Shown: piece after piece, positions 1 through 64,000 of the stretch
Position numbering within the stretch: position 1 is the stretch's first letter
Layout: each line of letters starts with the position of its first letter
Virus record (IMG/VR): IMGVR_UViG_3300032030_000047
Coordinates: 23,624-87,623 of that record
DNA length: 64,000 nt
Source: a virus
Lineage: Duplodnaviria; Caudoviricetes
Reading direction: 5' to 3' (one strand)
Notes under the pieces: model-generated
What the model saw: the letters and a program-made list of their open reading frames with translations, nothing else
What the model was told of the DNA's origin: nothing
The model's database searches: none
Program-made: the position numbers and the translations under genes

Positions 1-442
1 CACGATGGGTATATTTAGAAGGATGGTTTTTTGCTATTACAGTCCCATCTAGTTGCCTATAAATCTTTGATTTGCCATAAAAATATACAATTCCGACATT
101 AATATCATCTCTAGTATCTGCTGCGGACATATATTGCTGTAATAGACGCTCCGCCGCACTATCCATGGACAGAGAAGCATCTACTACAAATACAATATCA
201 TATACATCAACGCTAGTAGTTGGTATTTTTAGCATTATATCAGACTCATAGTTTTCATCCAAATTAGTAGCTGTTTTAGTAACAGTCACTTTATTCAGAT
301 TAGTATGAGCAATTGTTGGTATATTTACCTCACCACTATCTATTGATATTTCTGGGGTGTACTCGTCACTTTCTATAATTGTCTCAGCAATACTAGCAAA
401 TGGCATCATGAGGGCTGTTAATATTGCTAGAAATTTTTTCAT
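1..442 (-). CDS. Secreted VWA-domain protein (partial, runs off the left edge)
   Basis: Hand translation: MKKFLAILTALMMPFASIAE signal peptide, then VTKTATNL...DIVFVVDASLSM (MIDAS DxSxS); GGAG RBS. Absent from the ORF track. Confidence 0.75.
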   Translation of the reverse strand, partial: MKKFLAILTALMMPFASIAETIIESDEYTPEISIDSGEVNIPTIAHTNLNKVTVTKTATNLDENYESDIMLKIPTTSVDVYDIVFVVDASLSMDSAAERLLQQYMSAADTRDDINVGIVYFYGKSKIYRQLDGTVIAKNHPSKYTHR

Positions 443-456
443 TATGCATTACTCCA

Positions 457-840
457 TTACTTGGTTAGTGTTACGGTTACTCGGAAAATCCAGTCTGCAT
501 TATCTGCATTTAGATTAAAACTATAGGTTTCGCCGCCATCTATAGAGAACCAATCTCCATCGGGCGCTTTAGCTTCCCATCTATAAGACTTGTTATAATC
601 GGCGGGATTATAATAATCGGATTGTTCTGTAGTAACATTGGCAGTAAGCGTTACTGTAGCGCCTTTCTCTAGTGTCTGATTAGCTTGCGCGCAACTAATT
701 GATACATGCCAACCAGGGTCTGGTAAAGCCATTGTGACATTGGGGTCGTAGCCCTCACTTGTCGCGGTGCCCTCCGACAGAGCCGGAATAACTGCAAAAC
801 ATAGCGCTAGAGTCATAAGTAGTACGATTAGTTTCTTCAT
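457..840 (-). CDS. Secreted/exported protein, Ig-like beta-rich domain
   Basis: MKKLIVLLMTLALCFAVIPALSE signal peptide; VTLTANV...YRW...Y...FRVTVT pattern; AGGAG RBS. Confidence 0.6.
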   Translation of the reverse strand: MKKLIVLLMTLALCFAVIPALSEGTATSEGYDPNVTMALPDPGWHVSISCAQANQTLEKGATVTLTANVTTEQSDYYNPADYNKSYRWEAKAPDGDWFSIDGGETYSFNLNADNADWIFRVTVTLTK

Positions 841-939
841 TGTGTATTCCTCCTTTTATTTTAAAATAAGGACGCCAATAATGGCGTCCATACATCGCAG
901 CCAAAAGGCGGTAGGTTCCAAGCTCCGCCTAATGGAAAG

Positions 940-1023
940 TCCGGGTGGTGGGATTCGAACCCACAAGGAGCTTCGCTCCGACAGATTTTAAGTCTGTTGC
1001 CTGGGCCGTTCGGCTACACCCGG
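940..1023 (-). tRNA. trnL: tRNA-Leu(TAA), long variable arm
   Basis: CCGGGTG/CACCCGG acceptor, ACAGA-CT-TAA-AA-TCTGT anticodon arm, GTGGG-TTCGAAT-CCCAC T arm, A73. Confidence 0.92.
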
Positions 1024-2110
1024 ATAAAATACAGGATTCGTTCGCCACACGTCTATGGTCAAGCAGAGTATTAAGTGAAGTAGCTTTCTCATCACTCCTG
1101 TAAATTTGATAGTATAAAACCCCGTATGCGAACTATCATTGCGCTCTAGAAACGCCTGCTTTGCTGTCTCGGGGATCAATTTACGGATTCTTCATCCGGG
1201 ATTAATTTATGGGATATTCATCCCATTCTTGATTTCGGGGAATCTCCCCTGCGGCCAAGAGAAGCCTTATCTACGGCGCGAGAGGCGTGCTAGGTTCTTG
1301 ACCTAGCGGGTTGCGCTTCGGCGTAGGGGTGGACCAAGCCTTTCAACTAGCCCAAACGGTAGTTTTTCAGTCATACTGGACATCCTGTAATAGAAAATGC
1401 AACTAGTATTCAGCACCATTTCTCGATGCTGGCATCTCCTAATAGGAAGCACGTACTCATTAAGCACATACCACGACTAGTTCCGACATTTATAACGCGC
1501 GCGTCTCAGTCGTCAGCAATCGCGCTAGATGAATGGTCTATTTTTTACTTGCTACTGCCATCACCATCGAAAGCGCAAGCTATATATTTATCTAACCCCT
1601 ATAGTGGGTGGTTTTCGCGTTTTATATACCGATTCGGAAAACATAGAGACCGGTTGTCCGTTTCATATGGTAGAATACATCGACCGGTACGGGCGTCCGG
1701 TCGGAACGGCTCATACTACCAAAAATACTAGGCACATTAAAAAAACTTTTAATAGCAAGTTATTCCTCATAGGTTTGCTGCGTGTGCCTATAACATGACA
1801 CCTTATATTTTATCAGAATATATGTAAATGATTATAAAATTGCTGTCGGTGTCATTTTAATTACCGAGGCCCTCGCATATACGTAATATGTGGATACCTC
1901 GTGCCTCCTGTACCTTACAGGTCGGTCTGTCTATTCTGTATACATGCTATTTTAGTATCACTCTTTTGGCATAGCTGCCTCACCACGGCTGTCGTCGCTC
2001 ACGAGACCTGCGTCCGTAGATAGTATGGGCGTACCATTGCTATCTATTACCACAGCGCCGGACCTCAACCGGCCAGTCATATCCTGTCAATTCAGGCTTT
2101 ATGTGGTTGA
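1024..2110 (-). ncRNA. Candidate large structured ncRNA region (ROOL/GOLLD-like context; family unassigned)
   Basis: About 1.08 kb between two tRNAs with no credible ORF or RBS and many stem-loops (CAGCATC/GGTGCTG, CTAGGT/ACCTAG, GCCGG/CCGGC, TAGATAG/CTATCTA, CCTGTA/TACAGG). Strand inferred from the co-oriented tRNAs. Confidence 0.45.
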
Positions 2111-2111
2111 A

Positions 2112-2186
2112 TGGTACCCTATCCCGGGGATGATCCGGGCCTTCGTGCTTGAAGGGCACGCGACTTAACCGATTGTCCAATAGGGC
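2112..2186 (-). tRNA. trnE: tRNA-Glu(TTC), non-canonical (C33; T-loop ATCATCC)
   Basis: GCCCTAT/ATAGGGT acceptor plus ACCA; CGTGC-CC-TTC-AA-GCACG; CCCGG/CCGGG T stem. Confidence 0.8.
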
Positions 2187-2278
2187 ATATCAAAGAGGGC
2201 ACGTTTTATAGTGCGGTGCCCGAGCACTAACACTCTTTCACCAAATGCTGCAGAGGTGAAGGGAATGTTGAAGTAGCG

Positions 2279-2396
2279 CGGGAGATAGAGGAGTTGAACC
2301 TCTCTAGCGCGGTTAATTGTCTGATATAGGGCCTGCCCCTATTATATCTCTTTGGTATCAGGCCAGCCGCGTGCTAATCCGATTAGCGAATCTCCC
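2279..2396 (-). tRNA. trnN: tRNA-Asn(GTT) interrupted by a 47-nt insertion (2317-2363) between anticodon positions 34 and 35
   Basis: GGGAGAT/ATCTCCC acceptor, G73, GCTA/TAGC D stem, AGAGG-TTCAACT-CCTCT T arm; removing the insert gives CGCGG-CT-GTT-AA-CCGCG. Confidence 0.8.
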
Positions 2397-2415
2397 ATAT
2401 CTTTCTTACAAATAT

Positions 2416-2444
2416 ATTATAATATAATTTTGTAAGAAAGTCAA
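2416..2444 (-). promoter_or_regulatory. sigmaA-type promoter upstream of tRNA-Asn/Glu and the ncRNA region
   Basis: TTGACT-17 nt-TATAAT. Confidence 0.75.
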
Positions 2445-2447
2445 TGA

Positions 2448-3053
2448 TTAAATTTTTTCCCATTCTTCATCGGAATAAGAATTAATTTCTTTTTTTGTCC
2501 TTGGCAAATTCATACTGTCACACCATTTACGAATACTGTTATCTTCTACTCCAAATTGTTTTCCAATTTGAGTAAAAGGCATAGTTCGAATTAATTGCTT
2601 TAATTCTTCTCGTGAAGGTCTTTCACAAGCTCTTCTAGCCTTTGCTGCACAACTTGGACAGCGAATCGCGGCAGAATCTATTTGACAATGGCAATCAATA
2701 CAATAATTTAATTTAGCAGTCATTTTATCATTACGTTCATTAATTAATCTTTGTGCTAATTCATTATTGAACACATGCTCCGTTGGAGCATCATAATAAC
2801 CGCTATGCACTCCTCTATGACAATTCGCGCATAATAAAAAACATTTTTTTACTTCATTTAAGTCAGTTTCAATATCATGACAAGTTCCTCTTGAAGATAT
2901 TCCATAATCCTTTTTAGTCGGGTCTTCGTGATGAAATTCTAATGCGTCTGCGAATAAATCAAAACCGCATATCTGACATTTTCCACCTAAAACCTAAATA
3001 AGATTTTGTTTTCTTCTTCTACGATAATTACTTACATCTTCTGCTCTACTCAT
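2448..3053 (-). CDS. HNH endonuclease (201 aa, 1 TAG)
   Basis: AGGAGG RBS; KCQICG...LEFHH...LLCANCHRGVH, then a C-terminal CxxC/HTH region; needs TAG readthrough at NLI*VLGG. Confidence 0.85.
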
Positions 3054-3136
3054 AATAATTCCTCCTATGAATTAAAATTATGGCCGGTAATAGGAGTACC
3101 TTCATCTCGTTGGTCATGACTCCAACGCTACCCAAA

Positions 3137-3255
3137 CTAGACGTACTCATAACCGCGCTTCTGCCAATTGAGCGACCATCCAATGGCTGGATGGGTTGGA
3201 TTCGAACCAACACTTGACGGGCTCCCAAAGCGAAGAAATATTGCTGATACGTCTA
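3137..3255 (-). tRNA. Candidate circularly permuted tRNA (TGG anticodon): 3' half 3231-3184 precedes 5' half 3182-3153
   Basis: Acceptor CCATCCA-G-CCA-T-TGGATGG pairs 7/7; joining the halves gives CGGGC-TT-TGG-GA-GCCCG; flanks TAGACGTA/TACGTCTA pair. Confidence 0.6.
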
Positions 3256-3258
3256 AAG

Positions 3259-3330
3259 CGACCTTACGCAGAATTGAACTGCGGTTTCAGGCGTGACAAG
3301 CCTACGTAATTACCACTATACGATAAGGCC
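3259..3330 (-). tRNA. trnD: tRNA-Asp(GTC) copy 1
   Basis: GGCCTTA/TAAGGTC, G73, TAGGC-TT-GTC-AC-GCCTG, CGCAG-TTCAATT-CTGCG. Confidence 0.9.
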
Positions 3331-3382
3331 AGATGGCGCTTTCGCGCCGTGCATACTAAAAGGTATGCTGTTATGATCAGAG

Positions 3383-3454
3383 CGACCTTACAGGGAATCG
3401 AACCCTGGTTTTCCGGTAGACAGCCGGATGTAATAACCTCTATACGATAAGGCC
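3383..3454 (-). tRNA. trnD: tRNA-Asp(GTC) copy 2
   Basis: GGCCTTA/TAAGGTC, G73, TCCGG-CT-GTC-TA-CCGGA, CAGGG-TTCGATT-CCCTG. Confidence 0.92.
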
Positions 3455-3625
3455 ATATAATGCCGAGCACACCCTCGGCTTGGACTATTAGGGCCGTACC
3501 AATACTGGCGCGTATGCTTTAAACTTCTATCACCCTACTGTAAGAGATTATAGTGAGTAGTCGCTCACTAGCAGTAGGTTGCTAGCCGCGCATCGGTTTA
3601 GTCACCGTTTTTGCTAAGGTGAACG

Positions 3626-3698
3626 TAGCGGGAACGGGATTCGGACCCGTGTTTGTTGGGTATGAGCCAACCGTGCTAGACCTCTGTACTATCCCGCG
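3626..3698 (-). tRNA. trnM: tRNA with CAT anticodon, initiator(fMet)-like
   Basis: CGCGGGA/TCCCGCT with unpaired 1:72, GTTGG-CT-CAT-AC-CCAAC, A73. Confidence 0.8.
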
Positions 3699-3729
3699 AT
3701 AAAATTGCCCTACTCCCAACTTCTCATGG

Positions 3730-4107
3730 GTACGCCGCATATGGAATCGAACCATCTTCTACGCCATCTCTTGGCGTTTGGGAACTCCATTCCCACCTAC
3801 GGTTTTCGGGCGCTATACCAAGTCTGCGCTTGGACTACGTGTAATTATCCTCAGTGTCACTGAGTCTCGTTTTACATCCGCCGATGCCATACGTATGTAG
3901 GAGTTCCTTTGCATTCATGTAGCGTTGGATAGCCATACAAATCAATCCACAGCCTAGCCGAATATTCCTTTATTGAGCCTTCACACTGCTCAGGGTGGAG
4001 AGTCTAGGTATACCGCCTCCCTATTCGCGTGTCACCTAATTGTATTTAAGGGCCGACTAACAACGACTGCCCCTGCATCTTTTACCTCACGGCTGGCTTG
4101 ATGCGGC
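3730..4107 (-). ncRNA. About 380-nt candidate RNA closed by a tRNA-like acceptor plus T-arm domain
   Basis: 5' GCCGCAT (4107-4101) is complementary to ATGCGGC (3740-3734), which follows ATGG-TTCGATT-CCAT; internal hairpins; no ORF with an RBS. Confidence 0.4.
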
Positions 4108-4112
4108 CATAG

Positions 4113-4185
4113 TCCGCCACCAGGGACTCGAACCCTGAACCAATCGGATATAAGCCGAGTGCTCCACCAATTGAGCTTGTGGCGG
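4113..4185 (-). tRNA. trnI: tRNA-Ile(TAT)
   Basis: CCGCCAC/GTGGCGG, A73, GCTC/GAGC D stem, loop CT-TAT-AT, CAGGG-TTCGAGT-CCCTG. Confidence 0.88.
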
Positions 4186-4314
4186 TTATAATGCAAGTTA
4201 TTAGGATTTTATTTCTGCACTTAAACGTTTTTATTGAGGTATCTCTAGCGGGACTCTTGGCACTTGCTCCCCATTCCCAGTCCAAACTGTCATCTTCCCT
4301 CATTCAACATAATT

Positions 4315-4343
4315 ATTATACAATAATTTCTGCTGAAAGTCAA
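4315..4343 (-). promoter_or_regulatory. sigmaA-type promoter for the tRNA cluster
   Basis: TTGACT-17-TATAAT with extended -10 TG. Confidence 0.75.
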
Positions 4344-4350
4344 ATATTAG

Positions 4351-4533
4351 TTAATCAAAGAGTTCAGAAAGTCCTTCTGTAGAAAAGCCTGCGGATGCGA
4401 GAAATCTTGCAAAAGCTTCACACACTTCATCGCGCGGAATACCATTTTCATTTTCTACATCAAAATGAATCTCATTTCCAGAAACATTGCCATCTTCGTC
4501 CTCAAATTCATACCAGAAACTAATTCTTTCCAT
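4351..4533 (-). CDS. Hypothetical protein (acidic, 60 aa)
   Basis: ORF with GGAG RBS, tightly packed after the upstream gene. Confidence 0.65.
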   Translation of the reverse strand: MERISFWYEFEDEDGNVSGNEIHFDVENENGIPRDEVCEAFARFLASAGFSTEGLSELFD

Positions 4534-4536
4534 CTT

Positions 4537-4797
4537 TTACTCTCCTTCCCTTTCTTCATTAATTATAGCACAAATTTCTTCTCTAGTCAAATACTCATCT
4601 TCCAATTCATCATAAGAAAAATTCATAATAAAATCGTCCAACATAGCTTCTCCTTTCAGATCAAGAAATTTATGTTTGCGATTCTGTTCGCAGTAAGGAC
4701 ATGAACCATGATTTCGACAAGAATAATCAAATACTTTCGAGCCATGATAGGGCTTCCGATGTTCTTTCCCAGACTTAATAGCCTTATCCAGTGCCAT
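4537..4797 (-). CDS. Hypothetical protein with CxxHxxCxxC motif
   Basis: AGGAGG RBS directly after the 4820-4848 promoter; SCRNHGSCPYC. Confidence 0.75.
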   Translation of the reverse strand: MALDKAIKSGKEHRKPYHGSKVFDYSCRNHGSCPYCEQNRKHKFLDLKGEAMLDDFIMNFSYDELEDEYLTREEICAIINEEREGE

Positions 4798-4819
4798 CTC
4801 TCACCCTCCTTACATATAT

Positions 4820-4848
4820 ATTATACACGAAATTTGAAATAAAGTCAA
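4820..4848 (-). promoter_or_regulatory. sigmaA-type promoter
   Basis: TTGACT-17-TATAAT with extended -10 TG. Confidence 0.8.
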
Positions 4849-4869
4849 ATAAAAAATTCCGTAAATTTG

Positions 4870-5185
4870 ATTAGCTAGTGGCGCTAGTGCTCAAAGATAC
4901 GGAAAATTATGGCGCTGAGGTTCGCTATTCCTCTGCCATCGGGCGATATGTCGTGTCGCCTTACGCCTCTCTTCACACCTCAAGGATTGGTGAATGCACA
5001 TCCGTAGCATCAGTACGAACGAGGACTTTCGTGCTCGAATTAACGCTTATAGATATTTTACAGACGCTATAAGTCGTTGGATACTTTGCTTTCCTAGGCA
5101 AGCTAAGACATAGTATCAGTGTCTGAAGTACTTATACGGTGCTTTCATACCGCTTCTCTATTGTCGCGATAGGCTAGAGAAGAAC
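4870..5185 (-). ncRNA. Candidate about 310-nt multibranch structured RNA downstream of tRNA-Gly
   Basis: Stems TTCTCTA/TAGAGAA, CTTATAG/CTATAAG, CGAGCAC-GAAA-GTCCTCG, GGCGA/TCGCC, ATGGC/GCCAT, TACGGA/TCCGTA; no credible ORF. Confidence 0.4.
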
Positions 5186-5190
5186 CTAAG

Positions 5191-5261
5191 AGCACCATGC
5201 GAGACTTGAACTCGCCGCATCTGCTTGGAAGGCAGACATATTTCCGCTATACGAATGGTGC
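5191..5261 (-). tRNA. trnG: tRNA-Gly(TCC)
   Basis: GCACCAT/ATGGTGC, U73, TCTGC-CT-TCC-AA-GCAGA, GCGAG-TTCAAGT-CTCGC. Confidence 0.9.
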
Positions 5262-5278
5262 AAATAGCCCGAAGGCTA

Positions 5279-6202
5279 TTATCTATGTCGACGTTTTACT
5301 TCTTCTATTAGACTTTGCTTTAAATATATACGATATAATTTATTCCACACCATTTCATAAAATTCGGGCTTTACTAAATAGTAACATACTATACGTAGCC
5401 ATACTTCAGGTGTATTAGTGCGTCCTGAAATTTTAAAATACCGAATCCCCTTATCAGAAAGCTCTCGCACTCTGTCTAAAGTAACCATATGTTCGCGCGC
5501 GAAAATACCTGCAACACATTCATCTGCAGAAGGTGAAGAACCAGCAGAATCGCAATGAAGAACTTGCTCTTCTTCTGTAAGAGGCAAATTTTTATACATT
5601 TTACTTAACTGTAAATAGTGTTTCGATCTTTCAGGACAATGACTACGACAAGGCTCTGCACAAACAACTTCAATATTATTCAAATGTTTCAATTGTTTAA
5701 TATATTCGTCATCATTATTACAGTTGTAATTCATGACATAGATATTGTTTTTAGTTAATTCATTAACTTTGTCTATATCAGTAATATTTAAAGTAGTAGA
5801 ATAAATAATATCTAATTGTGGATATTCTCTTTCCAAATACTGCTTTAGTATCGGAGAAAACAAGGTTACAGCATCGTGCGGGCGCATATAAGTATGTAAA
5901 AAGTTATTACAATCTGGGTCTAAGACATCATGTTCATCTAAAAGCAAATTAGTACATACATGTCGTATTTGCATAGGTGTTGTATTAATCCATTGCATAA
6001 TATCTTGAATTGGCGTAGTATTAATAATATTTTGCGCCTCTCGACCACCGTTCCACATTAGATATGGTGGAAAATCATATACGTTGTCCATTACATGATC
6101 TGCGATAAATTGCTCTGGATATTGTTGTTTATATTCATATAATAATTTTACCAAAGGAAATTGCCGAATATATCCAGGAATTGAAAATAATTTATCAGGC
6201 AT
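5279..6202 (-). CDS. U32-family-like Fe-S protein (307 aa)
   Basis: EPCRSHCPERSKH Cys cluster, a later C...C pair and FKISGR resembling the U32 xKIxGR motif. Confidence 0.55.
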   Translation of the reverse strand: MPDKLFSIPGYIRQFPLVKLLYEYKQQYPEQFIADHVMDNVYDFPPYLMWNGGREAQNIINTTPIQDIMQWINTTPMQIRHVCTNLLLDEHDVLDPDCNNFLHTYMRPHDAVTLFSPILKQYLEREYPQLDIIYSTTLNITDIDKVNELTKNNIYVMNYNCNNDDEYIKQLKHLNNIEVVCAEPCRSHCPERSKHYLQLSKMYKNLPLTEEEQVLHCDSAGSSPSADECVAGIFAREHMVTLDRVRELSDKGIRYFKISGRTNTPEVWLRIVCYYLVKPEFYEMVWNKLYRIYLKQSLIEEVKRRHR

Positions 6203-6647
6203 TGTGTGTCTCCAATATTTTTTTTAATTCAGATAAATCTCTCTATTTTTGTATAAAATAAGATAATATTTCACGCGTAACCAAGAATAATAATTCTTGT
6301 AATAAGAATGAATTTGCTTCCTTAGGCAAATTATCATATATATTTAAGACTATATCGACATGACGCGGTTTTCGCGCCAAAGCACGCAAAAGAAAGTATA
6401 ATTCTAAATACTATATAGCTATTGGATCTGTAATATAATATAATTCTGCATACTGTTTTGTAAACTGGACAATATAATCTCTTAATCGTACATAATCAGT
6501 AGTATCTAGATTGCTTTCATAAAATAAATTTCCCCAGTTAATATATGACGGGGCTATCCAAGAATTTAAGTATGAGGACATTGTATCAACAGAAGGTACT
6601 TTAAATTGCTTCATAGCATAAAGTGCCCTTAATTTGCTAACATTCAT
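6195..6647 (-). CDS. Hypothetical helical protein (150 aa, 2 TAG)
   Basis: TAG readthrough extends it to a TGA overlapping the next start; N-terminus MNVSKLRAL resembles the upstream gene's MDVTELRLL. Confidence 0.7.
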
Positions 6648-7153
6648 TCAGATATATATTTTTCAGCGAGAGTCATACGATCATATTCTTGCTCTTGCTC
6701 TAGTTCAGACAGTAATTGATCAATTTCTTCATCGTCCCCAATACTGTGAATTATTAAAGCTAATACATATCTATATTTAATTTCCGTTTTTAATTGTGTT
6801 ATTTCTGTTTTATCCGATTCAACTTGAAAAGCTTCTTTTAATTGCGGCAAATATTCTATATTAATACCTTGAATTTGAAAGATGAATAAAGAAAAGAAAT
6901 GACATAATACTGTGCGTTCTCCTTCAGTATAGTATTCTTCATATACTTCATCTACAATAGGCTTAAAATAATTATAATCGCGCGCATAATCTATTAAATA
7001 TGCCTCATTACGAATTAAACCAATTACACTAAAAATAGCTCCCATTGGATATTTAAAACGTGGAATATAATTTTTTATTAGCTATATTTCATCTTCATTA
7101 GGATTTCTTTTAGCATTAAAAATCCTTAATAAGCGTAACTCTGTAACATCCAT
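6644..7153 (-). CDS. Hypothetical helical protein (169 aa, 1 TAG)
   Basis: True start has an AGGAGG RBS at about 7160; the frame stays open through one TAG into the annotated 133-aa ORF. Confidence 0.75.
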
Positions 7154-7165
7154 TTAATTTCCTCC

Positions 7166-7879
7166 TTAACCATTCGGATTGTAACCCCAAGCAAATGAAC
7201 ATCCGCCATTAAATGAAGTACACCAACCATTGCAATTAGTTGAACATGTGTCACCGCATCCCTGACAAGCATTACTGCAGCCTGTACATCCTTTGCAACT
7301 ACCGCTACAACTGCCACTACAAGAACCAGTGCATGTATTACTGCAACCTTGACAGCTACCTTGACAGCCACCACTACAAGAACCAGTACAAGTACCACTA
7401 CATCCTTTACAAGTGCCAGTGCATGTATTACTGCAACCTTGGCATCCGCCACTACAAGAACCAGTACAAGAACCGGTACAACTCCCACTACATGTACCAG
7501 TACAACTGGTACAGCCACGACAAGCACCTGTACATGTACTATAACAAAGCCCAGTGCATGAACTATTACAATCGGTCGAATTGGCCGTTAAGGAATAATT
7601 CTCATTAGATGTCAATCTAGTAGCCGCGGCTTGAATAGCATATACTAAACTGCCTTGATTAGCTGTTAGTCCAGTTGGGCTAATACGATTAATATTACCT
7701 ACTGTTTCATTAAAATGAGAAATTTTAACAGGACTTCCTGCTGCCATAGTTTCGCTCCAGCCGGTATTATAAGCAGCAAGTGATCCGTTAAAGCGTCTGC
7801 GATACATTTCATTATTAACTCGTGTTTTTAAAGCTTGCATATCACTTGCTGTTAAACTATTTCCAGCTGTTAACGCCAT
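7166..7879 (-). CDS. CXXX-repeat modification target: fibre-like N-terminal domain plus 33-Cys Gly/Ser/Thr-rich repeat
   Basis: C-terminal about 134 aa is CXXX/CXX repeats with small flanking residues; starts 6 nt after the radical SAM stop. Confidence 0.8.
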   Translation of the reverse strand: MALTAGNSLTASDMQALKTRVNNEMYRRRFNGSLAAYNTGWSETMAAGSPVKISHFNETVGNINRISPTGLTANQGSLVYAIQAAATRLTSNENYSLTANSTDCNSSCTGLCYSTCTGACRGCTSCTGTCSGSCTGSCTGSCSGGCQGCSNTCTGTCKGCSGTCTGSCSGGCQGSCQGCSNTCTGSCSGSCSGSCKGCTGCSNACQGCGDTCSTNCNGWCTSFNGGCSFAWGYNPNG

Positions 7880-7885
7880 GACTTA

Positions 7886-9196
7886 TCACTCCTCGGAATG
7901 TTCAAAATCCGCCAACGTGAGCAACATATCATACTCGTCGTCGTCAATTAGATATTTTGCTGTTGTACGGTCTAAATAAACAGGCATTCGTTTTTCTGAA
8001 TGTAACTGTCTAAAAAATTTATTTAAATAATAACTATTAGCTAAAGAGCGAGCGCGTTGCATCCAACAAAGACCTGTATCTCGTTTGTCTAAAATACCTC
8101 CAAACTTTTGGTAATTCCAAGCTGCACACCAAGAACAACCAGAAGCAACGGAACAATTAAAACATTCATCTGTAGATTGAGTACGTCGATTAATTGCTTT
8201 CATTTTATACCAATAATCTTTTTCTTTTTCTGTCTGATAAATTCCATGATCTACATTGCCTATAATAATAGGATCTACTTCTGTGCCTAAAGAACTAGGC
8301 ATATAGCGTAGACATGGATATGCATTTCCATCAGGGTCAAAAGCCAACATATCTCCAGTACCACCGCACCAGTTAGTTAAATTACTACTGAGAAGTGGCT
8401 TGCCATAAAATTCTCCAAACATACTCGAAAAAACACCTTGCTTAGATAAAATTTTATCTGCAAGCTGTTTTAATTGTATATAATATATCTTTGCTTCCTC
8501 TATGGTCCATTTACGTTCATTTATTGGATTACCAACAATAAAAGCGCATTCTTTATCAACAAAAAAATCTACTATTTCACTCAGCATAGGCAAATTTTCT
8601 GGTGAAATTGTAATTTTTGTACCAGGTACTTGGTGTCTTACTGTTCGCCAATCTTCATACGCGGCAATAGCTCTATCAAAGCTACCATTGCCATCATAAT
8701 CCTTTCTACAAGCATCATGTACTTGTTTTGGGCCATCAATAGTAATGCAGAGACTTAAGAAACTTAAGAATTCATCTACATACTTTTGAAATGCATCTGT
8801 AAAATAGAGTAAGCCATTGGTAGAAATGTTAAATCGAAAGTTTGTTGTCCACGGATGATCTAACTCTATACATTTATTGAGAAAATATCTACTGCCATAC
8901 TGAATAACGTCCATATTCATCAGAGGTTCGCCGCCGATAAATTCAATAATAATACCTTTAGTATGATGATTAATTAAAGTATTTGGATCGTTTTTCGCAT
9001 AGGCTTCAAATAGTAAGTCCATTCCTTTTTTCATGACTTCTTTTGTCATGAATTTATGTCCTTTATTAATTTGATAACAGTAGGAGCAATTTAAACAACA
9101 ATCATCAGTTACTTGAAACGTTATAGTCGGACAATTGACTTTAGGGTCTGCTGACCTATAACGTTTCATGATATAATTATGAAACTCGTGAAACAT
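7886..9196 (-). CDS. Radical SAM/SPASM peptide maturase, CXXX-repeat target family (436 aa)
   Basis: ITFQVTDDCCLNCSYC (CxxxCxxC), FIGGEP, STNG, ITIDG, NWCGG...YPC, ECFNC...GCSWC...C SPASM cysteines. Confidence 0.9.
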   Translation of the reverse strand: MFHEFHNYIMKRYRSADPKVNCPTITFQVTDDCCLNCSYCYQINKGHKFMTKEVMKKGMDLLFEAYAKNDPNTLINHHTKGIIIEFIGGEPLMNMDVIQYGSRYFLNKCIELDHPWTTNFRFNISTNGLLYFTDAFQKYVDEFLSFLSLCITIDGPKQVHDACRKDYDGNGSFDRAIAAYEDWRTVRHQVPGTKITISPENLPMLSEIVDFFVDKECAFIVGNPINERKWTIEEAKIYYIQLKQLADKILSKQGVFSSMFGEFYGKPLLSSNLTNWCGGTGDMLAFDPDGNAYPCLRYMPSSLGTEVDPIIIGNVDHGIYQTEKEKDYWYKMKAINRRTQSTDECFNCSVASGCSWCAAWNYQKFGGILDKRDTGLCWMQRARSLANSYYLNKFFRQLHSEKRMPVYLDRTTAKYLIDDDEYDMLLTLADFEHSEE

Positions 9197-9489
9197 TAAT
9201 TATAAAACTCCAATGTATGCTGCGCGAAGTTAAAACTAAAATTCATCCCTGCTCCCTGAGGACGATATTTATTAGCAATTTCATTCTTAAGTTTTTCCAA
9301 ACGAATAGAAAGTTCAATTGCGGCATCCCATTTCTTATCCAGATAAGAAATTTTCAGGCCATCTACTCCTTCATTATAATTATACAGTAGATAACTTAAT
9401 ACGCCCATATAACCATTGTACTCGTCAAAAAGTATCTCTACCTTTTCAATGTCCTCGCTAGAAACATCTACAACTACTCTGTCTTCCAT
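9196..9489 (-). CDS. CXXX-system-associated small protein (97 aa)
   Basis: Start MEDRVV with AGGAG RBS; stop/start overlap with the rSAM gene; paralog of 11375-11647 (YNxYMxxLxYL...YxDKKW). Confidence 0.7.
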   Translation of the reverse strand: MEDRVVVDVSSEDIEKVEILFDEYNGYMGVLSYLLYNYNEGVDGLKISYLDKKWDAAIELSIRLEKLKNEIANKYRPQGAGMNFSFNFAQHTLEFYN

Positions 9490-9522
9490 ATCCTTTAATC
9501 TCCTTTTATATAAAATAATAAG

Positions 9523-9610
9523 CAGCCCCTGAAAGATTCGAACTTTCATAACCTCGGCAGAGGATATAACGGTTTTAGAGACCGGCGTCTTGCCATTAGA
9601 CGAAGGGGCT
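9523..9610 (-). tRNA. Amber suppressor tRNA (anticodon CTA) with a 21-nt variable arm
   Basis: AGCCCCT/AGGGGCT acceptor, G73, GTCT/AGAC D stem, CCGGT-CT-CTA-AA-ACCGT, GAAAG-TTCGAAT-CTTTC. Confidence 0.9.
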
Positions 9611-9648
9611 ATAAAAGGGCTGATTCTCGGCTCAGCCCAGAGCCGTCA

Positions 9649-9993
9649 TCAGACCATGAAAATCTTATCGAAAATATCAAACAAAGTAGGAATATCCTCG
9701 GGATTGGAGCTAGAAAAATGATACGTATGATACTTATTTACAAATGCATTGAGCGCATCCTTATAAGCATTCTGCGCCTTAACCATCTCCTTACGCGCGG
9801 CTTCGACCTTATCAGCCATTGCCTTGCGCTCGGCTGCTTCCTTTTCTTTCTTCTCCTTCTCTTCCCGTAGAGCCTTTTCCTTTTGAATCTTTTCCAGATT
9901 TTCCTGTTCTTTTAGTTCAAATTCAGCACGATTTGCTTCCTCTACTGAATTATAGAACTTACCGGTGCGATCGCTAAATACCTTAATAGCCAT
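9649..9993 (-). CDS. Hypothetical coiled-coil protein
   Basis: GGAGG RBS, own promoter, E/K-rich helix, no TAG. Confidence 0.75.
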   Translation of the reverse strand: MAIKVFSDRTGKFYNSVEEANRAEFELKEQENLEKIQKEKALREEKEKKEKEAAERKAMADKVEAARKEMVKAQNAYKDALNAFVNKYHTYHFSSSNPEDIPTLFDIFDKIFMV

Positions 9994-10057
9994 ATTACTA
10001 CCTCCCTATGTAGTAAAAAATATATTTAAGCAAGTTCCTTTCCTTGCTTATACATAT

Positions 10058-10086
10058 ATTATACACTGAATTTTGAAAAAAGTCAA
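10058..10086 (-). promoter_or_regulatory. sigmaA-type promoter upstream of the ORF / suppressor tRNA / rSAM2 block
   Basis: TTGACT-17-TATAAT with extended -10 TG. Confidence 0.75.
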
Positions 10087-11378
10087 GTTTTAGATAGAAG
10101 CAATAATTTATTATATTCTTTCAATGTAATCAAATGCATTGCAATATCAACAGGTAAATACATCTTTTTACGTTTGGCCATATTATGTTTTCTATAATAT
10201 TTATTCCAATAATAAACGCCAGCAAGAGCTTCTGCACGGTGCATCCAACATATGTTGGTACTACGTTTATTGTATGTGCCAAATTCATTATAGTTTTCAG
10301 CTGAGCACCAGGCGCAACCTGACGCGACAGGACAATCTAAACATTCCTGTGTTGATTGTGACTGTCGAGTAACTTTTTTCATATCATCATATATAGCCTT
10401 ATATTCTGGAGTGTTATATATACCATGGACATTGCCGATTACTATAGGTTTACGCTCTGGACTTAGTGAACTTGCCATATAACGTAAACAAGGATACGCC
10501 AGTCCTTGTGGGTCAAAAGCTAACATTGCAGATGTACCGCCACAATAGTTATTAGTCTCACTTTCTGGAACTGGTTCTCCTTTGAAGTCAGAAAATAAGG
10601 AACTTTCTGCGCCTTCTACTTCAAGCAATCTATCTGCTAACTTAATTAGTAATTTATAATATAACTATGCTTCTTCTTCTGTCCATTTATGCTCAAATAT
10701 AGGATTAGCATGAATTGTTGTACAACCCTTAGATAAAAAGAAATCAAATATTTCTCCGATTTTAGGTAGGTTTTCAGGCGCAATTGTAACTTTAGTATCT
10801 GGTATATTATGCTTCTTTACAAGAAACCAATCATTCCACGCGGCCATAGCTCTATCGAAACTGCCAGTACCGCCCAAATCTACTCGACAAAGGTCGTGTA
10901 TATCTTTGGGCCCGTCTATTGTAACATTCATACTGATAAGGCTATGATATTTATCTAAGAATGCTTGTACCTTTGGCTCAAAATAGAGTAAACCATTTGT
11001 ACTGATGGAAATACGGAAATTGGTAAGCCAAATATGATCGCGTTCACAGCATTGTTGGATAAAATATTCTACAATATAATCCATCACATCTACATTCATA
11101 AACGGTTCGCCGCCGATCATATCCAGAATGATACCATATGTATGTTTATTGATGACCATATTCTCGTCATTCTCTTCATACAATTTGAATAGTAAGTCAA
11201 CTGCGTCCTTAGCCACTTCTTTACTCATCATCGCATGACCCTTATGCGTCTGATAACAGTAAGAACATTTTAAACAACAATCATCTGTCACCTAAAAAGT
11301 GATATTGCGGCATTCTGCCTTTGGATCCTCAAAAGAATATATAGATCTTACTTCCTCTGAATAGTCATGACTTTTCAT
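10083..11378 (-). CDS. Radical SAM/SPASM peptide maturase paralog, CXXX-repeat target family (431 aa, 2 TAG)
   Basis: ITF*VTDDCCLKCSYC aligns with the paralog's ITFQVTDD; ATGA overlap with the upstream gene; joins the 208-aa and 181-aa fragments. Confidence 0.9.
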
Positions 11379-11647
11379 TCTTTGTAAAACACCACCTGGG
11401 TATTATCAAAGTCAAATTCATATCGATCCCATTCGCCCTCAGGTTTATATTTAGCTTCAATTGCTGATTTAGCAAGATCAAGTTCAATCCATATATCTGC
11501 TGCTTCATTCCATTTCTTATCGTAAATATCTGTACTAAAAGTATTAGCAGCCAGATATTCTAACATACTCATATAGGCATTGTATTTGTAAAATAGACGC
11601 CGCACATTTTCACATTCTTCATGTGTAATATCAATTGCTTGCTTCAT
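11375..11647 (-). CDS. CXXX-system-associated small protein (90 aa)
   Basis: ATGA-coupled to the rSAM gene; paralog of 9196-9489. Confidence 0.7.
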   Translation of the reverse strand: MKQAIDITHEECENVRRLFYKYNAYMSMLEYLAANTFSTDIYDKKWNEAADIWIELDLAKSAIEAKYKPEGEWDRYEFDFDNTQVVFYKE

Positions 11648-11708
11648 AAATTAGTCTCCTTAAAAATTATTATAGGATAAAGGATACTCCTTCCCTTATC
11701 CTATAATA

Positions 11709-11737
11709 ATTATATCATATATGGAGGAAAAAGTCAA
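11709..11737 (-). promoter_or_regulatory. sigmaA-type promoter for the rSAM1 pair
   Basis: TTGACT-17-TATAAT. Confidence 0.75.
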
Positions 11738-12141
11738 ATATTTATTTCCTGCCACCCCGCTGGGTAAGCACTTGGTGACCAAATATTATTGTCAATTGCG
11801 CTTTCATATACTTTGCCTTCAAACATAACGCGGTCGCCGCGCATATATGTGTTAGTACTATCAGGCTGTTCCCATTCTGGAATTACATCTGGATCTGGGA
11901 TTAGTACTTTAGCCCAGAGACTTGGTGCGGCAGTAGGAGTCCATGCTTCTTGCGCCGCATGTGATTGAAGACATTTGTATAATACATTTTCGTATTGTAC
12001 TCTGTCTCCTTGTAAATATGCGGCAGTAGCGTTCCAGACAGGAAATAACTGGACTGCTTCAATTGAGTCCTCATCGGATAAGGATAGGGCTGCTTTTTCT
12101 ATATAAGGGCGTAGCTTGCGCGCTAATTCAAGTAATGTCAA
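11734..12141 (-). CDS. Tail-associated protein with carbohydrate-binding (CBM5/12-like) repeats
   Basis: W...Y..GDRV.Y...LYKC.Q.H and W.QP....Y..GDRV.F.G..YES..D.N.WSP motifs. Confidence 0.7.
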   Translation of the reverse strand: MTLLELARKLRPYIEKAALSLSDEDSIEAVQLFPVWNATAAYLQGDRVQYENVLYKCLQSHAAQEAWTPTAAPSLWAKVLIPDPDVIPEWEQPDSTNTYMRGDRVMFEGKVYESAIDNNIWSPSAYPAGWQEINI

Positions 12142-12387
12142 TTACTCCACCCCCAATAGTATTTTTGTGGCGGCAAGCTCCTCCTGTAAAGAGGAGATGC
12201 TTGCGGCCTGCTATAACAAATATTCATCCTTGCCATATTCTTTATAGTTATATTTGTAACCAGAAACGGTATGCTCGCCAACTTCTTCTTCATATGGCTC
12301 AACATTAGAAGCGATAAAGACAGAAGTGGCTGTAATTTCGATTGGTTGTGGCTCAACTGTACCATAAATAACTCCGTAATCTTTCAT
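12142..12387 (-). CDS. Small tail-associated protein (81 aa, 1 TAG)
   Basis: GAGG RBS; reads through EYLL*QAAS to a TAA abutting the next start. Confidence 0.7.
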
Positions 12388-12392
12388 CTTTA

Positions 12393-14339
12393 TCAACCTC
12401 CATAGTGTTGCCGCCATTTATTAATGTTGGCTTCGTAGGTTGCGTTCTTAGACGGAATATACATAATACGTCCATTGAAGTAACGTAGTGTCGCATTCGC
12501 GGCAACGTCTGCGCTATAGTTAAATGGGCCTGCTCCATCACCGGAACTATAAAGGCCGCCAATACCGAATAGGTTAGTACCATTTAAGGCGGTATTAGTC
12601 CAAAGTGCGTCACCGACTGGGAAAGCACTATTGGCATTATTGGCGCACTCAATTGGTAGATAAGCCCAAGTATAGTCTGGATTCTGATAACCCATCGCGG
12701 AAATCCAGTTTGGCGCTGCGCCAGGAAGCTGGAATCCTAGTGGAGTTTCACCATGATATGGAATACCACCTTCAGAGTTGCTACCGCCGCGAGTTGTAAT
12801 ATTAGCAATTAGCCGCCACATGCTACCCCATGGATTTTCCATACCACGATAGCTAATTGCGCGTAAGCCTGCAGTTGTAACGGTTTCCTTAGTACCATCA
12901 CGGTCAATAACAGTTTGAGGAGCGGCGCCAGTGCCGTTACCGATACTGGAAGTAGAACCAGTAATAATAGCGCAACTAGTGGCGTTATTGCGAGCAACAT
13001 TGACTACACCTTTTTCTAGGGCAGATTGTCCATTCATAGTACCAAATTCAACCATCTCTAGCATCTGATTGGCAGATTCAAATTCGAGGTTGGTAAGCTG
13101 CCAACCTTCACCACGATTAGATGCCATTGTTTTAACTTGGTTTAGGTTTAGATTTTTGCCGATACCAGTAAAGATTTTTGCGCCCGCAATAGAGCTGAGT
13201 TTATCTTCGGAGAAAGTAACATTCTCATCGTTTAAAAGATATTCATCTGCGCTAGTGTCATAGACGCTGCCTTCAAATGCGGGAAGAAGAACGTAATCGA
13301 GTTCTTCGTTTCCTAGCTTGAATAGAGGATGAAGCTCAAAGCCTGCGCGCTCATCTGCACTTAGAATTAGACTTTCTTTTTGTACGGTTACGCCGCGGCT
13401 GCCTGCGCTATCTTTGATAAAAGTGCGAGAGTAGTAGAACTTGGGCTGGTAAATCATTACCTGGCCATTAGAGCCATCTTCGCGGTAATTAGAATCGCCA
13501 TAGAAGGCCGTAATTGTGCCATCATCGGCTACATTACAACGCATGCGGCCGCCGTACATGGTGTATCCATTGAAATCGCTTCCGGCCCTACGACTTGCGG
13601 CATCCTGAGTGCGCTCAAAGGACTTATTTTCGTAGTCGATTAGTAAGCCGAGTGTGCCATCGGCGCTGTAAGTACCGGCTTTTACTAGCGCCTTGATGAT
13701 TGCTTCTTGTGTGGCATCACCGGCTTTGATGTTTCCATCTGAGCCAACAATAACAATCTTACCGGCGTTTTCAGTGCCAAGGTTGCTTACTCCGCCAGAG
13801 CTGGAGCCGCCGCCAGATGGAATGCGCGCGATTGCGCTATCAACATAGGCTTTAGTTGCAACTGTGGATGTATCGGCTTTCTGCGCGAGTGCGGCAGTAA
13901 TAGCCTTTTGAGTCATGCTACCATCTTCGTTATCGCCTGTAGATTTATATAATTTCACTACCTCGGGCATAGTAAAGGGTGTGGCGTTGTCAGGATAGAG
14001 AACTTTATAGCCACGACCATTGTAGGTGTCGGATGAGGTCTGGGTTAGCTCAAAAGCTAACTTGGAAATCTCATCATCTACGTCTTCTGTTGTAAGAGTA
14101 TTAATTTGTGCTTCTTGCGCTGTTTCTAAAGCTTCCTGCGCAGTTGCAAGCAAATCCGCGGCTTCAGATTTTGCCGTTGCAATTTCAGTCGCAGCATCTT
14201 CTACTGTTTGAATTGCCGCTGCTGCATCCTATTCTGCTTTTTCTGCCTTTGCCGCTGCGGCATTAGCCTTAGCAACATAAGTTTCGGTTTTTCCTTGTGG
14301 AGTCATTGCTTTTGCAAGCATTACATCCAATATATCCAT
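12393..14339 (-). CDS. Tail fibre/receptor-binding protein with C-terminal CLec/FGE-like domain (648 aa, 1 TAG)
   Basis: TAATG-coupled start MDILDV; SYRGMENPWGSMW and terminal GG.Y..G..AG.F...GR motifs. Confidence 0.65.
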
Positions 14340-14560
14340 TAGCTTTCACCCCCGTTTTCTTCCTCTGTAACGGGAGTCATACTTTTCCATTGTTTTTGGC
14401 TGTTAGCAATAAATACTTCCATAGTATCTACTACTATTGCGACAGATCCCAACGTAATATACTTTGGATCAATAGTCGCTAAATCTGCAGCGGTGTCGCA
14501 GAAATGCTCATAAGTAATTATATTATCAGAGCTACCTCTTTTACTCATTATTGCCGCCAT
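14339..14560 (-). CDS. Small tail-module protein (73 aa)
   Basis: GGAGG RBS; TAATG overlap with the next gene. Confidence 0.65.
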   Translation of the reverse strand: MAAIMSKRGSSDNIITYEHFCDTAADLATIDPKYITLGSVAIVVDTMEVFIANSQKQWKSMTPVTEEENGGES

Positions 14561-15749
14561 TCTATTCGCCTCCATTTATCCAAGCATAAGATATAGTATC
14601 ATTTTCTACAGTTACTTGCAATTGATAAGTACCTGCTGTAGTTGGCATATCAGGCATACTGCCCCATAATACAGTTTTAGCATCATTCTCTCCAACAATA
14701 ACACGTACGAAATATGCACCAGTCTAATCAGGTGCGCCTATTTTTGTAGCAAGTGGAACTAATGGTTGGTCATTATCATCAACGCTTTCTAACGCACTAG
14801 CAAGAGTGTTTGGAGTAAGATAACCTGCATCATTTTGCCATGTACTTACATTAGTTGGTAGATTAGTTAAATCATTATAACTGCCACTAGTTGCCACCAG
14901 TTTCAAAGCATCTAATTTGGTCTTATCCGCGGCCGAAAGTAAACCATTTGTAGAAGTGGTCGCAACTTGATAATTACCACTTAGGATACCTTCATTAGTA
15001 ATGGTTAAATTATCACCAACCTAAATGCCGCCAAGAGTTGAAGTTGTTGCAGGGCTTAATGATATAGTCCGTGTTGATGCAAGAGTTCCGCCACCTGTTA
15101 ATCCAGTTCCGGCTGTAATTGAAATATTACTTAAAGTGGTACTTACATAATTTTCTAAGCGTCCTTCTGGAATTAAATCTAACGTATTATATGTAGCTAA
15201 TGCACTACTTAATGTTACTTGGTTAGCGGTAATTCCATTAGTAACTGCAATATTATTAGCATTGACTGCTTGTAATGTCGTGACACCAGTAACTCCTAGT
15301 GTGCCGCTTAGACTAGCATTAGTTGCGCTCAAATTACCATTTAAGGTAGTTGCGCCTGTTACAGTTAAGGTATTACTAACTGTTGTGGCTAATGATAACG
15401 TAATTGCTTCTGCCGCTATGATTTTATCTGTTACTATTAAATTATTAGTAATGGTTATATTGCCTGAAGCACTAATATTTGCAGCAGAAATGTTTCCACT
15501 AGCAGTAAGATTAACAAAAGAAGGGCTCGCTTGAAAATTTAATATACCATTCTCAATAGTAAAATTGTCGTTATTAGCAATTTTGATTATACCCCAAGTA
15601 TTTTTTGAGGCTACATATCTATCAGCATCATTTTCAGCAATAAATACTTTTGTCAAACTTAAAATCTAACTTTCCATATTATTTAACTTGGTAGCAGTTA
15701 AAATATCTCCTGATTTCCAAGTTGTTCTTGTATAAGCCGTTAATGCCAT
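14541..15749 (-). CDS. Tail fibre protein (402 aa)
   Basis: MALTAYTRTTWKSGDILTATKLNNME fibre N-terminal motif; ATTSTLGGI*VGDNL and GLLSAADKTKLD repeats; continuous with TAG=Gln. Confidence 0.7.
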
Positions 15750-15857
15750 AATCCTTTTTCCTCCTTAAAAACATCATTTGACCCATATGATGTTATTTGT
15801 CATAATAAAAGTCTTAACGCCTAGATTTATTTTAGGTATCTAGTTCTAAAAAAATTC

Positions 15858-16163
15858 TTAATCTTCTGCCGCGAGACGTTTACCTTCACTATCACATAAA
15901 TAGTCGCCATTTGAGTCAATAAAATAATGTGCATATGAACGACGCACTAAAATATAACCGCCGTTAGAATCAACCATATGCTTTCCATTAGCGTCAAGAA
16001 AATAAACTAAAGGAACACCTGCCCCGCCAATCATTTTCCATGTATTGTTTTTATTGACATATCCTACGGCATGTTTCCATTCCGCTCCATTATATACATA
16101 TGGCTAAGCCCATTCCCAATCATTGGTTTCCTAAGAATAAATCTGCATTCCTCCATGTACCAT
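15858..16163 (-). CDS. Hypothetical tail-module protein (101 aa, 2 TAG)
   Basis: GAGGTG RBS; open only with TAG readthrough. Confidence 0.6.
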
Positions 16164-16167
16164 GTAA

Positions 16168-17808
16168 TCACCTCAATCGTATCCAAATCCTTCCGTTTAC
16201 TTTCACGCGTCCTTCGCCCCATTCTTCGTAGGTAGGAATCTCAGAAATTGTACCAATAATACAAGAAGGATAATTACGCTCTTCCCAAGGAGTCATAAGA
16301 GATACGGTACCATTAGGGCCAGAGCATACGGCACATCCAATATGCTTTTTTAATTTCTATAAGTCTTCATATGGATAGGCTAACACTCTTCCACTTACTG
16401 CAACTGGGGTGTTATATCCCTAAGAATGATTTTCTCCTATTGCAAAACCAAATGTATCAGAAATAATTTCGCATCCACGCTATAGGCGCTTAGTTGTTAA
16501 GGCTAACATTCCATTGCCGAGTTCTCTGATGCAACGACCTGGCTCTTGACGTTTTCTTTCCCATTTATTATCTTTCCTATATTCAGCATAATCATTCCAA
16601 GCCGCGCCCATAAGTACATTACTGGTGCTGACATAAACATTAGTATTAAATACTGCTGCATCAGTATTACGAATAGCTTTGGTTGAACCGCTGATATAAA
16701 ATTTAGTATTATTAACTGGGGTCATAATACAACCCACATCACCCCAAGTAACATCTCGATTGTCATCGCTAAATTTAATTAAGGCTTGTCCAGTCGTACC
16801 TCCTACGGGGATTTCATAGAAGGGCTCAGAATATTGAAAAAATAATTGGCCTTCAGTACCCTCTACAGGTAAAGCATCACCATAGTCGATATTTTCTGTT
16901 CCATTTAAACCATTTACAGTCAATGCGCCCAACATCGTGTCACCGGCACGCTATACATAGTCTGAAGAGTTTTTAGTCGCCATACTTCCAAATGCACCCT
17001 AATTACAATAAGCTAAGTGAGAAGCATTTGAAGTTGTTTGATAACGACCATCCCAATAGGCTAGTAAATTAACAGTTGGAATATTAGTATTATTTGCCCA
17101 AGTAGAAGCAGCAGTAAGAGCATTAACAGTTGTCCTATTTTCAATTGCCCGAGTTGTAAAAGCAGCAGTAGTTGTATTACCGGACATAATTAATTGATTT
17201 GCAGTGAAACTATCTGCTCCAGTTCCTCCTAGCGATACTGGTAGTGTGCCAAATGTTAATGCCCCGTTAGTACTAGTCGCATAAGCCGCGCCTTTAGCAG
17301 TAGATTTCCATGTAGGCGCGGAAGTGCCGCCAGCTGATACTAATATCTGATTAGCAGTACCCGCACTAGTTGGAGCATATATTCCAGTTGCACGAGTCTA
17401 TGAAGCATTATTTACAGTTACAAGTCCATAATATACAGAGCGCTCCGTGGTAAGTCCTGTCCCAGTGCCTAATGCGCCATTAGTAGTAGCATCATCTACT
17501 CCGTATGTAACTGCGGCACCAAAAGCGCCTTTATTGCAATAAGCAAGATTAGATGAAGAAGCATTATATAAACCATTCCAATATGCTAAAGTATTTTTAG
17601 TTACTAAATGAATATCATTAGCGGCAGAAGTCCATTCTAAGTTACCTGACGATGTTTTATTATATATATTTCTGCTAATTAAGTTTTTATTAGCATCAGT
17701 AACTACTGCCTAAGAAGCTGTAAGACTAGAGATATTTTCATTAGTTGTATAAGTTGTATCCGTAACGCGCAAACTTCCTTGCACGATTGTCGATTTTAAG
17801 ATTGCCAT
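16168..17808 (-). CDS. Tail fibre protein with probable C-terminal chaperone-like domain (546 aa)
   Basis: Joins in-frame fragments; internal repeat LAYCNKGAFG / LAYCN*GAFG; AAWNDYAE...SDTFGFAIG C-terminus. Confidence 0.7.
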
Positions 17809-17948
17809 AAGTTCGCGCCTCCTATTATTTTAAAATAACAATAAGGAGCAGCACAGCTGACTCCTTATTGATTCAGTAGAGAGACGGCGCGAAGCATCGG
17901 CTCTCTACCAATTATATTATACTATATTTGGTTTTGAAATGTCAAGTA

Positions 17949-20450
17949 TTAGAGTTCTATAAATTCTGATGAGAGTAATTCAGAATTTTTTCTAATTTTC
18001 GCTTTGTCCATTTGTTCAATTATATCATAAAAATTAGCCTAGCCTTGTTTTGTAAACTAGGCCATATTAGATGTAATATCATATAATCGAAAATTAGTAA
18101 GATAAAGGTCAGTTCCTAATGTACCAGTACTAGTATAGCCCCAACCAAAAGTTAAGTGGCGATAACTTAAATAAGTTGTCCCTGCTACATAGGCTGAATA
18201 CGTAGTAGTACATGGTTTACTAATAGCGTCTGTTATTTTAAAAATATAGAAACAATCTTTTTCCCCATTAAAATCTGCTGGAATACCTTCATTTACAATC
18301 GTAGTTGGTGAAGGCTGAACACCGCCGCCACTCCAACCCATATTGTTAGTCCAGCCCCATGTAGTAGCATTAGAACTTTTTCCGCGAACGTGGAAAGTCG
18401 CGATATAAGTATGATTTTGCTATAAATGCCACCAATTATCTCGAGTGGTATCATAAGCTGCAACAGTATTTACAGATTGATTAACCAATTGAAGTCCGCC
18501 CCACATGGTATTACCGTTAGCAGATTGAGTAAGATTAGGCGGCCGATAAATATGATATCCTTCTTCTACTAAAGTAACTTGACAATTACTTTGAGTATAT
18601 CGGCTTAAGCCGTTAGTAAATTCTAACTTAGTTCGGCTTAACTCAGCAGGAAATAGAATATTATCTTGATGCTCGATAAATTCATATGCATGGGTACCAC
18701 CTTTATTATCAATTTTGGCACCAGTATGATATAGTTGGAGAATATCATCGGTCGGTAGGGCGGTTACATAGATGCGGAAATCACTTAATTCTCCAGAAGT
18801 AGTCCTGTGTGCACCGCCCGCTAAAGAATAGAATGGAAAAATATGGCTAAAAGATTTTAATGCTCCACTCTAATTAGCAGTAACTTTAGATACTCCATCT
18901 TTATAAAAAATTAATTGGCTTCCATTATATACTAAAGCATAGTGATGCCATTCATTTAGAGTTAAGTGGCTGCTAACATTGATACGCACGCAAGTGCCGC
19001 TAACATTGCAGCAATCAAAACAGGAATCACGCATATTAGCAGCAGTTGTATAATAATCAGTAGGAAGACTATTATTTGTAGTGCTAAAAATACCACTTGT
19101 CTGCAGACCCCAAGATGTTGGTTTCATCCACCAACTAAAAGTAAGCGCTGTAGATTCAGGAATATTACATTGTCCTGATAATAAATAATTAGATGAATTG
19201 GCTGCTTGATTATTTTTAATACAAGCATCATAGCGTGCAGATGTGGATGATAAAATTGCGGATGTATCATGTAATGTACCATGATGTCCATAACCGCTGC
19301 TATCAAAGACTGATGTTGGCATATAAGAATTATAATTATCGTCTAATGGAGAGGGACACCAAGCTGTTGGAGTAGAACTTTTTTCTAATTTAAAATTCTT
19401 AAAATAATAAGTGCCAACTAAACCACTAAAACCTAGATGCAACGATATATTACCATATCCAGTGCCAGGAGCAGCCCATGTACTAGTATAATAAACCTAT
19501 ATCCATTGGCCTAAAGTAAAGTTACCCTATAATCGTTTGTATCCATTGCCGCTATTAATAAATATAGTTGGTAAAGTAGTCCCTGATTCAACTTTAATTT
19601 CACATGATAATGTATAAGTATCTCCAACTGTAAGTTTTGCTCCTACATTATCATTACTATTTTTAGCAAATCCTATAGAAGCATAATTACCATTTCCAGA
19701 AGCAGCAATAATTTTTAAACTACCATCATCCATATATGTTCGTGTGATACCAGAAGCATTTCCTCCACTAGTGACTTTATGACTTTCTAATATAAAATTT
19801 TCACTACCATATAGAAAACCAATGGAATCTAACTTATAATGCAACACTAACCCCTAACTAATTTCCTTAACTTCGGCCGCAGAGAGGCAGTGCGAATATA
19901 CACGAAAATCATTAACATAACCTGTTAAAAATTCATTACCGCCTGGATGATCACAACCTATTTCTAAAAAGTTCGCGGAAGTAATATCTGTCACTGTTAC
20001 TCCCGCTTCTGCTAAGGTCTTACTAGTAACTTTAGTGCCATCTAAATATGTTGTGACAGTAGTATCATCTAAAGTGCAACATACATGGTGCCATACACTA
20101 GTATTGGCAATTGTGCCGCCGCTTACATATTTATAAGTGCTACCTCCTGCAAATTGCCATCCGGAAGTATAAAGTGTCATATGAGCTTGCCCAGGACCGC
20201 TATCATGTGAAATACCGCCAAGAGCGACTACAGTACCTGTGCTTTTAACCCATGCACAGACTGAAGTATTTTTTATTGTAGTCATTTCTTCTGGCATAGT
20301 CATTTTTATCCAAGTGCTTCCATTAAAGTAATAGCACTTTCCAATTTTACCACTATTATCTACTGTAGCACCATTATTAGTTACGGTAACGCCGCTACAT
20401 CCTATGTTATCTAATGTGCCATTAAGCGGCAACCATACCTATAAACTCAT
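17949..20450 (-). CDS. LamG/concanavalin-like and CBM-like multidomain tail protein (833 aa)
   Basis: MSL*VWLPLNG start; two LamG repeats (WHHV...YLDG...DFRVY and WHHY...YKDG...DFRIY); four track ORFs are in one frame. Confidence 0.8.
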
Positions 20451-20698
20451 ATTCTCCCACCTCCAATAGGGGTAATCCTAAAATGGGTTACCCCATTTTG
20501 CATCGTGTAGGAGGCTTTCATACAATCTATAAACATCTCCTCTAGTTCATCATCTTTATAAAGGGTGGCGAATGCAAGATTATCATTGGAAAGTTGCCAA
20601 TATATCTAAGAGTCATTACTCTAAATCTCGAATGTACTGTAATTTAAACGCACAAGGCCCTCAAGTTCAGTGCCATCGGCGAGTACAAGTTTATACAT
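20447..20698 (-). CDS. Hypothetical protein (83 aa, with TAG)
   Basis: ATGA overlap with the LamG gene; open with TAG=Gln. Confidence 0.6.
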
Positions 20699-20713
20699 TG
20701 AATATCACCATCC

Positions 20714-23700
20714 TTATGTAAATATGAAGTCAAGGGAAGAATCTGTCGTGTTGTATTGTAGTGTTACGTGAGAATTCACAGTATAAGTTGTAGCACTTAT
20801 CGCTCCACCTTTCATTGTAATACTAGTATCATGTAATAAAATTGTAGTCGCGCCACTCTTAACGCCGACTGGATAAATGGAATCAGAGGTATTGGCGGTA
20901 GTAGTTGCGTTCGTGGCATTTCCATTAAACGTAGTAGCATAAACAGTACTCCATTTTTTTGAATCAGTGCCCAATGTCATTGAAGCAGTTGGATACATTG
21001 CATCAGAGGTAACTTCCACTCCTTTTGTGGATGCGTCTAATTGCGGTCTTAAAACAACTTTTGTACCGTATATACCAATAATACCACTATTATCAGTACC
21101 TATACTTCCTTTTTTTGTGGTATTATACATAAACTAAATACCATTAGTATAAGCAGCGGATTGAGTGCTTATTTGTAATTTTGTACCAGTATTTGAACCA
21201 TCAAGGGCATAAGCATAATCTGTATAATTGGAGCTATCTAAAACTTTTCTCCAAGCTTGCCAAGTTCCATTATTTTTTCCTCGAACAGCAATTTGGCCAG
21301 TACGATAATCACCGTATATTTCATGTATCCAAGAATTATTATACTTTTCAACATAAGCAACACCATCACTCTAACTATATAAATCACTCCTATTAGTATC
21401 ACTTACATACCAAATACCAGTATCTAAATCATTAGTAATAGCTAAGGCCGTGGTAGCAGTAACATTTGTCCCGGCCATTCTATACGTAGTCTCAGCTGCA
21501 GCATTACCAGTAATATAAATTGGGCGGTCTGCGGCACCTTTATTCGTGTTAGATAAATAACTATGGGTGTGTGAAGAAGGAGCAAAGGTAGTAGGCTTAT
21601 TATTAATATTATCCCAATGAATCTTTAAATTATAAGTCCCTGCGTCTCCTTTTGCTATTGGATAACAATAAGGACTATAACTATTAGTACCAAATACATA
21701 AAATGCTGTATGATGTTTTCTAAAAGTACCATAACTATATTGTGGTAATTTTGTATTAGTATCTACTGCTGAGGTATTATAAATATATACTTCATAATAT
21801 CCATTACTATTAGGAGTTAAGCCGCCTTTAAAAATTCCTGCCTCATTAGGATAAGCAATACATAATTCTCTTAATAATGCCTTTAGCCATTCTTCGTCAC
21901 TATCGCTAGTAGTTAATTTATCTGTAGAGCCGACTTTAACTGTGTTAGTGCTTACTAGTAATGGACATAACCGTATTTTAGGATTTCCACTTGATCCATA
22001 TATTTTATTAATAAAAAGGCTATCCCACGCTGTTCCACTAGCACCTAAAGTTCTCGTATTAGTCGCTTCTGGAACTAGATTACCAGTAATAGTTACCTAT
22101 CCATGTTTAAAATTTGCTACCTATGTTCCAGTAGTAGCACGAATAGTATCCCAAGTGCCTGAAGTCGCAGAAGTATATACTTGTATATCAACTTCTCCAG
22201 AAAATAACCTGATTCTATCTGGGCCGGAACCAGCAGCAGCATCATTACCATGAAATAATAATAGTTCTGATTGTTCGTTTGCTGCTGTTTTAGACCCGTA
22301 AATAGATTCACCTATATATGTATGATTAAAACTTCCTGGATTATCCCCATAAACTCCATAGAATGCAATATAATTGGTGCTACCAGAGTTAGCGGTAGCA
22401 TAACCTGTATTCGCGGCCGCATCGGCATTTCCAATACGTAGTGGACCTTGTATCCAAGTAGTATTAGTAAATAAGGAAGTACCATTTACATATAATTTAT
22501 AATTATTATTAGCTCCCCCAATACTAACATTTCCAGTTTTATATACTTTTAGCAAATTATCATTAGAATAAATTCCTAAAGAAACATAATTATCATTACT
22601 ATTATTTCCTACATAATGAAAATTAAGATATCCTGCGTTACCCGGATTCATGGCCTATCCAGCCATAACTCCAACAACATTGGCTCCAGAACTTAAATTT
22701 GGAACTGTTACAGTTGTACCCCACACATAGGCAGAAGATATAGTTGCAGATGTAGTTAATTTTAAAATTGCGGTTGAAGTACCAACAGAACTAGCTAATT
22801 CGTTAGACCAATTATTATCTCCTCTCCAGAACTTAGCAGCAGTATCAGTAGAAGAAACCCAATAACTTTCGTCTCCGCCTAACAGTTCCCACTTGCCTGC
22901 AGTACTCCATACATATTCACGGGCGGTATCTTTATCAATAACTACATCGCCGGCAGCTACAGTAGTAGCACTACCGCCTACTTTTGGATCTTCTGTGCCG
23001 CCATCAGTAATAGCAACTGTAGCAGCACCTAAAAACCGCATGGCTTTTGATAGTCCCAAAGATGTAACTAGCATCGATGCCGCCAAGCTGCCACCTAAGC
23101 TAACATCATTACCGGCAATTGTTACTTTAGAATTAGCTAATTTCCCATTAGCAATCGCTCCAGTAGCAATACGATCCATAGAAATAGTGCCGGTAAGTTG
23201 TCCAGCTGGAAGATTAGTAAGAGAAGCACCGGAACCGCTAAATAATTTACCAGTGATAGTACCGTCTGGAGCAATACGTAAGTTATTAGCGGATGAATAA
23301 TCATCTGCTCCAAGATACATATAAGTCATGGCATCGCCGCTGCCAGAGACACCTATGCGAGCAAATATATTATTGGCATTATCATACCAGTTAATATAAC
23401 CATGTGCCCAACCGCCACCATCAGAGTTCTTACGATTCATACGTAATCTAATGTCTTGTTCAGTAGGAAGAATTATAGTACCATTATCATCAATTTTAGT
23501 TTTACTATCCTAAACTTGCCCGGCGGTTCCATTAAATCGTACAATTGCTTCATCGGTAGAGGTAATTGCTTTTACAAAATATGATTCCGCTTTCTATGAG
23601 GCAGTTCCTAAGGCCGTCCCAGCCGCAAATTTGCTTCCATCCCAATATATTGGAGTTGTCGCTGCCCCGATTGCAGTTGTCCCTATTGCAGATTTGAGAG

Positions 23701-24571
23701 CATTAGCGGGAGTAATATAATAAATAAAATGATCAGATTCAATTGTCGCTAATTTTGCAGTAGAAGTTTTCGCTGTAGCGGCACTTGTATATAACCAAGT
23801 ACCTTTTATATATTTTCCTTCAAAATTGCTATCTGTTTTTAAGGTTCCACCATCATTGTATAAATAAGAAGTAGTTATTTTAGTATAATCAGATAACTTA
23901 GGAGAAGTACTTTCTGTAATAGCTGCCGTAGTAGTAATTGTTATAGTAGACCAATTTAAATTAATGGCAGTATCATCTACATATAAATTATCTATCCAAA
24001 TGCCATTATAAGTATTTGCGGTATTATTTACATATAAAACACCTGGTTCGGCTATTCTATAATATAGCCCAATTTTATTTGCTAAAGTCCCTTCTATGAG
24101 TGCTGCTTGCTAATCTACTGCCCATGCTCCATTATTAGCAGCACGTTTCCAATAAAAAGTTACATGGGCAACGCCTGATGGATTAGCACTATAACCGCCA
24201 CCAAAATGCAGATCAAAAGAATTCATAAACCATTGTGCAGATGAACCAGTAGTTACGGTAGAATAAGGAAATGTAATTTTATACCATTGTGAACGTTCTG
24301 CACTTGCTCCAATTAATGGATAAATTCTACTAGTAAATCTTAATGTTTTTTCGCCACCGATGGTCTATGCCCCTGTATTTATAATACCGCTCGCACTAGC
24401 ACTCGCATCAGCAATAGACCCTGTTAATGTATACGTAGTTCCGCTTTTACTACCACTTAAAGTAAGTGGAGCAGTGCCACTCGCGCTAATAGAACTAATT
24501 TTGTCCTTATCTTTTAAATCATAAACCTTATTATCGGGAGTTTTTATCTAACTAATATATCCATCAGCCAT
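20714..24571 (-). CDS. Long tail fibre protein (1,285 aa)
   Basis: MADGYIS*IKTPD parallels MADISQIKLPD; track ORFs ending at 23440, 22651 and 21130 are in frame; Thr/Ser/Gly/Ala-rich. Confidence 0.75.
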
Positions 24572-24588
24572 TCAGGCCACCTCCCTTA

Positions 24589-25716
24589 TTAAGTCGCTTT
24601 TGTTACAGTAACACTTGTTGTATTCAATAGTACTGTCTTTGAATCTTGCCCATCCCAAGCAATTGCAACATTAGTAGCCCTATCCGCAGCTACTTGTGTA
24701 TTCGCTGCAACAGTAGCTTGTCCAGTACCCCCAGTACTATTTGTACTCAAACTAATAGTTGGCTGAGTAATTGTAGGAGCTGGCAAACTAACTAAGGCTT
24801 TTGCAGTTTGCCCGCTACCACTAGTAGAAACTCCAGTAGCTATTGTTGCTCCATTAGTATCTGTATCAGCAAGTGAACCTGTAGCTACACGCGTTGCGGA
24901 AGTAGCGGCTTTAGGAACTGTTACAGAAGCAGTATCAATATTAACCTATTTGGTAGTCTATGTATCCATTGTTACTCCACCTAGAGTTAATAATTCATTC
25001 GATACGCTCCATCCTTTTATCCAAGCATCAGTACTAGTACTCGCAGTTCCAGTTCCTTTTGCAGTTGTCTAATCAGTTCCTGCAGAAACTTTAGATGCCG
25101 TTACAGAGCCACTTACTCCTGTTACAGTTGTAGTAACAAGTTTCTTAGTAGTAGCAGAAACGGATTTAACAAATGTATCTTTATTGTCGTCAGTGGGCGT
25201 ATATACTACGTTCGTGCCAGAGGCTGTACCCTTTACATAGGTAGTATTAGGAGTTACATTAAAAGCAGGCTACGTACTTACCTTTAATTTAGCGCTAGTC
25301 CCGACAACTGTCGCAGTCTTTTTATCTAATTCAACATTAGTTACAATATTGCCTAATTTAATACGAGTGTCTCCTAATTTTTCCCATGTGTATCTAGGAT
25401 TTGCGCCTGAACCATTATCTACCGTAACATATTCATTATATATATCAGAATCATCATCATCTGGTAATGTGGTTGATTTAACTAAATAGATTTTCCCTAA
25501 AGTGCTTGTATTAGTATTATTATTTGCGGCTAGCGTACCGGTATAAATTGTACTATTGTATGTAACTTGTATACCGGCTGGTATATTTGCTACAGTAGGC
25601 GCCGCTGCGCCATTCCAAGCTAATACAAAAATCCCATTTATCAACGAGCGTGCCGTTGTATCTTTTATATCATATGTATTACCATCAGGTAATTTAATTT
25701 GAGAAATATCTGCCAT
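24589..25716 (-). CDS. Tail fibre-like protein (375 aa)
   Basis: Joins the 148-aa and 65-aa fragments through TAGs; Thr-rich. Confidence 0.7.
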
Positions 25717-25730
25717 TCATATTCACTTCC

Positions 25731-26375
25731 TTATGAACGATTAAAGACGAGAATCTCTCCGTCTAGCTCGGTATTTATTTTGTTATTCCAAAAAGTACGT
25801 TCTTGGGCGGTAATATGTTTTACTTCATCATTAATATGATTATTTAATTCAGCGCGAACTGCGGCAATTACATCGTCTCCTACAAAAGGTAAGCTTGTTA
25901 CATAGGCAGAACCGTCACTGATTTTTATTCCGGGAACAACAATTGTAGTATTGTTATTTACATAAGAGCCACGATCGGTATAAACGCAAATAGTTCCTTC
26001 CGGGGCGACATAATTTGAATGGCTATTCCATTCCGCCGTAGTCCCAATCATTATATTTTTACCAGTAATATCTCCTACTAACTCCCATCTAGTACCGGTA
26101 TAAATAAATGTATAAATATTATTTTCTGATAACATATTTGCGCCAATTGCTGCTCCATTGTAATAAATAGCCTTCGCACCCGTGTTATTAACATTTAAAG
26201 TCGCATTCGCGCTAACAGTTCCTACTTTCAAATTGACATATACACCTGCCGCCAACTCAAAGTTATTAATTGCGGCGGTAAGTGCTGTACTTGTACCGCT
26301 CGCAATAGTAAATAAAATTGGCTCAATTAGGTGTGTACTATTATCATTTAACTATACAGAATGTATATATCCCAT
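25731..26375 (-). CDS. Tail fibre-like protein (214 aa)
   Basis: Start MGYIHSV*LND with GAGGT RBS; KIGDG-like KISDG motif. Confidence 0.65.
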
Positions 26376-26389
26376 TTACCTCACCACCA

Positions 26390-27466
26390 TTATGGAGTTG
26401 CGCTATTATCAGGTACAACTACCGTAGTTGGAGTTACAGTTAAAGTGGGTAAGGTTCCAAGATTAGTAATATTTGGTATTGACCTAGCTTCGTGTGTTAA
26501 ACTAGGTACTGTACTATTTACGAGCCGCAAAACGCCTTGATTTACAGTTGCGTTTGAAGCTGTGCCCGCATCCCAGTCGGTAATATCATCTGCTGTAATT
26601 GCGTCTCCAAGTTGCGGTAAAGCGCCTGGGTCCCATCCAGAAGAGCTACCGACGCTAGCTGTACTAGACTTTAACGCATAACTACCCTCATCACCTAGTA
26701 AAATCCAGTAAGAACTTGCGGCATTGTTACCTTTAGAATATACATATTCCTTAGCTCCTACTAATAATACATCGCCAGCAGCATAGTTCTCATAACTTGT
26801 TTGTGCATCAGGTAAAATTGGATGTCCTTCTCCATCTTGCACAGGAGTCTCTCCAATAAAGTGCATTGGTGTAGTTAAATCCTATAAGCCTTGCGCGATG
26901 TTATCTACATAGCTCTTTGTTGCTGCGCCCATCGCGGCAGTAGGATTACCATCTAGTATAACCGGGCCAGTAAATGTTCCACCGCTTTTTGGCATTGCTT
27001 CATCTGCTTTCTGCCCTTGCGCGGCAGTAGCAAATGCATTTGTATTCTAATATGCGGCAGAGCCTAGCCCATGTACTGCGGCTTCTTGTCCAGCAATTCT
27101 TACCGTACCATCTGTAACGCCATCTTGTACTAATATACTATGATTAGCATACCAATATGAATTATTGCCATCTTGTGCAAACGTAAAAGCAATAACATCA
27201 TCTGGCGCGCAAACACAATTTCCTTGAACCGGATATGCGTTTGTAGTACCAACTTGTAAAGTAACATTAGAAGTAACTAAATTACCATTTACAAAACGTA
27301 CTTGAACTGTGATGCCATTCATAAGAGCATCAAAGTCTGGCAAGGTAACTACTTTTGCGGCGGTATTTGCCGGAATATCCGCCCCACAGACACCATATAA
27401 TGTAGAACCAACTAATATCTAGCTGCCAGACTCTCCAATCTATACTTTACCAATATAGCTTGCCAT
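26390..27466 (-). CDS. Tail fibre-like protein (358 aa)
   Basis: Start MASYIGKV*IG; MHFIG...LLGDEGSYA module shared with 28042-29802. Confidence 0.7.
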
Positions 27467-27469
27467 TTA

Positions 27470-28009
27470 TTATTCCTCCTTAGTAACATCTGTTACTACC
27501 GTCTCTTTCTTCCAAAGTAGTTCTGGAAGCATTCCATTAGTAATTTTAAAGACATTATTTTCTATCGTGGCTGTGGTTGTAATACCCGGTAGCCAACTTA
27601 CTACACTTCCAATAGTTGTTTGCTTTACATCAAAATTAAAATTAGAAAGCTGCGTATATCCACTTGCCGCGGCATAGTGATATATTCGTTTGGTTGATAA
27701 GTCAACATATAACTTATCTTCAGAACCCGGTGACGGAAACGCTGCGAAGTTTTCCTTCTTAACAATTTCAGTCTCATTCCCATTTAGGGTTCCGGCATCT
27801 ATAAATGGGAGATTTACTACATTGGTACTCCCATCTCCAACCTTCAAACGAGAAAAAGGGTGAGTTGCGTCTGCACTATAGACGATCAACTCACCCTAAA
27901 GCGGTACGAAACCCGCAGACCCGTCCCTAGGACCGGCCTTATTCCAATTGGCTTCGGTATCGCTTTTCAACCGAATTCTCGTCTTTATAGTGTTATTTGC
28001 TGTTGCCAT
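27470..28009 (-). CDS. Mtd-N/hyaluronidase-N-like tail protein (179 aa)
   Basis: KTRIRLKSDTEANW...GE...LKVGDG motif. Confidence 0.7.
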
Positions 28010-28041
28010 ATAAAGACCTCCTTGCTATCATTCCAAGCAAG

Positions 28042-29802
28042 TTAAATAACTTCTGTGCTGCTGCCGCAGTCAAATACTATGTATGTATCTTGAGTTTGCT
28101 CTAAATCTGCTACATCACCAGTGACAGAAATTCGAGCAAGGTCTAATTTTTTTCCTATCTAGGTTACTTCTTGAATACCACCATGTCCATCAGGGACAAT
28201 CGCTCCTTCAAGCACATCTAGGTTTAATGCGGCCTAATCAAGAGTAATTTTAACCTATTTATTCGCATTAGGAATCTATTCATTTCCGTTAATAAATATC
28301 TATTCTATTTTATTAATATGTTCAGTATGTGGGTCAGAAGTAAGTGTAATTACCTTATTGTCATCAGGTGTAACTTCTTCACCATCTAGAATAATGCGTT
28401 CAATTTTATTAACTTGCGCTTCTGCTTCGATGCCGGCTAATTTGCTTTGTGCATCATCAGTAAACTCTGATATCTATAAATTAACGCTATTCGGTAAATT
28501 GTCTATAGTAGTAGGTCGAACTTCTTCACCATTTTTTAAAATATGTTCAATAGTGTTGCGCTATGCGCCCTCTTCTATATTATCTAATTTTGATTTTAAT
28601 TCATCGGTAAAATCATTAGATGTAAGAGTTTTTCCTTCAACCTTATCTACTTTTTCATCAAAACTTTCGGCCAAATGGGCAATTTTACTTTGAGCAATAT
28701 CTGCATCTGGATCAATATCAGCATCACGAATACTGCCTTTAACTGCATAACTACCCTCATCGCCGAGCAATCGCCACATTGCTCCTGTCCAAACATATTC
28801 TTTAGATTCAGATAAAATAACATCGCCAGGCTAAGCCTGCGAAAATACATATCCTCCAATACGTGGGTCTAATCCACTATTAGGAGTAATAGCAACGGTT
28901 GCCTCACCAATAAAGTGCATTGCGCCGGTAAGTCCAGCAGTTAAACCGTCTACATATTGTTTAATAACTCTATTTGGAACAAGCGCATTATTATTAGCTA
29001 TAGAGTCAGCAATTGGTAGAGTGTAAATTGGTTCTGTCCCATTACCAACTAACACCTGATCCGCGGGCAAACTATTTTTTCCAGTACCGCCCTGTTCTAC
29101 CGAAGCAACGCCACTCAAATCTTCAAACGCAGGCTAAGCTCGTTCAACTGTAACAATACCATTTTCTTCTGTTACTGCAGTAACAAACTAATGCGTGCGT
29201 GCGGCATCAGTATTATTCAACCGATTAATAAAATATTGAATTTGTTCATAAGTTCTATTAATAAGAGTAGGATAATCTTCTAAATTAGAACGTCCAATCC
29301 AATTTACGATTGTAGTTAAATCAGTTAAATCAATAAAAGTACTAGTGTCAATTATCCAAGGAGACTCCTCATTATTTTCCTTATAACGTAAATACCATTT
29401 ATCAATATTTTCTCCTGTGCCACGCACAAGTTGATAAATACGTGGAGCAATATTAACTTCTACGTCTCCGCTAACTAGGTTTTCTACAAAACTTTGAAGT
29501 CCTTGAATTTCTTGAGCTGTATATGTTGGTTTGCTTTCTTGTTTCGCCCAATTAAACACATCTGCAGCAATTGCTTGTACCCATGGTAATTCATGAAAAT
29601 AATGCTATCCATCACCAATTTTTATTCCAATTGCTGGCGGAGTATTCTCTGGCATACTATTTGAAAGCTAATCAATAACTCTATTACGAGGAAAGGCGCA
29701 AATAGCGGCTTCACCTAATAATAAAATCACATCGCTGTTCATCCATTGGCTATATGTACCATAGCGTAATCGTATTTTCGTTTCAAGTACATTTTCCGCC
29801 AT
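28042..29802 (-). CDS. Mtd-N-like tail fibre protein (586 aa)
   Basis: ETKIRLRYGTYSQW...GE...IKIGDG; three track fragments are in one frame. Confidence 0.7.
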
Positions 29803-29816
29803 TGCCTTTCACCTCC

Positions 29817-30542
29817 TTATGCTGTACCCCCATAGATAACTAATGTGTCCCCAGTTGGTACATATAATTTGGAGGTTGAAACTTGATTGAATGTCATAAA
29901 ACCAGTATTCTAAACTATAACGTAATCCTAATCTGTCATTACGTTCCCTTCATTATCTAGCGGAGCAGACTTAACACCACCTAAACGTATATTGGTTGCG
30001 ACCTCTAATGTGAAAGTACCGGAACCATCACCGGTTGCACCTACTATATCCCAAACGCCGTTGATAATCATATATTCATCATAATGACTACCATCGGTAG
30101 AAAGCATCATATATAATGTATTCTCATCCGCTTCTGCGGCCGCGGGCAACTCAGTAACAACTTCACGCTTTAAGTGATTGGCCGCAAGAATTTGTTCATC
30201 TACATATTGTTTATTAACAGCGTCTGTTGGCTCAACAGGCGGATTGGTAATTGTTAAATGTTCGATTGCATCTCCCGCAATAGCAGAAATAACTTCTAAA
30301 TTTTCTGTAAATTCATCGCTAAATGTCAATGAACCGTCTGACATTAGTTTGAAATAACGTGTATCTAATTTATTTAGGTAGGGTAAATGCGCCCAATCAC
30401 GAACGCCGTCACCTATCTTTATTAGAAAAGTATCAGACTCAAGCCCGTACTCACCAGCGGCAAGTACGGGATTTCTCGTAGTCCAATCGGCGGCTTCGTC
30501 ATGCCTAATTTGTAAAGTAACTTTTACTGTATTAGTTGCCAT
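29817..30542 (-). CDS. Mtd-N-like tail protein (241 aa)
   Basis: LQIRHDEAADWTTRNPVLAAGEYGLESDTFLIKIGDG. Confidence 0.75.
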
Positions 30543-31012
30543 TAGGCTTCGCCTCCATTCAAAATTGTATTCGTAATCAACATAGCATTTACGGGAATAT
30601 ATTCTCCATCCCAATAATATAAGATTTTATTATCAAGGTCAAAATATAACATATCCTCCGTTCCAACAGAAGGAAAATTATCAAAAGTTTCAAATAGAAT
30701 TTCTTGTCTGTTAGTTTCAAGATAGGTGCCAAAATATTTGTAGAACTCTTCGCGCGTGCCTTTGTAGCCGCTATTAGCCGCAAAGTTGAATAGCCAATCA
30801 CCCATAATGGCAAGATTTTGCATCTCCCATGGATAGATAGAGCTAATTGCGGAAGGATTCGGGAATGGCGGCATTACGCTGCCGCTATCATTATTATTAC
30901 CCCAAGGATATAAAACTGCTAAGCCTCCGGCGCGAGGATGCAGTGGCATTATTGTTGGCTCGTATTCCAATAATAAATCCCGGGTTCGATGCCGTGTATC
31001 TATATATCTCAT
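30542..31012 (-). CDS. Tail-module hypothetical protein
   Basis: Coupled to both neighbours; FPSVGTEDMLY repeat shared with 27470-28009. Confidence 0.65.
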   Translation of the reverse strand: MRYIDTRHRTRDLLLEYEPTIMPLHPRAGGLAVLYPWGNNNDSGSVMPPFPNPSAISSIYPWEMQNLAIMGDWLFNFAANSGYKGTREEFYKYFGTYLETNRQEILFETFDNFPSVGTEDMLYFDLDNKILYYWDGEYIPVNAMLITNTILNGGEA

Positions 31013-31386
31013 GCGAACTCCCTAATTTCACAGATAGGAAGACTAAAAGCAGAGTAATAGGAATCAATAGATGCGCCATTGGTTGGAATTGTTTTAGGAT
31101 CGGATGTATCGGCGCCATCTGCATATACGGGTGTTTTATAAATCTTAACATCCCATTCATACCTATTACTTGGTTCTATTTCTAGTGTATCCTCATGTTC
31201 AAAAGGAATGTTGAGTTCTTCCTCTGTGATTGGATATTGTCTTTGATAAATTACTTCCTTCTTTAGTGGATCATAGATAGAGAAGACCGCTATATCTCCT
31301 TGCTCTGTCCCAGGAAGTAAAGGTAGAGTAAAAGTCCCCGTATCGCCGCGAGGAATGATTAAGCGTCGCTATATTACTCTAATCAT
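31009..31386 (-). CDS. BppU-N-like baseplate protein (125 aa)
   Basis: MIRVI*RRLIIPRGDT...YEWDVKI pattern; ATGA overlap. Confidence 0.6.
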
Positions 31387-31398
31387 ACTACCACCGCC

Positions 31399-31935
31399 TT
31401 ATTTATATTTCTTATGTAAAGCTTCTGAACATTTGAGTATTGCTCCAATGTCATAGCCTAGTGTTTCAAACTTTATCCATTTCTTTTGTGCCCATTCTAA
31501 TTCTTCATCTACATCGCAGATAAAGCATTCTACAAGCATTGCAGCCGCAACTTCACCAATAGAACATAATTCCTAATACATAGACTAATATAAAACTTTA
31601 GTTTCTTTTTCCCAATTTACCCATTTTGTAATTAAGTCTTTTACTGAATTACGCTTGGTGGCTACGTCTACCTCTGGCGTGGCATGTTTAAACCAATTTT
31701 CTGGTATAATTTTGGGCTGATTTAGTTCTTCTAATTTAATTAGCTTATGAAAATGAGTTGCGTAATAGTGTGAAAGTTTACGATAATTTTTGGTTTCACA
31801 GATATGATGATAATCATGGCATTTAGCAAAGCCATAAAAGCCCAAGAAATCATATGCTTTTGCCATATCATCATGATACATTATTCCTTCTACCATATGA
31901 GAAGCAAGTTTATTAAAGATTTCTTCTACTGTCAT
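31399..31935 (-). CDS. Ferritin-like four-helix protein (178 aa)
   Basis: H/E-rich helices (HMVEGIMYH...WE.ETK..Y...DV.EEL); continuous with TAG=Gln. Confidence 0.55.
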
Positions 31936-32147
31936 GATAACTCCTCCAGCCGCTATAAAATAGCATCAATTTTCTTATCCTAGTTTTCTAGGTGAGATTG
32001 TATCTCACCTAGAACGTTATTTAACTAGGAATTAAAATGTTCTTCAATTTCTTGTTTATCAGTTTGTTTAGTATTTTCATTTAAGTTTTGGAGGCTAATA
32101 AGAAAATCAAGAACATTTATTGTATCTACAAAGTTCTAATTCCACAT
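31932..32147 (-). CDS. Small coiled-coil protein (71 aa, several TAG)
   Basis: TAATG and ATGA overlaps at both ends under code 15. Confidence 0.65.
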
Positions 32148-32560
32148 TAACGAATCTGGGTTACAACTACATTAATATGAGCATCTGTAAGTGCGGTTTC
32201 ACCATTTAAAAACTGGAGGGTAGTTGGACTAGTGAGACAGTTACAGTTGCAGTTATTTTCAAGTACACGTACAAAAGTTTTAAAACCAAATGTGCGAGTG
32301 TCAGTTACTGCGGCAGGAACAAACGTTGTAATCGCCTGTGGCTGAGCTACATTATTTACATAAAGCTGTACAGTTACTTCAGTCGCGGCATCTGGAGTAG
32401 CAAAACCATCCATTTCTACTAGGTAAATACCACGTTTATTAAGTTGAATGGTGCTAGGAGCACTTAGGCTTTCGCCGCATCCCTTGTCTACGACTACGTT
32501 ATTGAATACGAATGGGGCATTAGCTTCTACTGCTAAATTGCTAGAATAAGTTTGTAACAT
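32147..32560 (-). CDS. BclA-C/TNF-like beta protein (137 aa)
   Basis: GAGGT RBS; IQLNKRGIYLV pattern. Confidence 0.55.
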   Translation of the reverse strand: MLQTYSSNLAVEANAPFVFNNVVVDKGCGESLSAPSTIQLNKRGIYLVEMDGFATPDAATEVTVQLYVNNVAQPQAITTFVPAAVTDTRTFGFKTFVRVLENNCNCNCLTSPTTLQFLNGETALTDAHINVVVTQIR

Positions 32561-32648
32561 TTCTATTACCTCCGTATAATAAAAAATAAGGGCGTACATA
32601 AGTACGCCCATTAGCTTATATGTTATGGTGTACTGAATACACTCTTAA

Positions 32649-33284
32649 TTACATATTGCATCCTCCACAGAATGGAGAATTACCGGCATTGTATGTCCAT
32701 CCCTGAGGATAACGAACAACACCATTTAGCTGATTCTGGAGTTCTAGCTGGTTGATACGATTCTGCATCGCTTCCATCTTGTCGTCCTTAATCATGTCTT
32801 TTAGTCCCTGAATCTGAGCTGTGAAGTTAGCATTAGTCGCAGCATCGCGCATTGCAGCATCATAATTGCTCTGCATGATAGCTTGTTTTGTTTCGCAGCA
32901 ACACTCGTTGAAGCGAGCAAGTTGATTAGCCTGACCAATAGCTAGGCCAGCGATATCACGCTGTAGCTCATTGTACTTGTCAGATAGGCCATTCATTAGG
33001 TCATGATATACCTGATTAGTAGTTGCTATGGACTGAGAAGCACCATAATTAATAGCCTGCATTAGGTCACGATTTTGATCCTGTAGATCATTGAAGTTGA
33101 ACCCATTCTGTACAAAGTCTTGGGTTGCATACTGTGGACGATAGCCACCGCCAAATCCAAAGCCACCGTTCATCATAGCGAGGATAGCGAAAAGCCAAAT
33201 CATTCCGCCCCAACCATTTCCGCCCATGCCATCGTTGTTGAGTAGGGCGACATCAGAAGCACTAAGTCCGTTTTCTCCCATCAT
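32649..33284 (-). CDS. Conserved Gly-rich/Cys-containing hypothetical protein
   Basis: AGGAGG RBS; GG-rich hydrophobic N-terminus, ATQ..VQ.GFNF, CCCE; TAG-free. Confidence 0.75.
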   Translation of the reverse strand: MMGENGLSASDVALLNNDGMGGNGWGGMIWLFAILAMMNGGFGFGGGYRPQYATQDFVQNGFNFNDLQDQNRDLMQAINYGASQSIATTNQVYHDLMNGLSDKYNELQRDIAGLAIGQANQLARFNECCCETKQAIMQSNYDAAMRDAATNANFTAQIQGLKDMIKDDKMEAMQNRINQLELQNQLNGVVRYPQGWTYNAGNSPFCGGCNM

Positions 33285-33464
33285 AATCTGCCTCCTTTTA
33301 AAAATATTTTTGTAAAGTACTATGATATAAAGGAAGAGATTGGATTACTCCAATCATATGATAGGTGATAATGAAACGACTAAACTTTAAAAAAATCTGC
33401 GGGAGAGTAAAAAAAATAAGTACGAATTTTTAATTCGTACTTAGGAAAATTTAAAAATTTTAAA

Positions 33465-34003
33465 TTATGAATTAATATTGGCTAATTTAAAAATTGTAAA
33501 TTCATTATGACCCCCTGCTGAATAAATACTCATTGGAAAAGTAGAAGAATATGCTCCAGCCACTATTTTATCGCCTACAGCACACTTATAAATTGCTGTA
33601 ATACTAGTTGATTGATTTTGATTTACCATATTCATTTCTAACTATGCACCAGAAGAATTTAAGTGTGCCACTGCGGTTCTACCACTAGTCATAGAATTTG
33701 AATAATTTGTAAAATTCGCAATATAAATTCCCGCTTTAGTACAAACAAATTGACCATTTGACCAAGTAGCCCCAATGTTTATTTCTTCAGTGTTGAATGG
33801 AATCCAACCAGTAAAAGATACATCTCCATTTGCGTCATAGTGTACTCTTGAAAAGATTATTTCTTCAAGCGCACCAATTCTATTGGTAGAAAAATCATTA
33901 AATTCATTTTGGGTTATCCCGCCCCCCCCTCTAAGAGACGAGCACTTTCTGCAAGAGCAGCATTAACTTGAGAACCTGTATAAGCTAAATTATATTCTCC
34001 CAT
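33465..34003 (-). CDS. C1q-like fibre-tip gene split by a G8 tract (G9 or a -1 shift gives 179 aa)
   Basis: MGEYNLAYTGSQVNAAL stops after the G8 run (33922-33929); the -1 frame encodes IPFNTEEINIGATWSNGQFVCTKAGIY. Confidence 0.7.
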
Positions 34004-34021
34004 TTATTTTCCTCCTTAGTA

Positions 34022-34070
34022 TTATGCAATACGTTCCCACATATATACCGCTAGATTGATAATTACTCAT
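34022..34070 (-). pseudogene. Collapsed relic of a paralog of 34089-34580
   Basis: MSNYQS fused out of frame to LAVYMWERIA*, matching the neighbour's N- and C-termini (MANY*S ... LAVYAW*RTA*). Confidence 0.6.
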
Positions 34071-34088
34071 AATTGATACTTCCTTTGC

Positions 34089-34580
34089 TTAAGCCGTACG
34101 CTACCAAGCATACACTGCTAAATATGGAGGTAAAGAACTTTCCGTGCCAGTATTTCCGTGGGTATGCGCCGCCCCACCTCCAGTATAACCAGTATATAAT
34201 TGGTCCTAGGCTGGAGTCGTATCATTTGACGCAACAGCATTCGCTATATGTCCGCTAAAATTCTAATCATCTGTGCCCGAGTGCCGAGTAACTGAATTGT
34301 GTCTATGACTAGGTATCTCGTTAATCGTTAATGTATGTGCTTGAGTAGTATGACTATGTGTCGCATTGCCACCAATGCTTCCTGCTGTATATGTATCTCC
34401 GGCACACAGCAAAAACTAATCTCGAATTCTTTCCCATGTACCTCCAAATAATGAGGATGGATCTGTTGAAGCAACACTAATATAAATTGCACCAACTGGA
34501 TATATTAAATCAATTAAACTCTGTCTAGTTGTATATAAATCGTGCTATGCACCCGTATAAGCACTCTAATAATTCGCCAT
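34089..34580 (-). CDS. Baseplate/tail fibre protein, Gp10-C-like (163 aa)
   Basis: IYPVGAIYIS...PSSLFGGTWE...LTINEIPSH...LPPYLAVYAW*RTA. Confidence 0.8.
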
Positions 34581-34662
34581 TGAATCACTTCCTATAAAAA
34601 GAATAAGAGGGACAAGAGTCCCTCTTATTTTAAAACATGAAGCTCTTGTATCTCGTCACAAG

Positions 34663-34950
34663 TCATGTATTTAACTGTTTAATAATTTGATTCAAATCCA
34701 CTCCATTCGCTTGTGCCATTTGTCTAGCTACTCCTTCCAATCCATTCGGATTAGCCTTCATCATCTGAACAATCTGAGCAAACTATGGATTCTATTGTAT
34801 CATTCCCATAAACGTTTGTTGAGGATTAGATGCCATTTTGAGTTGCTGCATCATTCCTTTAACTTGTTGTATAGAATTATCAAGTGACTGTGTCTGCCCC
34901 AACTGTTGTGGTTGCTGACCGTTTCGCATTTGACTTATTAGACTTGGCAT
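34663..34950 (-). CDS. Gln/Met-rich hypothetical protein (95 aa)
   Basis: GGAGG RBS; IQ*NP*FAQ in a Gln-rich context. Confidence 0.7.
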
Positions 34951-35293
34951 TTATCCATTCCTCCACTGCGGCTAAACGGGCCGCTAAGTCATTAGTATCT
35001 ACTTGCACTGGTGTTTGATGTGGCTTTACATCAAACCCCTGTACATTCTTATTTCCATTAGCATCTGTCCTAATCCACCATATAATATCCTAATCTGCAT
35101 CTGGCAAATAAATCTCGCTATTAGCGCCCATAGGGAATTGCCATGCGGCATTCTCGCCGTGAATTGGTGCCGCTGTATACACAGGCAAACGCTGTTGCTA
35201 CATAGGAAAATACGGATTATTATTATATGGAGTAAAAGATGCCCCGCCATTTACTAGTGGCTGCTAATTCTAAGTCTGAAAATAATTACTCAT
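34880..35293 (-). CDS. Hypothetical protein (137 aa, several TAG)
   Basis: GGAGG RBS; HGENAAWQFPMGANSEIYL...IIWWIRTD pattern. Confidence 0.65.
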
Positions 35294-35294
35294 C

Positions 35295-35558
35295 TTAATC
35301 CTCCAATTGATCCAGTAGCGCCAAAACCTCTTTTAACTTAGTTTTTAGTTCAGATAAACTTGACTTTTGCGCCGGATCATATAAAAACTTACTCATCATC
35401 CATCCCGTTTTACCATTTATCAATACTTTACTCCAGTCGTCTTCAGTTTCAAGTACATCGGCCGCTGTACCTTGCGGAATAGCAGTAATAATTCGCCCGC
35501 TAGGCTCTCTACGGAGCCTAACAGGGCCTGTATTGCCATCAACCTTCACTATTTTCAT
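35295..35558 (-). CDS. Bacterial SH3 domain protein
   Basis: VRLRREPS...IP.G...V...DWSKV...GKTGWM. Confidence 0.75.
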   Translation of the reverse strand: MKIVKVDGNTGPVRLRREPSGRIITAIPQGTAADVLETEDDWSKVLINGKTGWMMSKFLYDPAQKSSLSELKTKLKEVLALLDQLED

Positions 35559-35871
35559 GTTTGGATTCCTTCTCTTTGTTCATCTCAAAGACTTGCTCTT
35601 CAATAGCCGCGCTAACTACATCTTCATCAAAAGTTAAATGATACTTTGCGAGTAGCTGTTTTACTAAATCCATAGCATACCTTTTCTTATCTTTACCAGT
35701 TGTAATAGTGATAATCTGCTCTGCGGCAGAAACCGCTACACGAGAGAACTGGCGCAGAAGCTAAAGTTGCTGCGGAGTCAGCTTAGCCATTAGCCAAGGG
35801 CGAACAAAACTTACATAGACGCCAATTAGGATAATAATTGCGCCAATTATAATTTGAGTAATGTTTGTCAT
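35539..35871 (-). CDS. Holin, LL-H-like (110 aa, 1 TAG)
   Basis: N-terminal TM helix; AVSAAEQ...KKRYA...IEEQV. Confidence 0.75.
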
Positions 35872-35895
35872 TTCTCATTTCCTCCTTTTTCTTTT

Positions 35896-35924
35896 ATTAT
35901 ATCACATAAAATGTAAAAAGTCAA
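35896..35924 (-). promoter_or_regulatory. sigmaA-type promoter for the holin cassette
   Basis: TTGACT-17-TATAAT; the -35 overlaps the endolysin TGA stop. Confidence 0.7.
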
Positions 35925-36628
35925 ATATTAAGGAATTTCGTCATCATATAGCCTGTTTTACCCTGATAGGTAACTTTTGTCCATCCGGTATCTTCAAGCA
36001 CCTAAACACGTTCGCCTTTATCTACACGCGTTAGAACATTCGCGCTGGCAGATGGCGCAGAACGTAATGCTACTTTTGTGGCATTTACTACAGCACTACC
36101 AGTTACAGGTGCTGGAGCTGGAGTTGGAGCAGGCATGTCCCCATACTCAACGCCCTTAAGTTCGCCCCACTCAGCCCATTTAGAATGTGTAATTTCTGTA
36201 ATAATTACACCCACTCTCGTACCAGAAGCCTCAATAACTTTGCCCTCACCAACATACAATCCTACATGAGAACGATCGTTGCCATTCTTTAGCACGAAAA
36301 CTGCCGTACCAGGCTTCAATTCCTATCCATCAGAACGTTTCCCGTTTACTAACTTTCCCTACGCAACACAATACTTATTCCACATTGTGTTACTGCCGTG
36401 ATACATAAATCCTCCAAGTTGTTTAAATGCCCAAGTAAAAAGTCCGCTACAGTCCGCTACCATATGTCCGATCCAACGAGAACCATATAATCTAGCAGTT
36501 TCACCTGTTGCTGCATCTTGCTTTGCTTGAGTCCATTTTTCTCCTGCTGTGCCAAGTATGTACCCCCATTTATTATTATAGGCATACCAAAACTTATCAA
36601 TAAGGTCAGCCGTTTTCACTGTCGCCAT
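35921..36628 (-). CDS. Endolysin: NlpC/P60-like catalytic domain plus SH3 (235 aa, 3 TAG)
   Basis: ADCSGL, SHVGLY, VIEA catalytic motifs; PAPTPAP linker; C-terminal SH3. Confidence 0.85.
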
Positions 36629-36959
36629 CTTCTTCACCTCCATCTTCTTCTTCTTCTTCGTTTAACTTATTAGTTACCCGATTAATTATAGTTTTCAATC
36701 CACCTTTGTCAATCCAGTGAAGTAAAAACTTATCACTATAAAGATACTTCTCTCCTAAGCTATTAACCAAATATGTAGACACATTCGCCATCATAATTGT
36801 ATCCATCCCAACAATTGAAGAAGCAAATGCTTCTGCGGCGGAAGGGACAATTGCGATAGCTACGAGCGCAGAGAACCGATAAATGGCCCAAACCCAACAA
36901 ATAAATTTGCTAAGTTTCTTACTGTATTGTAGGGCCGCCGCAGCGACTTTGTTTGCCAT
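36606..36959 (-). CDS. Membrane protein, possible second holin
   Basis: Two hydrophobic segments, acidic tail, adjacent to the lysin. Confidence 0.55.
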   Translation of the reverse strand: MANKVAAAALQYSKKLSKFICWVWAIYRFSALVAIAIVPSAAEAFASSIVGMDTIMMANVSTYLVNSLGEKYLYSDKFLLHWIDKGGLKTIINRVTNKLNEEEEEDGGEEDGDSENG

Positions 36960-36964
36960 TTAAA

Positions 36965-37381
36965 TCACCTCAGTCTATAATGGGGTTTTTCTTCTCCAAA
37001 CATTTTCCATCGTAGTACATCGTCCAAAACAATACAAGCAGAAGCAAGTATAAACCATATAATGCAGAAAGGTACGCTACATTGATGCCAGAAGAAAGAT
37101 AAGCGTGAATAATGCCAGATATTAAGTTTTAATATAATATTAAGAATAATACCCGCAAATGCCTCACTAAAAATAGCAATACCCATACCAATTGTACACT
37201 ACTGGAAGAATGGCATATCCCATTCTATTTTTTCATTAACGCCGCCAATTAGTACGCAAATTAATCCACCTAGGACAAACACTGTCCAATGTAATAGACC
37301 GTCTTTCCATATACATTCAAGTGCATAATAGATTGCGCCAAAGATTAAAAATAAAATAATATCTTTAAGAAACCGTTTCAT
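36965..37381 (-). CDS. Four-TM membrane protein, CmpB/ABC-type-IV-like (138 aa, 1 TAG)
   Basis: GAIYYALE.IW...HW..F.LGG...E...G..LN..L.L.IW.YS pattern; joins two fragments. Confidence 0.65.
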
Positions 37382-38108
37382 TTTCAATCACCCTTAATAC
37401 TTCAGACTGATATTCGTCTGGAATTGGAGTTCCATAAGTAATTGCGGCAATTGCTTCTATTGTCTCAAGCGCATTGATATATTTTTTAAGCGCATTATAA
37501 TATGTTGTATGGTATACTCTATGCGCTGTTGCCGCAGAGACAATCTAATTAATTTCTTCTGCGGTAAAGAAAACACAATCTTCCCCATCTGCATGATATG
37601 GGATTATATCTTGAGTTTGCGCCATAGCGCTTAAACTCATTAGGTTAAGCTGGTCTTGTGTAGTAAGAGAGAAATGACGCGTTTCGCCATGTACATCTAA
37701 ATCAATTCCTTCTTCAATCGCACGGCGGCAAGCCGCGGACATTTCTGCAATCTTATGCATGCGTACAAATGCGATTGATTCTGCTTCTATTTCATCAGTT
37801 GACTCGGGTAAAGGTGGAATGTCATCTTCTTCTACCGGTAACTCTTCATCTTTTTCAATTGCATCCATATAGATTTGATATTCTGATTCAGAAATCTCTA
37901 TAACCTGTGCTTCAATATATGCCCTATCGGTTTTACAAGGCATCATCCAAGCGGCGCGGTAAGTAATTCCATCGTATACTACATATTCACCCTTTTTCTC
38001 ATTGCAACGTAAATAACTATGGCCAAGCGTAGAATAACGAACAAAATTAGCTGAAGATACCGCGCCGATCATCTTATTCTCAAAGGTCATTATCTTATAA
38101 TATTTCAT
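37365..38108 (-). CDS. Tail fibre assembly-like protein, DUF4376-like (247 aa)
   Basis: HFSLTTQDQLNL...YHADG..C...H..YH.TYYNAL...I.YG motifs. Confidence 0.65.
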
Positions 38109-38120
38109 TAACAACACCTC

Positions 38121-38153
38121 AAAAAGAGGAGGTAGGAATAAATCCTACCTCCT
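38121..38153 (-). terminator. Rho-independent terminator
   Basis: 11-bp perfect stem AGGAGGTAGGA/TCCTACCTCCT followed by a U-tract. Confidence 0.8.
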
Positions 38154-38158
38154 ATATA

Positions 38159-41100
38159 TTAGATCGTTAAGATTTGACTAAACTTCAAGCCGCGAGAATC
38201 AACTTGATTTGTTGTATTATTATTAACACCGGCTTTCTTTAAGACATAGCCAAAGTTGAAACCGTTATTAACAATTACTGAACGTGTCCAGTATTCATCG
38301 GCTTCGAGCCATCTACCAGCAGGAGCGCCTTGTGTAGATGCGCCTAATCTAGCATCAAAAGTCGTAGAAACGGGCTATAAGCCTAATGCTTGCATTTCTG
38401 CTGTAGTGACAAAAATGTACGTATAGGTTGAACCCGCCTTTTCCATTACATAAATATCTCCGCTGCGTAATTCGTTAGTCTTAATGTAAATACTATCTGC
38501 TACAGTAGTAGAAGATGGTACTACAGTACTAGAGTTAAGTTCTCTAAATACGCGCATACGATAATCGCCCTCGCCCCAAGAAATTGCTTTATTTGGGAAA
38601 CGTAGATTTAAGTAATACATAAAGTCGCTACTATTACTAGTATTTACAGTCCAACCATTAGCCTAATAATCATAGACAATAATATTGTCTAAATCTAGCC
38701 AAGGTAGCGGCGCAGGCATATTATTTTCTTCTAAATTTTTATATACAGAATCATTTATCAATACATGCGCTAAACTATATGGACGTATATAATCACGCGT
38801 AATGCCACCACTATTAGATAAGCTATAAGTAAAGCCCATTTGTGGATCATAAACCATGCTACCAATAGTATAGGCAGTTTCGTCTTTGCATAATATAGAT
38901 TGTAATGCAATTGGTAAACCACCAACGACACGCGTATTCATAATAGTATCTAATGAAGAATTGCCCCATCCAAAACCGTCACTCTATACTCTACCTTGAT
39001 AATAAGTGCCATAAGCAAGTGTAGATAGAGAAGCTAGGTTGATTGAACTCTTAGCCGTATTACCAATCGCGCGAACAGAAGTAGTGGCATTATCACTAAG
39101 ATAGGATAAACCATATGTAATTTGTTCATGCGGCCAGTTGGCTAAGCGCTTACATTCACCTTGACCTAAATCCTCGGGCCAATATTTCATCCAATAAATC
39201 GTGCCTTTACCATTGGAAACTTGGCGTGTTGCACCGTCTGTAGAATCAGCGCCACTACCTAATTGTCCAATATTAATATAGGCATCAGAATTATAATTCT
39301 GCCAATTAATTGGATATACAGCAACTTCAGAAGCTACATTAGAGCCATTTAGACCATAGTAAACATACAAGGTAGGCTCATTCGCGGGATGACGTAATAC
39401 AACCATATTTCTCATGCCTAGCGTTGTACTTGAGCCAATTTCTACAGACTAACTCGCCGCATTATACATATCTCCGAAACCAATACGAGGCCCAGAAATT
39501 GTATTCCCGGATTTTCCATAGAATAGACCAAAGCCATTCTTAATGCCGCTACTAATATCACTATAATAGCAACTGACAAGAGTGCTATAGTTTGTAGTAA
39601 TACTTTCTGTCATTTCCTCATTGAAGCAGAAATCTATGGCTAGTGTGAATGCATCATTATCAGTACGTAACGGTTGAATTGTGGTAGCATATGGTCTAAA
39701 GTTCGCACCATCAGTACGTAATGGAGTACTAACTAACTCAGTACCTTCTACTATACTATCCGCGCCCATAGTGCATATCATGCGATTTACACCAGTTTCA
39801 ATCTTATCACTGATGTTGTATGCATCTTTCATAGAGCCATCCATGGCAGATAGTACTGCTAGCTATTCAATAGAAAGATTGCTAGTATCTGCAAACAACG
39901 TATTAATGGAAATATTCTTTCCTTCAATCCAATTTGCATGAATTGCATAATAAGTATCCGCCGCGGTTGGATTAATATTGGTAGGTAATTTCTCCCAGCC
40001 ATTAAAAATCTTATATGTTACATAAGCGCCATTAAAGTTAATAGAGCAAGTTTCAAAATTGGCAGCATGAATTTCCTGTACTGTAGGAGCTTCTTGGTCA
40101 TATCCGCCGCCATAAGCAACTAGCCCAGGACTAGTCTTTACCAAACGTCCATCTGGCTCTTTATCTAAGTACCACTTAATCTAATATGTACGCGGTACCG
40201 CCCTAAAGTACGTAATAATACGTAAATTAGAGAAGACATAAGGAAGCCCGGTTTGAGAGATTGGCTAACTAGAGCTGCTTAAATGCCATCCTGAATATTC
40301 AATATATTCACTAGTAAAGTCATCTCGGCTACCAAAAATATAAGATTCACGTTCTGTCTAAGGCTTTGTCGGCATCTACGATAGAACACCAGTGGAATAG
40401 ATATCTGGTGCTGCGCTACCTTCATCTATATAAAGTGTAGCTAGAATAGTGCCATCATCGTGTTCATATGTAACCTTATATTTATTCTGCTTATTATCTT
40501 CATTGACTTGTAGATTTAACTGCGGCCAAACTGTCATGTAATTATCACGTTCAATTTCCGACCAGTCGCCAGTAACAGTAATTGTACCACCAAGAACTAG
40601 ATCATTACCAGCATCTTCTAGCTCAGTTTTAAACTCACTAAATGGTTCTAACGTTTGAATATCATCAATAGTTGCGGTTGAAAGTTTAAGTAAAGAAATC
40701 TCAGTTTCAAGACTATGCTTACTTATTATTGCAGTAGCAATATCTATCCAATCTACATCTTCTGAATAGTCACTATCATATACATATAGTTTGAATAGAG
40801 CACTATAATCTACATCACCGGCGCTATTAATAACTTTAAAGTCTGATAAGAAACGCGCACCATAGAGATTTAATGTGGTCATAGTAGAAGGAATATGTAA
40901 TGTTTCAATATTAGTATAGTCAGGCAAGGAAATACCAGTTATAGCAGTTCCCTCTGCCGTAACTTCACGAATATTGTTTGCATTATCTAAGCTGATGGTA
41001 CCGGCTACACTATGACAGTTCTTAAGATTCAAACGTTCAAGTAAAGGAATATTATCTGGTAATTTTAATTCTGTGAATTTAGTATTAATATAATTTGCAT

Positions 41101-44100
41101 TATCAGTACCAATATCTAATGTTTTAATATGATTTAAAGCGCGCAAGTCAAAAGAATAAGGATACATTGGCGCTAAATTGCCAATACCAGATAGACTATT
41201 CGCGCCAGAAATATAAATACGAGTCTCCTAGTAGTTACCAGGTGTTGTACGAGGATCTTTTAAATCATATACATATGTTTGACCCGCTTTCGCGCGAATT
41301 TGCGGCTGATAGTTACCATTACCAACTTGCACATTTAAGTACATATCTTGATAAGGAATTAACTGTAAATGATAATCTGGCGTAACAGCAATACCTTCTG
41401 TTGTAGCAGGCGTAGTACAGTTAAATTCAATAGTATTACTATTATCAGTAATATCAGATAAACGATATTTACTATTGAAGTAAACACCCTAATCCCTAAT
41501 CCATTGACGACGTTGATACTTCTTGCGTCCCTACATCATAGATGTTAAGAAGCGAGGATTTTGTTTTCCGACCGTGACCGAATTATCCATAGATAAGCCA
41601 GTAAATGTACGAATATATTTACGCTCAATATCTAGACGCCATACTTCTTCTGGGAAGCAGTCTTGGAATCTATCAAATTCATTGATAAGATTTTCAGCAT
41701 TAAAGCATTTGCTATCTGCGCGACTCATTACATCACGGATTTCATCTGCAAAAGTTGTGCGAAGTCTGCGCCAGAAAATAGAACCAGCACCGTTAAATGC
41801 ATAGCCAGACAATGCGTCACCTTCGGTACGATAATCCGTATCTTCTTTACCATATGGGAAAACAAGTGCACCATTGTTATCAATACCGGCAGCCGTGTCC
41901 ATATCGTAAGCCCATAGGTCAAAGGCATACTCTGTATAATAGGTCTTTTCAGGATCGATTTCTGTATCCTCAGTGGGTTCATATACACCGTCCTTTAATT
42001 CGTCATATACATGTAATAATGCTTTTACGGGCCTACTAACAGCATGATGCGTGCCAGTTTTAGCAAAATGCCAGAATGTATTCTTTGCGCGGTTATCCAT
42101 CATAGTGTAATAATGAGTGTAGGCATAGAAGAATTCCATTGCTGGCTTTACAAACCATTGCTCTGCTTCCGCTACATACTGTTCTTCTGTAGAAGTAATT
42201 AACCATTCATAGAAGGCTAACACTACTCCATGATTTAAATCGAACTAAGCATCATCATCTTGCCCAGCAGTTTTATTAATTAAATCACCGTCACGATAAT
42301 CACCGCAGCAAGCATAACGGAATTCGAATGAATGGTCACCGTCAAACTCTTCTACATCTAGTGCATAATGCTTATAATTCAAATGGATAATTTTATCCGC
42401 AAATAGTTTTGTATCTGCTAAAGGATCTAAAACTTGTACATTCCATTCGCTAGAACTAATAGGATATACATATTCCATTGGGTTTGGCGCTGTATACGGA
42501 GCGAAATATGGGCTTTCCTCATCGTTCCATCCAATCAGTGAAGCCGCTGTCCAAGTAGTGCCATCATATACCTGAATTGTACCTTCATTAACAGTAATCG
42601 CGCCAGCCTCATAAGTCTTTTCAGCATCATAGGCATTATAAGGTGTTTCAATTGCGCGATGACCATTGTAAGTAAAGACACCAGATTGGAATTGACCATT
42701 ATTTGTATTGTTATCGGAGTTTTCACAAGTAAATTCATTCATATCATTAGGATCATATGCACGAGTATAGTCAGTCTTTTTAGAATCGCCTATATTACCT
42801 AATGCATAGAAATGCCATTCCTTATCCTTAAACTCTGTATGTGTACTTAAATCATCAGCGGTTTCGCGCACAAACAGAACCGCAGGTACAAACTCCATAC
42901 TATTCTTGACTTTAACATTATTAGTATAACCATGTTTAGCCTTTTGCGCTGCTGTCGCAGGAGAATGATAAATGCCGTCAATAAAATCGTCATAGCGCTT
43001 CTGGAAGAGCGCATTATTGACATTCTCAGAGGAAGCAACATTTACCTTTAGATTGAAATAATTGTTTGGAACGGAAGTAGCCGTTAAGCTAACTTTACAA
43101 TCATCGCCTTTCCAATTATGACAAATCTCGTTTTCGTTTGCTTCGCGTGCGGGTGCCCAATGATAAATACCCGGTGAATTAGTATCTTCTACCCACTGAG
43201 ATGCATCTTCACCAATTAAAACAGAAGAAACATAATCGCTACTTGGCGTATAACCGCTCATATTTTTCTTCTTTGTTGGGTAATTAACTCCATCTGTAAT
43301 AAACAAGAAGTCAACATTGCGAGCGCTTTGTCCGTAGTTATCAGAAGTGGTTCCTTGACCTGAATGGAAACCGCCTTGGAAGAACCAGTTATCAGCATCG
43401 CCGCGAGACGGATAATCGTATTCAACTCCTTCTTCGCCTTTTGCATGTATACAACGTAAAGTAGAGTTCTAAACGAAATTCTTTTTACCTGTTGTAAACA
43501 CAGGTGTTTCTAGCATTAATACCTTAACATTTGGTACACGTTCTGCAAACTTAACTGGATCAAGAGAAGCGGTCTGAGAAGCAGAAATAAAATATTGCTC
43601 CTGTTGACTGTCCCAATAGATGCAGTTACGATCATGACGTGCAACTTTTTCTCCAATATCACGGCCATCAGCGATAAAGTTCTATAGGATATCTTCTGTA
43701 TCAAGAGATTGATTATAAATACGTAAGCGATAAATATATACATCACAATCATTAGAGCCAATACGGATAGTATTGTCATGATATAGTCCATCGCCGCCGG
43801 AGCCATATGTATAAGAATAAACCTTACTTGGTACGCCATCTTCATAAGACATAATAAAGTTATTCTTCGCTGCGGCATCATATTTATTAATGTTAATATC
43901 AAGCTCGATCTTGTCCTCTTCAGAATAAGGCATATATAAGTAACTGTTCGTTGCTAAAATCTCAGTTTCCACTTTGCCCATAGAGAGCCAGAAAGAAGAT
44001 GCATCTTTCGGATTCATCTTGGTCTCATCATCTTCAGTTTCGGGATCGTCTGTAATTGTCTTAATACATTTATATATAGTATCTTTATAAATTACAACAT

Positions 44101-47100
44101 CATTAATTTGATATGTGCCATCCGCGCTCCACTTAGGATATTCGGAAGCCGCCGCATCTTGATTAGAAGAAGCCGCTTTATCTGTCTTTAACCAGCCAGA
44201 ATGCGCTCCTAACTAAATACCAACTGTCTTTTCAGTTAAACTTCCTGTATTAGAAAGCCAAATAGCATCGATATTGCGGACGGCCTTAGTTTTAAAGATA
44301 ACCTTCATTTCCGCGCCACGATCAAATACAGTGGAATTGGCATTAGCGGGAGTATGTAATCCGCGTTTAAATAATGGATAGTTAAGATCTATATAAGACC
44401 CGGCTTTAATTACAAAGCACTTACCATCTTCATCTTCTTTATAACCGCCGCCGCTAATATCATTAGACCAGTTAAAGTTATCAGAAGTAGTAATGCTATA
44501 AGTTGCTACATTACTGCCGCTGCCAACTGTCCAACTGGGTAAGCGATTTGCGGAATTGTTAGTCAATGATGTAGGATCAAAATCAATAATTGCTCCCGCA
44601 ACTGGAGATACGTTAATATTAAGAGGTGTAACGTCTAAATTAACTGTAATTATCTCTTCATCGACTTTGATAGTAATTTTTGAATCATTCTCATTGGCGA
44701 TTACATAAGAAAAAGTTCCTGTATTTACGCCATCTAGGACTACGTGGTCATAAGGCTATTCACTGTCATTGAGATAATAATACACATCAATTGTAGAAGC
44801 ACCCTTCTTATAAACTTGATATGGAATCTCAATTGTAGAATATTGCTGCGCAGTAACAGTTTGTCCATCTAAAGGAGAAGCAATTAGTACTGGTGTATCT
44901 TCATTATCAACATCATACCAAATGTATTCACGAATTAGACTTGCAGTTGTTTGAGGTACGCCGCCGATTGAAGCAGTTAAATACATTTCAATCTTATGGG
45001 TGCCATGTTCTTGCGCGGGAATCGTATAATAAGCAGTACGTCCAGAAGTTGTTGCAACTAGAGTTGTTCCTTCAGGCACTAGAGCTACTCCATCCACCTT
45101 TACAAATAACTTCTTAGTAAGCGCGCCGAAAGGTGTATATGGGAAAGAGAAAGATTCTGTGCTATCAATTAACTGAGTTAATGGAGCGTCAGATTCCAAG
45201 CGTAAGTCAACTAAGTTTACAACCCAGTCTTTACCCTGCGGTTCACCATTCGTGGTAACAGTTAATTCAAAACTTGTATTACCGGCCTTACAATATTTAG
45301 TAACATCAAATTGATAATAACCATTAGTACCCTCTTTAAAGCCATCAACTGTTTCACCAAATGCACCGCTAGGAATTGTTCCAGTTTCAATAACTGTATT
45401 GCCACTCTTTAAAACAAATGTACCAGCGCTACTTTCTTCTGGTTCAACTTGATTTTGTTCGTTTACATTGGTTGTCCAATAGGAATAGAATACTTGTAGA
45501 AGAATGGTACTACCAACAATTTTTTGTATTTGCTGGTCGCCAATACGTGTTAAACGTTTTCTTACGCCACCTGCCGCGGCACCACCGCCACCTTTAGGCA
45601 ATGCAACACGATTGAAATAGGCTTTTTCTTCTGTATCAGTATTGTTTGTATCAGCATAATCATACTGATATAGATTTAAATAAGTAACAGCATTATCGCC
45701 TTCGCCTTCTTCTGATAAACCGATATTATAACGCTTAATTTTATTTAAATCAACAATTTGTCCTATTTCAATTTCTCGTAGACCTTCTCCGCTAGTATTA
45801 GGAACATAACGATAATGATGGATACCGTCTTCCCGAGCGACATAATAATCTGTATTTACTGCTACATCTTCGTCCGTAAGAGCATCATAGTCAGCAGCAG
45901 TCATATCAAAGCCAGAGCTATTGCCGCCATCCGATCCGCCACCACTAATTAGTGCCCACTCGAATGTGTCGGGAGAAGAACCAGTTTGAATATATTTCCA
46001 ATAATAGTACTTATCTTCTTTTTGTAAGAGATAATCTACATCTGTAGAAAGGGTTATTGGAATAGTTTTGGTACTATCGGTGTAAATAGTTGGCGCGCCA
46101 GTAGCCGCATCATATGTAATTCTATCAGCCTCTATTACAGTCGTAGCAGACTTTGGTTGAGACTCTAATGTACTTACTCTGCCCGCTAAGTCACTTACAG
46201 ATTGCTGAGTTGCTGTAGTATTTTCAAGCACTGTTACTCGTTCAGTTAAGCCACCAGCGTCATTATCACCAGCCGCATGAGAAATAGCTGCCTCAATACT
46301 ATCAAAGCGTGCATCAAGTGTATCTTCATTTGTACGATGCGCACTTGCAATTTCCCCTTCAATCGTATCAACACGTGTACTTGTCTCAACTAAGCGCCCA
46401 TTTTCATCACGCGCCATAGCTAGTTCGCGCGCAAAGCTTTGAATATCGGCTTCTAAATCATCAATTTTAGTATTGGTATTCTTAATTACGTCTTGGTCAT
46501 CTAGCATTGCTAGTTCAGTCGCAATTGCATGTAAGTCTGCCGCGACTGCTGCTGCATTAGATTCAATAGTAGTTAAGCGGCTATTCAAGTTCTATGCATT
46601 CTCGGTATGCGTTGCAGCAACTTCGCTTTGAAGTGCAGCGATATCCGCTTCGGCGTCGAGGAACCGCTTATTCAGAGAATCAACTATTACTTCTTCAGTC
46701 TCTGGGTCAGTGCCTAAATCACGATGTGCCGTATTGATTTCTGTTTCTATGTCATCGAAACGTGCATCTAGAGTATCTGAGCCGTCCCGATGCGCTGCGT
46801 CAATTTCACTAATATGAGCATTATCAGCATAAGCTTTAGCATTAGCTTCCGCAGTTGATGCGGCAGAAGTAATTGCGGCTGCAACAGTATTAGTAGCATC
46901 ATATGTGCCACCAATCATATCGCGTAAAGCTTTACCCATATTGGCACTTAGTGGCTTATTAGTATCAGTATGAATTAAGTCATTAACAATATCAGTAGTA
47001 TTAACCTTGTTATCATTCAAACTACCTACATTACCTAGTAACGTATTAATTTGTGCATCTAGCGCAGCAAAACGTTTTGCTAATGTATCAGGAGCTTCAC

Positions 47101-47740
47101 CTTCTGCAACAGCGCGACGAGCCTCATCTACTTCAGCCTATAACTGAGTTAATTGAGCCATACGTGCGGCGAGAGTTGAGTTTTCTCCTGCGGCGGATTC
47201 AATTGTTAAAATCGCGGCCTTAGCACTATCTATATTTAAATCTATATTTCTTAGATGTAAATATAAAGAATCATACTATACATTAGCTACGCTATCTGTA
47301 CGGGCACTACGTACTTCTAGTTTAGTTAAGTCTGTAGTATCAGTCAAGCCAGTAATTGCATTATAAACAGTATTAACGCTGGAAAAAGCATCCTCTGTTT
47401 CACCAGTTTCTGGATTATTTTTCGAGCCAAGCATACTCTTAATCGCCGCAGTATTTTGTTCATCTGTATCAAAGCGATTTTTTAATGAGCTATACTTGTC
47501 TTCCATAGCTGTAATAATTTCCGTCTTTGCCCATGCGCCTTGGCCGGCTCCTTGATCTACGAGAGCTTGTACCTAAACTGTAGTAGGACGTTCTGCTAAC
47601 TACTCTGGTAAGTCTTTCACCGAAAGTAAGACATCTCTATTAGTTTTTACGCCTTCTTCTAGATTATCCATACGTTCAGCTGTAATTGGCATTTCCGCGG
47701 CCCACTACGTTTTAGTATATGCGTCTAAATTAAAAGCCAT
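38159..47740 (-). CDS. Giant tail-associated protein (3,193 aa): coiled coil, beta domains, CotH-kinase-like domain, LRRs, InlB-B-like repeats
   Basis: Thirteen minus-strand track ORFs are in one frame; DNRAKNTF...AYDMDTAAGIDNNG; LPDNIPLLERLNLKNC LRR; length 9,582 nt. Intervening segments were only spot-checked for TAA/TGA. Confidence 0.75.
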
Positions 47741-47865
47741 TCATTTTACCTCCTTTTTCTCAAAATTAAAATAGCGCCATCATTTGATGGCGCCGAAACA
47801 TTTTTCCTCATAATAGAGAGGGTAAAGTAAAAATGATATTTAGGTTTTTGTTGCGAGGGTTAAAA

Positions 47866-48288
47866 TTATTTTAGGTGTTCAGTAGCATACCCGTCCTCGG
47901 TAGTGTAAGAAATCTTGGTAATGCCATACTCGCGCAGCATTGCAAGACACGACGGGCACGGGCGCGACGGCGCAAGAGAACCATCGGCATATTCACGATA
48001 AAGATAGATATGTACCTTATTCCACTGTATTGAATCGCCAAACTTCCACCGCAAACGTTGCAGAAGCGCGGTTTCTGCGTGTACCTTTGGAAGAGTGTTG
48101 CTGCCGCGATAGCGATACACATTATAGCGCGCTTGTAGCGGTGAAGTTTTATCGGAATTGCTGGCACTTGCAACAATGGAGCCTTTATAAACTGCCACAG
48201 CGCCAATTGAAGGAGAGAAGTGGTGAGAACCGTGATATGTAGATTCTTTTGCGGCCTCGCGCGCAAACTTAAAATAACGTTCGTTCAT
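47866..48288 (-). CDS. Zinc-dependent cytidine/dCMP-deaminase-fold protein
   Basis: HAE and RPCPSC motifs. Confidence 0.85.
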   Translation of the reverse strand: MNERYFKFAREAAKESTYHGSHHFSPSIGAVAVYKGSIVASASNSDKTSPLQARYNVYRYRGSNTLPKVHAETALLQRLRWKFGDSIQWNKVHIYLYREYADGSLAPSRPCPSCLAMLREYGITKISYTTEDGYATEHLK

Positions 48289-48455
48289 TCATCTGTCTCC
48301 AATCTGTCAGCATGTACTTCGTATAGAACGCCTTCAGTGTGAATACGTTGGATGTAGCCTTCACAAATAGCGTCCAATATTAGTTTTATATAATGAGTAT
48401 CAGTTACTGTATGTTTTGTTTCTATATATTTGTTAAGTTTTTCCAATGCACTCAT
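48285..48455 (-). CDS. Hypothetical protein (56 aa)
   Basis: AAGGAG RBS after a promoter; ATGA overlap. Confidence 0.6.
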   Translation of the reverse strand: MSALEKLNKYIETKHTVTDTHYIKLILDAICEGYIQRIHTEGVLYEVHADRLETDE

Positions 48456-48530
48456 AATTTTCTCCTTTCATAAGTATATTATATCATAGATTTGAGATAA
48501 GTCAAATACTTATAGTTAGAGGTGGTATAT

Positions 48531-49139
48531 ATGAAAGTTAAGATTACAACTAACACAAATATGGAGTATTATAAGTGCGCGAAAAATACTATTATAGATG
48601 TTGACCTTGAAGACTACGTAACTTGCGTTGTCGCTTCAGAAGTAGGTAATGCGCCGCTTGAAGCCTGTAAAGCTTAGGCCGTCGCGGCAAGAAGCTTTGC
48701 AATTGCAAGAGGGGTACTTTCGGGAAAAGTAATATCTGATAGTAGCGCGACCGCGCAAGCCTATAGAGCAAATAGAATTGGATATGCTACTTGCGCGAAA
48801 GCCGCATGGGAAACTAAAGGATAGGTACTTACCTATAATGATAATGTTATAAGCGCTAATTATTGCGAAGCAAATGGCGGGCGTACTTATTCTAGTGAGG
48901 AAGTATGGGGCACTAAAAAACCATACCTAATCGCGCAGCTAGACCCATGGGACTCTAGCGCGAAAAGCGGTCATGGAGTAGGGATGAGTTAGAAAGGCGC
49001 TGTCGCCGCAGCACGGGCCGGAAAAACATACAAAGAAATACTAGGATTTTATTATCCGGGCGCAAAAGTATCCTTGAGCCGTCCCGCAATACTGCATATA
49101 ATACGTGGCCTGATACAAAAAATAATGGCGAGACTTTGA
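48531..49139 (+). CDS. SpoIID/LytB-family peptidoglycan lytic transglycosylase (202 aa, 3 TAG)
   Basis: LEDYV..VVASE, KA*AVAARS, GHGVGMS*KGA, YKEILGFYYPG. Absent from the ORF track. Confidence 0.9.
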
Positions 49140-49157
49140 GTCTCGCCCTTTATTTTT

Positions 49158-49613
49158 TTATTCTTCTTCTTCATCGTCACTTTTCGGAATTAGCGTCGCC
49201 AGTTTGTCTTCAACACGCTTCGTATTATCAGCAAGCTTTATCCCGAAATTATTAAAATGTTCTACCATATCGCCAAGCCGCCCATCAATTAGCTGAACGA
49301 AGTAGTTTGCGCGCCTAAAGAAACTCTTATAACACTTGTCCTTCGCGCGCGAATAAGCCAGCAATTTTCCTGCCTCTTCATTCCACGGGTCTTCAGCCGC
49401 GCACACAGCCTTACCCATAAAAGAGTTAGGCATTAGAAGTGACTGAAATACTGAACGACTATAGCCGAAATCTGCTAGGCTTATGTCATTAAAATTAAAG
49501 TTTTCCTCAATGTAATCTACTACCATTGTTTTTGTATTAGGAATAACGCAAACAACCGTGCGCGCATCCTCATCTACATAAAAGCGACAATTTGACATCT
49601 TAATACCCTTCAT
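49158..49613 (-). CDS. Hypothetical phage protein
   Basis: GKAVC...D.W.E..G..LA..RA pattern; own promoter. Confidence 0.7.
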   Translation of the reverse strand: MKGIKMSNCRFYVDEDARTVVCVIPNTKTMVVDYIEENFNFNDISLADFGYSRSVFQSLLMPNSFMGKAVCAAEDPWNEEAGKLLAYSRAKDKCYKSFFRRANYFVQLIDGRLGDMVEHFNNFGIKLADNTKRVEDKLATLIPKSDDEEEE

Positions 49614-49651
49614 TTTTTTATCTCCTTTTTTCTTTTATTATACTATAATTT

Positions 49652-50056
49652 TTATTGGTTGTCAAGTCTTTCCTATAGCTCATAAATTTGATTTTGTAAA
49701 TTATTTAATAGACCGTGTAATAGAGCATTCTCATCTTTAAGAAACGCTATATCGGACTTGTATTGACCAATCATATCATCATGATAAGCTACCGTGTTAT
49801 TCATTTCCTTACGCATCTCATTTAGAAAATCAATATCTTCCTCTAAGTCATCCAAATGCTTATCGGTAGAGCTACAATATTCTTTTAATTTATCTTCTAT
49901 CAATTGTTCCCATGGGTTACAATTAGTAGTGGCAATGACCGTTGGATTAACTGTAAGGGCAGACGTATCTATTGTAAGAAAGGACTTGTTTACTGGTGTT
50001 CCTAGTGTTGCTAATATATCCTGTACACTTTGACAACATATTCTATTATCTTCCAT
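49652..50056 (-). CDS. Coiled-coil hypothetical protein
   Basis: GGAGG RBS; extends 7 codons past its TAG under code 15. Confidence 0.65.
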
Positions 50057-50076
50057 TTCAATTGCGCCTCCTTATA

Positions 50077-50310
50077 TTAAAAGAACCTGTGTCGTTCTGC
50101 TTGTACTGTATCACCAGCCTTTACATTAACATTCGGTGACTCGAATGTTGACATTTCTATTTCAATACTGGCGCCTCTTATAGTAAGTATTTGCTCATAT
50201 GAGTTGCCATCTGAATTAGAGTCTAGTCCTGTTATTTCTAAGTCCCATGTTCCATCTTTATTACGGGTTCCAAAAATTTCATCACCATTAAACATTATAT
50301 TTTTCACCAT
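50077..50310 (-). CDS. Hypothetical protein
   Basis: Packed ORF in an operon. Confidence 0.6.
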   Translation of the reverse strand: MVKNIMFNGDEIFGTRNKDGTWDLEITGLDSNSDGNSYEQILTIRGASIEIEMSTFESPNVNVKAGDTVQAERHRFF

Positions 50311-50319
50311 CCAATATTA

Positions 50320-50535
50320 TTACTCCTGAATAATTTTAAGTTGTGTTCGCATAGTAACGGTATTAGTAGATAAATCTCTATCCATATGTACCTTAATCAA
50401 ATCCTCATTGATAATGAAATCAACAAGTTGTTGCGCCAAATCTTGACGTATATAGTTCTCTAGGTCTTGAGGGTCCATTTTTCGCCACTGCCAATCACTT
50501 AGAATTGTAGCGGCCTTAAGAACTGTTGTATTCAT
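50320..50535 (-). CDS. Hypothetical protein
   Basis: AGGAG RBS after a promoter. Confidence 0.65.
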   Translation of the reverse strand: MNTTVLKAATILSDWQWRKMDPQDLENYIRQDLAQQLVDFIINEDLIKVHMDRDLSTNTVTMRTQLKIIQE

Positions 50536-50621
50536 AATCTACTCCTTTCTATATACATATTATAGTATAAATTTAGACAAAAGTCAAATAAAAAAAGAGG
50601 CGGCATTTCTGCCGCCATATA

Positions 50622-51068
50622 TTATTCTTTTGTCCAAGATTCTGACTTATGTATAATGCCGCTGCCGCCAGTAATTTTACTAGCAACGAATGTTACATTT
50701 GGAAATTTAGTATTGCCATAACCAAACTCAAGTTGAGTATGATAAGAGCGGCAAGCCGCACTATATACAGGTTGTACTTCAATTCCTTTTGTATAAGTGT
50801 CTCCATCATGACGAATAGAGTGAACAAAGAAATCAGATATATTTCCTTTAGACCAAGTTTCATTGTATTTCCCAACTACTTCGTCTTTCTCATTTGTTAC
50901 CATACATGATACAAAAGTCATATTAGGATAACTTGGGTTATTGTATGCCATTTTCATTTGTGCATGAAAGGACTAGATTGCGGAGTCGAGAGTATCATGT
51001 ACTTCGATTCCTGTATTATAAGTGCCTCCATCTTTACGAATACGATGGAGAAAGAATTTGTTTTCCAT
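50622..51068 (-). CDS. Hypothetical protein with an internal tandem domain duplication (148 aa, 1 TAG)
   Basis: FFLHRIRKDGGTYNTGIEV / FFVHSIRHDGDTYTKGIEV; AGGAGG RBS. Confidence 0.75.
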
Positions 51069-51139
51069 GGTAATATTCCTCCTTGATAGAATTTTACTTC
51101 ATATAATATGTATCAAAAGCCAAGATAAACTTCATCATT

Positions 51140-51379
51140 TTATCCAAGACCACGAATTTTTTTCACAAAATTATAAGCATCAGCATATGTATCATAAAGA
51201 AAGAACTACTCGTTAATATTCTCGGGCTCTTCTATACGGATCGGCCGCCGCAACTACTCGTCCTCATACTAAAACTCCTTAATTGCCCACCACTAATCAT
51301 TATGCGAAAAGACAAGACGGGAAGCCGCCTTGTCTATTGGGTCGTATTTATTATAAATGTCAATAATAAACTTCGTCAT
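51140..51379 (-). CDS. Hypothetical protein (79 aa, 4 TAG)
   Basis: ATGA overlap with the upstream gene; visible only in code 15. Confidence 0.6.
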
Positions 51380-51873
51380 TTGATTTCAAAGTGCTGGTAG
51401 ATAGTATTTTCAGGCACATATAGCACTATTTGGACTACGTTGCCCGGCACGTTTAGAAGATAATCATACCAGTGTATGAAGCCAGTACATCTCATAACAG
51501 AAAGATGTGGCGGCACTTCATTGCTTTCGCGCACATAAACACGGCTTGCGCGCACCTTGTTCATCTGGTAGCCCGCATCGGTTTCTGCCATATAGTAATA
51601 GTAGATGTCATTATCTACGCGCCCGGTGCCTAGGAAAAATGCGCCGTCTGCGGCGGCATCAGTGCGCAATGAGATTATGGGAGTATCGGTTGTACTATAC
51701 TCACACTTGTCAATAGGAATAGCTTCGCTCCAAAGCGCAGATATGAGGAGGAATATTCCGGCCCATAGAGCTACAAGGCAACCTTTTCCAACATACGAGC
51801 CGTCCCGTTTCACAACAGCAGTGATAATACCTACAATAAGGGCTGCCGCGGCAACAGCAATACTAACTATCAT
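51376..51873 (-). CDS. Membrane protein
   Basis: Two N-terminal TM helices; GAFFLGTG motif. Confidence 0.7.
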   Translation of the reverse strand: MIVSIAVAAAALIVGIITAVVKRDGSYVGKGCLVALWAGIFLLISALWSEAIPIDKCEYSTTDTPIISLRTDAAADGAFFLGTGRVDNDIYYYYMAETDAGYQMNKVRASRVYVRESNEVPPHLSVMRCTGFIHWYDYLLNVPGNVVQIVLYVPENTIYQHFEIK

Positions 51874-51876
51874 ACT

Positions 51877-52254
51877 TTACCTCCCAAGATTTTTAACAAC
51901 ATAGTCAACGATTTCCTTAATCTGGGCTATAGTCCAGTTAACGTTATCGTGTGTTAGGGTTCGCGCGACTAGTATTTCAACACTAGTTTCCTTATTTGGA
52001 AGGAAAATAGCGGCAATAATTGAAATAAAGGTTACAATGCCCAGACCTATCGTTGCGCGTCTGCTAATGCGCGCGTATTCCTTATAGCGCTCGCACTCAT
52101 ACTCTATCCATTCAGTATAGTTATAAATCCATATAAAGGCGCATACAACAGTACCTACGCCGCTAAAGCACGCAAGTATAGTAGTAAAATCTTTTAGGCT
52201 ATTAAATACATTAAACCAATAGAAAGTAGAAGGATTGATAATATAATCAGTCAT
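51877..52254 (-). CDS. Membrane protein
   Basis: MTDYIINPSTFYW; two TM helices. Confidence 0.7.
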   Translation of the reverse strand: MTDYIINPSTFYWFNVFNSLKDFTTILACFSGVGTVVCAFIWIYNYTEWIEYECERYKEYARISRRATIGLGIVTFISIIAAIFLPNKETSVEILVARTLTHDNVNWTIAQIKEIVDYVVKNLGR

Positions 52255-52256
52255 TA

Positions 52257-53033
52257 TTATTTCTCCTTATGATATACAATATCGTTGATGTAATTTGGAT
52301 GCTCATGAAAAATTGGAATATTCTCATGCAGTTCCCATTTCATACGAGAAACATTTCCATCCACTAGAGTTGGTTCTCGTTTCGCGCAAACACCACGTTT
52401 GAGACCCAATGGATAGTTATTCCAATTAATACCTGCCTGTGTAAAAAGCATATTTTGAATATCGTTACAAGATTTGTGGTCGAGTTCTTTATTAGAAAAA
52501 TAAGCTTGGCCTACAGACTGGATAGAATTGCGCGTACAATCCTGCTGCCTATATTCAAAAGCGTTAAGAACTTCCTCGCGCGGCACGATGAAAGCGCGCG
52601 AATCGAAGAGAGCAAGGCGCTCATGTTCATAGGCGCGATTCAGACCTTGAGAAGCATGACCTTCATACACCACTTTCGCTACTTCGTTATTGAAGAAGTT
52701 AGTAGCCATCGCGGCGGAAACGCTTACAATTTTCTGTAGATTTTTCCCAAACCAAGCATCGGTTTCAATGGTATCGTCATCAGTGATGAGGATAGTGATT
52801 TCATCCGACTGCGTATAAGCAAGCTTGGCGCCCATAATATTTTCGCATAGGCGCAGCATCATGTTGCGCATACAGGTAAGAAAGCTTATGTCGAATGGGC
52901 GATCGAATCCTTTGGTGAAGCTATGAAAATGTACTCCGTCCAGTCGAACAATGAGGGGTTCGCGCCGAGTAAGGTATCTCCGCTCGATATTTTCATAGGC
53001 TTTCATACGGTCGCCTAGTGAGGTTTTATCCAT
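52257..53033 (-). CDS. thg1: tRNA(His) guanylyltransferase / Thg1-like 3'-5' polymerase
   Basis: RLDG..FH.FT, YTQSDEI, FDSRAF, RQQDCTRNSI. Confidence 0.92.
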   Translation of the reverse strand: MDKTSLGDRMKAYENIERRYLTRREPLIVRLDGVHFHSFTKGFDRPFDISFLTCMRNMMLRLCENIMGAKLAYTQSDEITILITDDDTIETDAWFGKNLQKIVSVSAAMATNFFNNEVAKVVYEGHASQGLNRAYEHERLALFDSRAFIVPREEVLNAFEYRQQDCTRNSIQSVGQAYFSNKELDHKSCNDIQNMLFTQAGINWNNYPLGLKRGVCAKREPTLVDGNVSRMKWELHENIPIFHEHPNYINDIVYHKEK

Positions 53034-53051
53034 TATAATATACTCCTTTAC

Positions 53052-53264
53052 TTAGTAGATAAATAAATCAAGATAATCCGGCTCTAGCGACAAATCCGTT
53101 CTTAGAATGTCCTCTGCAAGAGTCAAATCTCCATTATAGAACGCAGTTTCCATCTCTGCGGCCGCAAAGTGAATTGCGGCAAGCTCTTCCTCATAAGTGA
53201 TACCGTCCCGCGCAGCAAGCATCTGCGCGAGTTCTTCAAGAGTGCGTGGCATATTCATTCCCAA
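53052..53264 (-). CDS. Hypothetical protein
   Basis: GAGGAG RBS; LSLEPDY motif. Confidence 0.65.
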   Translation of the reverse strand: MGMNMPRTLEELAQMLAARDGITYEEELAAIHFAAAEMETAFYNGDLTLAEDILRTDLSLEPDYLDLFIY

Positions 53265-53698
53265 GCATACTCCTCTCTTTTTATTGTATAGGATGACATA
53301 ATTTCATCCGTGCGCGTAGCCTCAATATCATTGAGAGTTACGTTTGATATAGTGCGACCATAGTTCTTACCCAAGCTAGTGCATACTGCGTCGAAAGTAA
53401 TCTCATCATCGTCTACGAATGTAATAATCCACTCGCGGTCGTTCGGCTCTCGAATTACATCACCTGCGTGTACGCGTAGTGCGAGAAGTTCAGTACGCTT
53501 TTCCATCTTATCGAAGATAAACGCAGGCGGCGTATTACAAATTGTATTGAAGTTGGCAGTTCCAAATAGAAAGTCGCGGTCTGCTTTGCGCATATCATAG
53601 ATTTCGCGCAGAGCCTTGAAGGCACGCTCTGCGCCTTCCTCTTGTGCGTTTTGAATCCTAATTTCATCAATCGTAAGTTGCTGTTGTCCTGATGCCAT
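53255..53698 (-). CDS. Hypothetical protein
   Basis: AGGAG RBS after a promoter. Confidence 0.7.
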   Translation of the reverse strand: MASGQQQLTIDEIRIQNAQEEGAERAFKALREIYDMRKADRDFLFGTANFNTICNTPPAFIFDKMEKRTELLALRVHAGDVIREPNDREWIITFVDDDEITFDAVCTSLGKNYGRTISNVTLNDIEATRTDEIMSSYTIKREEYAWE

Positions 53699-53748
53699 TT
53701 AAACTCATCTCCTTTATGTAAATAGTATAGCATAATTTTGAGAGTATG

Positions 53749-54009
53749 TCAAGTATTTAGAAGTGTGATTGTGTAACCATACTTATCGTTGCCTTCAACC
53801 TTAAAGCCATTGCCATCCAAGAAATCTACCGTTTCAATATATGATTTAATATATATACCTTTATGCATTTCTGGATTTATAATCATACTAGCAAGTCCTA
53901 GTAAAAAGTCTTCTGCTATGTCAGAAAATGCTTCATCAAAGCCAAAAGTATCGGGAATATGTAATTTAAGCATAGTTAAACATTCTGATTTCCAATTTGT
54001 TAAACTCAT
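53749..54009 (-). CDS. Hypothetical protein, DFLDGNGF family copy 3
   Basis: Shares the FGF..AF and DFLDGNGF motifs with its two neighbours. Confidence 0.7.
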   Translation of the reverse strand: MSLTNWKSECLTMLKLHIPDTFGFDEAFSDIAEDFLLGLASMIINPEMHKGIYIKSYIETVDFLDGNGFKVEGNDKYGYTITLLNT

Positions 54010-54269
54010 TGCTGTTCCTCTTCGTATAAGTATGTAAGACTATACCAACCATCTTTGTATTTTTTTACAGAAAAACCATTGCCATCAAGGAAATCGACAT
54101 ATTCTTCATAATTTGGAATAGACATAGAGGCATGTTTTTCTATCATATAAAAAAGACTAGAAAGTACTTCCGTGCTTACGCGCGCGAAAGCTTGTTCGAA
54201 ACCTACGGTGGTAAGGCAATGGCGCTTAAGGTATTTAAGTAACATTGGACGATCTAAGTAACCTACCAT
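54006..54269 (-). CDS. Hypothetical protein, DFLDGNGF family copy 2
   Basis: Same motifs as 53749-54009. Confidence 0.7.
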   Translation of the reverse strand: MVGYLDRPMLLKYLKRHCLTTVGFEQAFARVSTEVLSSLFYMIEKHASMSIPNYEEYVDFLDGNGFSVKKYKDGWYSLTYLYEEEQQ

Positions 54270-54281
54270 TGGAATATCTCC

Positions 54282-54524
54282 TTATGCAAGTGTAATAGCA
54301 TATCCATCAGCGTTGTTTCCTTCTACTTTAAACCCATTGCCATCGAGGAAGTCAAGCTGCTCAGTATAGATAAATCTATGTGTTGGTTTATTATTATCAA
54401 TACAGTTCATTAAGTCGCGGATAACGAGCATAGAAGATTGCGCGAAAGCATATTCAAAGCCAAATTGATGAGGACAGTGCTGACGTATTATATCAAGTGC
54501 TATATCGCGCGTATAGTATTTCAT
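54282..54524 (-). CDS. Hypothetical protein, DFLDGNGF family copy 1
   Basis: Same motifs as 53749-54009. Confidence 0.7.
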   Translation of the reverse strand: MKYYTRDIALDIIRQHCPHQFGFEYAFAQSSMLVIRDLMNCIDNNKPTHRFIYTEQLDFLDGNGFKVEGNNADGYAITLA

Positions 54525-54709
54525 TTACAATCCTCCTCGCGCGCGAATACCTCTGTGCACTCGGGAAGGTTGGTAAATCTAACGCCGCAGAACCAACAAA
54601 ACTTAGGCGCCGCCGCAAAGTGAATAAGGCATTCGGGACATTCGTAATGGTCTGGTTTCTTGAGTAGGTTAGTCTTGATGTTAGTGGGTTCGGTTAGATG
54701 GGTTAGCAT
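54521..54709 (-). CDS. Zinc-ribbon protein
   Basis: CPEC...CWFC. Confidence 0.65.
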   Translation of the reverse strand: MLTHLTEPTNIKTNLLKKPDHYECPECLIHFAAAPKFCWFCGVRFTNLPECTEVFAREEDCK

Positions 54710-55170
54710 TTTAAAGCCTCCTTATTATAAATACGTCCTTTTTCTAGTGCCTGAGAAATCATATTTCTGGAAAAATCATCTTTGATTTGGTCGCAGTAAA
54801 AGCGCTGTTCTTCTTTGGAAGCGGTTGAAAGCAGAACCGTTAGAATCTGTATCGCGGCAAGAGCTAATAGTTCTTCTTCTGGAGTATTGATGGGGATAGT
54901 ATTTTTTGGAAGAAACCAAATACATACTTCACCATTCTCGCGCCATTGATTTACCTTATCTTGTATGATAGTTTCATATGCTTCGATATAATTATCTGGT
55001 TTGGTGCTATTGATATATTTGTCTATTAGATATTGTGCAATGCATTGACCTTTCGCGGTCATGCCATATCTTTTTTTAACAATATGGCGCCGATAAATAA
55101 GTTCGTGTAGGATTGATTTTATTGTGTGTAATAGTTTCATTTTATACTCCTCTGCGGCAGAATGTCGCAT
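54703..55170 (-). CDS. Hypothetical protein
   Basis: Long clean ORF in an operon. Confidence 0.6.
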   Translation of the reverse strand: MRHSAAEEYKMKLLHTIKSILHELIYRRHIVKKRYGMTAKGQCIAQYLIDKYINSTKPDNYIEAYETIIQDKVNQWRENGEVCIWFLPKNTIPINTPEEELLALAAIQILTVLLSTASKEEQRFYCDQIKDDFSRNMISQALEKGRIYNKEALKC

Positions 55171-55428
55171 TATATTGTTAAATTAAGTTACATTATCTTT
55201 TAAATAGTGAGCCATGCAGATAGCTTTTATAATAGCTTCTTCAATGTCATCTGATTTAGTTTCCCTTTGATATTCGAGAAGTTTATCAAATACGTATTGG
55301 TTAACTTCAATTGTTATTTTTTCGTTCATTTTTATTTCCTTCCGCGGCAGAGTGCCACGTCAGTGGCACGCGTGCCGCCATATATTTTTTATTTATATCT
55401 TTCTTATATATTTATATATATTTTTTAC

Positions 55429-55560
55429 TGTAGTCAAAATGAATGTCCTATGTAGTCAAAATGACTTTCTATGTAGTCATTTTGAATGCTTTCTATGTAG
55501 TCAAAATGACAGCAATGATGATTTTATGTAGTCATTTTGAATGCTATCATTTTGACTACA
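55429..55560. repeat. Iteron-like array: six 14-bp TGTAGTCA(AAA/TTT)TGA units, the last inverted
   Basis: Copies start at 55429, 55451, 55472, 55496 and 55527, with an inverted copy at 55547; AT-rich tract 55380-55428 adjacent. Confidence 0.8.
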
Positions 55561-55900
55561 TTCGCGGGCCGTTTGGATGAAAGGTATAAAGATTTTTCTT
55601 TCCAACTTCTTGAACTATATAACCCAATTGTTCTAATCGTTTGAAAGCTCTTTGTCCAGTACTCTCACTCAGTCCAAAATCCTTTGTAAGCGTTGCTGGA
55701 GAATACCATACGTATCCATTATTTGCCCATTTATAACAGTATAACCATACTTTCAATTCGTTTCCGCTAAGTTCTCTAAATATAGGATATAATTTATCCC
55801 AAGATAAAGAATGTAAAAAGTCTGTTTCTCCGGGTTGGTTGTGAAAATAACTTGCTTCCGCCGCAGAGATTTCTAATCGCTTTTGATTATCAAAGTTCAT
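55547..55900 (-). CDS. Winged-HTH replication-initiator-like protein
   Basis: LSGNELKVWLY...SPATL..DFGLSEST..RAFK.LE..GYI; ends inside the repeat array. Confidence 0.6.
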
Positions 55901-55931
55901 TGAGTTTCACCCCGTGTTTTGTGTTATTTTA

Positions 55932-56099
55932 TTATTGTGCTGTTAGTTCCTCTACCGCCTTCCGTAATTCTACTGTTTCTTCAAAGTAATAAACATTTAG
56001 ATTAGGATAGCGGCGATTTGGCGCGATTTTTACTACCACGAAACCACGCCGTTCTAACTTACGAGTCAGTTTTCTAGAAAAAACTGGGTATAGTGTCAT
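55932..56099 (-). CDS. Small basic hypothetical protein (55 aa)
   Basis: VFSRKL...L..RGF......PN......VYYFE.T.EL pattern; GGAG RBS. Confidence 0.65.
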   Translation of the reverse strand: MTLYPVFSRKLTRKLERRGFVVVKIAPNRRYPNLNVYYFEETVELRKAVEELTAQ

Positions 56100-56105
56100 T
56101 TAGTG

Positions 56106-56306
56106 TCACTCCTTTACAATTGCTTCAATCGTCTGTAGAATATGTGTCAAGCCATCTCTTATTGCCATAGTCTTACTACCATTTGGAAGTCCTTGTCCCG
56201 ATATATATTTTATTATTGCCGCTGGCGAACAATGACATTCGCGCGCAAGCAGCGGAATAGAAAATCCAAAATCGCGTAAACGTTTTAGCGCCTCGACTTC
56301 GTGCAT
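56106..56306 (-). CDS. XRE-like HTH protein
   Basis: GGAGGTG RBS; LARECHCSPAAI..YISG. Confidence 0.6.
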   Translation of the reverse strand: MHEVEALKRLRDFGFSIPLLARECHCSPAAIIKYISGQGLPNGSKTMAIRDGLTHILQTIEAIVKE

Positions 56307-56471
56307 TTTATCACCTCCATATGATTAGTAGTAAGATTATAATTCAACTTAGATATTTTCTTCGATTTTTTTATTTTGTTTTTACTATAAAAAATATATA
56401 AAAAACTATATAAAAAGGGTAGACCTTCCCTGTCTACCCATATTATACCACAAAATTATTCAATTGTCAAA

Positions 56472-56804
56472 TCATAGCACTTCCGTAAGAATCCTAAACC
56501 GCGCGAACATATTCCCCTCAATAGTAACTTCAACGGGCTTGTTCTTCAATTCACTAACGTAATCTACTTTCGCATCCTTCATAATACTAGCAATTTCATC
56601 TACCAATTCCGTAATAGCCTTTTCGCGCTCGTCAGGCGTATCCCACCTGCACTCATCTGATATATTAACAGTATACCTGCTACCAGTGCCAACACCAGTA
56701 CCATCACTAAGACTAAAAGTTAGTTGTAGTCCAAATAGAAAGGGGTAATCGCGCACAAAGCCAAACCGTACACTATCTATCTTTCCCAAAACCTTTCCGT
56801 TCAT
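56472..56804 (-). CDS. Hypothetical phage protein
   Basis: Clean ORF; GAGGT RBS. Confidence 0.7.
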   Translation of the reverse strand: MNGKVLGKIDSVRFGFVRDYPFLFGLQLTFSLSDGTGVGTGSRYTVNISDECRWDTPDEREKAITELVDEIASIMKDAKVDYVSELKNKPVEVTIEGNMFARFRILTEVL

Positions 56805-56808
56805 TTCG

Positions 56809-57192
56809 TTACCTCAAATCCGCAATACTCTCAACAAAGCAATTGTAGTAAATATAGCGCTTTCCATCAAAATCAAACTTAACATAGCCGCCATCGTTCT
56901 GCTCAATATCAATGCGGCCTTCGTACTGCGCCAACACTCTTCCATCTGCCGTATAAATAGTTACGGTGCGTTCAAGTCCATTAGAAAGGTTCGCGCGCTG
57001 ATCCGTCAATGCGCGACTTCCCGCCGCAGTACTTCCATAGTACCAGAATCCTGCGCCAAATATTAGCACTACTAGTATAATACCCACCATAATCGAAAGT
57101 GCTTTCTTTTCCGTAAGCGCCCATATTGCTCCTGCGCCAACTACTGCAACTATACTTAGCAAAATACATATAACCCAACCGCCAATCGTCAT
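56809..57192 (-). CDS. Membrane-anchored hypothetical protein
   Basis: Two TM helices then RTVTIYTADG; AGGAGG RBS. Confidence 0.7.
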   Translation of the reverse strand: MTIGGWVICILLSIVAVVGAGAIWALTEKKALSIMVGIILVVLIFGAGFWYYGSTAAGSRALTDQRANLSNGLERTVTIYTADGRVLAQYEGRIDIEQNDGGYVKFDFDGKRYIYYNCFVESIADLR

Positions 57193-57206
57193 TCTATGTC
57201 CTCCTA

Positions 57207-57440
57207 TTATTTTACTTCTCCCTAAAGCTGCCGCAATGCCGCTCTAAACTCCTCAGATACTGAAGTATCAGTATCTTCATCCTCAATAGGCAGGCTCGGC
57301 CGCCCAGTAAGCATTTCCTCATAGTTAGTAAAAACGCTATCACAAAATATACAGGTTTCGCGCAAGCAAGGTTGTCTCACCCTACATTCGCTGCAATACC
57401 ATACGCCATCGTCTCTTAACTTCAACTTCGCAATCATCAT
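57207..57440 (-). CDS. Zinc-ribbon protein
   Basis: CSEC...CIFC; extends 5 codons past its TAG. Confidence 0.65.
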
Positions 57441-57561
57441 ACCTACTTACCTCCTTTTCTACCTTTATTATACTCCAATTTTTATCCAATGTCAAATAAA
57501 AGTACCCTATCTTTCGATAGGGTACCAAGGAGGTAGATAAATGTTTGCCCCCAGATTCAGG

Positions 57562-58053
57562 TTAATCCCAGAGCCAGCCTCTTGCGGCTAAGGCTCCGAG
57601 TTCTGTATATACAAAGCGCGTAAGCGCTTCTTTCCACGTATCCGCGTTCGTTCCCATTAGCGCAATGCGGGCTCGCGCGAATAGCCTTTCCACCTGTGCA
57701 TACTCACTATGCAATTCTTCCACCAATGCAGGAACAGACTCGTCCTCCGAATGCGCATACTCCCATAACTTAGCGAACTCGCGCAGATACTCCCTATATG
57801 TTTCCATATTGGGACACTCCTCCGACTCCGGATAGCCGCACGCTCGGTCTGCAAGCTCTCTCAACATTGAAGGCACCAATTCGCAAAGGTACATATCCAT
57901 ATTCCATAGATCAACCCACGCCCATCCGTATCTCATTCGGTGCCATGCATTCTTCGCGCCAATCCATAGTTCCTTCACAAAGCAAAGCGGGTGGGTTAGG
58001 TAATAGGATTTTCTATAACTAAAAACACATAGACTAATAGGCTTTGTATTCAT
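57562..58053 (-). CDS. Hypothetical phage protein
   Basis: Start MNTKPI with GAGGAG RBS; DLWNMD.YL...GYP...WLWD pattern. Confidence 0.7.
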   Translation of the reverse strand: MNTKPISLCVFSYRKSYYLTHPLCFVKELWIGAKNAWHRMRYGWAWVDLWNMDMYLCELVPSMLRELADRACGYPESEECPNMETYREYLREFAKLWEYAHSEDESVPALVEELHSEYAQVERLFARARIALMGTNADTWKEALTRFVYTELGALAARGWLWD

Positions 58054-58060
58054 AATGAAA

Positions 58061-58273
58061 TTACTCCTCTTTAACTGTTCTATAGATTTCAAGCGCCAAC
58101 TCCTCCAATCCTTTCCTGACCTACGCTTGCTTCTCCTCACTAATGCCGCTTCCGGTCTTCATAAACTAATTAAGTTGCGGCTGTGTGATGCCGCAATAAA
58201 CAGCCAACGTGCGCTATGGGATATTAGGGCCATCGTTAGCATTCAAATCTAACAAGATACTCTATAAAGACAT
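58061..58273 (-). CDS. XRE-like HTH regulator (70 aa, 4 TAG)
   Basis: GAGGTG RBS; P*RTLAVYCGITQPQLN*FMK. Absent from the ORF track. Confidence 0.7.
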
Positions 58274-58571
58274 ACTATCACCTCGATAGATTTGTACCTA
58301 AATGGCACTAAGTTTTGGGTTTTCGCTACGTACATCTCGGTACGAAATAAAAGAGAAGAAAAAGAAATGAAATTGCGAAATTTTCTGGTACAGTGGGAGG
58401 GGCGGAATACTAAAAATTTAGGGGTGTCAGGGAATTTTCACGAGGGAAGGGGTCGTTTAGATGAGTGTGCGCCAAATTTTCGTAATTGTCAAATATTTTT
58501 CTTATTTTCTCTTTTTCTTTTTTATTATATCATATAAATTGAGAAAAGTCAAGTATTTGACAAAATTTTTT

Positions 58572-58660
58572 GTAGTAAAAAAAAGTGGTGGTATTTTTCC
58601 CCCCTTATATAAATATACCCTTTTCGGGTAGTAAAAAAATACCACCGAAAATGTACCACA
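58572..58660. promoter_or_regulatory. Operator-like repeats in the divergent control region
   Basis: Perfect 12-bp inverted repeat GGTGGTATTTTT/AAAAATACCACC (58587-58598, 58635-58646); direct repeat GTAGTAAAAAAA x2. Confidence 0.55.
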
Positions 58661-58744
58661 AAAATAATTTTTTAGGAGAAAATATGATAGTTCTTTACTA
58701 GCTTAGTTACATATATAATAGCAGGATTAGTCAGCTGCAACAAT

Positions 58745-58773
58745 TTGACTACCACTTAAATTTATGATATAAT
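58745..58773 (+). promoter_or_regulatory. sigmaA-type promoter for the helicase
   Basis: TTGACT-17-TATAAT followed by a GAGGTG RBS. Confidence 0.8.
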
Positions 58774-58792
58774 AAAATAGAGGTGAGAAGTA

Positions 58793-60112
58793 TTGTCAAC
58801 TTATTTATCATAGATAATTACGGATGATGATTTATCCAAGATTAGTCCTGGCGCATTTAATATAATAAAGGCGCCAATAGGTTCCGGGAAAACTACTTTT
58901 ATGTTTGATGAACGTATATTAGCCTTCGCGCGAGAACGAAAGCATGTTTTGTACTTAATTTAGAATAAGCCTACCCGTCAAATGATAGCAGAATTACATC
59001 CTGATAAGGCAAAAGTTTTTGCCGATAATAATTACAATGGTTGGTTTGACCATCGCCGCAAAGGTATTTGGACTACCGAAGAGGATGAGAATTATGTACA
59101 TGTTATGTGTTACTAGACTTTCGCCGCCTTGCTGCGTAATGAGGGGACGGAGTGGTTAGAGGATATTGACCTGATAGTCTGGGATGAGTTTGATGATATC
59201 AAGTAGTTTTATAATTCTGAAATTGAGAAACTGCGTAAAATGCTACCAGATTTCTCACCAGAACTACTGGCGGATATTTTAAGGAAAGGCAATCCCAAGT
59301 CTGTGGTAAATTTTATATACCAAATTAAAACTATAATTCTAGACCCGGGGTAGATTACGTTAATTGCGGTTTCCGCTACTCCAGAATGTGCAGCTTTACT
59401 TTTTGAATCTTATATTAACTATATAATTTCGGGAGAGATTGAGGCTCGTTATGTGGCAAAACACACTGAGTGGATTCAAAATGTAATTGCAGCTGCAAAG
59501 GACGGAATGTTTCAGCATGATGGCCGTAAGTACTGGTGCTATACTAAGTTTGTGCATGATGCACTCGCACTTGAAGCTGTTTTGCGGCCATGGGGTTTTC
59601 ATCCTATAGTACTATGGTCAGAGAATAACTAGACTTATGCGGATCTGTATACATCAGAAAAGAAAGAAGTAGAGAAAGAAATTGTTAAAAATGGTCTAGT
59701 ACCTGCGAAGTATGATTTCGTTATCACTACTGGCGTGCTTGGCCGCAGCGTCAATGTATTTGATTAGACCTATTAGGACTGGATTTGTAACTCTGATGAT
59801 TATGAAGATGTTCACCAGTTTTTGCGCGCGAGGTTTTCACCAGAGCGTCAGTACTTATTAGAAAGTGCACGCGGCCTAGTGTCTTTTGTGTAGCATGGAT
59901 TTCCAGCTATTTATAGTGAATGGCATACAATTGATGAGATGAAAGGGCTGCTAGATAAGTATCCATTATATACAACTGATGTAACACCTAAACGTATTAA
60001 AACCTTAGCTGCTTTAACCGCAGCTTATCCTGATAGAATAGAAAAGCGCCGCTATGGTGCGGCGCATCGTATACAATATAGAATTACAGGAGATGATAAG
60101 AATGATGTATAA
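58793..60112 (+). CDS. Superfamily 2 (DEAD/DEAH-like) helicase (439 aa, 9 TAG)
   Basis: APIGSGKTT, CY*TF, LIVWDEFDD, SAT, TTGVLGRSVN, QFLRAR; TTG start. Absent from the ORF track. Confidence 0.85.
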
Positions 60113-60431
60113 GCGCATATTAACTACAACCTATAAGAACTAGACTATACAATAGGTAGAAGAAAATATCTTGGCTTTGTTTAATAATTTGACAGCAAAT
60201 AATTTTCCAGTAATTGGATTTATTTATGAACCGCATTGCGGTTTATGGATGATCTCTGGAGCCAATGAAATAGATATGCTGCATAAGCAAATGCCATCTG
60301 CAGCTTGTCAAGTATTTGACTTTGATAAATATGTATCCAATTTAAAAGAGACAGATATTTTCTGGATGGTTGACTTAACAGATTCTAAAGTGAGCCTGAA
60401 AAGGTGGTATAAAAATCGTAGTGAATTTTGA
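60102..60431 (+). CDS. Hypothetical protein (109 aa, 2 TAG)
   Basis: AGGAG RBS overlapping the helicase end. Confidence 0.6.
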
Positions 60432-60472
60432 AAAAATATTAGGGGTAGGCATTGCGCCTACCCCTTTTATTT

Positions 60473-60700
60473 TTATTCATATGTCGCCACTACCCTCATA
60501 TCCTTAATCTCCAGCTTGCTTGCGTTATAAACCTCAAGCAAATCAATGTACCGATACATTGTAATATCGAACAGGTCAGGCCGCCCCGTGGCCTGCGCAG
60601 CCTCGTAGGCTTCCATCCAGCTCGCATACAGCTGGTCATCATATACCAGCTCACACTCGTTACATACAGGGTTTACATAGTCCAGCGCGTAATACTCCAT
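60473..60700 (-). CDS. Small acidic hypothetical protein
   Basis: GAGGAG RBS and own promoter. Confidence 0.6.
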   Translation of the reverse strand: MEYYALDYVNPVCNECELVYDDQLYASWMEAYEAAQATGRPDLFDITMYRYIDLLEVYNASKLEIKDMRVVATYE

Positions 60701-60826
60701 CTTTCCAGCTCCTCTCTTTCTTTCTGTAAAAATTATACCGTAATTTTGGAAAAAAGTCAAATATGTATACTGTATACAGCCGGCGTATTAAAAAAAGGAC
60801 TGCTCGCGCAGTCCCGAGAAAATGAA

Positions 60827-61315
60827 TTAAGCCTTAGTGTAATAGGACTTCTTGTCGCCGTCCTTAGTGGAAACGGTCAGCACACCAGCCTTTACAAGAC
60901 GCTTAGCGGCGGAACCGATCTGCATAACCAGCACATTCGCAGGCAGCTGGCCAGCCAGCGCATTGAAAATGTCAGTCGCAGTATACTCGGTGAAAGCAGG
61001 CAGCGCAGTGATCTTGGCATCCAGCTCATCGCGCTTGGCCTGAGCTTCGGGGTTCGGGCCCTTTACAACCTTGGGCTTTGCGGCACGCTCAGCGGCACGG
61101 AGAGCACCTTCAGCTTCCCAAGCCTTGTACTCGGCTACGGCAGCATCGTAATTAAAAGCATTGTGGTTCTTGGTGTCCTTGGACAGCGCAGTCTGCACTG
61201 CAATCTTGACGCATCCTTCATCAGTCGGGATAACGATAAAGTTGGTCTTGTTCTGACGAGCCATGGTGGCGCCTTCGATACTCATGATTACATTCTTTAC
61301 TTCGTTGATATTCAT
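60827..61315 (-). CDS. Probable abundant DNA-binding protein with a C-terminal winged helix
   Basis: Strongly biased codons (AAG, C-ending), no TAG; YTATDIF...IGSAAKRLVKAGVL...KKSYY. Confidence 0.6.
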   Translation of the reverse strand: MNINEVKNVIMSIEGATMARQNKTNFIVIPTDEGCVKIAVQTALSKDTKNHNAFNYDAAVAEYKAWEAEGALRAAERAAKPKVVKGPNPEAQAKRDELDAKITALPAFTEYTATDIFNALAGQLPANVLVMQIGSAAKRLVKAGVLTVSTKDGDKKSYYTKA

Positions 61316-61427
61316 TCTTTACTCCTTTTTCTCTGGTTTAGTTACGGCAGACCAGCCTGCACAATTTTTTATTCTTGTTCCCTTGGAACACTTATATTAT
61401 AGCAGAAAATTTTGAAAAAGTCAAGTA

Positions 61428-61619
61428 TTAGGCGAGGTCATATCGTTCCAAAATTTTGATTACCTGAGTTTCATCTTTCGCGGCGAAAGTCATAGGCACC
61501 GCCAGCGTTTCGTTGTGGCATTTGATGTTACCGATAGAGCAGCCAATGCGCTCATAGATGTAATTGATGAGGTAGCGGCCGATCTGATTGCGTGGGAAGT
61601 AATACGTTCTCGTGACCAT
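61428..61619 (-). CDS. Hypothetical protein
   Basis: GGAG RBS and own promoter. Confidence 0.65.
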   Translation of the reverse strand: MVTRTYYFPRNQIGRYLINYIYERIGCSIGNIKCHNETLAVPMTFAAKDETQVIKILERYDLA

Positions 61620-61993
61620 AATTACCAGCTCCTTTTCTCTTTTTCTATAATAATTATACACGAAATTTGCGCGAAAGTCAAATGTTTGATTTTATTTTCT
61701 CTGGCGGAGCCTCGAGATTACACGACAACGAATTTCCAGCTTGCGGCGGGTCGCGCTATTCCCTGCAGCTCACCGAACATTGCAGCTCACCGCGGGCCAA
61801 AAATCGGTGGATTTAATTTTGCGAGGTTCCAGCTCGTATGAGGTTTCCAGCTTGCAGCTTGTGGCGTATAATCTCGGGGCGTCGACGGAAGTTCCAGCTT
61901 TTCCAGCTTATTTGTATACTGTATACAGGGCCGGCGTGCTTCCTTATGTGCGGCGGGGCCTTATGGGTAAAGGCTCAGACCAGAAATCGGTGC

Positions 61994-62032
61994 CGTAACA
62001 CTTTTGTAACAGAATTGTAACAGAAATGTAAC
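61994..62032 (+). promoter_or_regulatory. Four tandem (T/C)GTAAC hexamers at 11-bp period (WalR/OmpR-type box)
   Basis: CGTAAC-N5-TGTAAC-N5-TGTAAC-N5-TGTAAC, just upstream of TTGACA at 62044. Confidence 0.6.
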
Positions 62033-62130
62033 AATTTCGGTACTTGACAACTTGACATAGATGTGATAATATGGTAGTGGTGGGAGAGGTGCTTTTGCGC
62101 CGGCTGAGATTTTAGCCGGCGGGAAGCCCA

Positions 62131-62385
62131 TTAGAGGGCTTCCCAAACTTCGTCTGTGATATATTTGATATATGCCTTACCGAACTCCTGTACAAGATAA
62201 TCGCGGCATTCATCTGTTAACTGAGAACCATAAGTAAGGTAGTCCAGTCCTTTGGCTTCAAGGCAAGCCATAACTGCATTATCTCTACTCAACTCATCTA
62301 AAGAGAAGTTATATTGATGACTATAGATTTCCACGGCATTTTCAAAATCGTACTTGTCAAATTCAAATTCAATAGTGATTTTCAT
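62131..62385 (-). CDS. Hypothetical protein
   Basis: AAGGAAG RBS; own promoter. Confidence 0.6.
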   Translation of the reverse strand: MKITIEFEFDKYDFENAVEIYSHQYNFSLDELSRDNAVMACLEAKGLDYLTYGSQLTDECRDYLVQEFGKAYIKYITDEVWEAL

Positions 62386-62552
62386 TATTTTACTTCCTTT
62401 CTGGTTTGCGATGTTTTCCTTCATCTTTCATGTGTATTATAGCATATAATATGTTACAAGTCAACTGTTATTTTATTACATTTTCATTACGGGCCGGCTT
62501 GTACCTAGCCGGCGAAACTTTCTCACGGTAAAGTGAAAAAGTCCGCATCTTA

Positions 62553-63005
62553 TTAATAAATATCATCAATTGTAGGTACGCTTTCCCAAGTTTTTATAAT
62601 CTTATATCTAAATCCATATTCAGTTCCTCTATTCGACCATCCAACTTCAACTTCTTCAGATTGATTGGTATCAATCAACACAATATCCAACCGATCATTA
62701 TAATATCCGTTCTGTTCGTTGTAACAAGGCACAAAAAATTTATGATCCTGCCCGCAGATACGAATACCAGTACGAGTTTTGCGATTACTGCGCTCTTCAA
62801 TAGTAAGATCGGAAAAGTCTACATTCTTAATTCCTGTTTCATCCTTGAGATAATCCCAATCGGCATATACATGTTCGCAACAGTCCTGCATATGAGAATG
62901 GGTAAGAATAAGTCCATCATCAAAGAGAATACCGCCTTCAACATCAATAGGACACTTATTCAGAATAGCTTCGGTTCCATTCAAAAACTTCTTAATCTTT
63001 CTCAT
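62553..63005 (-). CDS. Conserved phage hypothetical protein
   Basis: HSHMQDCCEHVY...CYNEQNGYY motif. Confidence 0.75.
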   Translation of the reverse strand: MRKIKKFLNGTEAILNKCPIDVEGGILFDDGLILTHSHMQDCCEHVYADWDYLKDETGIKNVDFSDLTIEERSNRKTRTGIRICGQDHKFFVPCYNEQNGYYNDRLDIVLIDTNQSEEVEVGWSNRGTEYGFRYKIIKTWESVPTIDDIY

Positions 63006-63107
63006 CTTTTGTTCCCCTTCCTTTCGGCTGATAATTATATTATACTCACATATCAGAAAAAGTCAATAGGTAAAATGTTACAATTTTGTTAAATCGTGCC
63101 GGCACAG

Positions 63108-63332
63108 TTAGCGCTTGCTAACTGTATATACCTCATAGCGCCAATAGACTACACTATCGGGTGTGTATTTCACAAGATACAATGCGCCATTGCACCATAT
63201 AGTTTTTCCTACTTCATGAATGGCGCAAAGGATGGCATAATCTGGGAGGGAAGAAAAATACTCATCGGGATAATACATACGCTCACCAGTAGGCGAGACA
63301 ATAGCGACGCGCTTGATTTTATTACGTCCCAT
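63108..63332 (-). CDS. Hypothetical protein
   Basis: Start MGRNKI with GAGGAGG RBS. Confidence 0.6.
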   Translation of the reverse strand: MGRNKIKRVAIVSPTGERMYYPDEYFSSLPDYAILCAIHEVGKTIWCNGALYLVKYTPDSVVYWRYEVYTVSKR

Positions 63333-63334
63333 AT

Positions 63335-63496
63335 TTATTCCTCCTCGCAAAGATATGACCAAAAGATAAAGCCTGGGTTTTCGGATTCCAACTGATAACA
63401 AAGTTCTGCGGCGCGCTCTTCTGAATCGACAATCAAATAAGGACTCGCGCAATCGGTGTCTTCAAGTTCCTGCATAATAACCCATTTATATTTCAT
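63335..63496 (-). CDS. Hypothetical protein (53 aa)
   Basis: ATGA-coupled; MKYKWVIMQELEDTDC. Confidence 0.55.
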   Translation of the reverse strand: MKYKWVIMQELEDTDCASPYLIVDSEERAAELCYQLESENPGFIFWSYLCEEE

Positions 63497-63621
63497 TTTT
63501 CAAACCCCATTCTTTTATCAATTGCGCGTCTAAGAGGGCGCTGATGCCGTGATTTCTTATAGGCTTTACGATTCTTCCAATATCGTTTTTCTTGCCTATG
63601 CAAACATACATAATAGCGCAT
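63493..63621 (-). CDS. Small basic peptide (42 aa)
   Basis: GAGGA RBS; TAATG/ATGA coupling. Confidence 0.5.
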   Translation of the reverse strand: MRYYVCLHRQEKRYWKNRKAYKKSRHQRPLRRAIDKRMGFEK

Positions 63622-63776
63622 TATTCCTCATACTCCCTTCCTTTATGCTTCGGTTTCTTCTTGCGCTTATCGGGGATAATACGAGTAACGCAATATCCCT
63701 GAGGAAACTCTTTTCTCTGTGACTGGAATACTTCCGTCCATGTTTTCGGTTGCTGTTTCTTCTTGCTCTTGCTCAT
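63621..63776 (-). CDS. Small basic protein (51 aa)
   Basis: AAGGAG RBS after a promoter; MSKSKKKQQPKTW...IIPDKRK. Confidence 0.6.
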   Translation of the reverse strand: MSKSKKKQQPKTWTEVFQSQRKEFPQGYCVTRIIPDKRKKKPKHKGREYEE

Positions 63777-64000
63777 CGTCTCGCATCTCCTTTCGACATT
63801 GTTATTATAGCAAATTTCATGTTACAAGTCAATAACTAAATTGTTAAGATTATGTTAAATCTGCGGGCCGGCGGAAGTTAGCTTTCGCTAACTTCCTCGA
63901 TAATAACATTCGACAATTTGTAAATCTTAGTTATATCAAATTTACATCCGCACTTATCACAAGTACAAGTCCACCACTGTTCACCGCCGAACTGGTCGAA

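What the first reader, a model, noticed from the sequence alone, without database searches (positions are those of the whole stretch)
3137..3255. Candidate circularly permuted tRNA gene in a phage
Seen on the minus strand: the 3' half comes first (GC-TTTGGGA-GCCCG, TCAAGT, GTTGG-TTCGAAT-CCAAC, CCATCCA-G-CCA). After a 1-nt linker comes a 5' half (TGGATGG-TC-GCTC-AATTGGCAG-AAGC-G-CGG). The acceptor pairs 7/7. Joining 5'-half CGG to 3'-half GC gives a perfect 5-bp anticodon stem (junction at 29/30, TGG anticodon). Leader TAGACGTA (3255-3248) and trailer TACGTCTA (3145-3138) pair and would bring the two ends together. Established: permuted tRNAs are known from algae and a crenarchaeon, and two-piece tmRNAs from bacteria. 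I am not aware of a bacteriophage case. The U1-A72/G2-C71/G3-C70/G73 acceptor is Gln-like while the anticodon is Pro, so identity is ambiguous.
Basis: partly seen in the sequence, partly recalled or inferred. Interest (0 to 1): 0.87.

Follow-up and report, generated by a model that had tools for sequence, protein, structure and literature searches.

The report
Rotated tRNA-Pro mimic, Y-RNA-like
This 118-base phage gene is a proline tRNA written back-half-first, but it most likely works as a tRNA look-alike that partners the phage's Ro60-shaped protein, a known RNA class, rather than as a working tRNA.

Summary
On the minus strand, 3231-3184 is a tRNA 3' half ending G-CCA, 3183 is a single U, and 3182-3153 is the 5' half. 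Joined in silico, the halves give an ARAGORN tRNA-Pro(UGG). An 8-bp leader/trailer helix flanks the unit.

It is not an isolated oddity. The flanks form a conserved handle (stem, CAGCAA, A/U linkers, stem, GU) shared with at least four other small RNAs on this contig and with elements in other phages. I found 21 unique rotated Pro-type sequences in about six lineages, with compensatory changes in every helix, including the split anticodon stem.

Several results argue against a working tRNA:
- Most lineages seal the acceptor with a loop lacking CCA.
- Strain variants of this element lose the CCA or change the anticodon.
- A canonical tRNA-Pro(UGG) sits next to the rotated copy in three phages.
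- One homolog lies 0.5 kb downstream of a true Ro60 gene and matches Rfam YrlA at E = 3e-8.

This contig encodes a DUF2828-vWA protein whose predicted fold matches Ro60, inside an RNA-repair gene cluster.

Verdict: a YrlA-class tRNA mimic, published as 'circularly permuted tRNA' look-alikes, in a new variant that keeps a full anticodon arm. No RNA-level evidence was obtainable. The scan reached the same reading earlier on other DNA (e1-5750730).

The parts
3248..3255 (-). Handle terminal stem, 5' strand (UAGACGUA); starts 2 nt after tRNA-Asp
   Evidence: Pairs 8/8 with 3138-3145. Same WAGRC-type stem in 15 elements of related phages.
3241..3246 (-). CAGCAA motif of the handle
   Evidence: Invariant in handle elements of this contig and of L064, L067, L074, L088, L090, L092.
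3232..3241 (-). A/U-rich linker 1 (AUAUUUCUUC; its first A overlaps the CAGCAA motif)
   Evidence: Length and composition are conserved in the A/U-rich handle type.
3218..3231 (-). Anticodon-like hairpin GC-UUUGGGA-GC plus CCG (positions 30-43); loop has U33, UGG, G37
   Evidence: The same hairpin occurs in 21 unique homologs. In the YrlA model it aligns as an insertion in the stem at the anticodon-stem position.
3212..3217 (-). Variable region UCAAGU
3195..3211 (-). T arm GUUGG-UUCGAAU-CCAAC
   Evidence: 5/5 pairs. A strain variant A3196G keeps the pair as U.G.
3188..3194 (-). Acceptor 3' strand CCAUCCA
   Evidence: 7/7 with 3176-3182. Compensatory variant 3192 A>U with 3178 U>A in one contig.
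3183..3187 (-). Loop closing the acceptor: G73-CCA-U
   Evidence: Variants read ACCAU (X2) and ACUGA (X1), so the CCA is not fixed.
3176..3182 (-). Acceptor 5' strand UGGAUGG
3157..3175 (-). U8-C9 and D arm GCUC-AAUUGGCAG-AAGC
   Evidence: 3 of 4 D-stem pairs form (C13.A22 mismatch). G18G19 are present.
3153..3156 (-). G26 and CGG (27-29), completing the anticodon stem with 3218-3220
   Evidence: Split stem pairs in 61/63 cells across 21 homologs, with six pair combinations.
3146..3152 (-). A/U linker 2 (UUAUGAG)
   Evidence: UUAWRAR-type linker shared with L064, L067, L074 and L078.
3138..3145 (-). Handle terminal stem, 3' strand (UACGUCUA), followed by GU
   Evidence: Gene-order variants in X16 break exactly at this stem.
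3258..3330 (-). tRNA-Asp(GUC) directly upstream; probable co-transcript whose 3' processing would free the element's 5' end
   Evidence: The processing role is inferred.
1795..1855 (-). 61-nt handle element with A/U-rich payload (AUGACACC ... GGUGUCAU-GU)
1729..1790 (-). 62-nt handle element (UAGGCACA-CG-CAGCAA ... UGUGCCUA-GU)

Best explanation
The element is a Y-RNA-like tRNA mimic of the YrlA class, not a translational tRNA. It is transcribed within the phage tRNA operon, 2 nt after tRNA-Asp. The two ends pair to form a handle: an 8-bp stem, then CAGCAA and A/U linkers. The interior folds into a complete L-shaped tRNA-Pro body whose acceptor stem is closed by the loop G-CCA-U. Its anticodon arm is assembled across a three-way junction at position 29/30. 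The handle most likely docks the RNA on the phage's Ro60-fold protein (DUF2828 plus a vWA domain). That protein is encoded on the same strand in a cluster with a polynucleotide-kinase-like gene and an RNA-ligase-like gene. The tRNA-shaped module would then present a tRNA-Pro look-alike to a tRNA-binding factor, either a repair or processing enzyme or a host tRNA-targeting nuclease. Shown here: the structure, its conservation and covariation, the handle family, the Ro60-like fold of DUF2828, and the statistical co-occurrence. Inferred: transcription, binding to DUF2828, and the downstream function.
For: 1. The permuted cloverleaf is real.
2. Handle family: at least five elements on this contig share stem, CAGCA(A) and stem-GU with different but pairing stems. 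There are 15 strict elements in about 181 kb of related phage DNA, against 2 (neither followed by GU) in 588 kb of control DNA.
3. Ten hand-parsed and 21 auto-parsed homologs keep every helix through compensatory change. Split anticodon stem 61/63, acceptor 136/147, D stem 83/84.
4. Most lineages seal the acceptor without CCA: GAAA tetraloop, a 12-bp stem with GNRA loop, or 6-22-nt loops.
5. Strain variants keep the pairing (5:68 U-A to A-U; T-stem U.G), but the loop GCCAU becomes ACUGA and G35 becomes A.
6. A canonical tRNA-Pro(UGG) lies 3-390 nt from the rotated copy in L064, L065 and L067.
7. The Rfam YrlA model matches homologs over its full length: L075 49.9 bits (E = 3e-8), L067 43.4, L065 32.8. 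The window's core scores 19.7.
8. The L075 element lies 0.5 kb downstream of a true Ro60 gene on the same strand.
9. The 13 best PDB matches of the DUF2828-vWA model are all Ro60/TROVE structures.
10. Ro60-fold genes occur in 6/8 element-bearing records against 9/34 controls (p = 0.016). DUF2828 with the CAGCAA-type handle occurs in 4/5 against 2/34 (p = 0.0009).
11. The DUF2828 neighbourhood is an RNA-repair cluster of kinase, phosphatase, RlaP and RNA ligase.
Against: - The window's element scores only 19.7 bits on Rfam YrlA (gathering score 69). Its handle lacks the GNCGAA motif.
- DUF2828 lies about 15 kb away, not adjacent.
- Two element-bearing records (G002, complete; G004, 83% complete) have neither DUF2828 nor TROVE.
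- A blind prediction failed. Two DUF2828-positive control records, one 91% complete, contain no CAGCAA handle element.
- Part of the co-occurrence may reflect shared ancestry of the phages.
- This element, and the whole L064/L074 lineage, keep a 7-bp acceptor with NCCA. The 87.6-kb fragment has no canonical tRNA-Pro(UGG). Some tRNA-like use of the acceptor end is therefore not excluded.
- There is no direct evidence of transcription, processing or protein binding.
Confidence: 0.7

Rival explanations
1. It is a Y-RNA-like mimic that RNase P also cuts at the acceptor loop, as in M. smegmatis YrlA. This yields a two-piece RNA held together by the acceptor stem and the handle, with a free G73-CCA end that might be aminoacylated. 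This refines the best explanation rather than replacing it.
For: The element has a 7-bp acceptor, a canonical T arm and an encoded NCCA followed by 1 nt. The L064/L074 lineage keeps C1-G72, A73 and CCA, the bacterial ProRS acceptor identity set (my own knowledge), in seven variants from different samples. M. smegmatis YrlA is cleaved by RNase P and receives CCA in vivo (PMC4201824).
Against: Close variants of this element read ACUGA in place of GCCAU. Four of six lineages lack CCA. A 5-nt loop in which CCA is joined directly to the -1 nucleotide is probably a poor RNase P substrate (inference). This element has U1-A72 and G73, not the Pro acceptor identity.
Confidence: 0.15
2. It is a genuine circularly permuted tRNA-Pro(UGG) gene. 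The handle is removed and the halves are ligated at 29/30 (or used as two pieces), supplying the phage with its CCA/CCU/CCG-decoding tRNA.
For: The joined halves form a complete cloverleaf with tertiary nucleotides and CCA. The contig fragment has tRNA-Pro(CGG) but no ordinary tRNA-Pro(UGG). The phage carries kinase-like and RNA-ligase-like genes that could seal RNA ends. Another reader noted other interrupted tRNAs on this contig (e1-5924726, not tested here).
Against: There is no bulge-helix-bulge motif: the 8-bp helix is separated from the junction by 16 and 7 unpaired nt. No splicing endonuclease was found. The handle is conserved in sequence and also carries non-tRNA payloads. Homologs are sealed without CCA. 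Canonical tRNA-Pro(UGG) coexists with the rotated copy in L064, L065 and L067. Strain variants change G35 and the CCA. A helix left at 29/30 would probably clash with ribosomal contacts to the anticodon stem (my own knowledge, inference).
Confidence: 0.07
3. It is a non-functional relic: two tandem tRNA-Pro copies truncated by deletions or by recombination linked to the adjacent HNH homing endonuclease.
For: An HNH endonuclease gene lies 85 nt downstream at 2448-3053. Tandem tRNAs with short spacers are common in phages. YrlA RNAs are proposed to have arisen from dimeric tRNA transcripts (10.1101/312249).
Against: The breakpoints match exactly, with no overlap or gap. The flanks pair 8/8. The architecture is conserved with compensatory changes in about six lineages from rumen, human gut and freshwater samples. 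Strain variants preserve the pairing. The element moves as an intact cassette between gene orders.
Confidence: 0.03
4. It is a stand-alone tRNA decoy or sponge for a tRNA-Pro-specific factor, such as a host anticodon nuclease, a modification enzyme or ProRS. In this reading it acts independently of DUF2828, and the handle serves only as a stabilising clamp.
For: The anticodon-type loop is conserved: UUUGGGA matches the loop of E. coli tRNA-Pro(UGG) as I recall it. Other copies mimic Pro-GGG, Thr-GGU and Thr-UGU loops. Elements occur in two records without any Ro60-family gene. DUF2828 phages exist without the handle.
Against: The CAGCAA motif is invariant, which argues for sequence-specific recognition of the handle. 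Co-occurrence with Ro60-fold genes is significant. The L075 homolog is adjacent to Ro60.
Confidence: 0.1

Closest known systems
YrlA (Y RNA-like A, Rfam RF02553), partner of bacterial and phage Ro60/Rsr (Chen et al. 2014, PMC4201824; Wang et al. 2018, 10.1101/312249)
   Same: The order is the same: terminal stem, hairpin, T arm, loop-closed acceptor stem, D arm, terminal stem. The tRNA tertiary nucleotides are conserved. The literature describes these RNAs as resembling circularly permuted tRNAs. One member (M. smegmatis) has a 7-bp acceptor cut by RNase P. They occur in phages and are associated with a Ro60-fold protein and RNA-repair genes. Homologs of this element match the model at E down to 3e-8.
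   Different: The window's element is far below the gathering score (19.7 against 69 bits). Its handle has WAGRC-stem/CAGCAA in place of GNCGAA. The likely partner is DUF2828-vWA, not an annotated TROVE protein, and is not adjacent. It keeps a full 7-nt anticodon-type loop on a split 5-bp stem, whereas published YrlA 'lacks the anticodon loop'. It also encodes NCCA.
Thermus phage phiLo Ro60 with Yrl1/Yrl2 (PMC12135203; PDB 9KOP, 9L5Y)
   Same: A phage-encoded Ro60-fold protein with several phage-encoded partner RNAs built on a terminal stem. These two structures are the best structural matches to the DUF2828 model.
   Different: The phiLo Yrl RNAs were identified by a CGAA motif and a stem-bulge-stem shape, and are not described as whole tRNA mimics. 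Binding was shown experimentally there and not here.
Circularly permuted tRNA genes of Cyanidioschyzon merolae, some green algae and Thermofilum pendens (my own knowledge: Soma et al. 2007; Chan et al. 2011)
   Same: The 3' half lies upstream of the 5' half. The joined halves give a canonical cloverleaf. Leader and trailer pair. 29/30 is a known archaeal intron or split position.
   Different: Those genes have a bulge-helix-bulge junction cut by the splicing endonuclease, a circular intermediate, and no canonical duplicate. Here there is no BHB and no endonuclease. The handle has its own conserved sequence motif, homologs are sealed, and canonical tRNA-Pro genes coexist.
Two-piece (circularly permuted) tmRNA of alpha-proteobacteria and cyanobacteria (my own knowledge)
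   Same: A bacterial-world precedent for a permuted tRNA-like gene whose pieces stay base-paired after processing.
   Different: tmRNA has a tag reading frame and pseudoknots and is alanylated. ARAGORN finds no tmRNA here, and the element has no coding module.

Membership tests
Circularly permuted tRNA genes (algal/archaeal type) | 3' half upstream of 5' half in one unit; the joined halves fold as a canonical tRNA | tested here: met
   ARAGORN calls tRNA-Pro(tgg) on the joined sequence.
Circularly permuted tRNA genes (algal/archaeal type) | Bulge-helix-bulge motif formed by leader and trailer at the junction | tested here: not met
   The 8-bp helix is separated from the 29/30 junction by 16 nt and 7 nt of unpaired linker. 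No 3-nt bulges flank a 4-bp helix.
Circularly permuted tRNA genes (algal/archaeal type) | tRNA-splicing endonuclease available | tested here: not met
   No PF01974 match in the 87.6-kb fragment. The fragment is about 48% complete and the host was not examined.
Circularly permuted tRNA genes (algal/archaeal type) | Mature contiguous tRNA, or a circular intermediate, detected | not testable with these tools
   Only assembled contigs of RNA libraries were available. None joins 3153 to 3231, which is not evidence of absence.
Circularly permuted tRNA genes (algal/archaeal type) | The permuted gene is the needed isoacceptor, with no canonical copy | tested here: inconclusive
   There is no canonical Pro(UGG) on this fragment. 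Canonical Pro(UGG) lies beside the rotated copy in L064, L065 and L067.
YrlA / Y RNA-like (RF02553) | Order: stem, T arm, loop-closed acceptor-like stem, D arm, stem | tested here: met
   The model aligns to 3157-3212 and over its full length to homologs.
YrlA / Y RNA-like (RF02553) | Score at or above the Rfam gathering threshold (69 bits) | tested here: not met
   Window 19.7 bits. Homologs score 24.8-49.9 bits, with E down to 3e-8.
YrlA / Y RNA-like (RF02553) | GNCGAAN0-1G motif in the 5' strand of the Ro60-binding module | tested here: not met
   The window has GACGUAUC followed by CAGCAA. L075a and L075b carry CACGAAUG and GCUGAAUG.
YrlA / Y RNA-like (RF02553) | Encoded within about 4 kb of a Ro60 orthologue on the same strand | tested here: inconclusive
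   Window: a Ro60-fold DUF2828 gene lies on the same strand but about 15 kb away. L075: 0.5 kb from a true Ro60 on the same strand. Other handle elements lie 4-8 kb upstream of DUF2828.
YrlA / Y RNA-like (RF02553) | Conserved tRNA elbow and tertiary nucleotides (U8, A14, G18G19, T-loop UUCGAAU, 15:48 pair) | tested here: met
   Read directly from the sequence: U8, A14, A15 with U48, GG in the D loop, and a canonical T loop.
YrlA / Y RNA-like (RF02553) | Bound by the Ro60-family protein | not testable with these tools
   Needs EMSA or RIP. Only co-occurrence statistics are available.
Ro60/TROVE proteins (for the DUF2828 partner) | HEAT-repeat ring plus C-terminal vWA domain | tested here: met
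   Pfam gives DUF2828 plus DUF7788 with a weak VWA_2 match. The AF2 model has pLDDT 79.5. Its top 13 PDB matches are all Ro60/TROVE over about 520 columns. There is no Pfam TROVE hit.

The most novel reading that the evidence does not exclude
This is a 'whole-tRNA' Y RNA. A Ro60-like (DUF2828) particle displays a complete tRNA-Pro, including a genuine anticodon loop and, in some lineages, the full ProRS identity set with CCA. After RNase P cleavage the RNA becomes a two-piece molecule that can be charged. Alternatively it serves as an isoacceptor-specific bait or sensor for host nucleases that attack tRNA anticodon loops, coupling detection to the neighbouring kinase, phosphatase and ligase repair genes.
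Probability: 0.15. Interest if true: 0.8.

Novelty: new variant of a known kind. Interest (0 to 1): 0.45.

Why it matters
Y RNAs and Ro60 are conserved from bacteria to humans, yet it is still unknown what the tRNA-like module of bacterial YrlA RNAs binds. A phage subclass that keeps a recognisable anticodon arm (Pro-like or Thr-like) narrows the candidates to factors that read the anticodon, and that can be tested directly. The work also ties the large, unannotated DUF2828-DUF7788 protein family (more than 6,500 relatives in one search) to the Ro60 fold and to an RNA-repair gene cluster. It also gives a recognisable RNA signature, WAGRC stem plus CAGCAA, that annotation tools miss. On the practical side, back-to-front tRNA-like units in phage tRNA arrays should not be reported as permuted tRNA genes until the Y-RNA reading has been checked.

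Tried and rejected
- My first collection pattern had the spacers miscounted and found nothing.
- A neighbouring 307-aa protein gave no related viral loci.
- BLAST of the region against GenBank phages found only a tRNA-Glu-like stretch in Vibrio phages.
- RNA evidence: three metatranscriptome runs and one DNA run could be laid only as assembled contigs. No contig joins 3153 to 3231. An RNA-library contig is colinear across 2925-3394, and a 96-nt contig covers 3150-3245. None of this shows transcription, RNA ends, processing or their absence.
- The joints 3135->3569 and 3700->3149 are gene-order differences in relatives about 93% identical, not splicing.
- My generic handle detector (7-bp stem plus CAGCAA) was too noisy: shuffled sequence gave about half as many hits. 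I replaced it with a strict signature.
- Blind prediction: DUF2828-positive control phages should carry CAGCAA handle elements. It failed for G032 and G037. The five seed matches in G037 are chance hits in coding sequence.
- A literature search for DUF2828 found nothing relevant.
- A PDB sequence search with the DUF2828 protein found nothing. Only the fold comparison did.
- No TROVE or RtcB match on the contig.
- Considered and rejected: an attP-type tRNA fragment (a 5' half follows it), a tmRNA (no ARAGORN call), and a group I intron (no room for one).

Full report
**1. Observation**

Read on the minus strand, window 3256-3137 contains these parts in order:
- an 8-nt stem strand (UAGACGUA)
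- U, CAGCA, and a 10-nt A/U-rich linker
- GC, a 7-nt loop UUUGGGA, and GCCCG
- a 6-nt variable region
- a canonical T arm
- CCAUCCA, then G-CCA, then one U, then UGGAUGG
- UC, a D arm, G, and CGG
- UUAUGAG and the complementary stem strand UACGUCUA

ARAGORN and Rfam see nothing at the native locus. When the 5' half (3182-3153) is placed before the 3' half (3231-3184), ARAGORN calls a 78-nt tRNA-Pro(UGG). The 29/30 breakpoint is unambiguous. The tRNA tertiary nucleotides (U8, A14, A15 with U48, G18G19, T loop UUCGAAU) are present.

As a background, I looked at 61 phage loci in which a tRNA 3' end is followed within a few nucleotides by a tRNA 5' end. Almost all are plain tandem tRNAs whose two acceptor strands do not pair (0-5 of 7). 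The one exception, L006, turned out to be a related kind of RNA.

**2. Context**

The window lies in an 87.6-kb viral contig that is about 48% complete. The contig has 24 conventional tRNA genes, all on the minus strand. They include tRNA-Pro(CGG) but no ordinary tRNA-Pro(UGG). TAG is probably read as sense: the HNH gene just downstream has an in-frame TAG, and a tRNA(CUA) is present. The element starts 2 nt after tRNA-Asp (3258-3330).

**3. The flanks are a conserved handle**

At least four other minus-strand elements in the same tRNA region share one frame. Each has an 8-9-bp terminal stem, 1-2 nt, CAGCA(A), a payload, the complementary stem, and then GU or GG. Their stem sequences differ but always pair. 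Two of them (window 1795-1855 and 1729-1790) carry only a short A/U-rich payload. One, upstream of the window, carries only a T arm.

A strict signature (WAGRC stem, CAGCAA, closing stem) finds 15 elements in about 181 kb of this and related phage DNA, 14 of them followed by GU or GG. It finds 2, a single homologous pair not followed by GU, in 588 kb of tRNA-rich control phage loci. So the 'leader' and 'trailer' are a sequence-conserved module that also serves non-tRNA payloads. That is not expected of an intron-like junction.

**4. Homologs elsewhere**

Pattern scans of viral and metagenome contigs recovered the same construct in about six lineages from rumen, human-gut and freshwater samples. 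Each has the handle, a Pro-type hairpin, a T arm, a closed acceptor hairpin, a D arm, and 2-3 nt that complete the anticodon stem.

- In ten hand-parsed elements, the split part of the anticodon stem pairs in 28 of 28 cells using six different pair combinations. The T stem pairs in 50 of 50 cells. The acceptor pairs 7/7 in eight of the ten.
- In 21 unique auto-parsed sequences, the counts are 61/63 for the split anticodon stem, 136/147 for the acceptor, and 83/84 for the D stem.
- The junction shifts to 28/29 in L065 and L075b, yet the 5-bp stem is preserved.
- Other handle-borne copies carry different anticodon-type loops at the same place, each with U33 and a purine at position 37: UUGGGGU, UUGGUAA and AUUGUAA.

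The structure is therefore under selection, and a deletion relic is excluded.

**5. Evidence against a working tRNA**

- The acceptor end is lineage-specific. It is a GAAA tetraloop in L067, a 12-bp stem with a GNRA loop in eleven L082-type variants, and a 6-22-nt loop without CCA in L065, L075, L074b and L102. NCCA is kept only in the L064/L074 lineage and in the window.
- Strain variants of the window's own element appear in a sheep-gut DNA run. They show a compensatory flip of acceptor pair 5:68 and a U-A to U.G change in the T stem. The same variant reads ACUGA where the window has GCCAU. Four contigs carry G35 to A (UGG to UAG).
- A canonical tRNA-Pro(UGG) gene lies 3-390 nt from the rotated copy in L064, L065 and L067.
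- No bulge-helix-bulge can be drawn, and the contig fragment has no splicing endonuclease.

**6. Link to Y RNAs**

The Rfam YrlA model matches the homologs over its full length, though all fall below the 69-bit gathering score:
- L075: 49.9 bits (E = 3e-8)
- L067: 43.4 bits
- L065: 32.8 bits
- L082: 27.3 bits
- L064: 24.8 bits
- The window's core: 19.7 bits

In the model alignment, the anticodon-type hairpin is a 15-nt insertion in the stem that takes the place of the anticodon stem.

The L075 element, and a second YrlA-like RNA, lie directly downstream of a genuine Ro60 gene on the same strand. That gene scores 50.5 bits on vWA_Ro60 and 23.7 bits on TROVE. This is the published genomic criterion for YrlA (PMC4201824). 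[quoted passage not shown] It also states that YrlA 'lacks the anticodon loop', and that M. smegmatis YrlA, with a 7-bp stem, is cut by RNase P and receives CCA. Phage Ro60 with partner RNAs is also published (PMC12135203, PMC7824862).

**7. The probable partner**

The contig encodes a 507-aa protein with DUF2828 and vWA-like DUF7788 domains. An AlphaFold model built on a 20-sequence alignment has pLDDT 79.5. Its 13 best PDB matches are all Ro60/TROVE structures over about 520 columns, with E from 3.5e-7 to 7.5e-4.

Related phages conserve the gene's neighbourhood: a P-loop kinase, a metallophosphatase, DUF2828, RlaP and an RNA ligase. Handle elements sit 4-8 kb upstream on the same strand, often 4-5 nt after a tRNA-Pro gene. 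My contig has the kinase and a weak ligase match.

Ro60-fold genes occur in 6 of 8 element-bearing records against 9 of 34 control records (one-sided Fisher p = 0.016). DUF2828 with the CAGCAA-type handle occurs in 4 of 5 against 2 of 34 (p = 0.0009).

The caveats are real. Two element-bearing records have no such gene. Part of the association may be shared ancestry. A blind prediction also failed: two DUF2828-positive control phages have no CAGCAA handle element.

**8. What remains open**

No RNA-level evidence could be obtained, because only assembled contigs of RNA libraries were available. The window's element and the L064/L074 lineage keep a 7-bp acceptor and NCCA. In L064/L074 these come with C1-G72 and A73. 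RNase P cleavage into a two-piece, CCA-ended form, as in M. smegmatis, is therefore plausible for these members.

L078 is a normal-order tRNA-Pro(UGG) with a 43-nt insert at exactly 29/30 that carries the same linker, CAGCAA and linker parts. This shows that the arm at 29/30 is integral to the family and that both topologies exist.

**9. Verdict**

The best reading is a YrlA-class, Y-RNA-like tRNA-Pro mimic on a CAGCAA handle, probably partnered with the phage's Ro60-fold DUF2828 protein in an RNA-repair context. That makes it a new variant of a known kind. The new features are the retained anticodon arm, the different handle motif and the unannotated partner family.

Noticed in passing
L078:2590-2709 (+): A normal-order tRNA-Pro(UGG) with a free CCA end has a 43-nt insert at exactly position 29/30. 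The insert carries UUAUAUA, UUACAGCAA and an A/U-rich end, the same parts as the handle but without a terminal stem. It may be the un-permuted counterpart of this family. No Ro60-family gene was found in its 65%-complete record.
   Followed up: partly
L006 minus strand, about + coordinates 2150-2300, and the 250 nt upstream on that strand: In a complete 345-kb phage that encodes a true Ro60 (TROVE, 90.6 bits), a rotated tRNA-like module sits on a 19-22-bp helix built from AAGUACUU/CUGCAG palindromes, with no CAGCA. Just upstream is a roughly 230-nt unit with a tRNA-like 5' acceptor strand and a T arm ending in CCA, flanked by the same helix motif.
   Followed up: partly
window 2448-3053 (-): A 201-aa HNH-type endonuclease ORF, 85 nt downstream of the element, has one in-frame TAG. 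Together with tRNA(CUA) at 9522-9610, this suggests TAG is read as sense in this phage.
   Followed up: partly
window 1328-1472 (-) and 9995-10053 (-): The Rfam families cow-rumen-3 (107 bits) and cow-rumen-4 (56 bits) lie inside or near the tRNA array. The 1-2.4 kb stretch is largely non-coding and dense in structured RNAs.
   Followed up: no
window 3136-3568, compared with runs X16 and X18: In relatives about 93% identical, the HNH region joins directly to 3569, and the element instead lies upstream of the tRNA-Met gene. The element therefore behaves as a movable cassette bounded by its terminal stem. One run also shows one tRNA-Asp copy where the window has two.
   Followed up: partly
L088, L090, L092 and own contig C1:16.6-16.9 kb: A handle element directly follows a canonical tRNA-Pro gene (4-5 nt spacing in the three relatives). 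This synteny is conserved and unexplained.
   Followed up: partly
L067:39-667 (-) and L064:6133-6245 (+): A ROOL RNA (351 bits) and a RAGATH-33 RNA (138 bits) sit in the same tRNA arrays as the rotated tRNA mimics in two other phages.
   Followed up: no
I saw the sequence but did not analyse it.
   Followed up: no
G032 and G037 (records of L037 and L048): These phages encode DUF2828 proteins but have no WAGRC/CAGCAA handle element. Their partner RNAs, if any, must look different.
   Followed up: partly

Follow-up and report, generated by a model that had tools for sequence, protein, structure and literature searches.

A large phage from the sheep gut, in which the stop codon TAG is recoded and read as Gln, carries two radical SAM/SPASM modules just past its tail genes, and these modules, A (rSAM1) and B (rSAM2), cannot be equated. 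Between a suppressor tRNA and tRNA-Gly lies module A, an accessory cassette of about 4.3 kb that is self-contained and includes the gene of a Cys-ladder protein. The explanation that we prefer, and to which we would give an even chance as a whole, is that a TAG-recoded phage of ruminant-gut Bacillota has two TIGR04115-type modules at this locus, that module A cross-links the ladder into a tail-associated structural protein, and that module B is a paralogue which probably has another substrate.

Two modules beside the tail genes

The window, that is the whole stretch of 64,000 nucleotides analysed, has the following elements, all on the minus strand.

5190..5261, minus strand: tRNA-Gly(TCC), predicted by ARAGORN; one border of cassette A
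5279..6202, minus strand: U32-like protein, 307 aa (PF01136); final gene of cassette A
6195..6647, minus strand: helB, 150 aa, 2 TAG; second helical accessory protein
6644..7153, minus strand: helA, 169 aa, 1 TAG; helical accessory protein
7166..7879, minus strand: Cys-ladder protein, 237 aa, 33 Cys; phrog_6085 match
7886..9196, minus strand: rSAM1, 436 aa, no TAG; clade-A radical SAM/SPASM maturase beside the ladder
9196..9489, minus strand: partner1, 97 aa from ATG 9489; its stop overlaps the rSAM1 start
9522..9610, minus strand: amber-suppressor tRNA, anticodon CTA, predicted by ARAGORN; other border of cassette A
9649..9993, minus strand: KE114, 114 aa, Lys/Glu-rich, helical; own promoter-like and terminator-like sites
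10083..11378, minus strand: rSAM2, 431 aa, 2 in-frame TAG; clade-B radical SAM/SPASM maturase
11375..11647, minus strand: partner2, 90 aa; small helper of the clade-B maturase
11709..11737, minus strand: promoter-like site upstream of partner2 (TTGACT, 17 nt, TATAAT, with TG extension)
11734..12141, minus strand: CBM135, 135 aa, two CBM5/12 domains (PF02839, E 1.9e-21)
12393-14339, minus strand: tail protein (phrog_5302, PHROG match), with virion structural matches further on

The order in module A is partner1, rSAM1, the Cys-ladder protein, helA, helB and the U32-like gene. Module B consists of partner2 and rSAM2, flanked by CBM135 and KE114, and the amber-suppressor tRNA is positioned between the two modules, inside the locus as the sequence-only reading had placed it. 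That reading had also described two full radical SAM/SPASM enzymes, each coupled to a small paralogous partner, and a Cys-repeat protein close behind one of them, and this observation is confirmed: rSAM1 and rSAM2 are 54% identical (E 1e-173), partner1 and partner2 are 32% identical (E 1e-17), the partner1 stop (9196) and the rSAM1 start share 1 nt, partner2 and rSAM2 overlap by 4 nt, and the gene with 33 Cys codons begins 6 nt past the rSAM1 stop. A partner1 start at 9549 was set aside because the longer ORF would overlap the tRNA; ATG 9489, which has an AGGAG-type site ahead of it, is therefore the most likely start. The rSAM2 frame is open only when both of its TAG codons are read as Gln. 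The site upstream of partner2 agrees with 11 of 12 consensus positions, as a consensus match only, and KE114 has a promoter-like site at 10086-10058 and a terminator-like site at 9638-9617.

TIGR04115 was the top match of both enzymes (E 1e-102), at 342.2 bits for rSAM1 and 347.8 bits for rSAM2, both slightly below the cut-off of 350. PapB ranked second (144.5 and 155 bits) and the SCIFF maturase third (112 and 92 bits), while anaerobic sulfatase maturases reached about 60 bits. The family named in the earlier reading was thus right in kind. The CX3CX2C motif (C33/C37/C40) and seven SPASM cysteines (C277, C295, C345, C348, C354, C357 and C377) are invariant in 22 relatives. The nearest solved structure for rSAM1 is CteB (5wgg, E 1.7e-29), in an alignment that begins at CteB residue 86; the anaerobic sulfatase maturase PDB 4k36 was also matched (E 4e-12). 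Partner1 belongs to the partner family of alignments A2 and A4, and partner2 aligned with TIGR04116 over its full length but weakly (E 0.058), 5 of 32 partner-family members matching it at E <= 0.01. In the search with TIGR04114 to TIGR04116 that had been suggested, all window scores fell below the cut-offs. An AF2 model of partner2 (pLDDT 96.8) has a strand, two long helices and two strands; it gave no specific fold match in the PDB, and a recognisable RRE fold was not found in the partner by fold comparison.

The helA family (profile E <= 1e-3) adjoins ladder genes in loci L001, L003, L010, L015, L020, L031 and L071, and helA has no match in Pfam, NCBIfam or PHROG. The genes helB and helA overlap by 4 nt. 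Paralogy of their products, as claimed before, could not be detected by direct BLASTP (E 0.8), and they are linked only via L001 homologues (E 3e-13 and 3e-5): helB is related to the second helA-family protein of L001 (E 3e-5), which the helA profile also matches (E 3e-4). The name U32-like was borne out by PF01136 (E 2.4e-9, 37 bits with the cut-off at 22.4), matched with partial coverage, but the place of this protein as a conserved part of the system was not. Since a homologue occurs in only two of the nine related ladder-encoding genomes searched, the gene is optional and outside the conserved core.

The Cys-ladder protein and its relatives

The ladder protein (phrog_6085, E 3.4e-12) has a helical N-domain (residues 1-103), a conserved junction, C104-x3-C108-x-G-x-C112-x3-C116, and then the ladder. 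All 33 Cys lie in the 124-residue segment 104-227, at a spacing of 4 in 23 intervals, 3 in 8 and 7 in 1, and the residues that separate them are nearly all G, S, T, N and Q, with one Asp and no Glu. TIGR04114 and TIGR04117 were matched below their cut-offs. The AF2 model of the N-domain shows three helices at moderate confidence (pLDDT 65). Its family counts 820 representative clusters at E <= 1e-3, and the match is N-terminal in nearly all of the best 150 of these; a comparison with the neighbouring fibre protein showed no relation (hhalign probability 0.3%).

Such a composition, 27% Cys with small spacers, might suit a metallothionein-like binder of metal or Fe-S, the radical SAM enzymes then carrying out a modification other than thioether formation (e.g. 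Cys oxidation) or handling clusters. That sulfatase maturases are detectable relatives, and that a U32-type Fe-S protein is encoded alongside, would agree with this. We regard it as very improbable: thioether-forming maturases outscore the sulfatase maturases two to three times, most ladder-encoding relatives are without the U32-like gene, and a dedicated maturase with its helper at every ladder gene is the hallmark of an enzyme paired with its substrate.

Judged by sequence searches, the kit of N-domain-ladder protein, partner and maturase recurs in many phages and prophages. The trio was found at 14 distinct IMG/VR and assembly loci (18-126 Cys) and again at Bacillota genome loci (23-145 Cys), with N-domain and junction conserved across both sets. 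In related phages, a survey of which had been proposed earlier, synteny with a ladder protein is kept. The same architecture is seen with bona fide TIGR04115 members from Clostridia genomes (521 and 497 bits): a helical N-domain of about 105 aa and a Cys ladder in one protein, along with a partner and a maturase. All four genome loci whose neighbours were scanned are prophage tail modules with tail-fibre or baseplate genes: L095 (Anaerolentibacter hominis) has minor tail and tail-fibre proteins as its neighbours, the genes immediately before L105 encode a baseplate wedge protein (phrog_6, E 2.5e-66) and a tail-fibre protein (phrog_1780, E 1.3e-51), and L099 and L090 adjoin fibre-like proteins. 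At L001, the cluster comes after holin and SH3 genes and not after a fibre gene. TIGR04115-type loci are therefore probably a phage structural-module system and not a borrowed peptide pathway, and the earlier proposal that a phage co-opted a bacterial system probably has the direction reversed, because the examined Clostridia loci are themselves prophage tail modules. As a pointer to a virion role, this placement is circumstantial; the ends of tail modules also house morons and lysis genes.

Cassette A, module B and ladder-free relatives

Close relatives are without cassette A. Collinearity of the window with the 188-kb genome G001 (79.6% identity) extends as far as the suppressor tRNA, which has its equivalent at 183528-183615 of G001, and returns beyond tRNA-Gly. 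In a DNA contig from goat gut, 5266 is followed directly by 9518, and a sheep-gut contig from an RNA-library run joins 5173 to 9538. Dispensability of this kind fits an accessory role better than a core structural part, and it bears on an alternative, unlikely in our judgement, in which the ladder protein has no place in the virion and is instead a very large RiPP-like product, bioactive or host-directed, that is released at lysis or stays intracellular; it might be aimed at rival bacteria or phages, or serve as a metal sink or a redox sink. Elsewhere, this enzyme family is familiar from peptide natural products, the cassette is moron-like in being accessory, variably present in close relatives and set among tRNA genes, its accessory genes have a G+C of 0.29-0.33 against 0.43-0.47 for the tail genes, and the L001 cluster stands after holin and SH3 genes. 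But the cluster proteins included no member of a protease or transporter family, and neither a leader protease nor an exporter or immunity gene was detected; the description as RiPP-like also fits a 237-aa two-domain target poorly. A conserved, folded N-domain of about 105 residues is unlike a leader peptide. Moreover, the trio lies between baseplate and fibre genes in unrelated prophages, and a range from 18 to 145 Cys is easier to understand for a spacer or rod than for a defined bioactive shape.

At the end of the tail block, module B is kept even in genomes that have no ladder protein. G001 (a linear contig, complete at 100% by CheckV estimate, with a tRNA island that wraps the contig ends) encodes one maturase, one partner, KE114 and CBM135; the maturase is the rSAM2 orthologue and the sole such enzyme, and neither a Cys-rich ORF nor an N-domain match was found there. 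G002 and G003 gave the same outcome. Enzyme homologues without a Cys-repeat protein, named in the sequence-only reading as evidence against it, thus exist for module B, and the earlier interpretation is overall partly supported. In the tree, rSAM1 is sister to the ladder-adjacent enzyme of L001 (support 98), and rSAM2 falls in a clade of 13 (support 100) whose members are arranged as CBM135, partner, rSAM and KE114; support for the two clades was 97-100, and a quick IQ-TREE run gave the identical topology. The CBM135 protein is conserved just upstream of clade-B modules, beside 12 of the 13 enzymes. Every clade-B enzyme placed in the tree has KE114 no more than 3.5 kb away, and none of the remaining TIGR04115-type enzymes of the tree has it at such a distance; in L003 and L015, a distant KE114-like ORF is located some 9 kb from the enzyme. 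The window copy of KE114 contains no Cys.

It might be argued that both maturases modify the one ladder protein of this phage, forming different cross-link types or serving different repeat classes (CXXX and CXX), and that module B, in relatives where the ladder is lacking, is a remnant or finds its ladder in a co-resident prophage. The enzymes belong to one family with all cluster ligands in common, two or three rSAM genes surround the ladder genes in L001, L003 and L015, and 4-residue and 3-residue spacings are mixed in the ladder. We consider this doubtful, though a serious contender: at least three genomes without a ladder retain clade-B enzymes and partners in intact form, no catalytic Cys being lost, and the fixed neighbourhood of CBM135 and KE114, absent in other clades, argues for a ladder-independent function. 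The presence of module B in ladder-free relatives therefore indicates that it probably has another substrate.

Under the preferred explanation, partner1 and rSAM1 would form a complex that reads the ladder protein via its N-domain and the invariant junction. The SAM cluster and two auxiliary SPASM clusters would then, by analogy with related maturases, introduce many short-range Cys thioether cross-links along the ladder, turning a Gly/Ser/Thr-rich chain into a rigid, protease-resistant and redox-independent rod; the searchable literature yielded no experiment on any member of the CXXX-repeat family. The N-domain would be retained, the product being a late tail-associated structural protein and not an exported peptide. 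Module B is a paralogue with its origin in this phage lineage and may, in the window phage, additionally act on the ladder.

Comparison with known systems

The CXXX-repeat radical SAM maturation system was reportedly defined in silico by Haft and Basu in 2011. In NCBIfam/TIGRFAMs it comprises the maturase TIGR04115, the associated protein TIGR04116 and the targets TIGR04114/TIGR04117. The window agrees with it in the best match of its maturases, in a small helper gene that overlaps the maturase gene start, in a helper weakly similar to TIGR04116 along its length, in a target with Cys at every third to fourth residue, and in the N-domain-ladder architecture of bona fide Clostridia members. It differs in that its proteins score below the curated cut-offs (342 and 348 against 350, 13.6 against 50, 17.1 against 20), maturase and helper are duplicated, with the clade of one copy found also without a ladder protein, helA, helB and U32-like genes are added, and TAG is read as Gln. 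Its annotation presents the family as a peptide system of bacteria, whereas the four scanned genome loci were all prophage tail modules.

SPN3US-like jumbo phages, namely Seoulvirus and the Erwinia phiEaH2 group, likewise encode SPASM-type enzymes, as radical SAM gene pairs, at 22-24% identity. Salmonella phage STsAS also has two Cys-repeat ORFs without annotation, placed between its rSAM genes and 'virion structural protein 20'. These systems are very distantly related to that of the window and their hosts are Enterobacteria; the N-terminal part of the ladder ORFs is of another kind, and a TIGR04116-like helper is absent.

PapB, which forms the CX3D/E thioether rings of freyrasin, and CteB with SCIFF, the maturases of ranthipeptides or sactipeptides, are radical SAM/SPASM enzymes with two auxiliary clusters; these families are the second and third best matches of the window enzymes, CteB being the nearest solved structure. 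Unlike CteB, the window enzymes are, as far as the alignment from CteB residue 86 tells, without its fused N-terminal recognition domain. The substrates of PapB and CteB are peptides of 40-50 aa, in contrast to 237 aa with 33 Cys here, and the window is without leader cleavage or export genes. The ladder is also nearly without the acidic acceptors of the PapB substrate. Even so, the short spacing between Cys and acceptor that is repeated along the window ladder suggests a large number of small rings, similar to those of freyrasin.

Gene layout and maturase family

The locus lies on an IMG/VR virus contig of 87.6 kb (estimated completeness 48%), and public runs assign this record to sheep gut. 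The genes concerned are arranged as follows.

Genes of the locus and its flank (window positions; translations take TAG as Gln)
12393-14339, upstream: tail protein, phrog_5302; more virion proteins follow
11734-12141, upstream of partner2: CBM5/12 protein with two domains
11647-11375, minus strand: partner2, 90 aa
11378-10083, minus strand: rSAM2, radical SAM enzyme, 431 aa, two TAG codons read as Gln
9993-9649, minus strand: KE114, Lys/Glu-rich protein, 114 aa
9610-9522, minus strand: suppressor tRNA, anticodon CTA
9489-9196, minus strand: partner1, 97 aa; ATG at 9489 is the most likely start
9196-7886, minus strand: rSAM1, radical SAM enzyme, 436 aa
7879-7166, minus strand: Cys-rich ladder protein, 237 aa
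7153-6644 and 6647-6195, minus strand: helical proteins helA and helB
6202-5279, minus strand: U32-like protein

Partner2 overlaps the first 4 nt of rSAM2 and partner1 the first nucleotide of rSAM1, and a gap of 6 nt separates rSAM1 from the Cys-rich gene. The two enzymes are 54% identical to each other and the two partners 32%. The sequence-only reading had taken helA and helB for paralogues; the window copies are connected solely via intermediates. Proteins of the helA type are found repeatedly beside ladder genes in this lineage.

TIGR04115 was the top NCBIfam match of both enzymes (rSAM1, 342.2 bits; rSAM2, 347.8 bits; E 1e-102). Its lead over the next family is about 190 bits, the runners-up being PapB (145 and 155 bits) and the SCIFF maturase (112 and 92 bits). 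Because the curated TIGR04115 cut-off of 350 bits is only just missed by rSAM1 and rSAM2, we read the window enzymes as a probable diverged phage subclade of this family. Bona fide members were found in two bacterial-genome loci, L095 and L090 (521 and 497 bits). The CXXX-repeat family named in the sequence-only reading was therefore right in kind, TIGR04115 being the best match of both enzymes and the window proteins a diverged branch. The CXXX-repeat system was reportedly first described, in silico, by Haft and Basu, and no experimental work on this TIGR04115-type family was found in the literature searched.

Both enzymes have the CX3CX2C motif (C33/C37/C40) and seven SPASM cysteines (C277, C295, C345, C348, C354, C357 and C377), all of which are invariant in an alignment with 22 relatives. 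Among solved structures, CteB is the closest (5wgg, E 1.7e-29). The alignment begins at CteB residue 86, so that the phage enzymes lack the segment before it; this segment we take to be the peptide-recognition domain of CteB. From family resemblance we infer that these enzymes would link Cys sulfur to an acceptor carbon, in thioethers of the sactipeptide/ranthipeptide type.

Further radical SAM variants were seen in related loci. In L003 a third radical SAM protein (460 aa, CNLKCEYC motif, 16652-18034) lies directly after the second maturase, and in L015 a 455-aa ORF after the second radical SAM gene is likewise a third radical SAM protein. The second maturase of these two loci is very divergent, its long branch falling outside the clade of TIGR04115-type enzymes. 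Some orthologous maturases are far longer (an 800-aa ORF in L071, a 582-aa ORF in L031 and P0090 with 763 aa). The precomputed families of P0090 include PF14528 and PF13403, presumably homing-endonuclease and Hint domains, which would suggest that maturase genes of this longer type are interrupted by inteins.

The partner proteins agree with TIGR04116 in size (about 90 aa) and in their place beside the maturase. The match of partner2 to this family is weak (13.6 bits against a cut-off of 50, E 0.058), with positions 3-89 of 90 aligned, and 5 of 32 partner homologues reach E <= 0.01, the best at 4e-4. A structure model of partner2 (pLDDT 96.8) consists of a strand, two long helices and two strands; the yardstick for a PqqD-like RRE is a winged helix with a three-stranded sheet and three helices. 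When the model was searched with Foldseek against the PDB, no match was obtained at E <= 1e-3, and VIA-align returned generic helical hairpins only (Z <= 8.3), with no known recognition fold. The protein-atlas clusters for the partner are unnamed and mostly viral.

The Cys-ladder protein and its tail-module setting

By direct count, the ladder protein carries 33 Cys at residues 104-227, spaced by 4 residues in 23 of 32 intervals and by 3 in 8 of 32, and the spacers are almost exclusively Gly, Ser, Thr, Asn and Gln, with Lys and Arg nearly missing from the ladder. The ladder scored 17.1 bits against TIGR04114 (cut-off 20) and 19.2 bits against TIGR04117 (cut-off 50). PHROGs gave a match to phrog_6085, annotated 'unknown function', and beyond this entry no function for ladder proteins was obtained from Pfam or PHROGs.

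At the junction with the ladder, the motif C-x3-C-x-G-x-C-x3-C is conserved together with the helical N-terminal domain (N-domain), of which E24, R28 and G32 are also invariant. A full HMM search with N-domain plus junction found at least 820 representative clusters, compared with 2 proteins only when a word-based homologue search was made with the N-domain. Among the best 150 matches the domain is nearly always N-terminal, in proteins of 120-520 aa. A model of moderate confidence predicts three helices for this small domain, and a fold search against BFVD gave a single uncharacterised homologue. Likeness to the neighbouring 402-aa fibre protein was considered and ruled out (hhalign probability 0.3%).

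Two variant arrangements were observed. In three loci of Eubacteriaceae type (Eubacteriaceae or Clostridiales Family XIII: L094, 4254-5237; L093, 4200-5301; L098, 4318-5315) the N-domain ORF ends shortly past the junction motif, and a separate Cys-rich ORF of 183-259 aa with 44-53 Cys comes next; either a true two-gene form or a gene that is split or frameshifted may account for this. The 181-kb, estimated complete contig of locus L010 (G410) carries three N-domain-ladder genes (179633-180046, 681-1094 and 1335-1739), in a cluster that spans the contig ends, consistent with circular permutation of the genome.

Identity to rSAM1 is 50-62% in over 100 metagenomic enzymes, several of which are encoded on contigs of 110-185 kb, and the order partner, enzyme, ladder protein, helA-type proteins, second partner-enzyme pair recurs in related contigs. 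IMG/VR had to be scanned with a profile, which found 67 loci, since a scan by single sequence gave no match. A ladder protein with the same N-domain, containing 18-126 Cys, lies beside partner and enzyme in 14 distinct close loci. The nearest enzymes in bacterial genomes (36-53% identity) all belong to Bacillota or to MAGs binned as such, and they too adjoin a partner and an N-domain-ladder protein, here of 23-145 Cys. Phage tail genes surround the four bacterial loci whose neighbours were scanned. The Anaerolentibacter hominis CSJ-1 locus (L095) is flanked to either side by minor tail and tail-fibre proteins; L105 comes immediately after genes for a baseplate wedge (E 2.5e-66) and a tail fibre (E 1.3e-51); and L099 and L090 have fibre-like proteins as neighbours. 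In host genomes the enzyme family is rare (2 of 399 sampled from the host class), which fits carriage on mobile elements.

The system had been described as RiPP-like, a description that the target itself does not bear out, being a 237-aa protein with a folded, conserved N-domain of about 105 aa. In addition, no protease or transporter family was matched among the ten cluster proteins; the hit to the peptidase U32 family covers part of the profile and belongs to an optional gene. It is for this reason that we read the kit as a putative structural-module kit modifying a late phage protein, and not as a peptide natural-product pathway. Gene position suggests that the ladder protein is located in the virion.

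In Salmonella phage STsAS (MH221128.1), two unannotated Cys-repeat ORFs (3133-3525, 130 aa; 3462-3935, 157 aa) have 'putative virion structural protein 20' on one side and the two annotated radical SAM genes on the other. This SPN3US-like jumbo phage could serve as a cultivable model.

Two non-equivalent modules

Between the tail protein and the suppressor tRNA the window is collinear with G001, a 188-kb relative (79.6% identity); the suppressor tRNA lies at the same place in G001, and the alignment picks up again beyond tRNA-Gly. A goat-gut DNA contig joins window position 5266 straight to 9518, skipping exactly the U32-like gene through partner1, and in a sheep-gut RNA-library run one contig connects 5173 with 9538. 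Taken together, the collinearity and the joined contigs show that the module of partner1, rSAM1, ladder protein, helA, helB and the U32-like gene is a cassette of about 4.3 kb (cassette A) that has a tRNA gene at each border and that some close relatives carry and others lack. G+C content is lower in its accessory genes than in the tail genes. The whole locus was also recovered at 100% identity, as contigs, in an RNA-library run, from which transcription does not follow.

The U32-like gene had been counted as part of the system. Since a homologue was found in only 2 of 9 related ladder-encoding genomes searched, the gene appears optional. Its product has a partial match to PF01136 (37.3 bits, gathering score 22.4; profile positions 117-191 of 233) and no NCBIfam match.

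A tRNA island directly follows the tail and maturase block (window 939-5261, 8 tRNAs; G001 240-8616 / 183528-186644, 21 tRNAs). Cassette A sits within this island, beside the suppressor tRNA, and the island also holds an HNH endonuclease gene (2448-3053; phrog_2255, E 1.4e-21).

Enzyme trees made with FastTree and with a quick IQ-TREE run had the same topology. It can be seen that, first, rSAM1 groups with the ladder-adjacent enzyme of locus L001 (clade A). Secondly, rSAM2 belongs to a clade of 13 enzymes that has strong support (clade B). Clades A and B are sisters; therefore, the duplication arose inside this phage lineage. The gene order around clade-B enzymes is fixed: tail protein, 91-aa protein, CBM5/12 protein, partner, enzyme, KE114. 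Of the TIGR04115-type enzymes placed in the tree, every clade-B member and no other is accompanied by KE114; L003 and L015 have merely a distant KE114-like ORF about 9 kb away.

A Cys-repeat target adjoins the maturase in the case of rSAM1, 6 nt downstream, but not in the rSAM2 clade as represented by G001 and two further clade-B-only contigs (G002 and G003). G001 has an estimated completeness of 100%, with the tRNA island wrapping its contig ends, and contains exactly one enzyme (of clade B), one partner, KE114 and the CBM protein. Neither a Cys-rich ORF nor an N-domain match was found in six frames of G001, and the two further contigs likewise gave no ladder or N-domain match. The predicted tie of the maturase to a Cys-repeat protein thus fails for the module of partner2 and rSAM2 (module B): in these three genomes the enzyme occurs without such a protein. 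Clade-B enzymes without a ladder imply that module B either has another substrate or receives a ladder supplied in trans. Another substrate was sought among the conserved neighbours, where no candidate stood out. Three isolated Cys are conserved in the 648-aa tail protein and none in KE114, and the CBM5/12 protein has a single Cys, presumably a general feature of that domain.

KE114 has its own sigma-70-like promoter (11/12 match, 10086-10058) and a terminator-like hairpin (9638-9617). In the RNA-library run, word depth was 49-96 over KE114 contigs and 11-16 over neighbouring genes, a hint of strong separate expression, with the limit that contig depth cannot rank genes.

Proposed modification and its significance

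Phages of gut anaerobes may modify their own particle by radical SAM chemistry: cassette A would yield a tail rod made of the thioether-stapled Cys ladder, and the clade-B enzyme would modify a different, non-ladder late protein. As a whole we consider this reading rather unlikely. If it were true, the maturase family would gain a second, non-ladder substrate class, and a virus structural protein would for the first time be seen to undergo post-translational modification by a radical SAM enzyme. If the ladder is cross-linked and on the tail, it would represent an enzymatic, redox-independent hardening of a phage appendage in anoxic guts, in which disulfides are unreliable, and it would give a function to a family so far catalogued only in silico.

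What the window adds is the split into clades A and B, a ladder-free relative that is estimated complete, and mapped cassette borders. It offers as handles a compact, sharply bordered 4.3-kb cassette that close relatives naturally have or lack, and a matched paralogous maturase pair of which just one member is tied to the ladder. The Anaerolentibacter hominis CSJ-1 prophage and SPN3US-like phages provide cultivable entry points.

In the proposed mechanism, which is the most parsimonious reading, the N-domain and junction would first be bound by the partner and the maturase. The enzyme would then staple many short thioether rings along the ladder, and the product would be a rigid, tail-associated late protein. 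PapB forms thioether rings on CX3D repeats, and the proposed stapling of the ladder would resemble this action of PapB.

What the first reader, a model, noticed from the sequence alone, without database searches (positions are those of the whole stretch)
7166..7879. The modification target is a fusion of a fibre-like domain and a 33-Cys repeat, not a short leader peptide
Seen: about 103 N-terminal aa carry repeated G-x-x-[LV]-x-[AI]-S-x-[MF] helices (GNSLTASDMQAL, GSPVKISHFNET) and begin MALTA like the tail fibre at 14541-15749 (GDILTATKLNN). The remaining about 134 aa hold 33 Cys in mixed CXXX and CXX spacing, encoded by imperfect DNA tandem repeats (7240-7560) that could expand or contract. 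Inference: a virion appendage with an enzymatically stapled or metal-binding rigid tip, with repeat number as a variable trait.
Basis: partly seen in the sequence, partly recalled or inferred. Interest (0 to 1): 0.78.

Follow-up and report, generated by a model that had tools for sequence, protein, structure and literature searches.

The report
Phage cysteine-ladder protein with adaptor domain
This phage gene encodes a two-part protein: a conserved 103-residue helical head, and a tail with a cysteine every third or fourth residue that a neighbouring radical-SAM enzyme probably cross-links. Comparison with about a hundred relatives suggests, without proof, that it is a modified tail-associated part of the virus particle and not a small secreted peptide.

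Summary
The ORF at 7166-7879 (-) is real. It encodes 237 aa: a Cys-free N-domain (residues 1-103), then 33 Cys spaced CXXX (23 times) and CXX (8 times). The coding DNA carries imperfect 12-nt and 90-nt repeats.

It is the substrate of a phage form of the catalogued but unstudied CXXX-repeat radical SAM system. The maturase matches TIGR04115, and the helper is a remote relative of TIGR04116.

The N-domain defines a phage family with at least 105 clusters at 50% identity. Its length is fixed (103-110 aa), while the Cys tail varies from 14 to about 105 Cys.

The domain models as a three-helix domain with no known relative.

The virion-appendage idea gains independent support:
- The cassette follows tail-fibre genes in several phage lineages.
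- Relatives insert or prepend lectin or adhesin domains (Laminin_G_3, InlB B-repeats).
- One phage shares the ribosome-binding site and first 15 codons with an appendage gene.
- Bacterial targets carry Tat signals where the phage proteins carry the N-domain.

The chemistry (probably thioethers) and virion incorporation are untested. This scan has noted the same system on other DNA many times.

The parts
7166..7879 (-). Target gene, 237 aa: N-domain plus Cys ladder. No TAG codons, TAA stop. It starts 6 nt after the maturase stop.
7571..7879 (-). N-domain, residues 1-103. Cys-free, three predicted helices (11-27, 53-66, 82-93). Family motif LKxRVKAEMxRR.
7199..7570 (-). Cys ladder, residues 104-227: 33 Cys, CXXX 23 times and CXX 8 times, rich in G/S/T. 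It opens with the conserved start motif DCxSSC[ST]GLC. Encoded by imperfect 12-nt and 90-nt repeats.
7886..9196 (-). Radical SAM/SPASM maturase 1 (436 aa), CXXX-repeat target family. It lacks the roughly 90-aa N-terminal part of CteB.
9196..9489 (-). Helper protein 1, about 97 aa, a remote TIGR04116 relative. The longer ORF start at 9549 overlaps the tRNA, so the start at 9489 is more likely.
9522..9610 (-). Amber suppressor tRNA (anticodon CTA). The phage reads TAG as a sense codon, Gln by alignment of the two maturases.
10083..11378 (-). Radical SAM/SPASM maturase 2 (431 aa, 2 in-frame TAG), 54% identical to maturase 1. It has no target gene of its own nearby.
11375..11647 (-). Helper protein 2 (90 aa), a paralogue of helper 1 (32% identity).
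6644..7153 (-). 169-aa protein (1 TAG) directly after the target. A protein of about 170 aa holds this position in most related cassettes. Homology is shown only to L004.
6195..6647 (-). 150-aa protein (2 TAG) of unknown role. A relationship to the 169-aa protein is not supported.
11734..15749 (-). Upstream tail genes on the same strand: a small protein with two CBM_5_12 modules (11734-12141), a tail protein matching phrog_5302 (12393-14339), and a fibre-like ORF (14541-15749).

Best explanation
The 237-aa protein is the substrate of a phage-adapted CXXX-repeat radical SAM system, and it has two modules.

Module 1 is the Cys ladder. It has variable length and evolves fast. The adjacent SPASM maturase or maturases, together with the roughly 90-aa helper, modify it in the anaerobic host cytoplasm. 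The most likely product is many thioether cross-links, which would make a compact structure that does not depend on redox state and resists proteases. This chemistry is inferred.

Module 2 is the 103-aa helical N-domain. It is a phage-specific address or assembly module standing where bacterial CXXX targets carry a Tat or lipoprotein signal. It is retained in the mature protein. It probably docks or oligomerises the protein on the tail or fibre apparatus. This step is also inferred.

Shown here: the two-part architecture, the family, the gene cassette, the tail-module position and the domain fusions. Inferred: the chemistry, virion incorporation and docking.
For: - Architecture: two parts as described.
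- N-domain family: 105 representatives at E <= 1e-3, nearly all with the domain at residues 1 to about 105, followed by a CXXX tail.
- Lengths: N-domain 103-110 aa; tail 70-189 aa, and about 470 aa in L005.
- Maturase: TIGR04115 at 342 bits; the next family, PapB, scores 144. The closest solved structure is CteB, 5WGG.
- Helper: profile matches a true TIGR04116 member at 94.5% probability, E 7e-8.
- Cassette: target, a roughly 170-aa protein, helper and rSAM recur in 30+ viral loci.
- Position: the cassette lies directly after tail or tail-fibre PHROG proteins in several lineages.
- Fusions: InlB B-repeats before the N-domain in L005; Laminin_G_3 between the N-domain and the Cys tail in P0161.
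- Shared start: the L032 target shares its ribosome-binding site and first 15 codons with a 630-aa pre-neck-appendage-like gene.
- Bacterial targets keep the SCxGLC start motif but carry Tat signals instead of the N-domain.
- No conserved protease or exporter lies in the cassette.
- The N-domain models with pLDDT about 90.
Against: - No experimental or proteomic evidence exists for any member.
- The N-domain matches no known fibre, baseplate or other family by sequence or fold.
- The resemblance to this phage's own fibre is at chance level.
- The slot after tail-fibre genes also collects accessory 'moron' genes, so position alone is weak evidence.
- Large folded leaders are known in RiPPs (NHLP, Nif11; from my own knowledge).
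- No TIGR04115 enzyme has a known reaction, to my knowledge. The ladder has no fixed acceptor residue such as PapB's Asp.
- The helper is not visibly an RRE fold.
- Target, maturase 1 and helper 1 have no TAG codons, where about 6.8 would be expected at the structural-gene rate. Their expression or origin may therefore differ from the late structural genes.
Confidence: 0.5

Rival explanations
1. The N-domain is an oversized leader or recognition domain, as in NHLP or Nif11 leaders of proteusins. It presents the Cys core to the maturase and is later removed. The product is a free cross-linked Cys-rich polypeptide, acting as a bacteriocin-like, signalling or metal-binding agent, released when the cell lyses.
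For: - The enzyme family belongs to RiPP-type SPASM maturases.
- The maturase lacks its own N-terminal recognition domain.
- The N-domain holds the most conserved motif of the protein.
- The Cys part is disordered in the unmodified model.
Against: - No protease, cleavage motif or exporter is conserved in the cassette.
- Bacterial targets are modified without this domain and share only the SCxGLC start motif.
- A Laminin_G_3 domain lies between the N-domain and the core in P0161, and adhesin domains precede the N-domain in L005.
- The gene sits inside tail modules.
Confidence: 0.2
2. The protein is a non-virion intracellular or lysis-phase factor. Examples are a thiol, metal or Fe-S binding protein, or a superinfection or host-takeover protein, carried as an accessory gene in the variable slot after the fibre genes. 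The radical SAM enzyme may do chemistry other than thioether formation.
For: - With 33 Cys and small spacer residues the ladder resembles metal-binding sequences.
- The module has no TAG codons, unlike the structural genes.
- The chemistry of TIGR04115 is unknown.
- The slot near fibre and lysis genes is a common accessory-gene site.
Against: - The cassette keeps the same place and strand within tail operons across distant phages.
- Fusions to lectin and adhesin modules, and a start shared with an appendage gene, argue for an extracellular or structural role.
- Bacterial homologues are exported by Tat.
Confidence: 0.2
3. The ORF is a low-complexity artefact or a non-functional repeat expansion.
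For: The DNA is repetitive and alternative frames are also open.
Against: - More than 100 homologous clusters share a conserved N-domain and invariant Cys positions.
- The gene is coupled to its maturase with a 6-nt gap and its own ribosome-binding site.
- Synteny is conserved.
Confidence: 0.02

Closest known systems
Bacterial CXXX-repeat peptide modification system (NCBIfam TIGR04115 maturase, TIGR04116 helper, TIGR04114/04117/04118 and Pfam PF27846 targets, TIGR04119 second maturase)
   Same: - The maturase family is the same by best match (342 bits).
- The helper is a remote homologue of TIGR04116.
- The Cys ladder has the same CXXX/CXX pattern and the same SCxGLC start motif.
The bacterial example seen here is L003.
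   Different: - The phage target carries a 103-aa helical N-domain where bacterial targets carry Tat or lipoprotein signals.
- No TIGR04119 protein is in the window.
- All three HMM scores fall below the curated cut-offs.
- The cassette lies in a phage tail module, often with a protein of about 170 aa.
- No member of either form has been studied experimentally, as far as I know and as far as the paper searches show.
Thioether-forming SPASM maturases: CteB (SCIFF, PDB 5WGG) and PapB (freyrasin, CX3D motifs)
   Same: These are the closest characterised relatives of the maturase: PapB HMM 144 bits, CteB E 8e-23. They share the CX3CX2C motif and the SPASM Cys motifs.
   Different: - The phage enzyme lacks the N-terminal region that in CteB precedes residue 88. 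From memory, that region is CteB's leader-binding domain.
- The substrate is 3-10 times larger.
- The substrate has no fixed acidic acceptor.
Proteusin and Nif11-type RiPP precursors with large folded leaders
   Same: Both have a folded N-terminal part of about 100 aa followed by a radical-SAM-modified C-terminal part.
   Different: - There is no sequence relation to these leaders.
- The cassette has no protease or transporter.
- Relatives carry extra lectin or adhesin domains around the N-domain.
Modular phage tail fibres and appendages with a conserved N-terminal anchor and a variable distal part
   Same: - A constant N-module is joined to a fast-changing distal part.
- The gene follows fibre genes.
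- In L032 the first 15 residues equal those of a pre-neck-appendage-like protein.
   Different: - The target matches no fibre family.
- The N-domain models as three short helices, not a coiled coil.
- The distal part would be built by enzymatic cross-linking, which is not described for phage fibres.

Membership tests
CXXX-repeat radical SAM system | TIGR04115 radical SAM/SPASM maturase next to the target | tested here: inconclusive
   Maturase 1 scores 342.2 bits over the full profile (3-359 of 359) against a cut-off of 350. The next family scores 144 bits. Maturase 2 scored in two pieces, 183.8 and 130.1 bits. This is the best family by far but just under the curated cut-off.
CXXX-repeat radical SAM system | Target with tandem CXXX repeats (TIGR04114 / PF27846) | tested here: inconclusive
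   The pattern is met directly: 23 CXXX and 8 CXX units. The HMM scores are below the cut-offs: TIGR04114 17.1 versus 20, TIGR04117 19.2 versus 50. The local Pfam copy lacks PF27846. Homologues carry a precomputed PF27846 hit.
CXXX-repeat radical SAM system | TIGR04116 helper protein | tested here: inconclusive
   The single-sequence score is 13.6 bits against a cut-off of 50. Of 14 phage helpers, 4 hit TIGR04116, best E 2.9e-4. The helper profile against a true member (L003, 104.6 bits) gives hhalign probability 94.5%, E 7e-8.
CXXX-repeat radical SAM system | TIGR04119 second (SPASM-only) maturase | tested here: not met
   None of the nine neighbouring proteins hit it. It is present in the bacterial locus L003 at 235 bits. 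The rest of the phage record was not scanned for it.
Ranthipeptide/sactipeptide (thioether) maturation | Cys sulphur to carbon thioether bonds in the product | not testable with these tools
   Only enzyme homology to PapB and CteB is available. The ladder has no fixed acceptor residue.
RiPP precursor with removable leader | Conserved cleavage motif plus a protease or exporter in the cluster | tested here: not met
   The junction shows no double-glycine motif. No peptidase or transporter is conserved across 30+ cassettes. The U32-like gene at 5279-6202 is unique to this window.
RiPP precursor with removable leader | RRE (winged-helix) recognition domain in the enzyme or a partner | tested here: inconclusive
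   The maturase aligns to CteB only from CteB residue 88. The helper models as a strand, two long helices and two strands (pLDDT 96.6). Its fold matches are generic helical hairpins, with Z no higher than 8.4.
Phage tail fibre / appendage protein | Sequence or fold match to a known fibre, baseplate or appendage family | tested here: inconclusive
   - PHROGs gives only phrog_6085, of unknown function, on the Cys part.
- The N-domain profile finds nothing in PHROGs or PDB sequences.
- The best fold match has Z 5.9. Weak TssK and IglD rows at Z 4.3-5.4 are within noise.
- Foldseek against the PDB finds nothing.
Phage tail fibre / appendage protein | Gene placed within the tail or fibre module | tested here: met
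   In the window, tail genes lie directly upstream on the same strand. L007, L013, L025, L027 and L038 have tail or fibre PHROG proteins just upstream of the target.
Phage tail fibre / appendage protein | Presence in the virion | not testable with these tools
   No cultured member or proteome was found. The INPHARED protein search gave no match to the target.

The most novel reading that the evidence does not exclude
Phages of anaerobic habitats build a tail appendage whose distal rod is a polypeptide 'ladder' of dozens of radical-SAM-made thioether rings, an enzymatic substitute for disulfides where these are unstable. The 103-aa N-domain is the common plug that mounts ladders of freely variable length, sometimes with lectin modules, on the virion.
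Probability: 0.35. Interest if true: 0.8.

Novelty: new variant of a known kind. Interest (0 to 1): 0.6.

Why it matters
If the reading holds, three things follow:
- It would be the first case of a phage structural protein matured by a radical SAM enzyme.
- It would give a function to the uncharacterised CXXX-repeat system.
- It would define a new modular domain, the N-domain, that is widespread in gut and rumen phages.

It would also offer a testable idea: anaerobe phages replace disulfide stabilisation with enzymatic cross-links and tune appendage length through repeat number. If instead the N-domain is a leader, it would be a new class of large RiPP leader carried by phages.

Tried and rejected
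- Similarity of the N-domain to the window's fibre (14541-15749): BLASTP E 10, no profile hit, N-terminal score within background. Rejected as evidence.
- Internal duplication of the N-domain: hhalign probability 2%. Not supported.
- Known family for the N-domain: Pfam, NCBIfam, PHROGs, PDB sequences, Foldseek PDB and VIA-wide all gave nothing clear. The ESM Atlas listed viral Ig, fn3 and Flg_new proteins as structural neighbours (TM 0.67-0.70). A sequence search for longer proteins found no such fusions, so this stays a lead only.
- Homology among the proteins of about 170 aa that follow the target: three BLAST clusters, hhalign probabilities 6-8%. Not shown. The 169-aa and 150-aa window proteins are not demonstrably paralogues.
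- Helper as a PqqD-like RRE: not seen in the model or the fold search.
- A second target in the phage record for maturase 2: none found in the 87.6-kb record, which is about 48% complete.
- Representative bacterial genomes: a narrow pattern scan found no N-domain. However, two family members carry NCBI names from Clostridia-type genomes.
- INPHARED phages: no match to the target, with the low-complexity filter on.
- Literature: six full-text searches found no paper on the CXXX system or on radical-SAM-modified phage tail proteins. The founding TIGRFAMs paper could not be opened.
- The first alignment (A2) was too diverse for a locus scan.

Full report
**The window**

The window is phage DNA in which TAG is a sense codon.
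- ARAGORN finds a tRNA with anticodon CTA at 9522-9610 (-).
- Long ORFs of up to 3193 aa appear only when TAG is read through.
- The two in-frame TAGs of the second maturase align with Q and K of the first.
- The record is an 87.6-kb IMG/VR contig estimated to be 48% complete.

**The observation**

ORF 7166-7879 (-) encodes 237 aa and ends in TAA.
- Residues 1-103 hold no Cys.
- Residues 104-227 hold 33 Cys at spacings of 4 (23 times), 3 (8 times) and 7 (once). The spacer residues are mostly G, S and T.
- The DNA carries imperfect 12-nt arrays and a 90-nt unit in two copies, 81% matching.

These points are confirmed. The proposed link to the fibre ORF 14541-15749 is not.
- Both proteins start MALTA, but BLASTP gives E = 10 for that stretch.
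- Neither family profile finds the fibre.
- The N-terminal alignment score of 27-30 is inside the distribution between unrelated loci, whose 99.9th percentile is 37.
- The two G-x-x-[LV]-x-[AI]-S motifs each precede a predicted helix and align to each other, but only at hhalign probability 2%.

**The system**

The gene starts 6 nt after a radical SAM/SPASM gene (7886-9196).
- That enzyme matches NCBIfam TIGR04115, the CXXX-repeat target family, at 342 bits over the whole profile. The cut-off is 350, and the next family, PapB, scores 144.
- Upstream, sharing the boundary base 9196, lies a helper of about 97 aa. A second helper and maturase pair sits at 10083-11647. The maturases are 54% identical and the helpers 32%.
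- A profile of 14 phage helpers matches a genuine TIGR04116 protein at 94.5% probability, E 7e-8.
- TIGR04119, the second maturase of the bacterial system, was not found among the neighbours.
- The closest solved structure is the thioether-forming CteB (5WGG, E 8e-23). The phage enzyme aligns only from CteB residue 88, so it lacks CteB's N-terminal region.
- The helper models at pLDDT 96.6 as a strand, two long helices and two strands. Its fold matches are only generic helical hairpins.

**The N-domain is a family**

- An exhaustive profile search with the N-domain alone returned 105 cluster representatives at E <= 1e-3.
- Nearly all full-length hits are 150-237 aa, with the domain at residues 1 to about 105 followed by a CXXX/CXX ladder. 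Many shorter hits are fragments.
- In 19 compared members the N-domain is 103-110 aa, while the tail is 70-189 aa.
- Across 96 non-redundant targets there are 1707 CXXXC and 430 CXXC units, and 14-105 Cys per protein with a median of 24.
- N-domains that are 99% identical carry 25 versus 27 Cys.
- The first ladder motif, DCxSSC[ST]GLC, is nearly invariant. It recurs in a bacterial target.
- AlphaFold2 with 56 sequences gives pLDDT about 90 for residues 1-100, with helices at 11-27, 53-66 and 82-93. The ladder scores below 50.
- No known family matches the domain by sequence or fold.

**Context**

In 31 IMG/VR loci and several other contigs the usual order is: tail or fibre genes, target, a protein of about 170 aa, helper, maturase.
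- The proteins just upstream match tail or tail-fibre PHROGs in at least five lineages:
  - L013, 843 aa, phrog_5073, E 1e-86
  - L025, 571 aa, phrog_26419
  - L027, 251 aa
  - L038, 449 aa
  - L007, 425 aa, phrog_1887, downstream of the tape measure gene

- Most of these phages use the standard genetic code.
- No protease or exporter is conserved in the cassette.
- In the window, the upstream genes on the same strand are a small protein with two CBM_5_12 modules, a phrog_5302 tail protein and the fibre-like ORF.

**Fusions and a shared start**

- L005 encodes one protein with an unassigned N-terminal part, two InlB B-repeat domains (E 3e-25), the N-domain and a ladder. Read with TAG = Gln, it runs to 848 aa with 105 Cys.
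- P0161 has the N-domain, then Laminin_G_3 (E 2.8e-18; it also hits phrog_701, a virion structural protein), then the ladder at 479-724.
- P0072 and P0106 carry extensions of about 135 aa before the N-domain.
- In L032 about 60 nt, covering the ribosome-binding site and the first 15 codons, are nearly identical between the target and a 630-aa protein matching phrog_4775, a pre-neck appendage protein (E 2e-32). The alignment score is 71-74 against a background 99.9th percentile of 37.
- Bacterial CXXX proteins in the same searches begin with twin-arginine or lipoprotein signals. In L003 they sit next to TatA and TatC.

**Reading**

- The enzyme-recognised part appears to be the ladder with its conserved start motif. 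The bacterial targets seen here have that motif, and none of them matched the N-domain profile.
- The N-domain occupies the place of an export signal. It tolerates domains before and after it, and it sits in tail operons.
- This fits a retained address or assembly module of a tail-associated protein better than a removable leader.
- Thioether cross-linking is inferred only from homology to PapB and CteB. No fixed acceptor residue exists in the ladder.
- Nothing here shows virion incorporation.
- The main rival is a large leader, as in NHLP or Nif11 precursors. That comparison rests on my own knowledge.
- Target, maturase 1 and helper 1 contain no TAG codons, where 6.8 would be expected at the rate of the structural genes (P about 0.001). 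That could mean recent acquisition from a standard-code phage or a different expression regime.

**Earlier notes of this scan**

The scan describes the phage CXXX cassette in many other genomes and proposes fibre-tip cross-linking. I treated these notes as leads and tested the fusion and context claims myself.

**Novelty**

The CXXX system is a catalogued bioinformatic family without experimental study, as far as I know and as far as six paper searches show. The phage form with this N-domain is a new variant of that kind.

Noticed in passing
window 7166-9489: Target, maturase 1 and helper 1 (770 codons) contain no TAG, where about 6.8 would be expected at the rate of the neighbouring structural genes (P about 0.001). 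Maturase 2 and the two genes after the target do contain TAG. Most family members are in standard-code phages, so recent acquisition is one explanation.
   Followed up: partly
window 9489-9610: The longest ORF for helper 1 (start 9549) overlaps the suppressor tRNA (9522-9610). Alignment with other helpers favours the ATG at 9489. A terminator-like hairpin lies at 9617-9638 (-) just before the tRNA.
   Followed up: partly
window 5279-6202: This 307-aa protein has a partial Peptidase_U32 match (E 2.4e-9) and has no homologue in any related cassette. It lies next to tRNA-Gly and the tRNA array. U32 relatives include RNA and quinone hydroxylases, so it may serve RNA modification and not the Cys protein.
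   Followed up: no
window 11734-12141: This small 135-aa protein has two CBM_5_12 carbohydrate-binding modules (E 1.9e-21). It lies between the tail protein and the cassette.
   Followed up: no
window 17949-20525: This 858-aa protein (9 TAG) has Laminin_G_3 domains and hits phrog_3545. The same PHROG is hit by the lectin part of the N-domain fusion protein P0161.
   Followed up: partly
L005:1689-4232: The called 529-aa gene ends at a TAG. Read as Gln, the frame continues through another roughly 320 aa of CXX/CXXX repeats, giving 848 aa and 105 Cys. The 168-aa gene called there is probably an alternative-frame artefact.
   Followed up: partly
L032:3100-3200 and L032:7594-7694: About 60 nt, covering the ribosome-binding site and the first 15 codons, are duplicated between the Cys-ladder gene and a pre-neck-appendage-like gene 4.5 kb downstream.
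   Followed up: yes
L027:11424-13814, L036, L031, L037: Some cassettes have enlarged maturase ORFs (796 or 582 aa). In L037 the maturase is split into 334-aa and 307-aa parts with a 143-aa ORF between them, which may be an insertion or an intein-like element.
   Followed up: no
L003 (MT837480.1) 2222-6318: This contig is deposited as 'Bacteriophage sp.' but carries a typical bacterial CXXX operon: a Tat-signal target, a TIGR04115-like maturase, TIGR04119, TIGR04116, then TatA- and TatC-like genes. It may be bacterial DNA.
   Followed up: partly
L006:2902-3570 and 6341-7039; L031; L037: Some phages carry two N-domain/Cys-ladder genes around a single maturase. The window has the reverse, two maturases and one target.
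   Followed up: no
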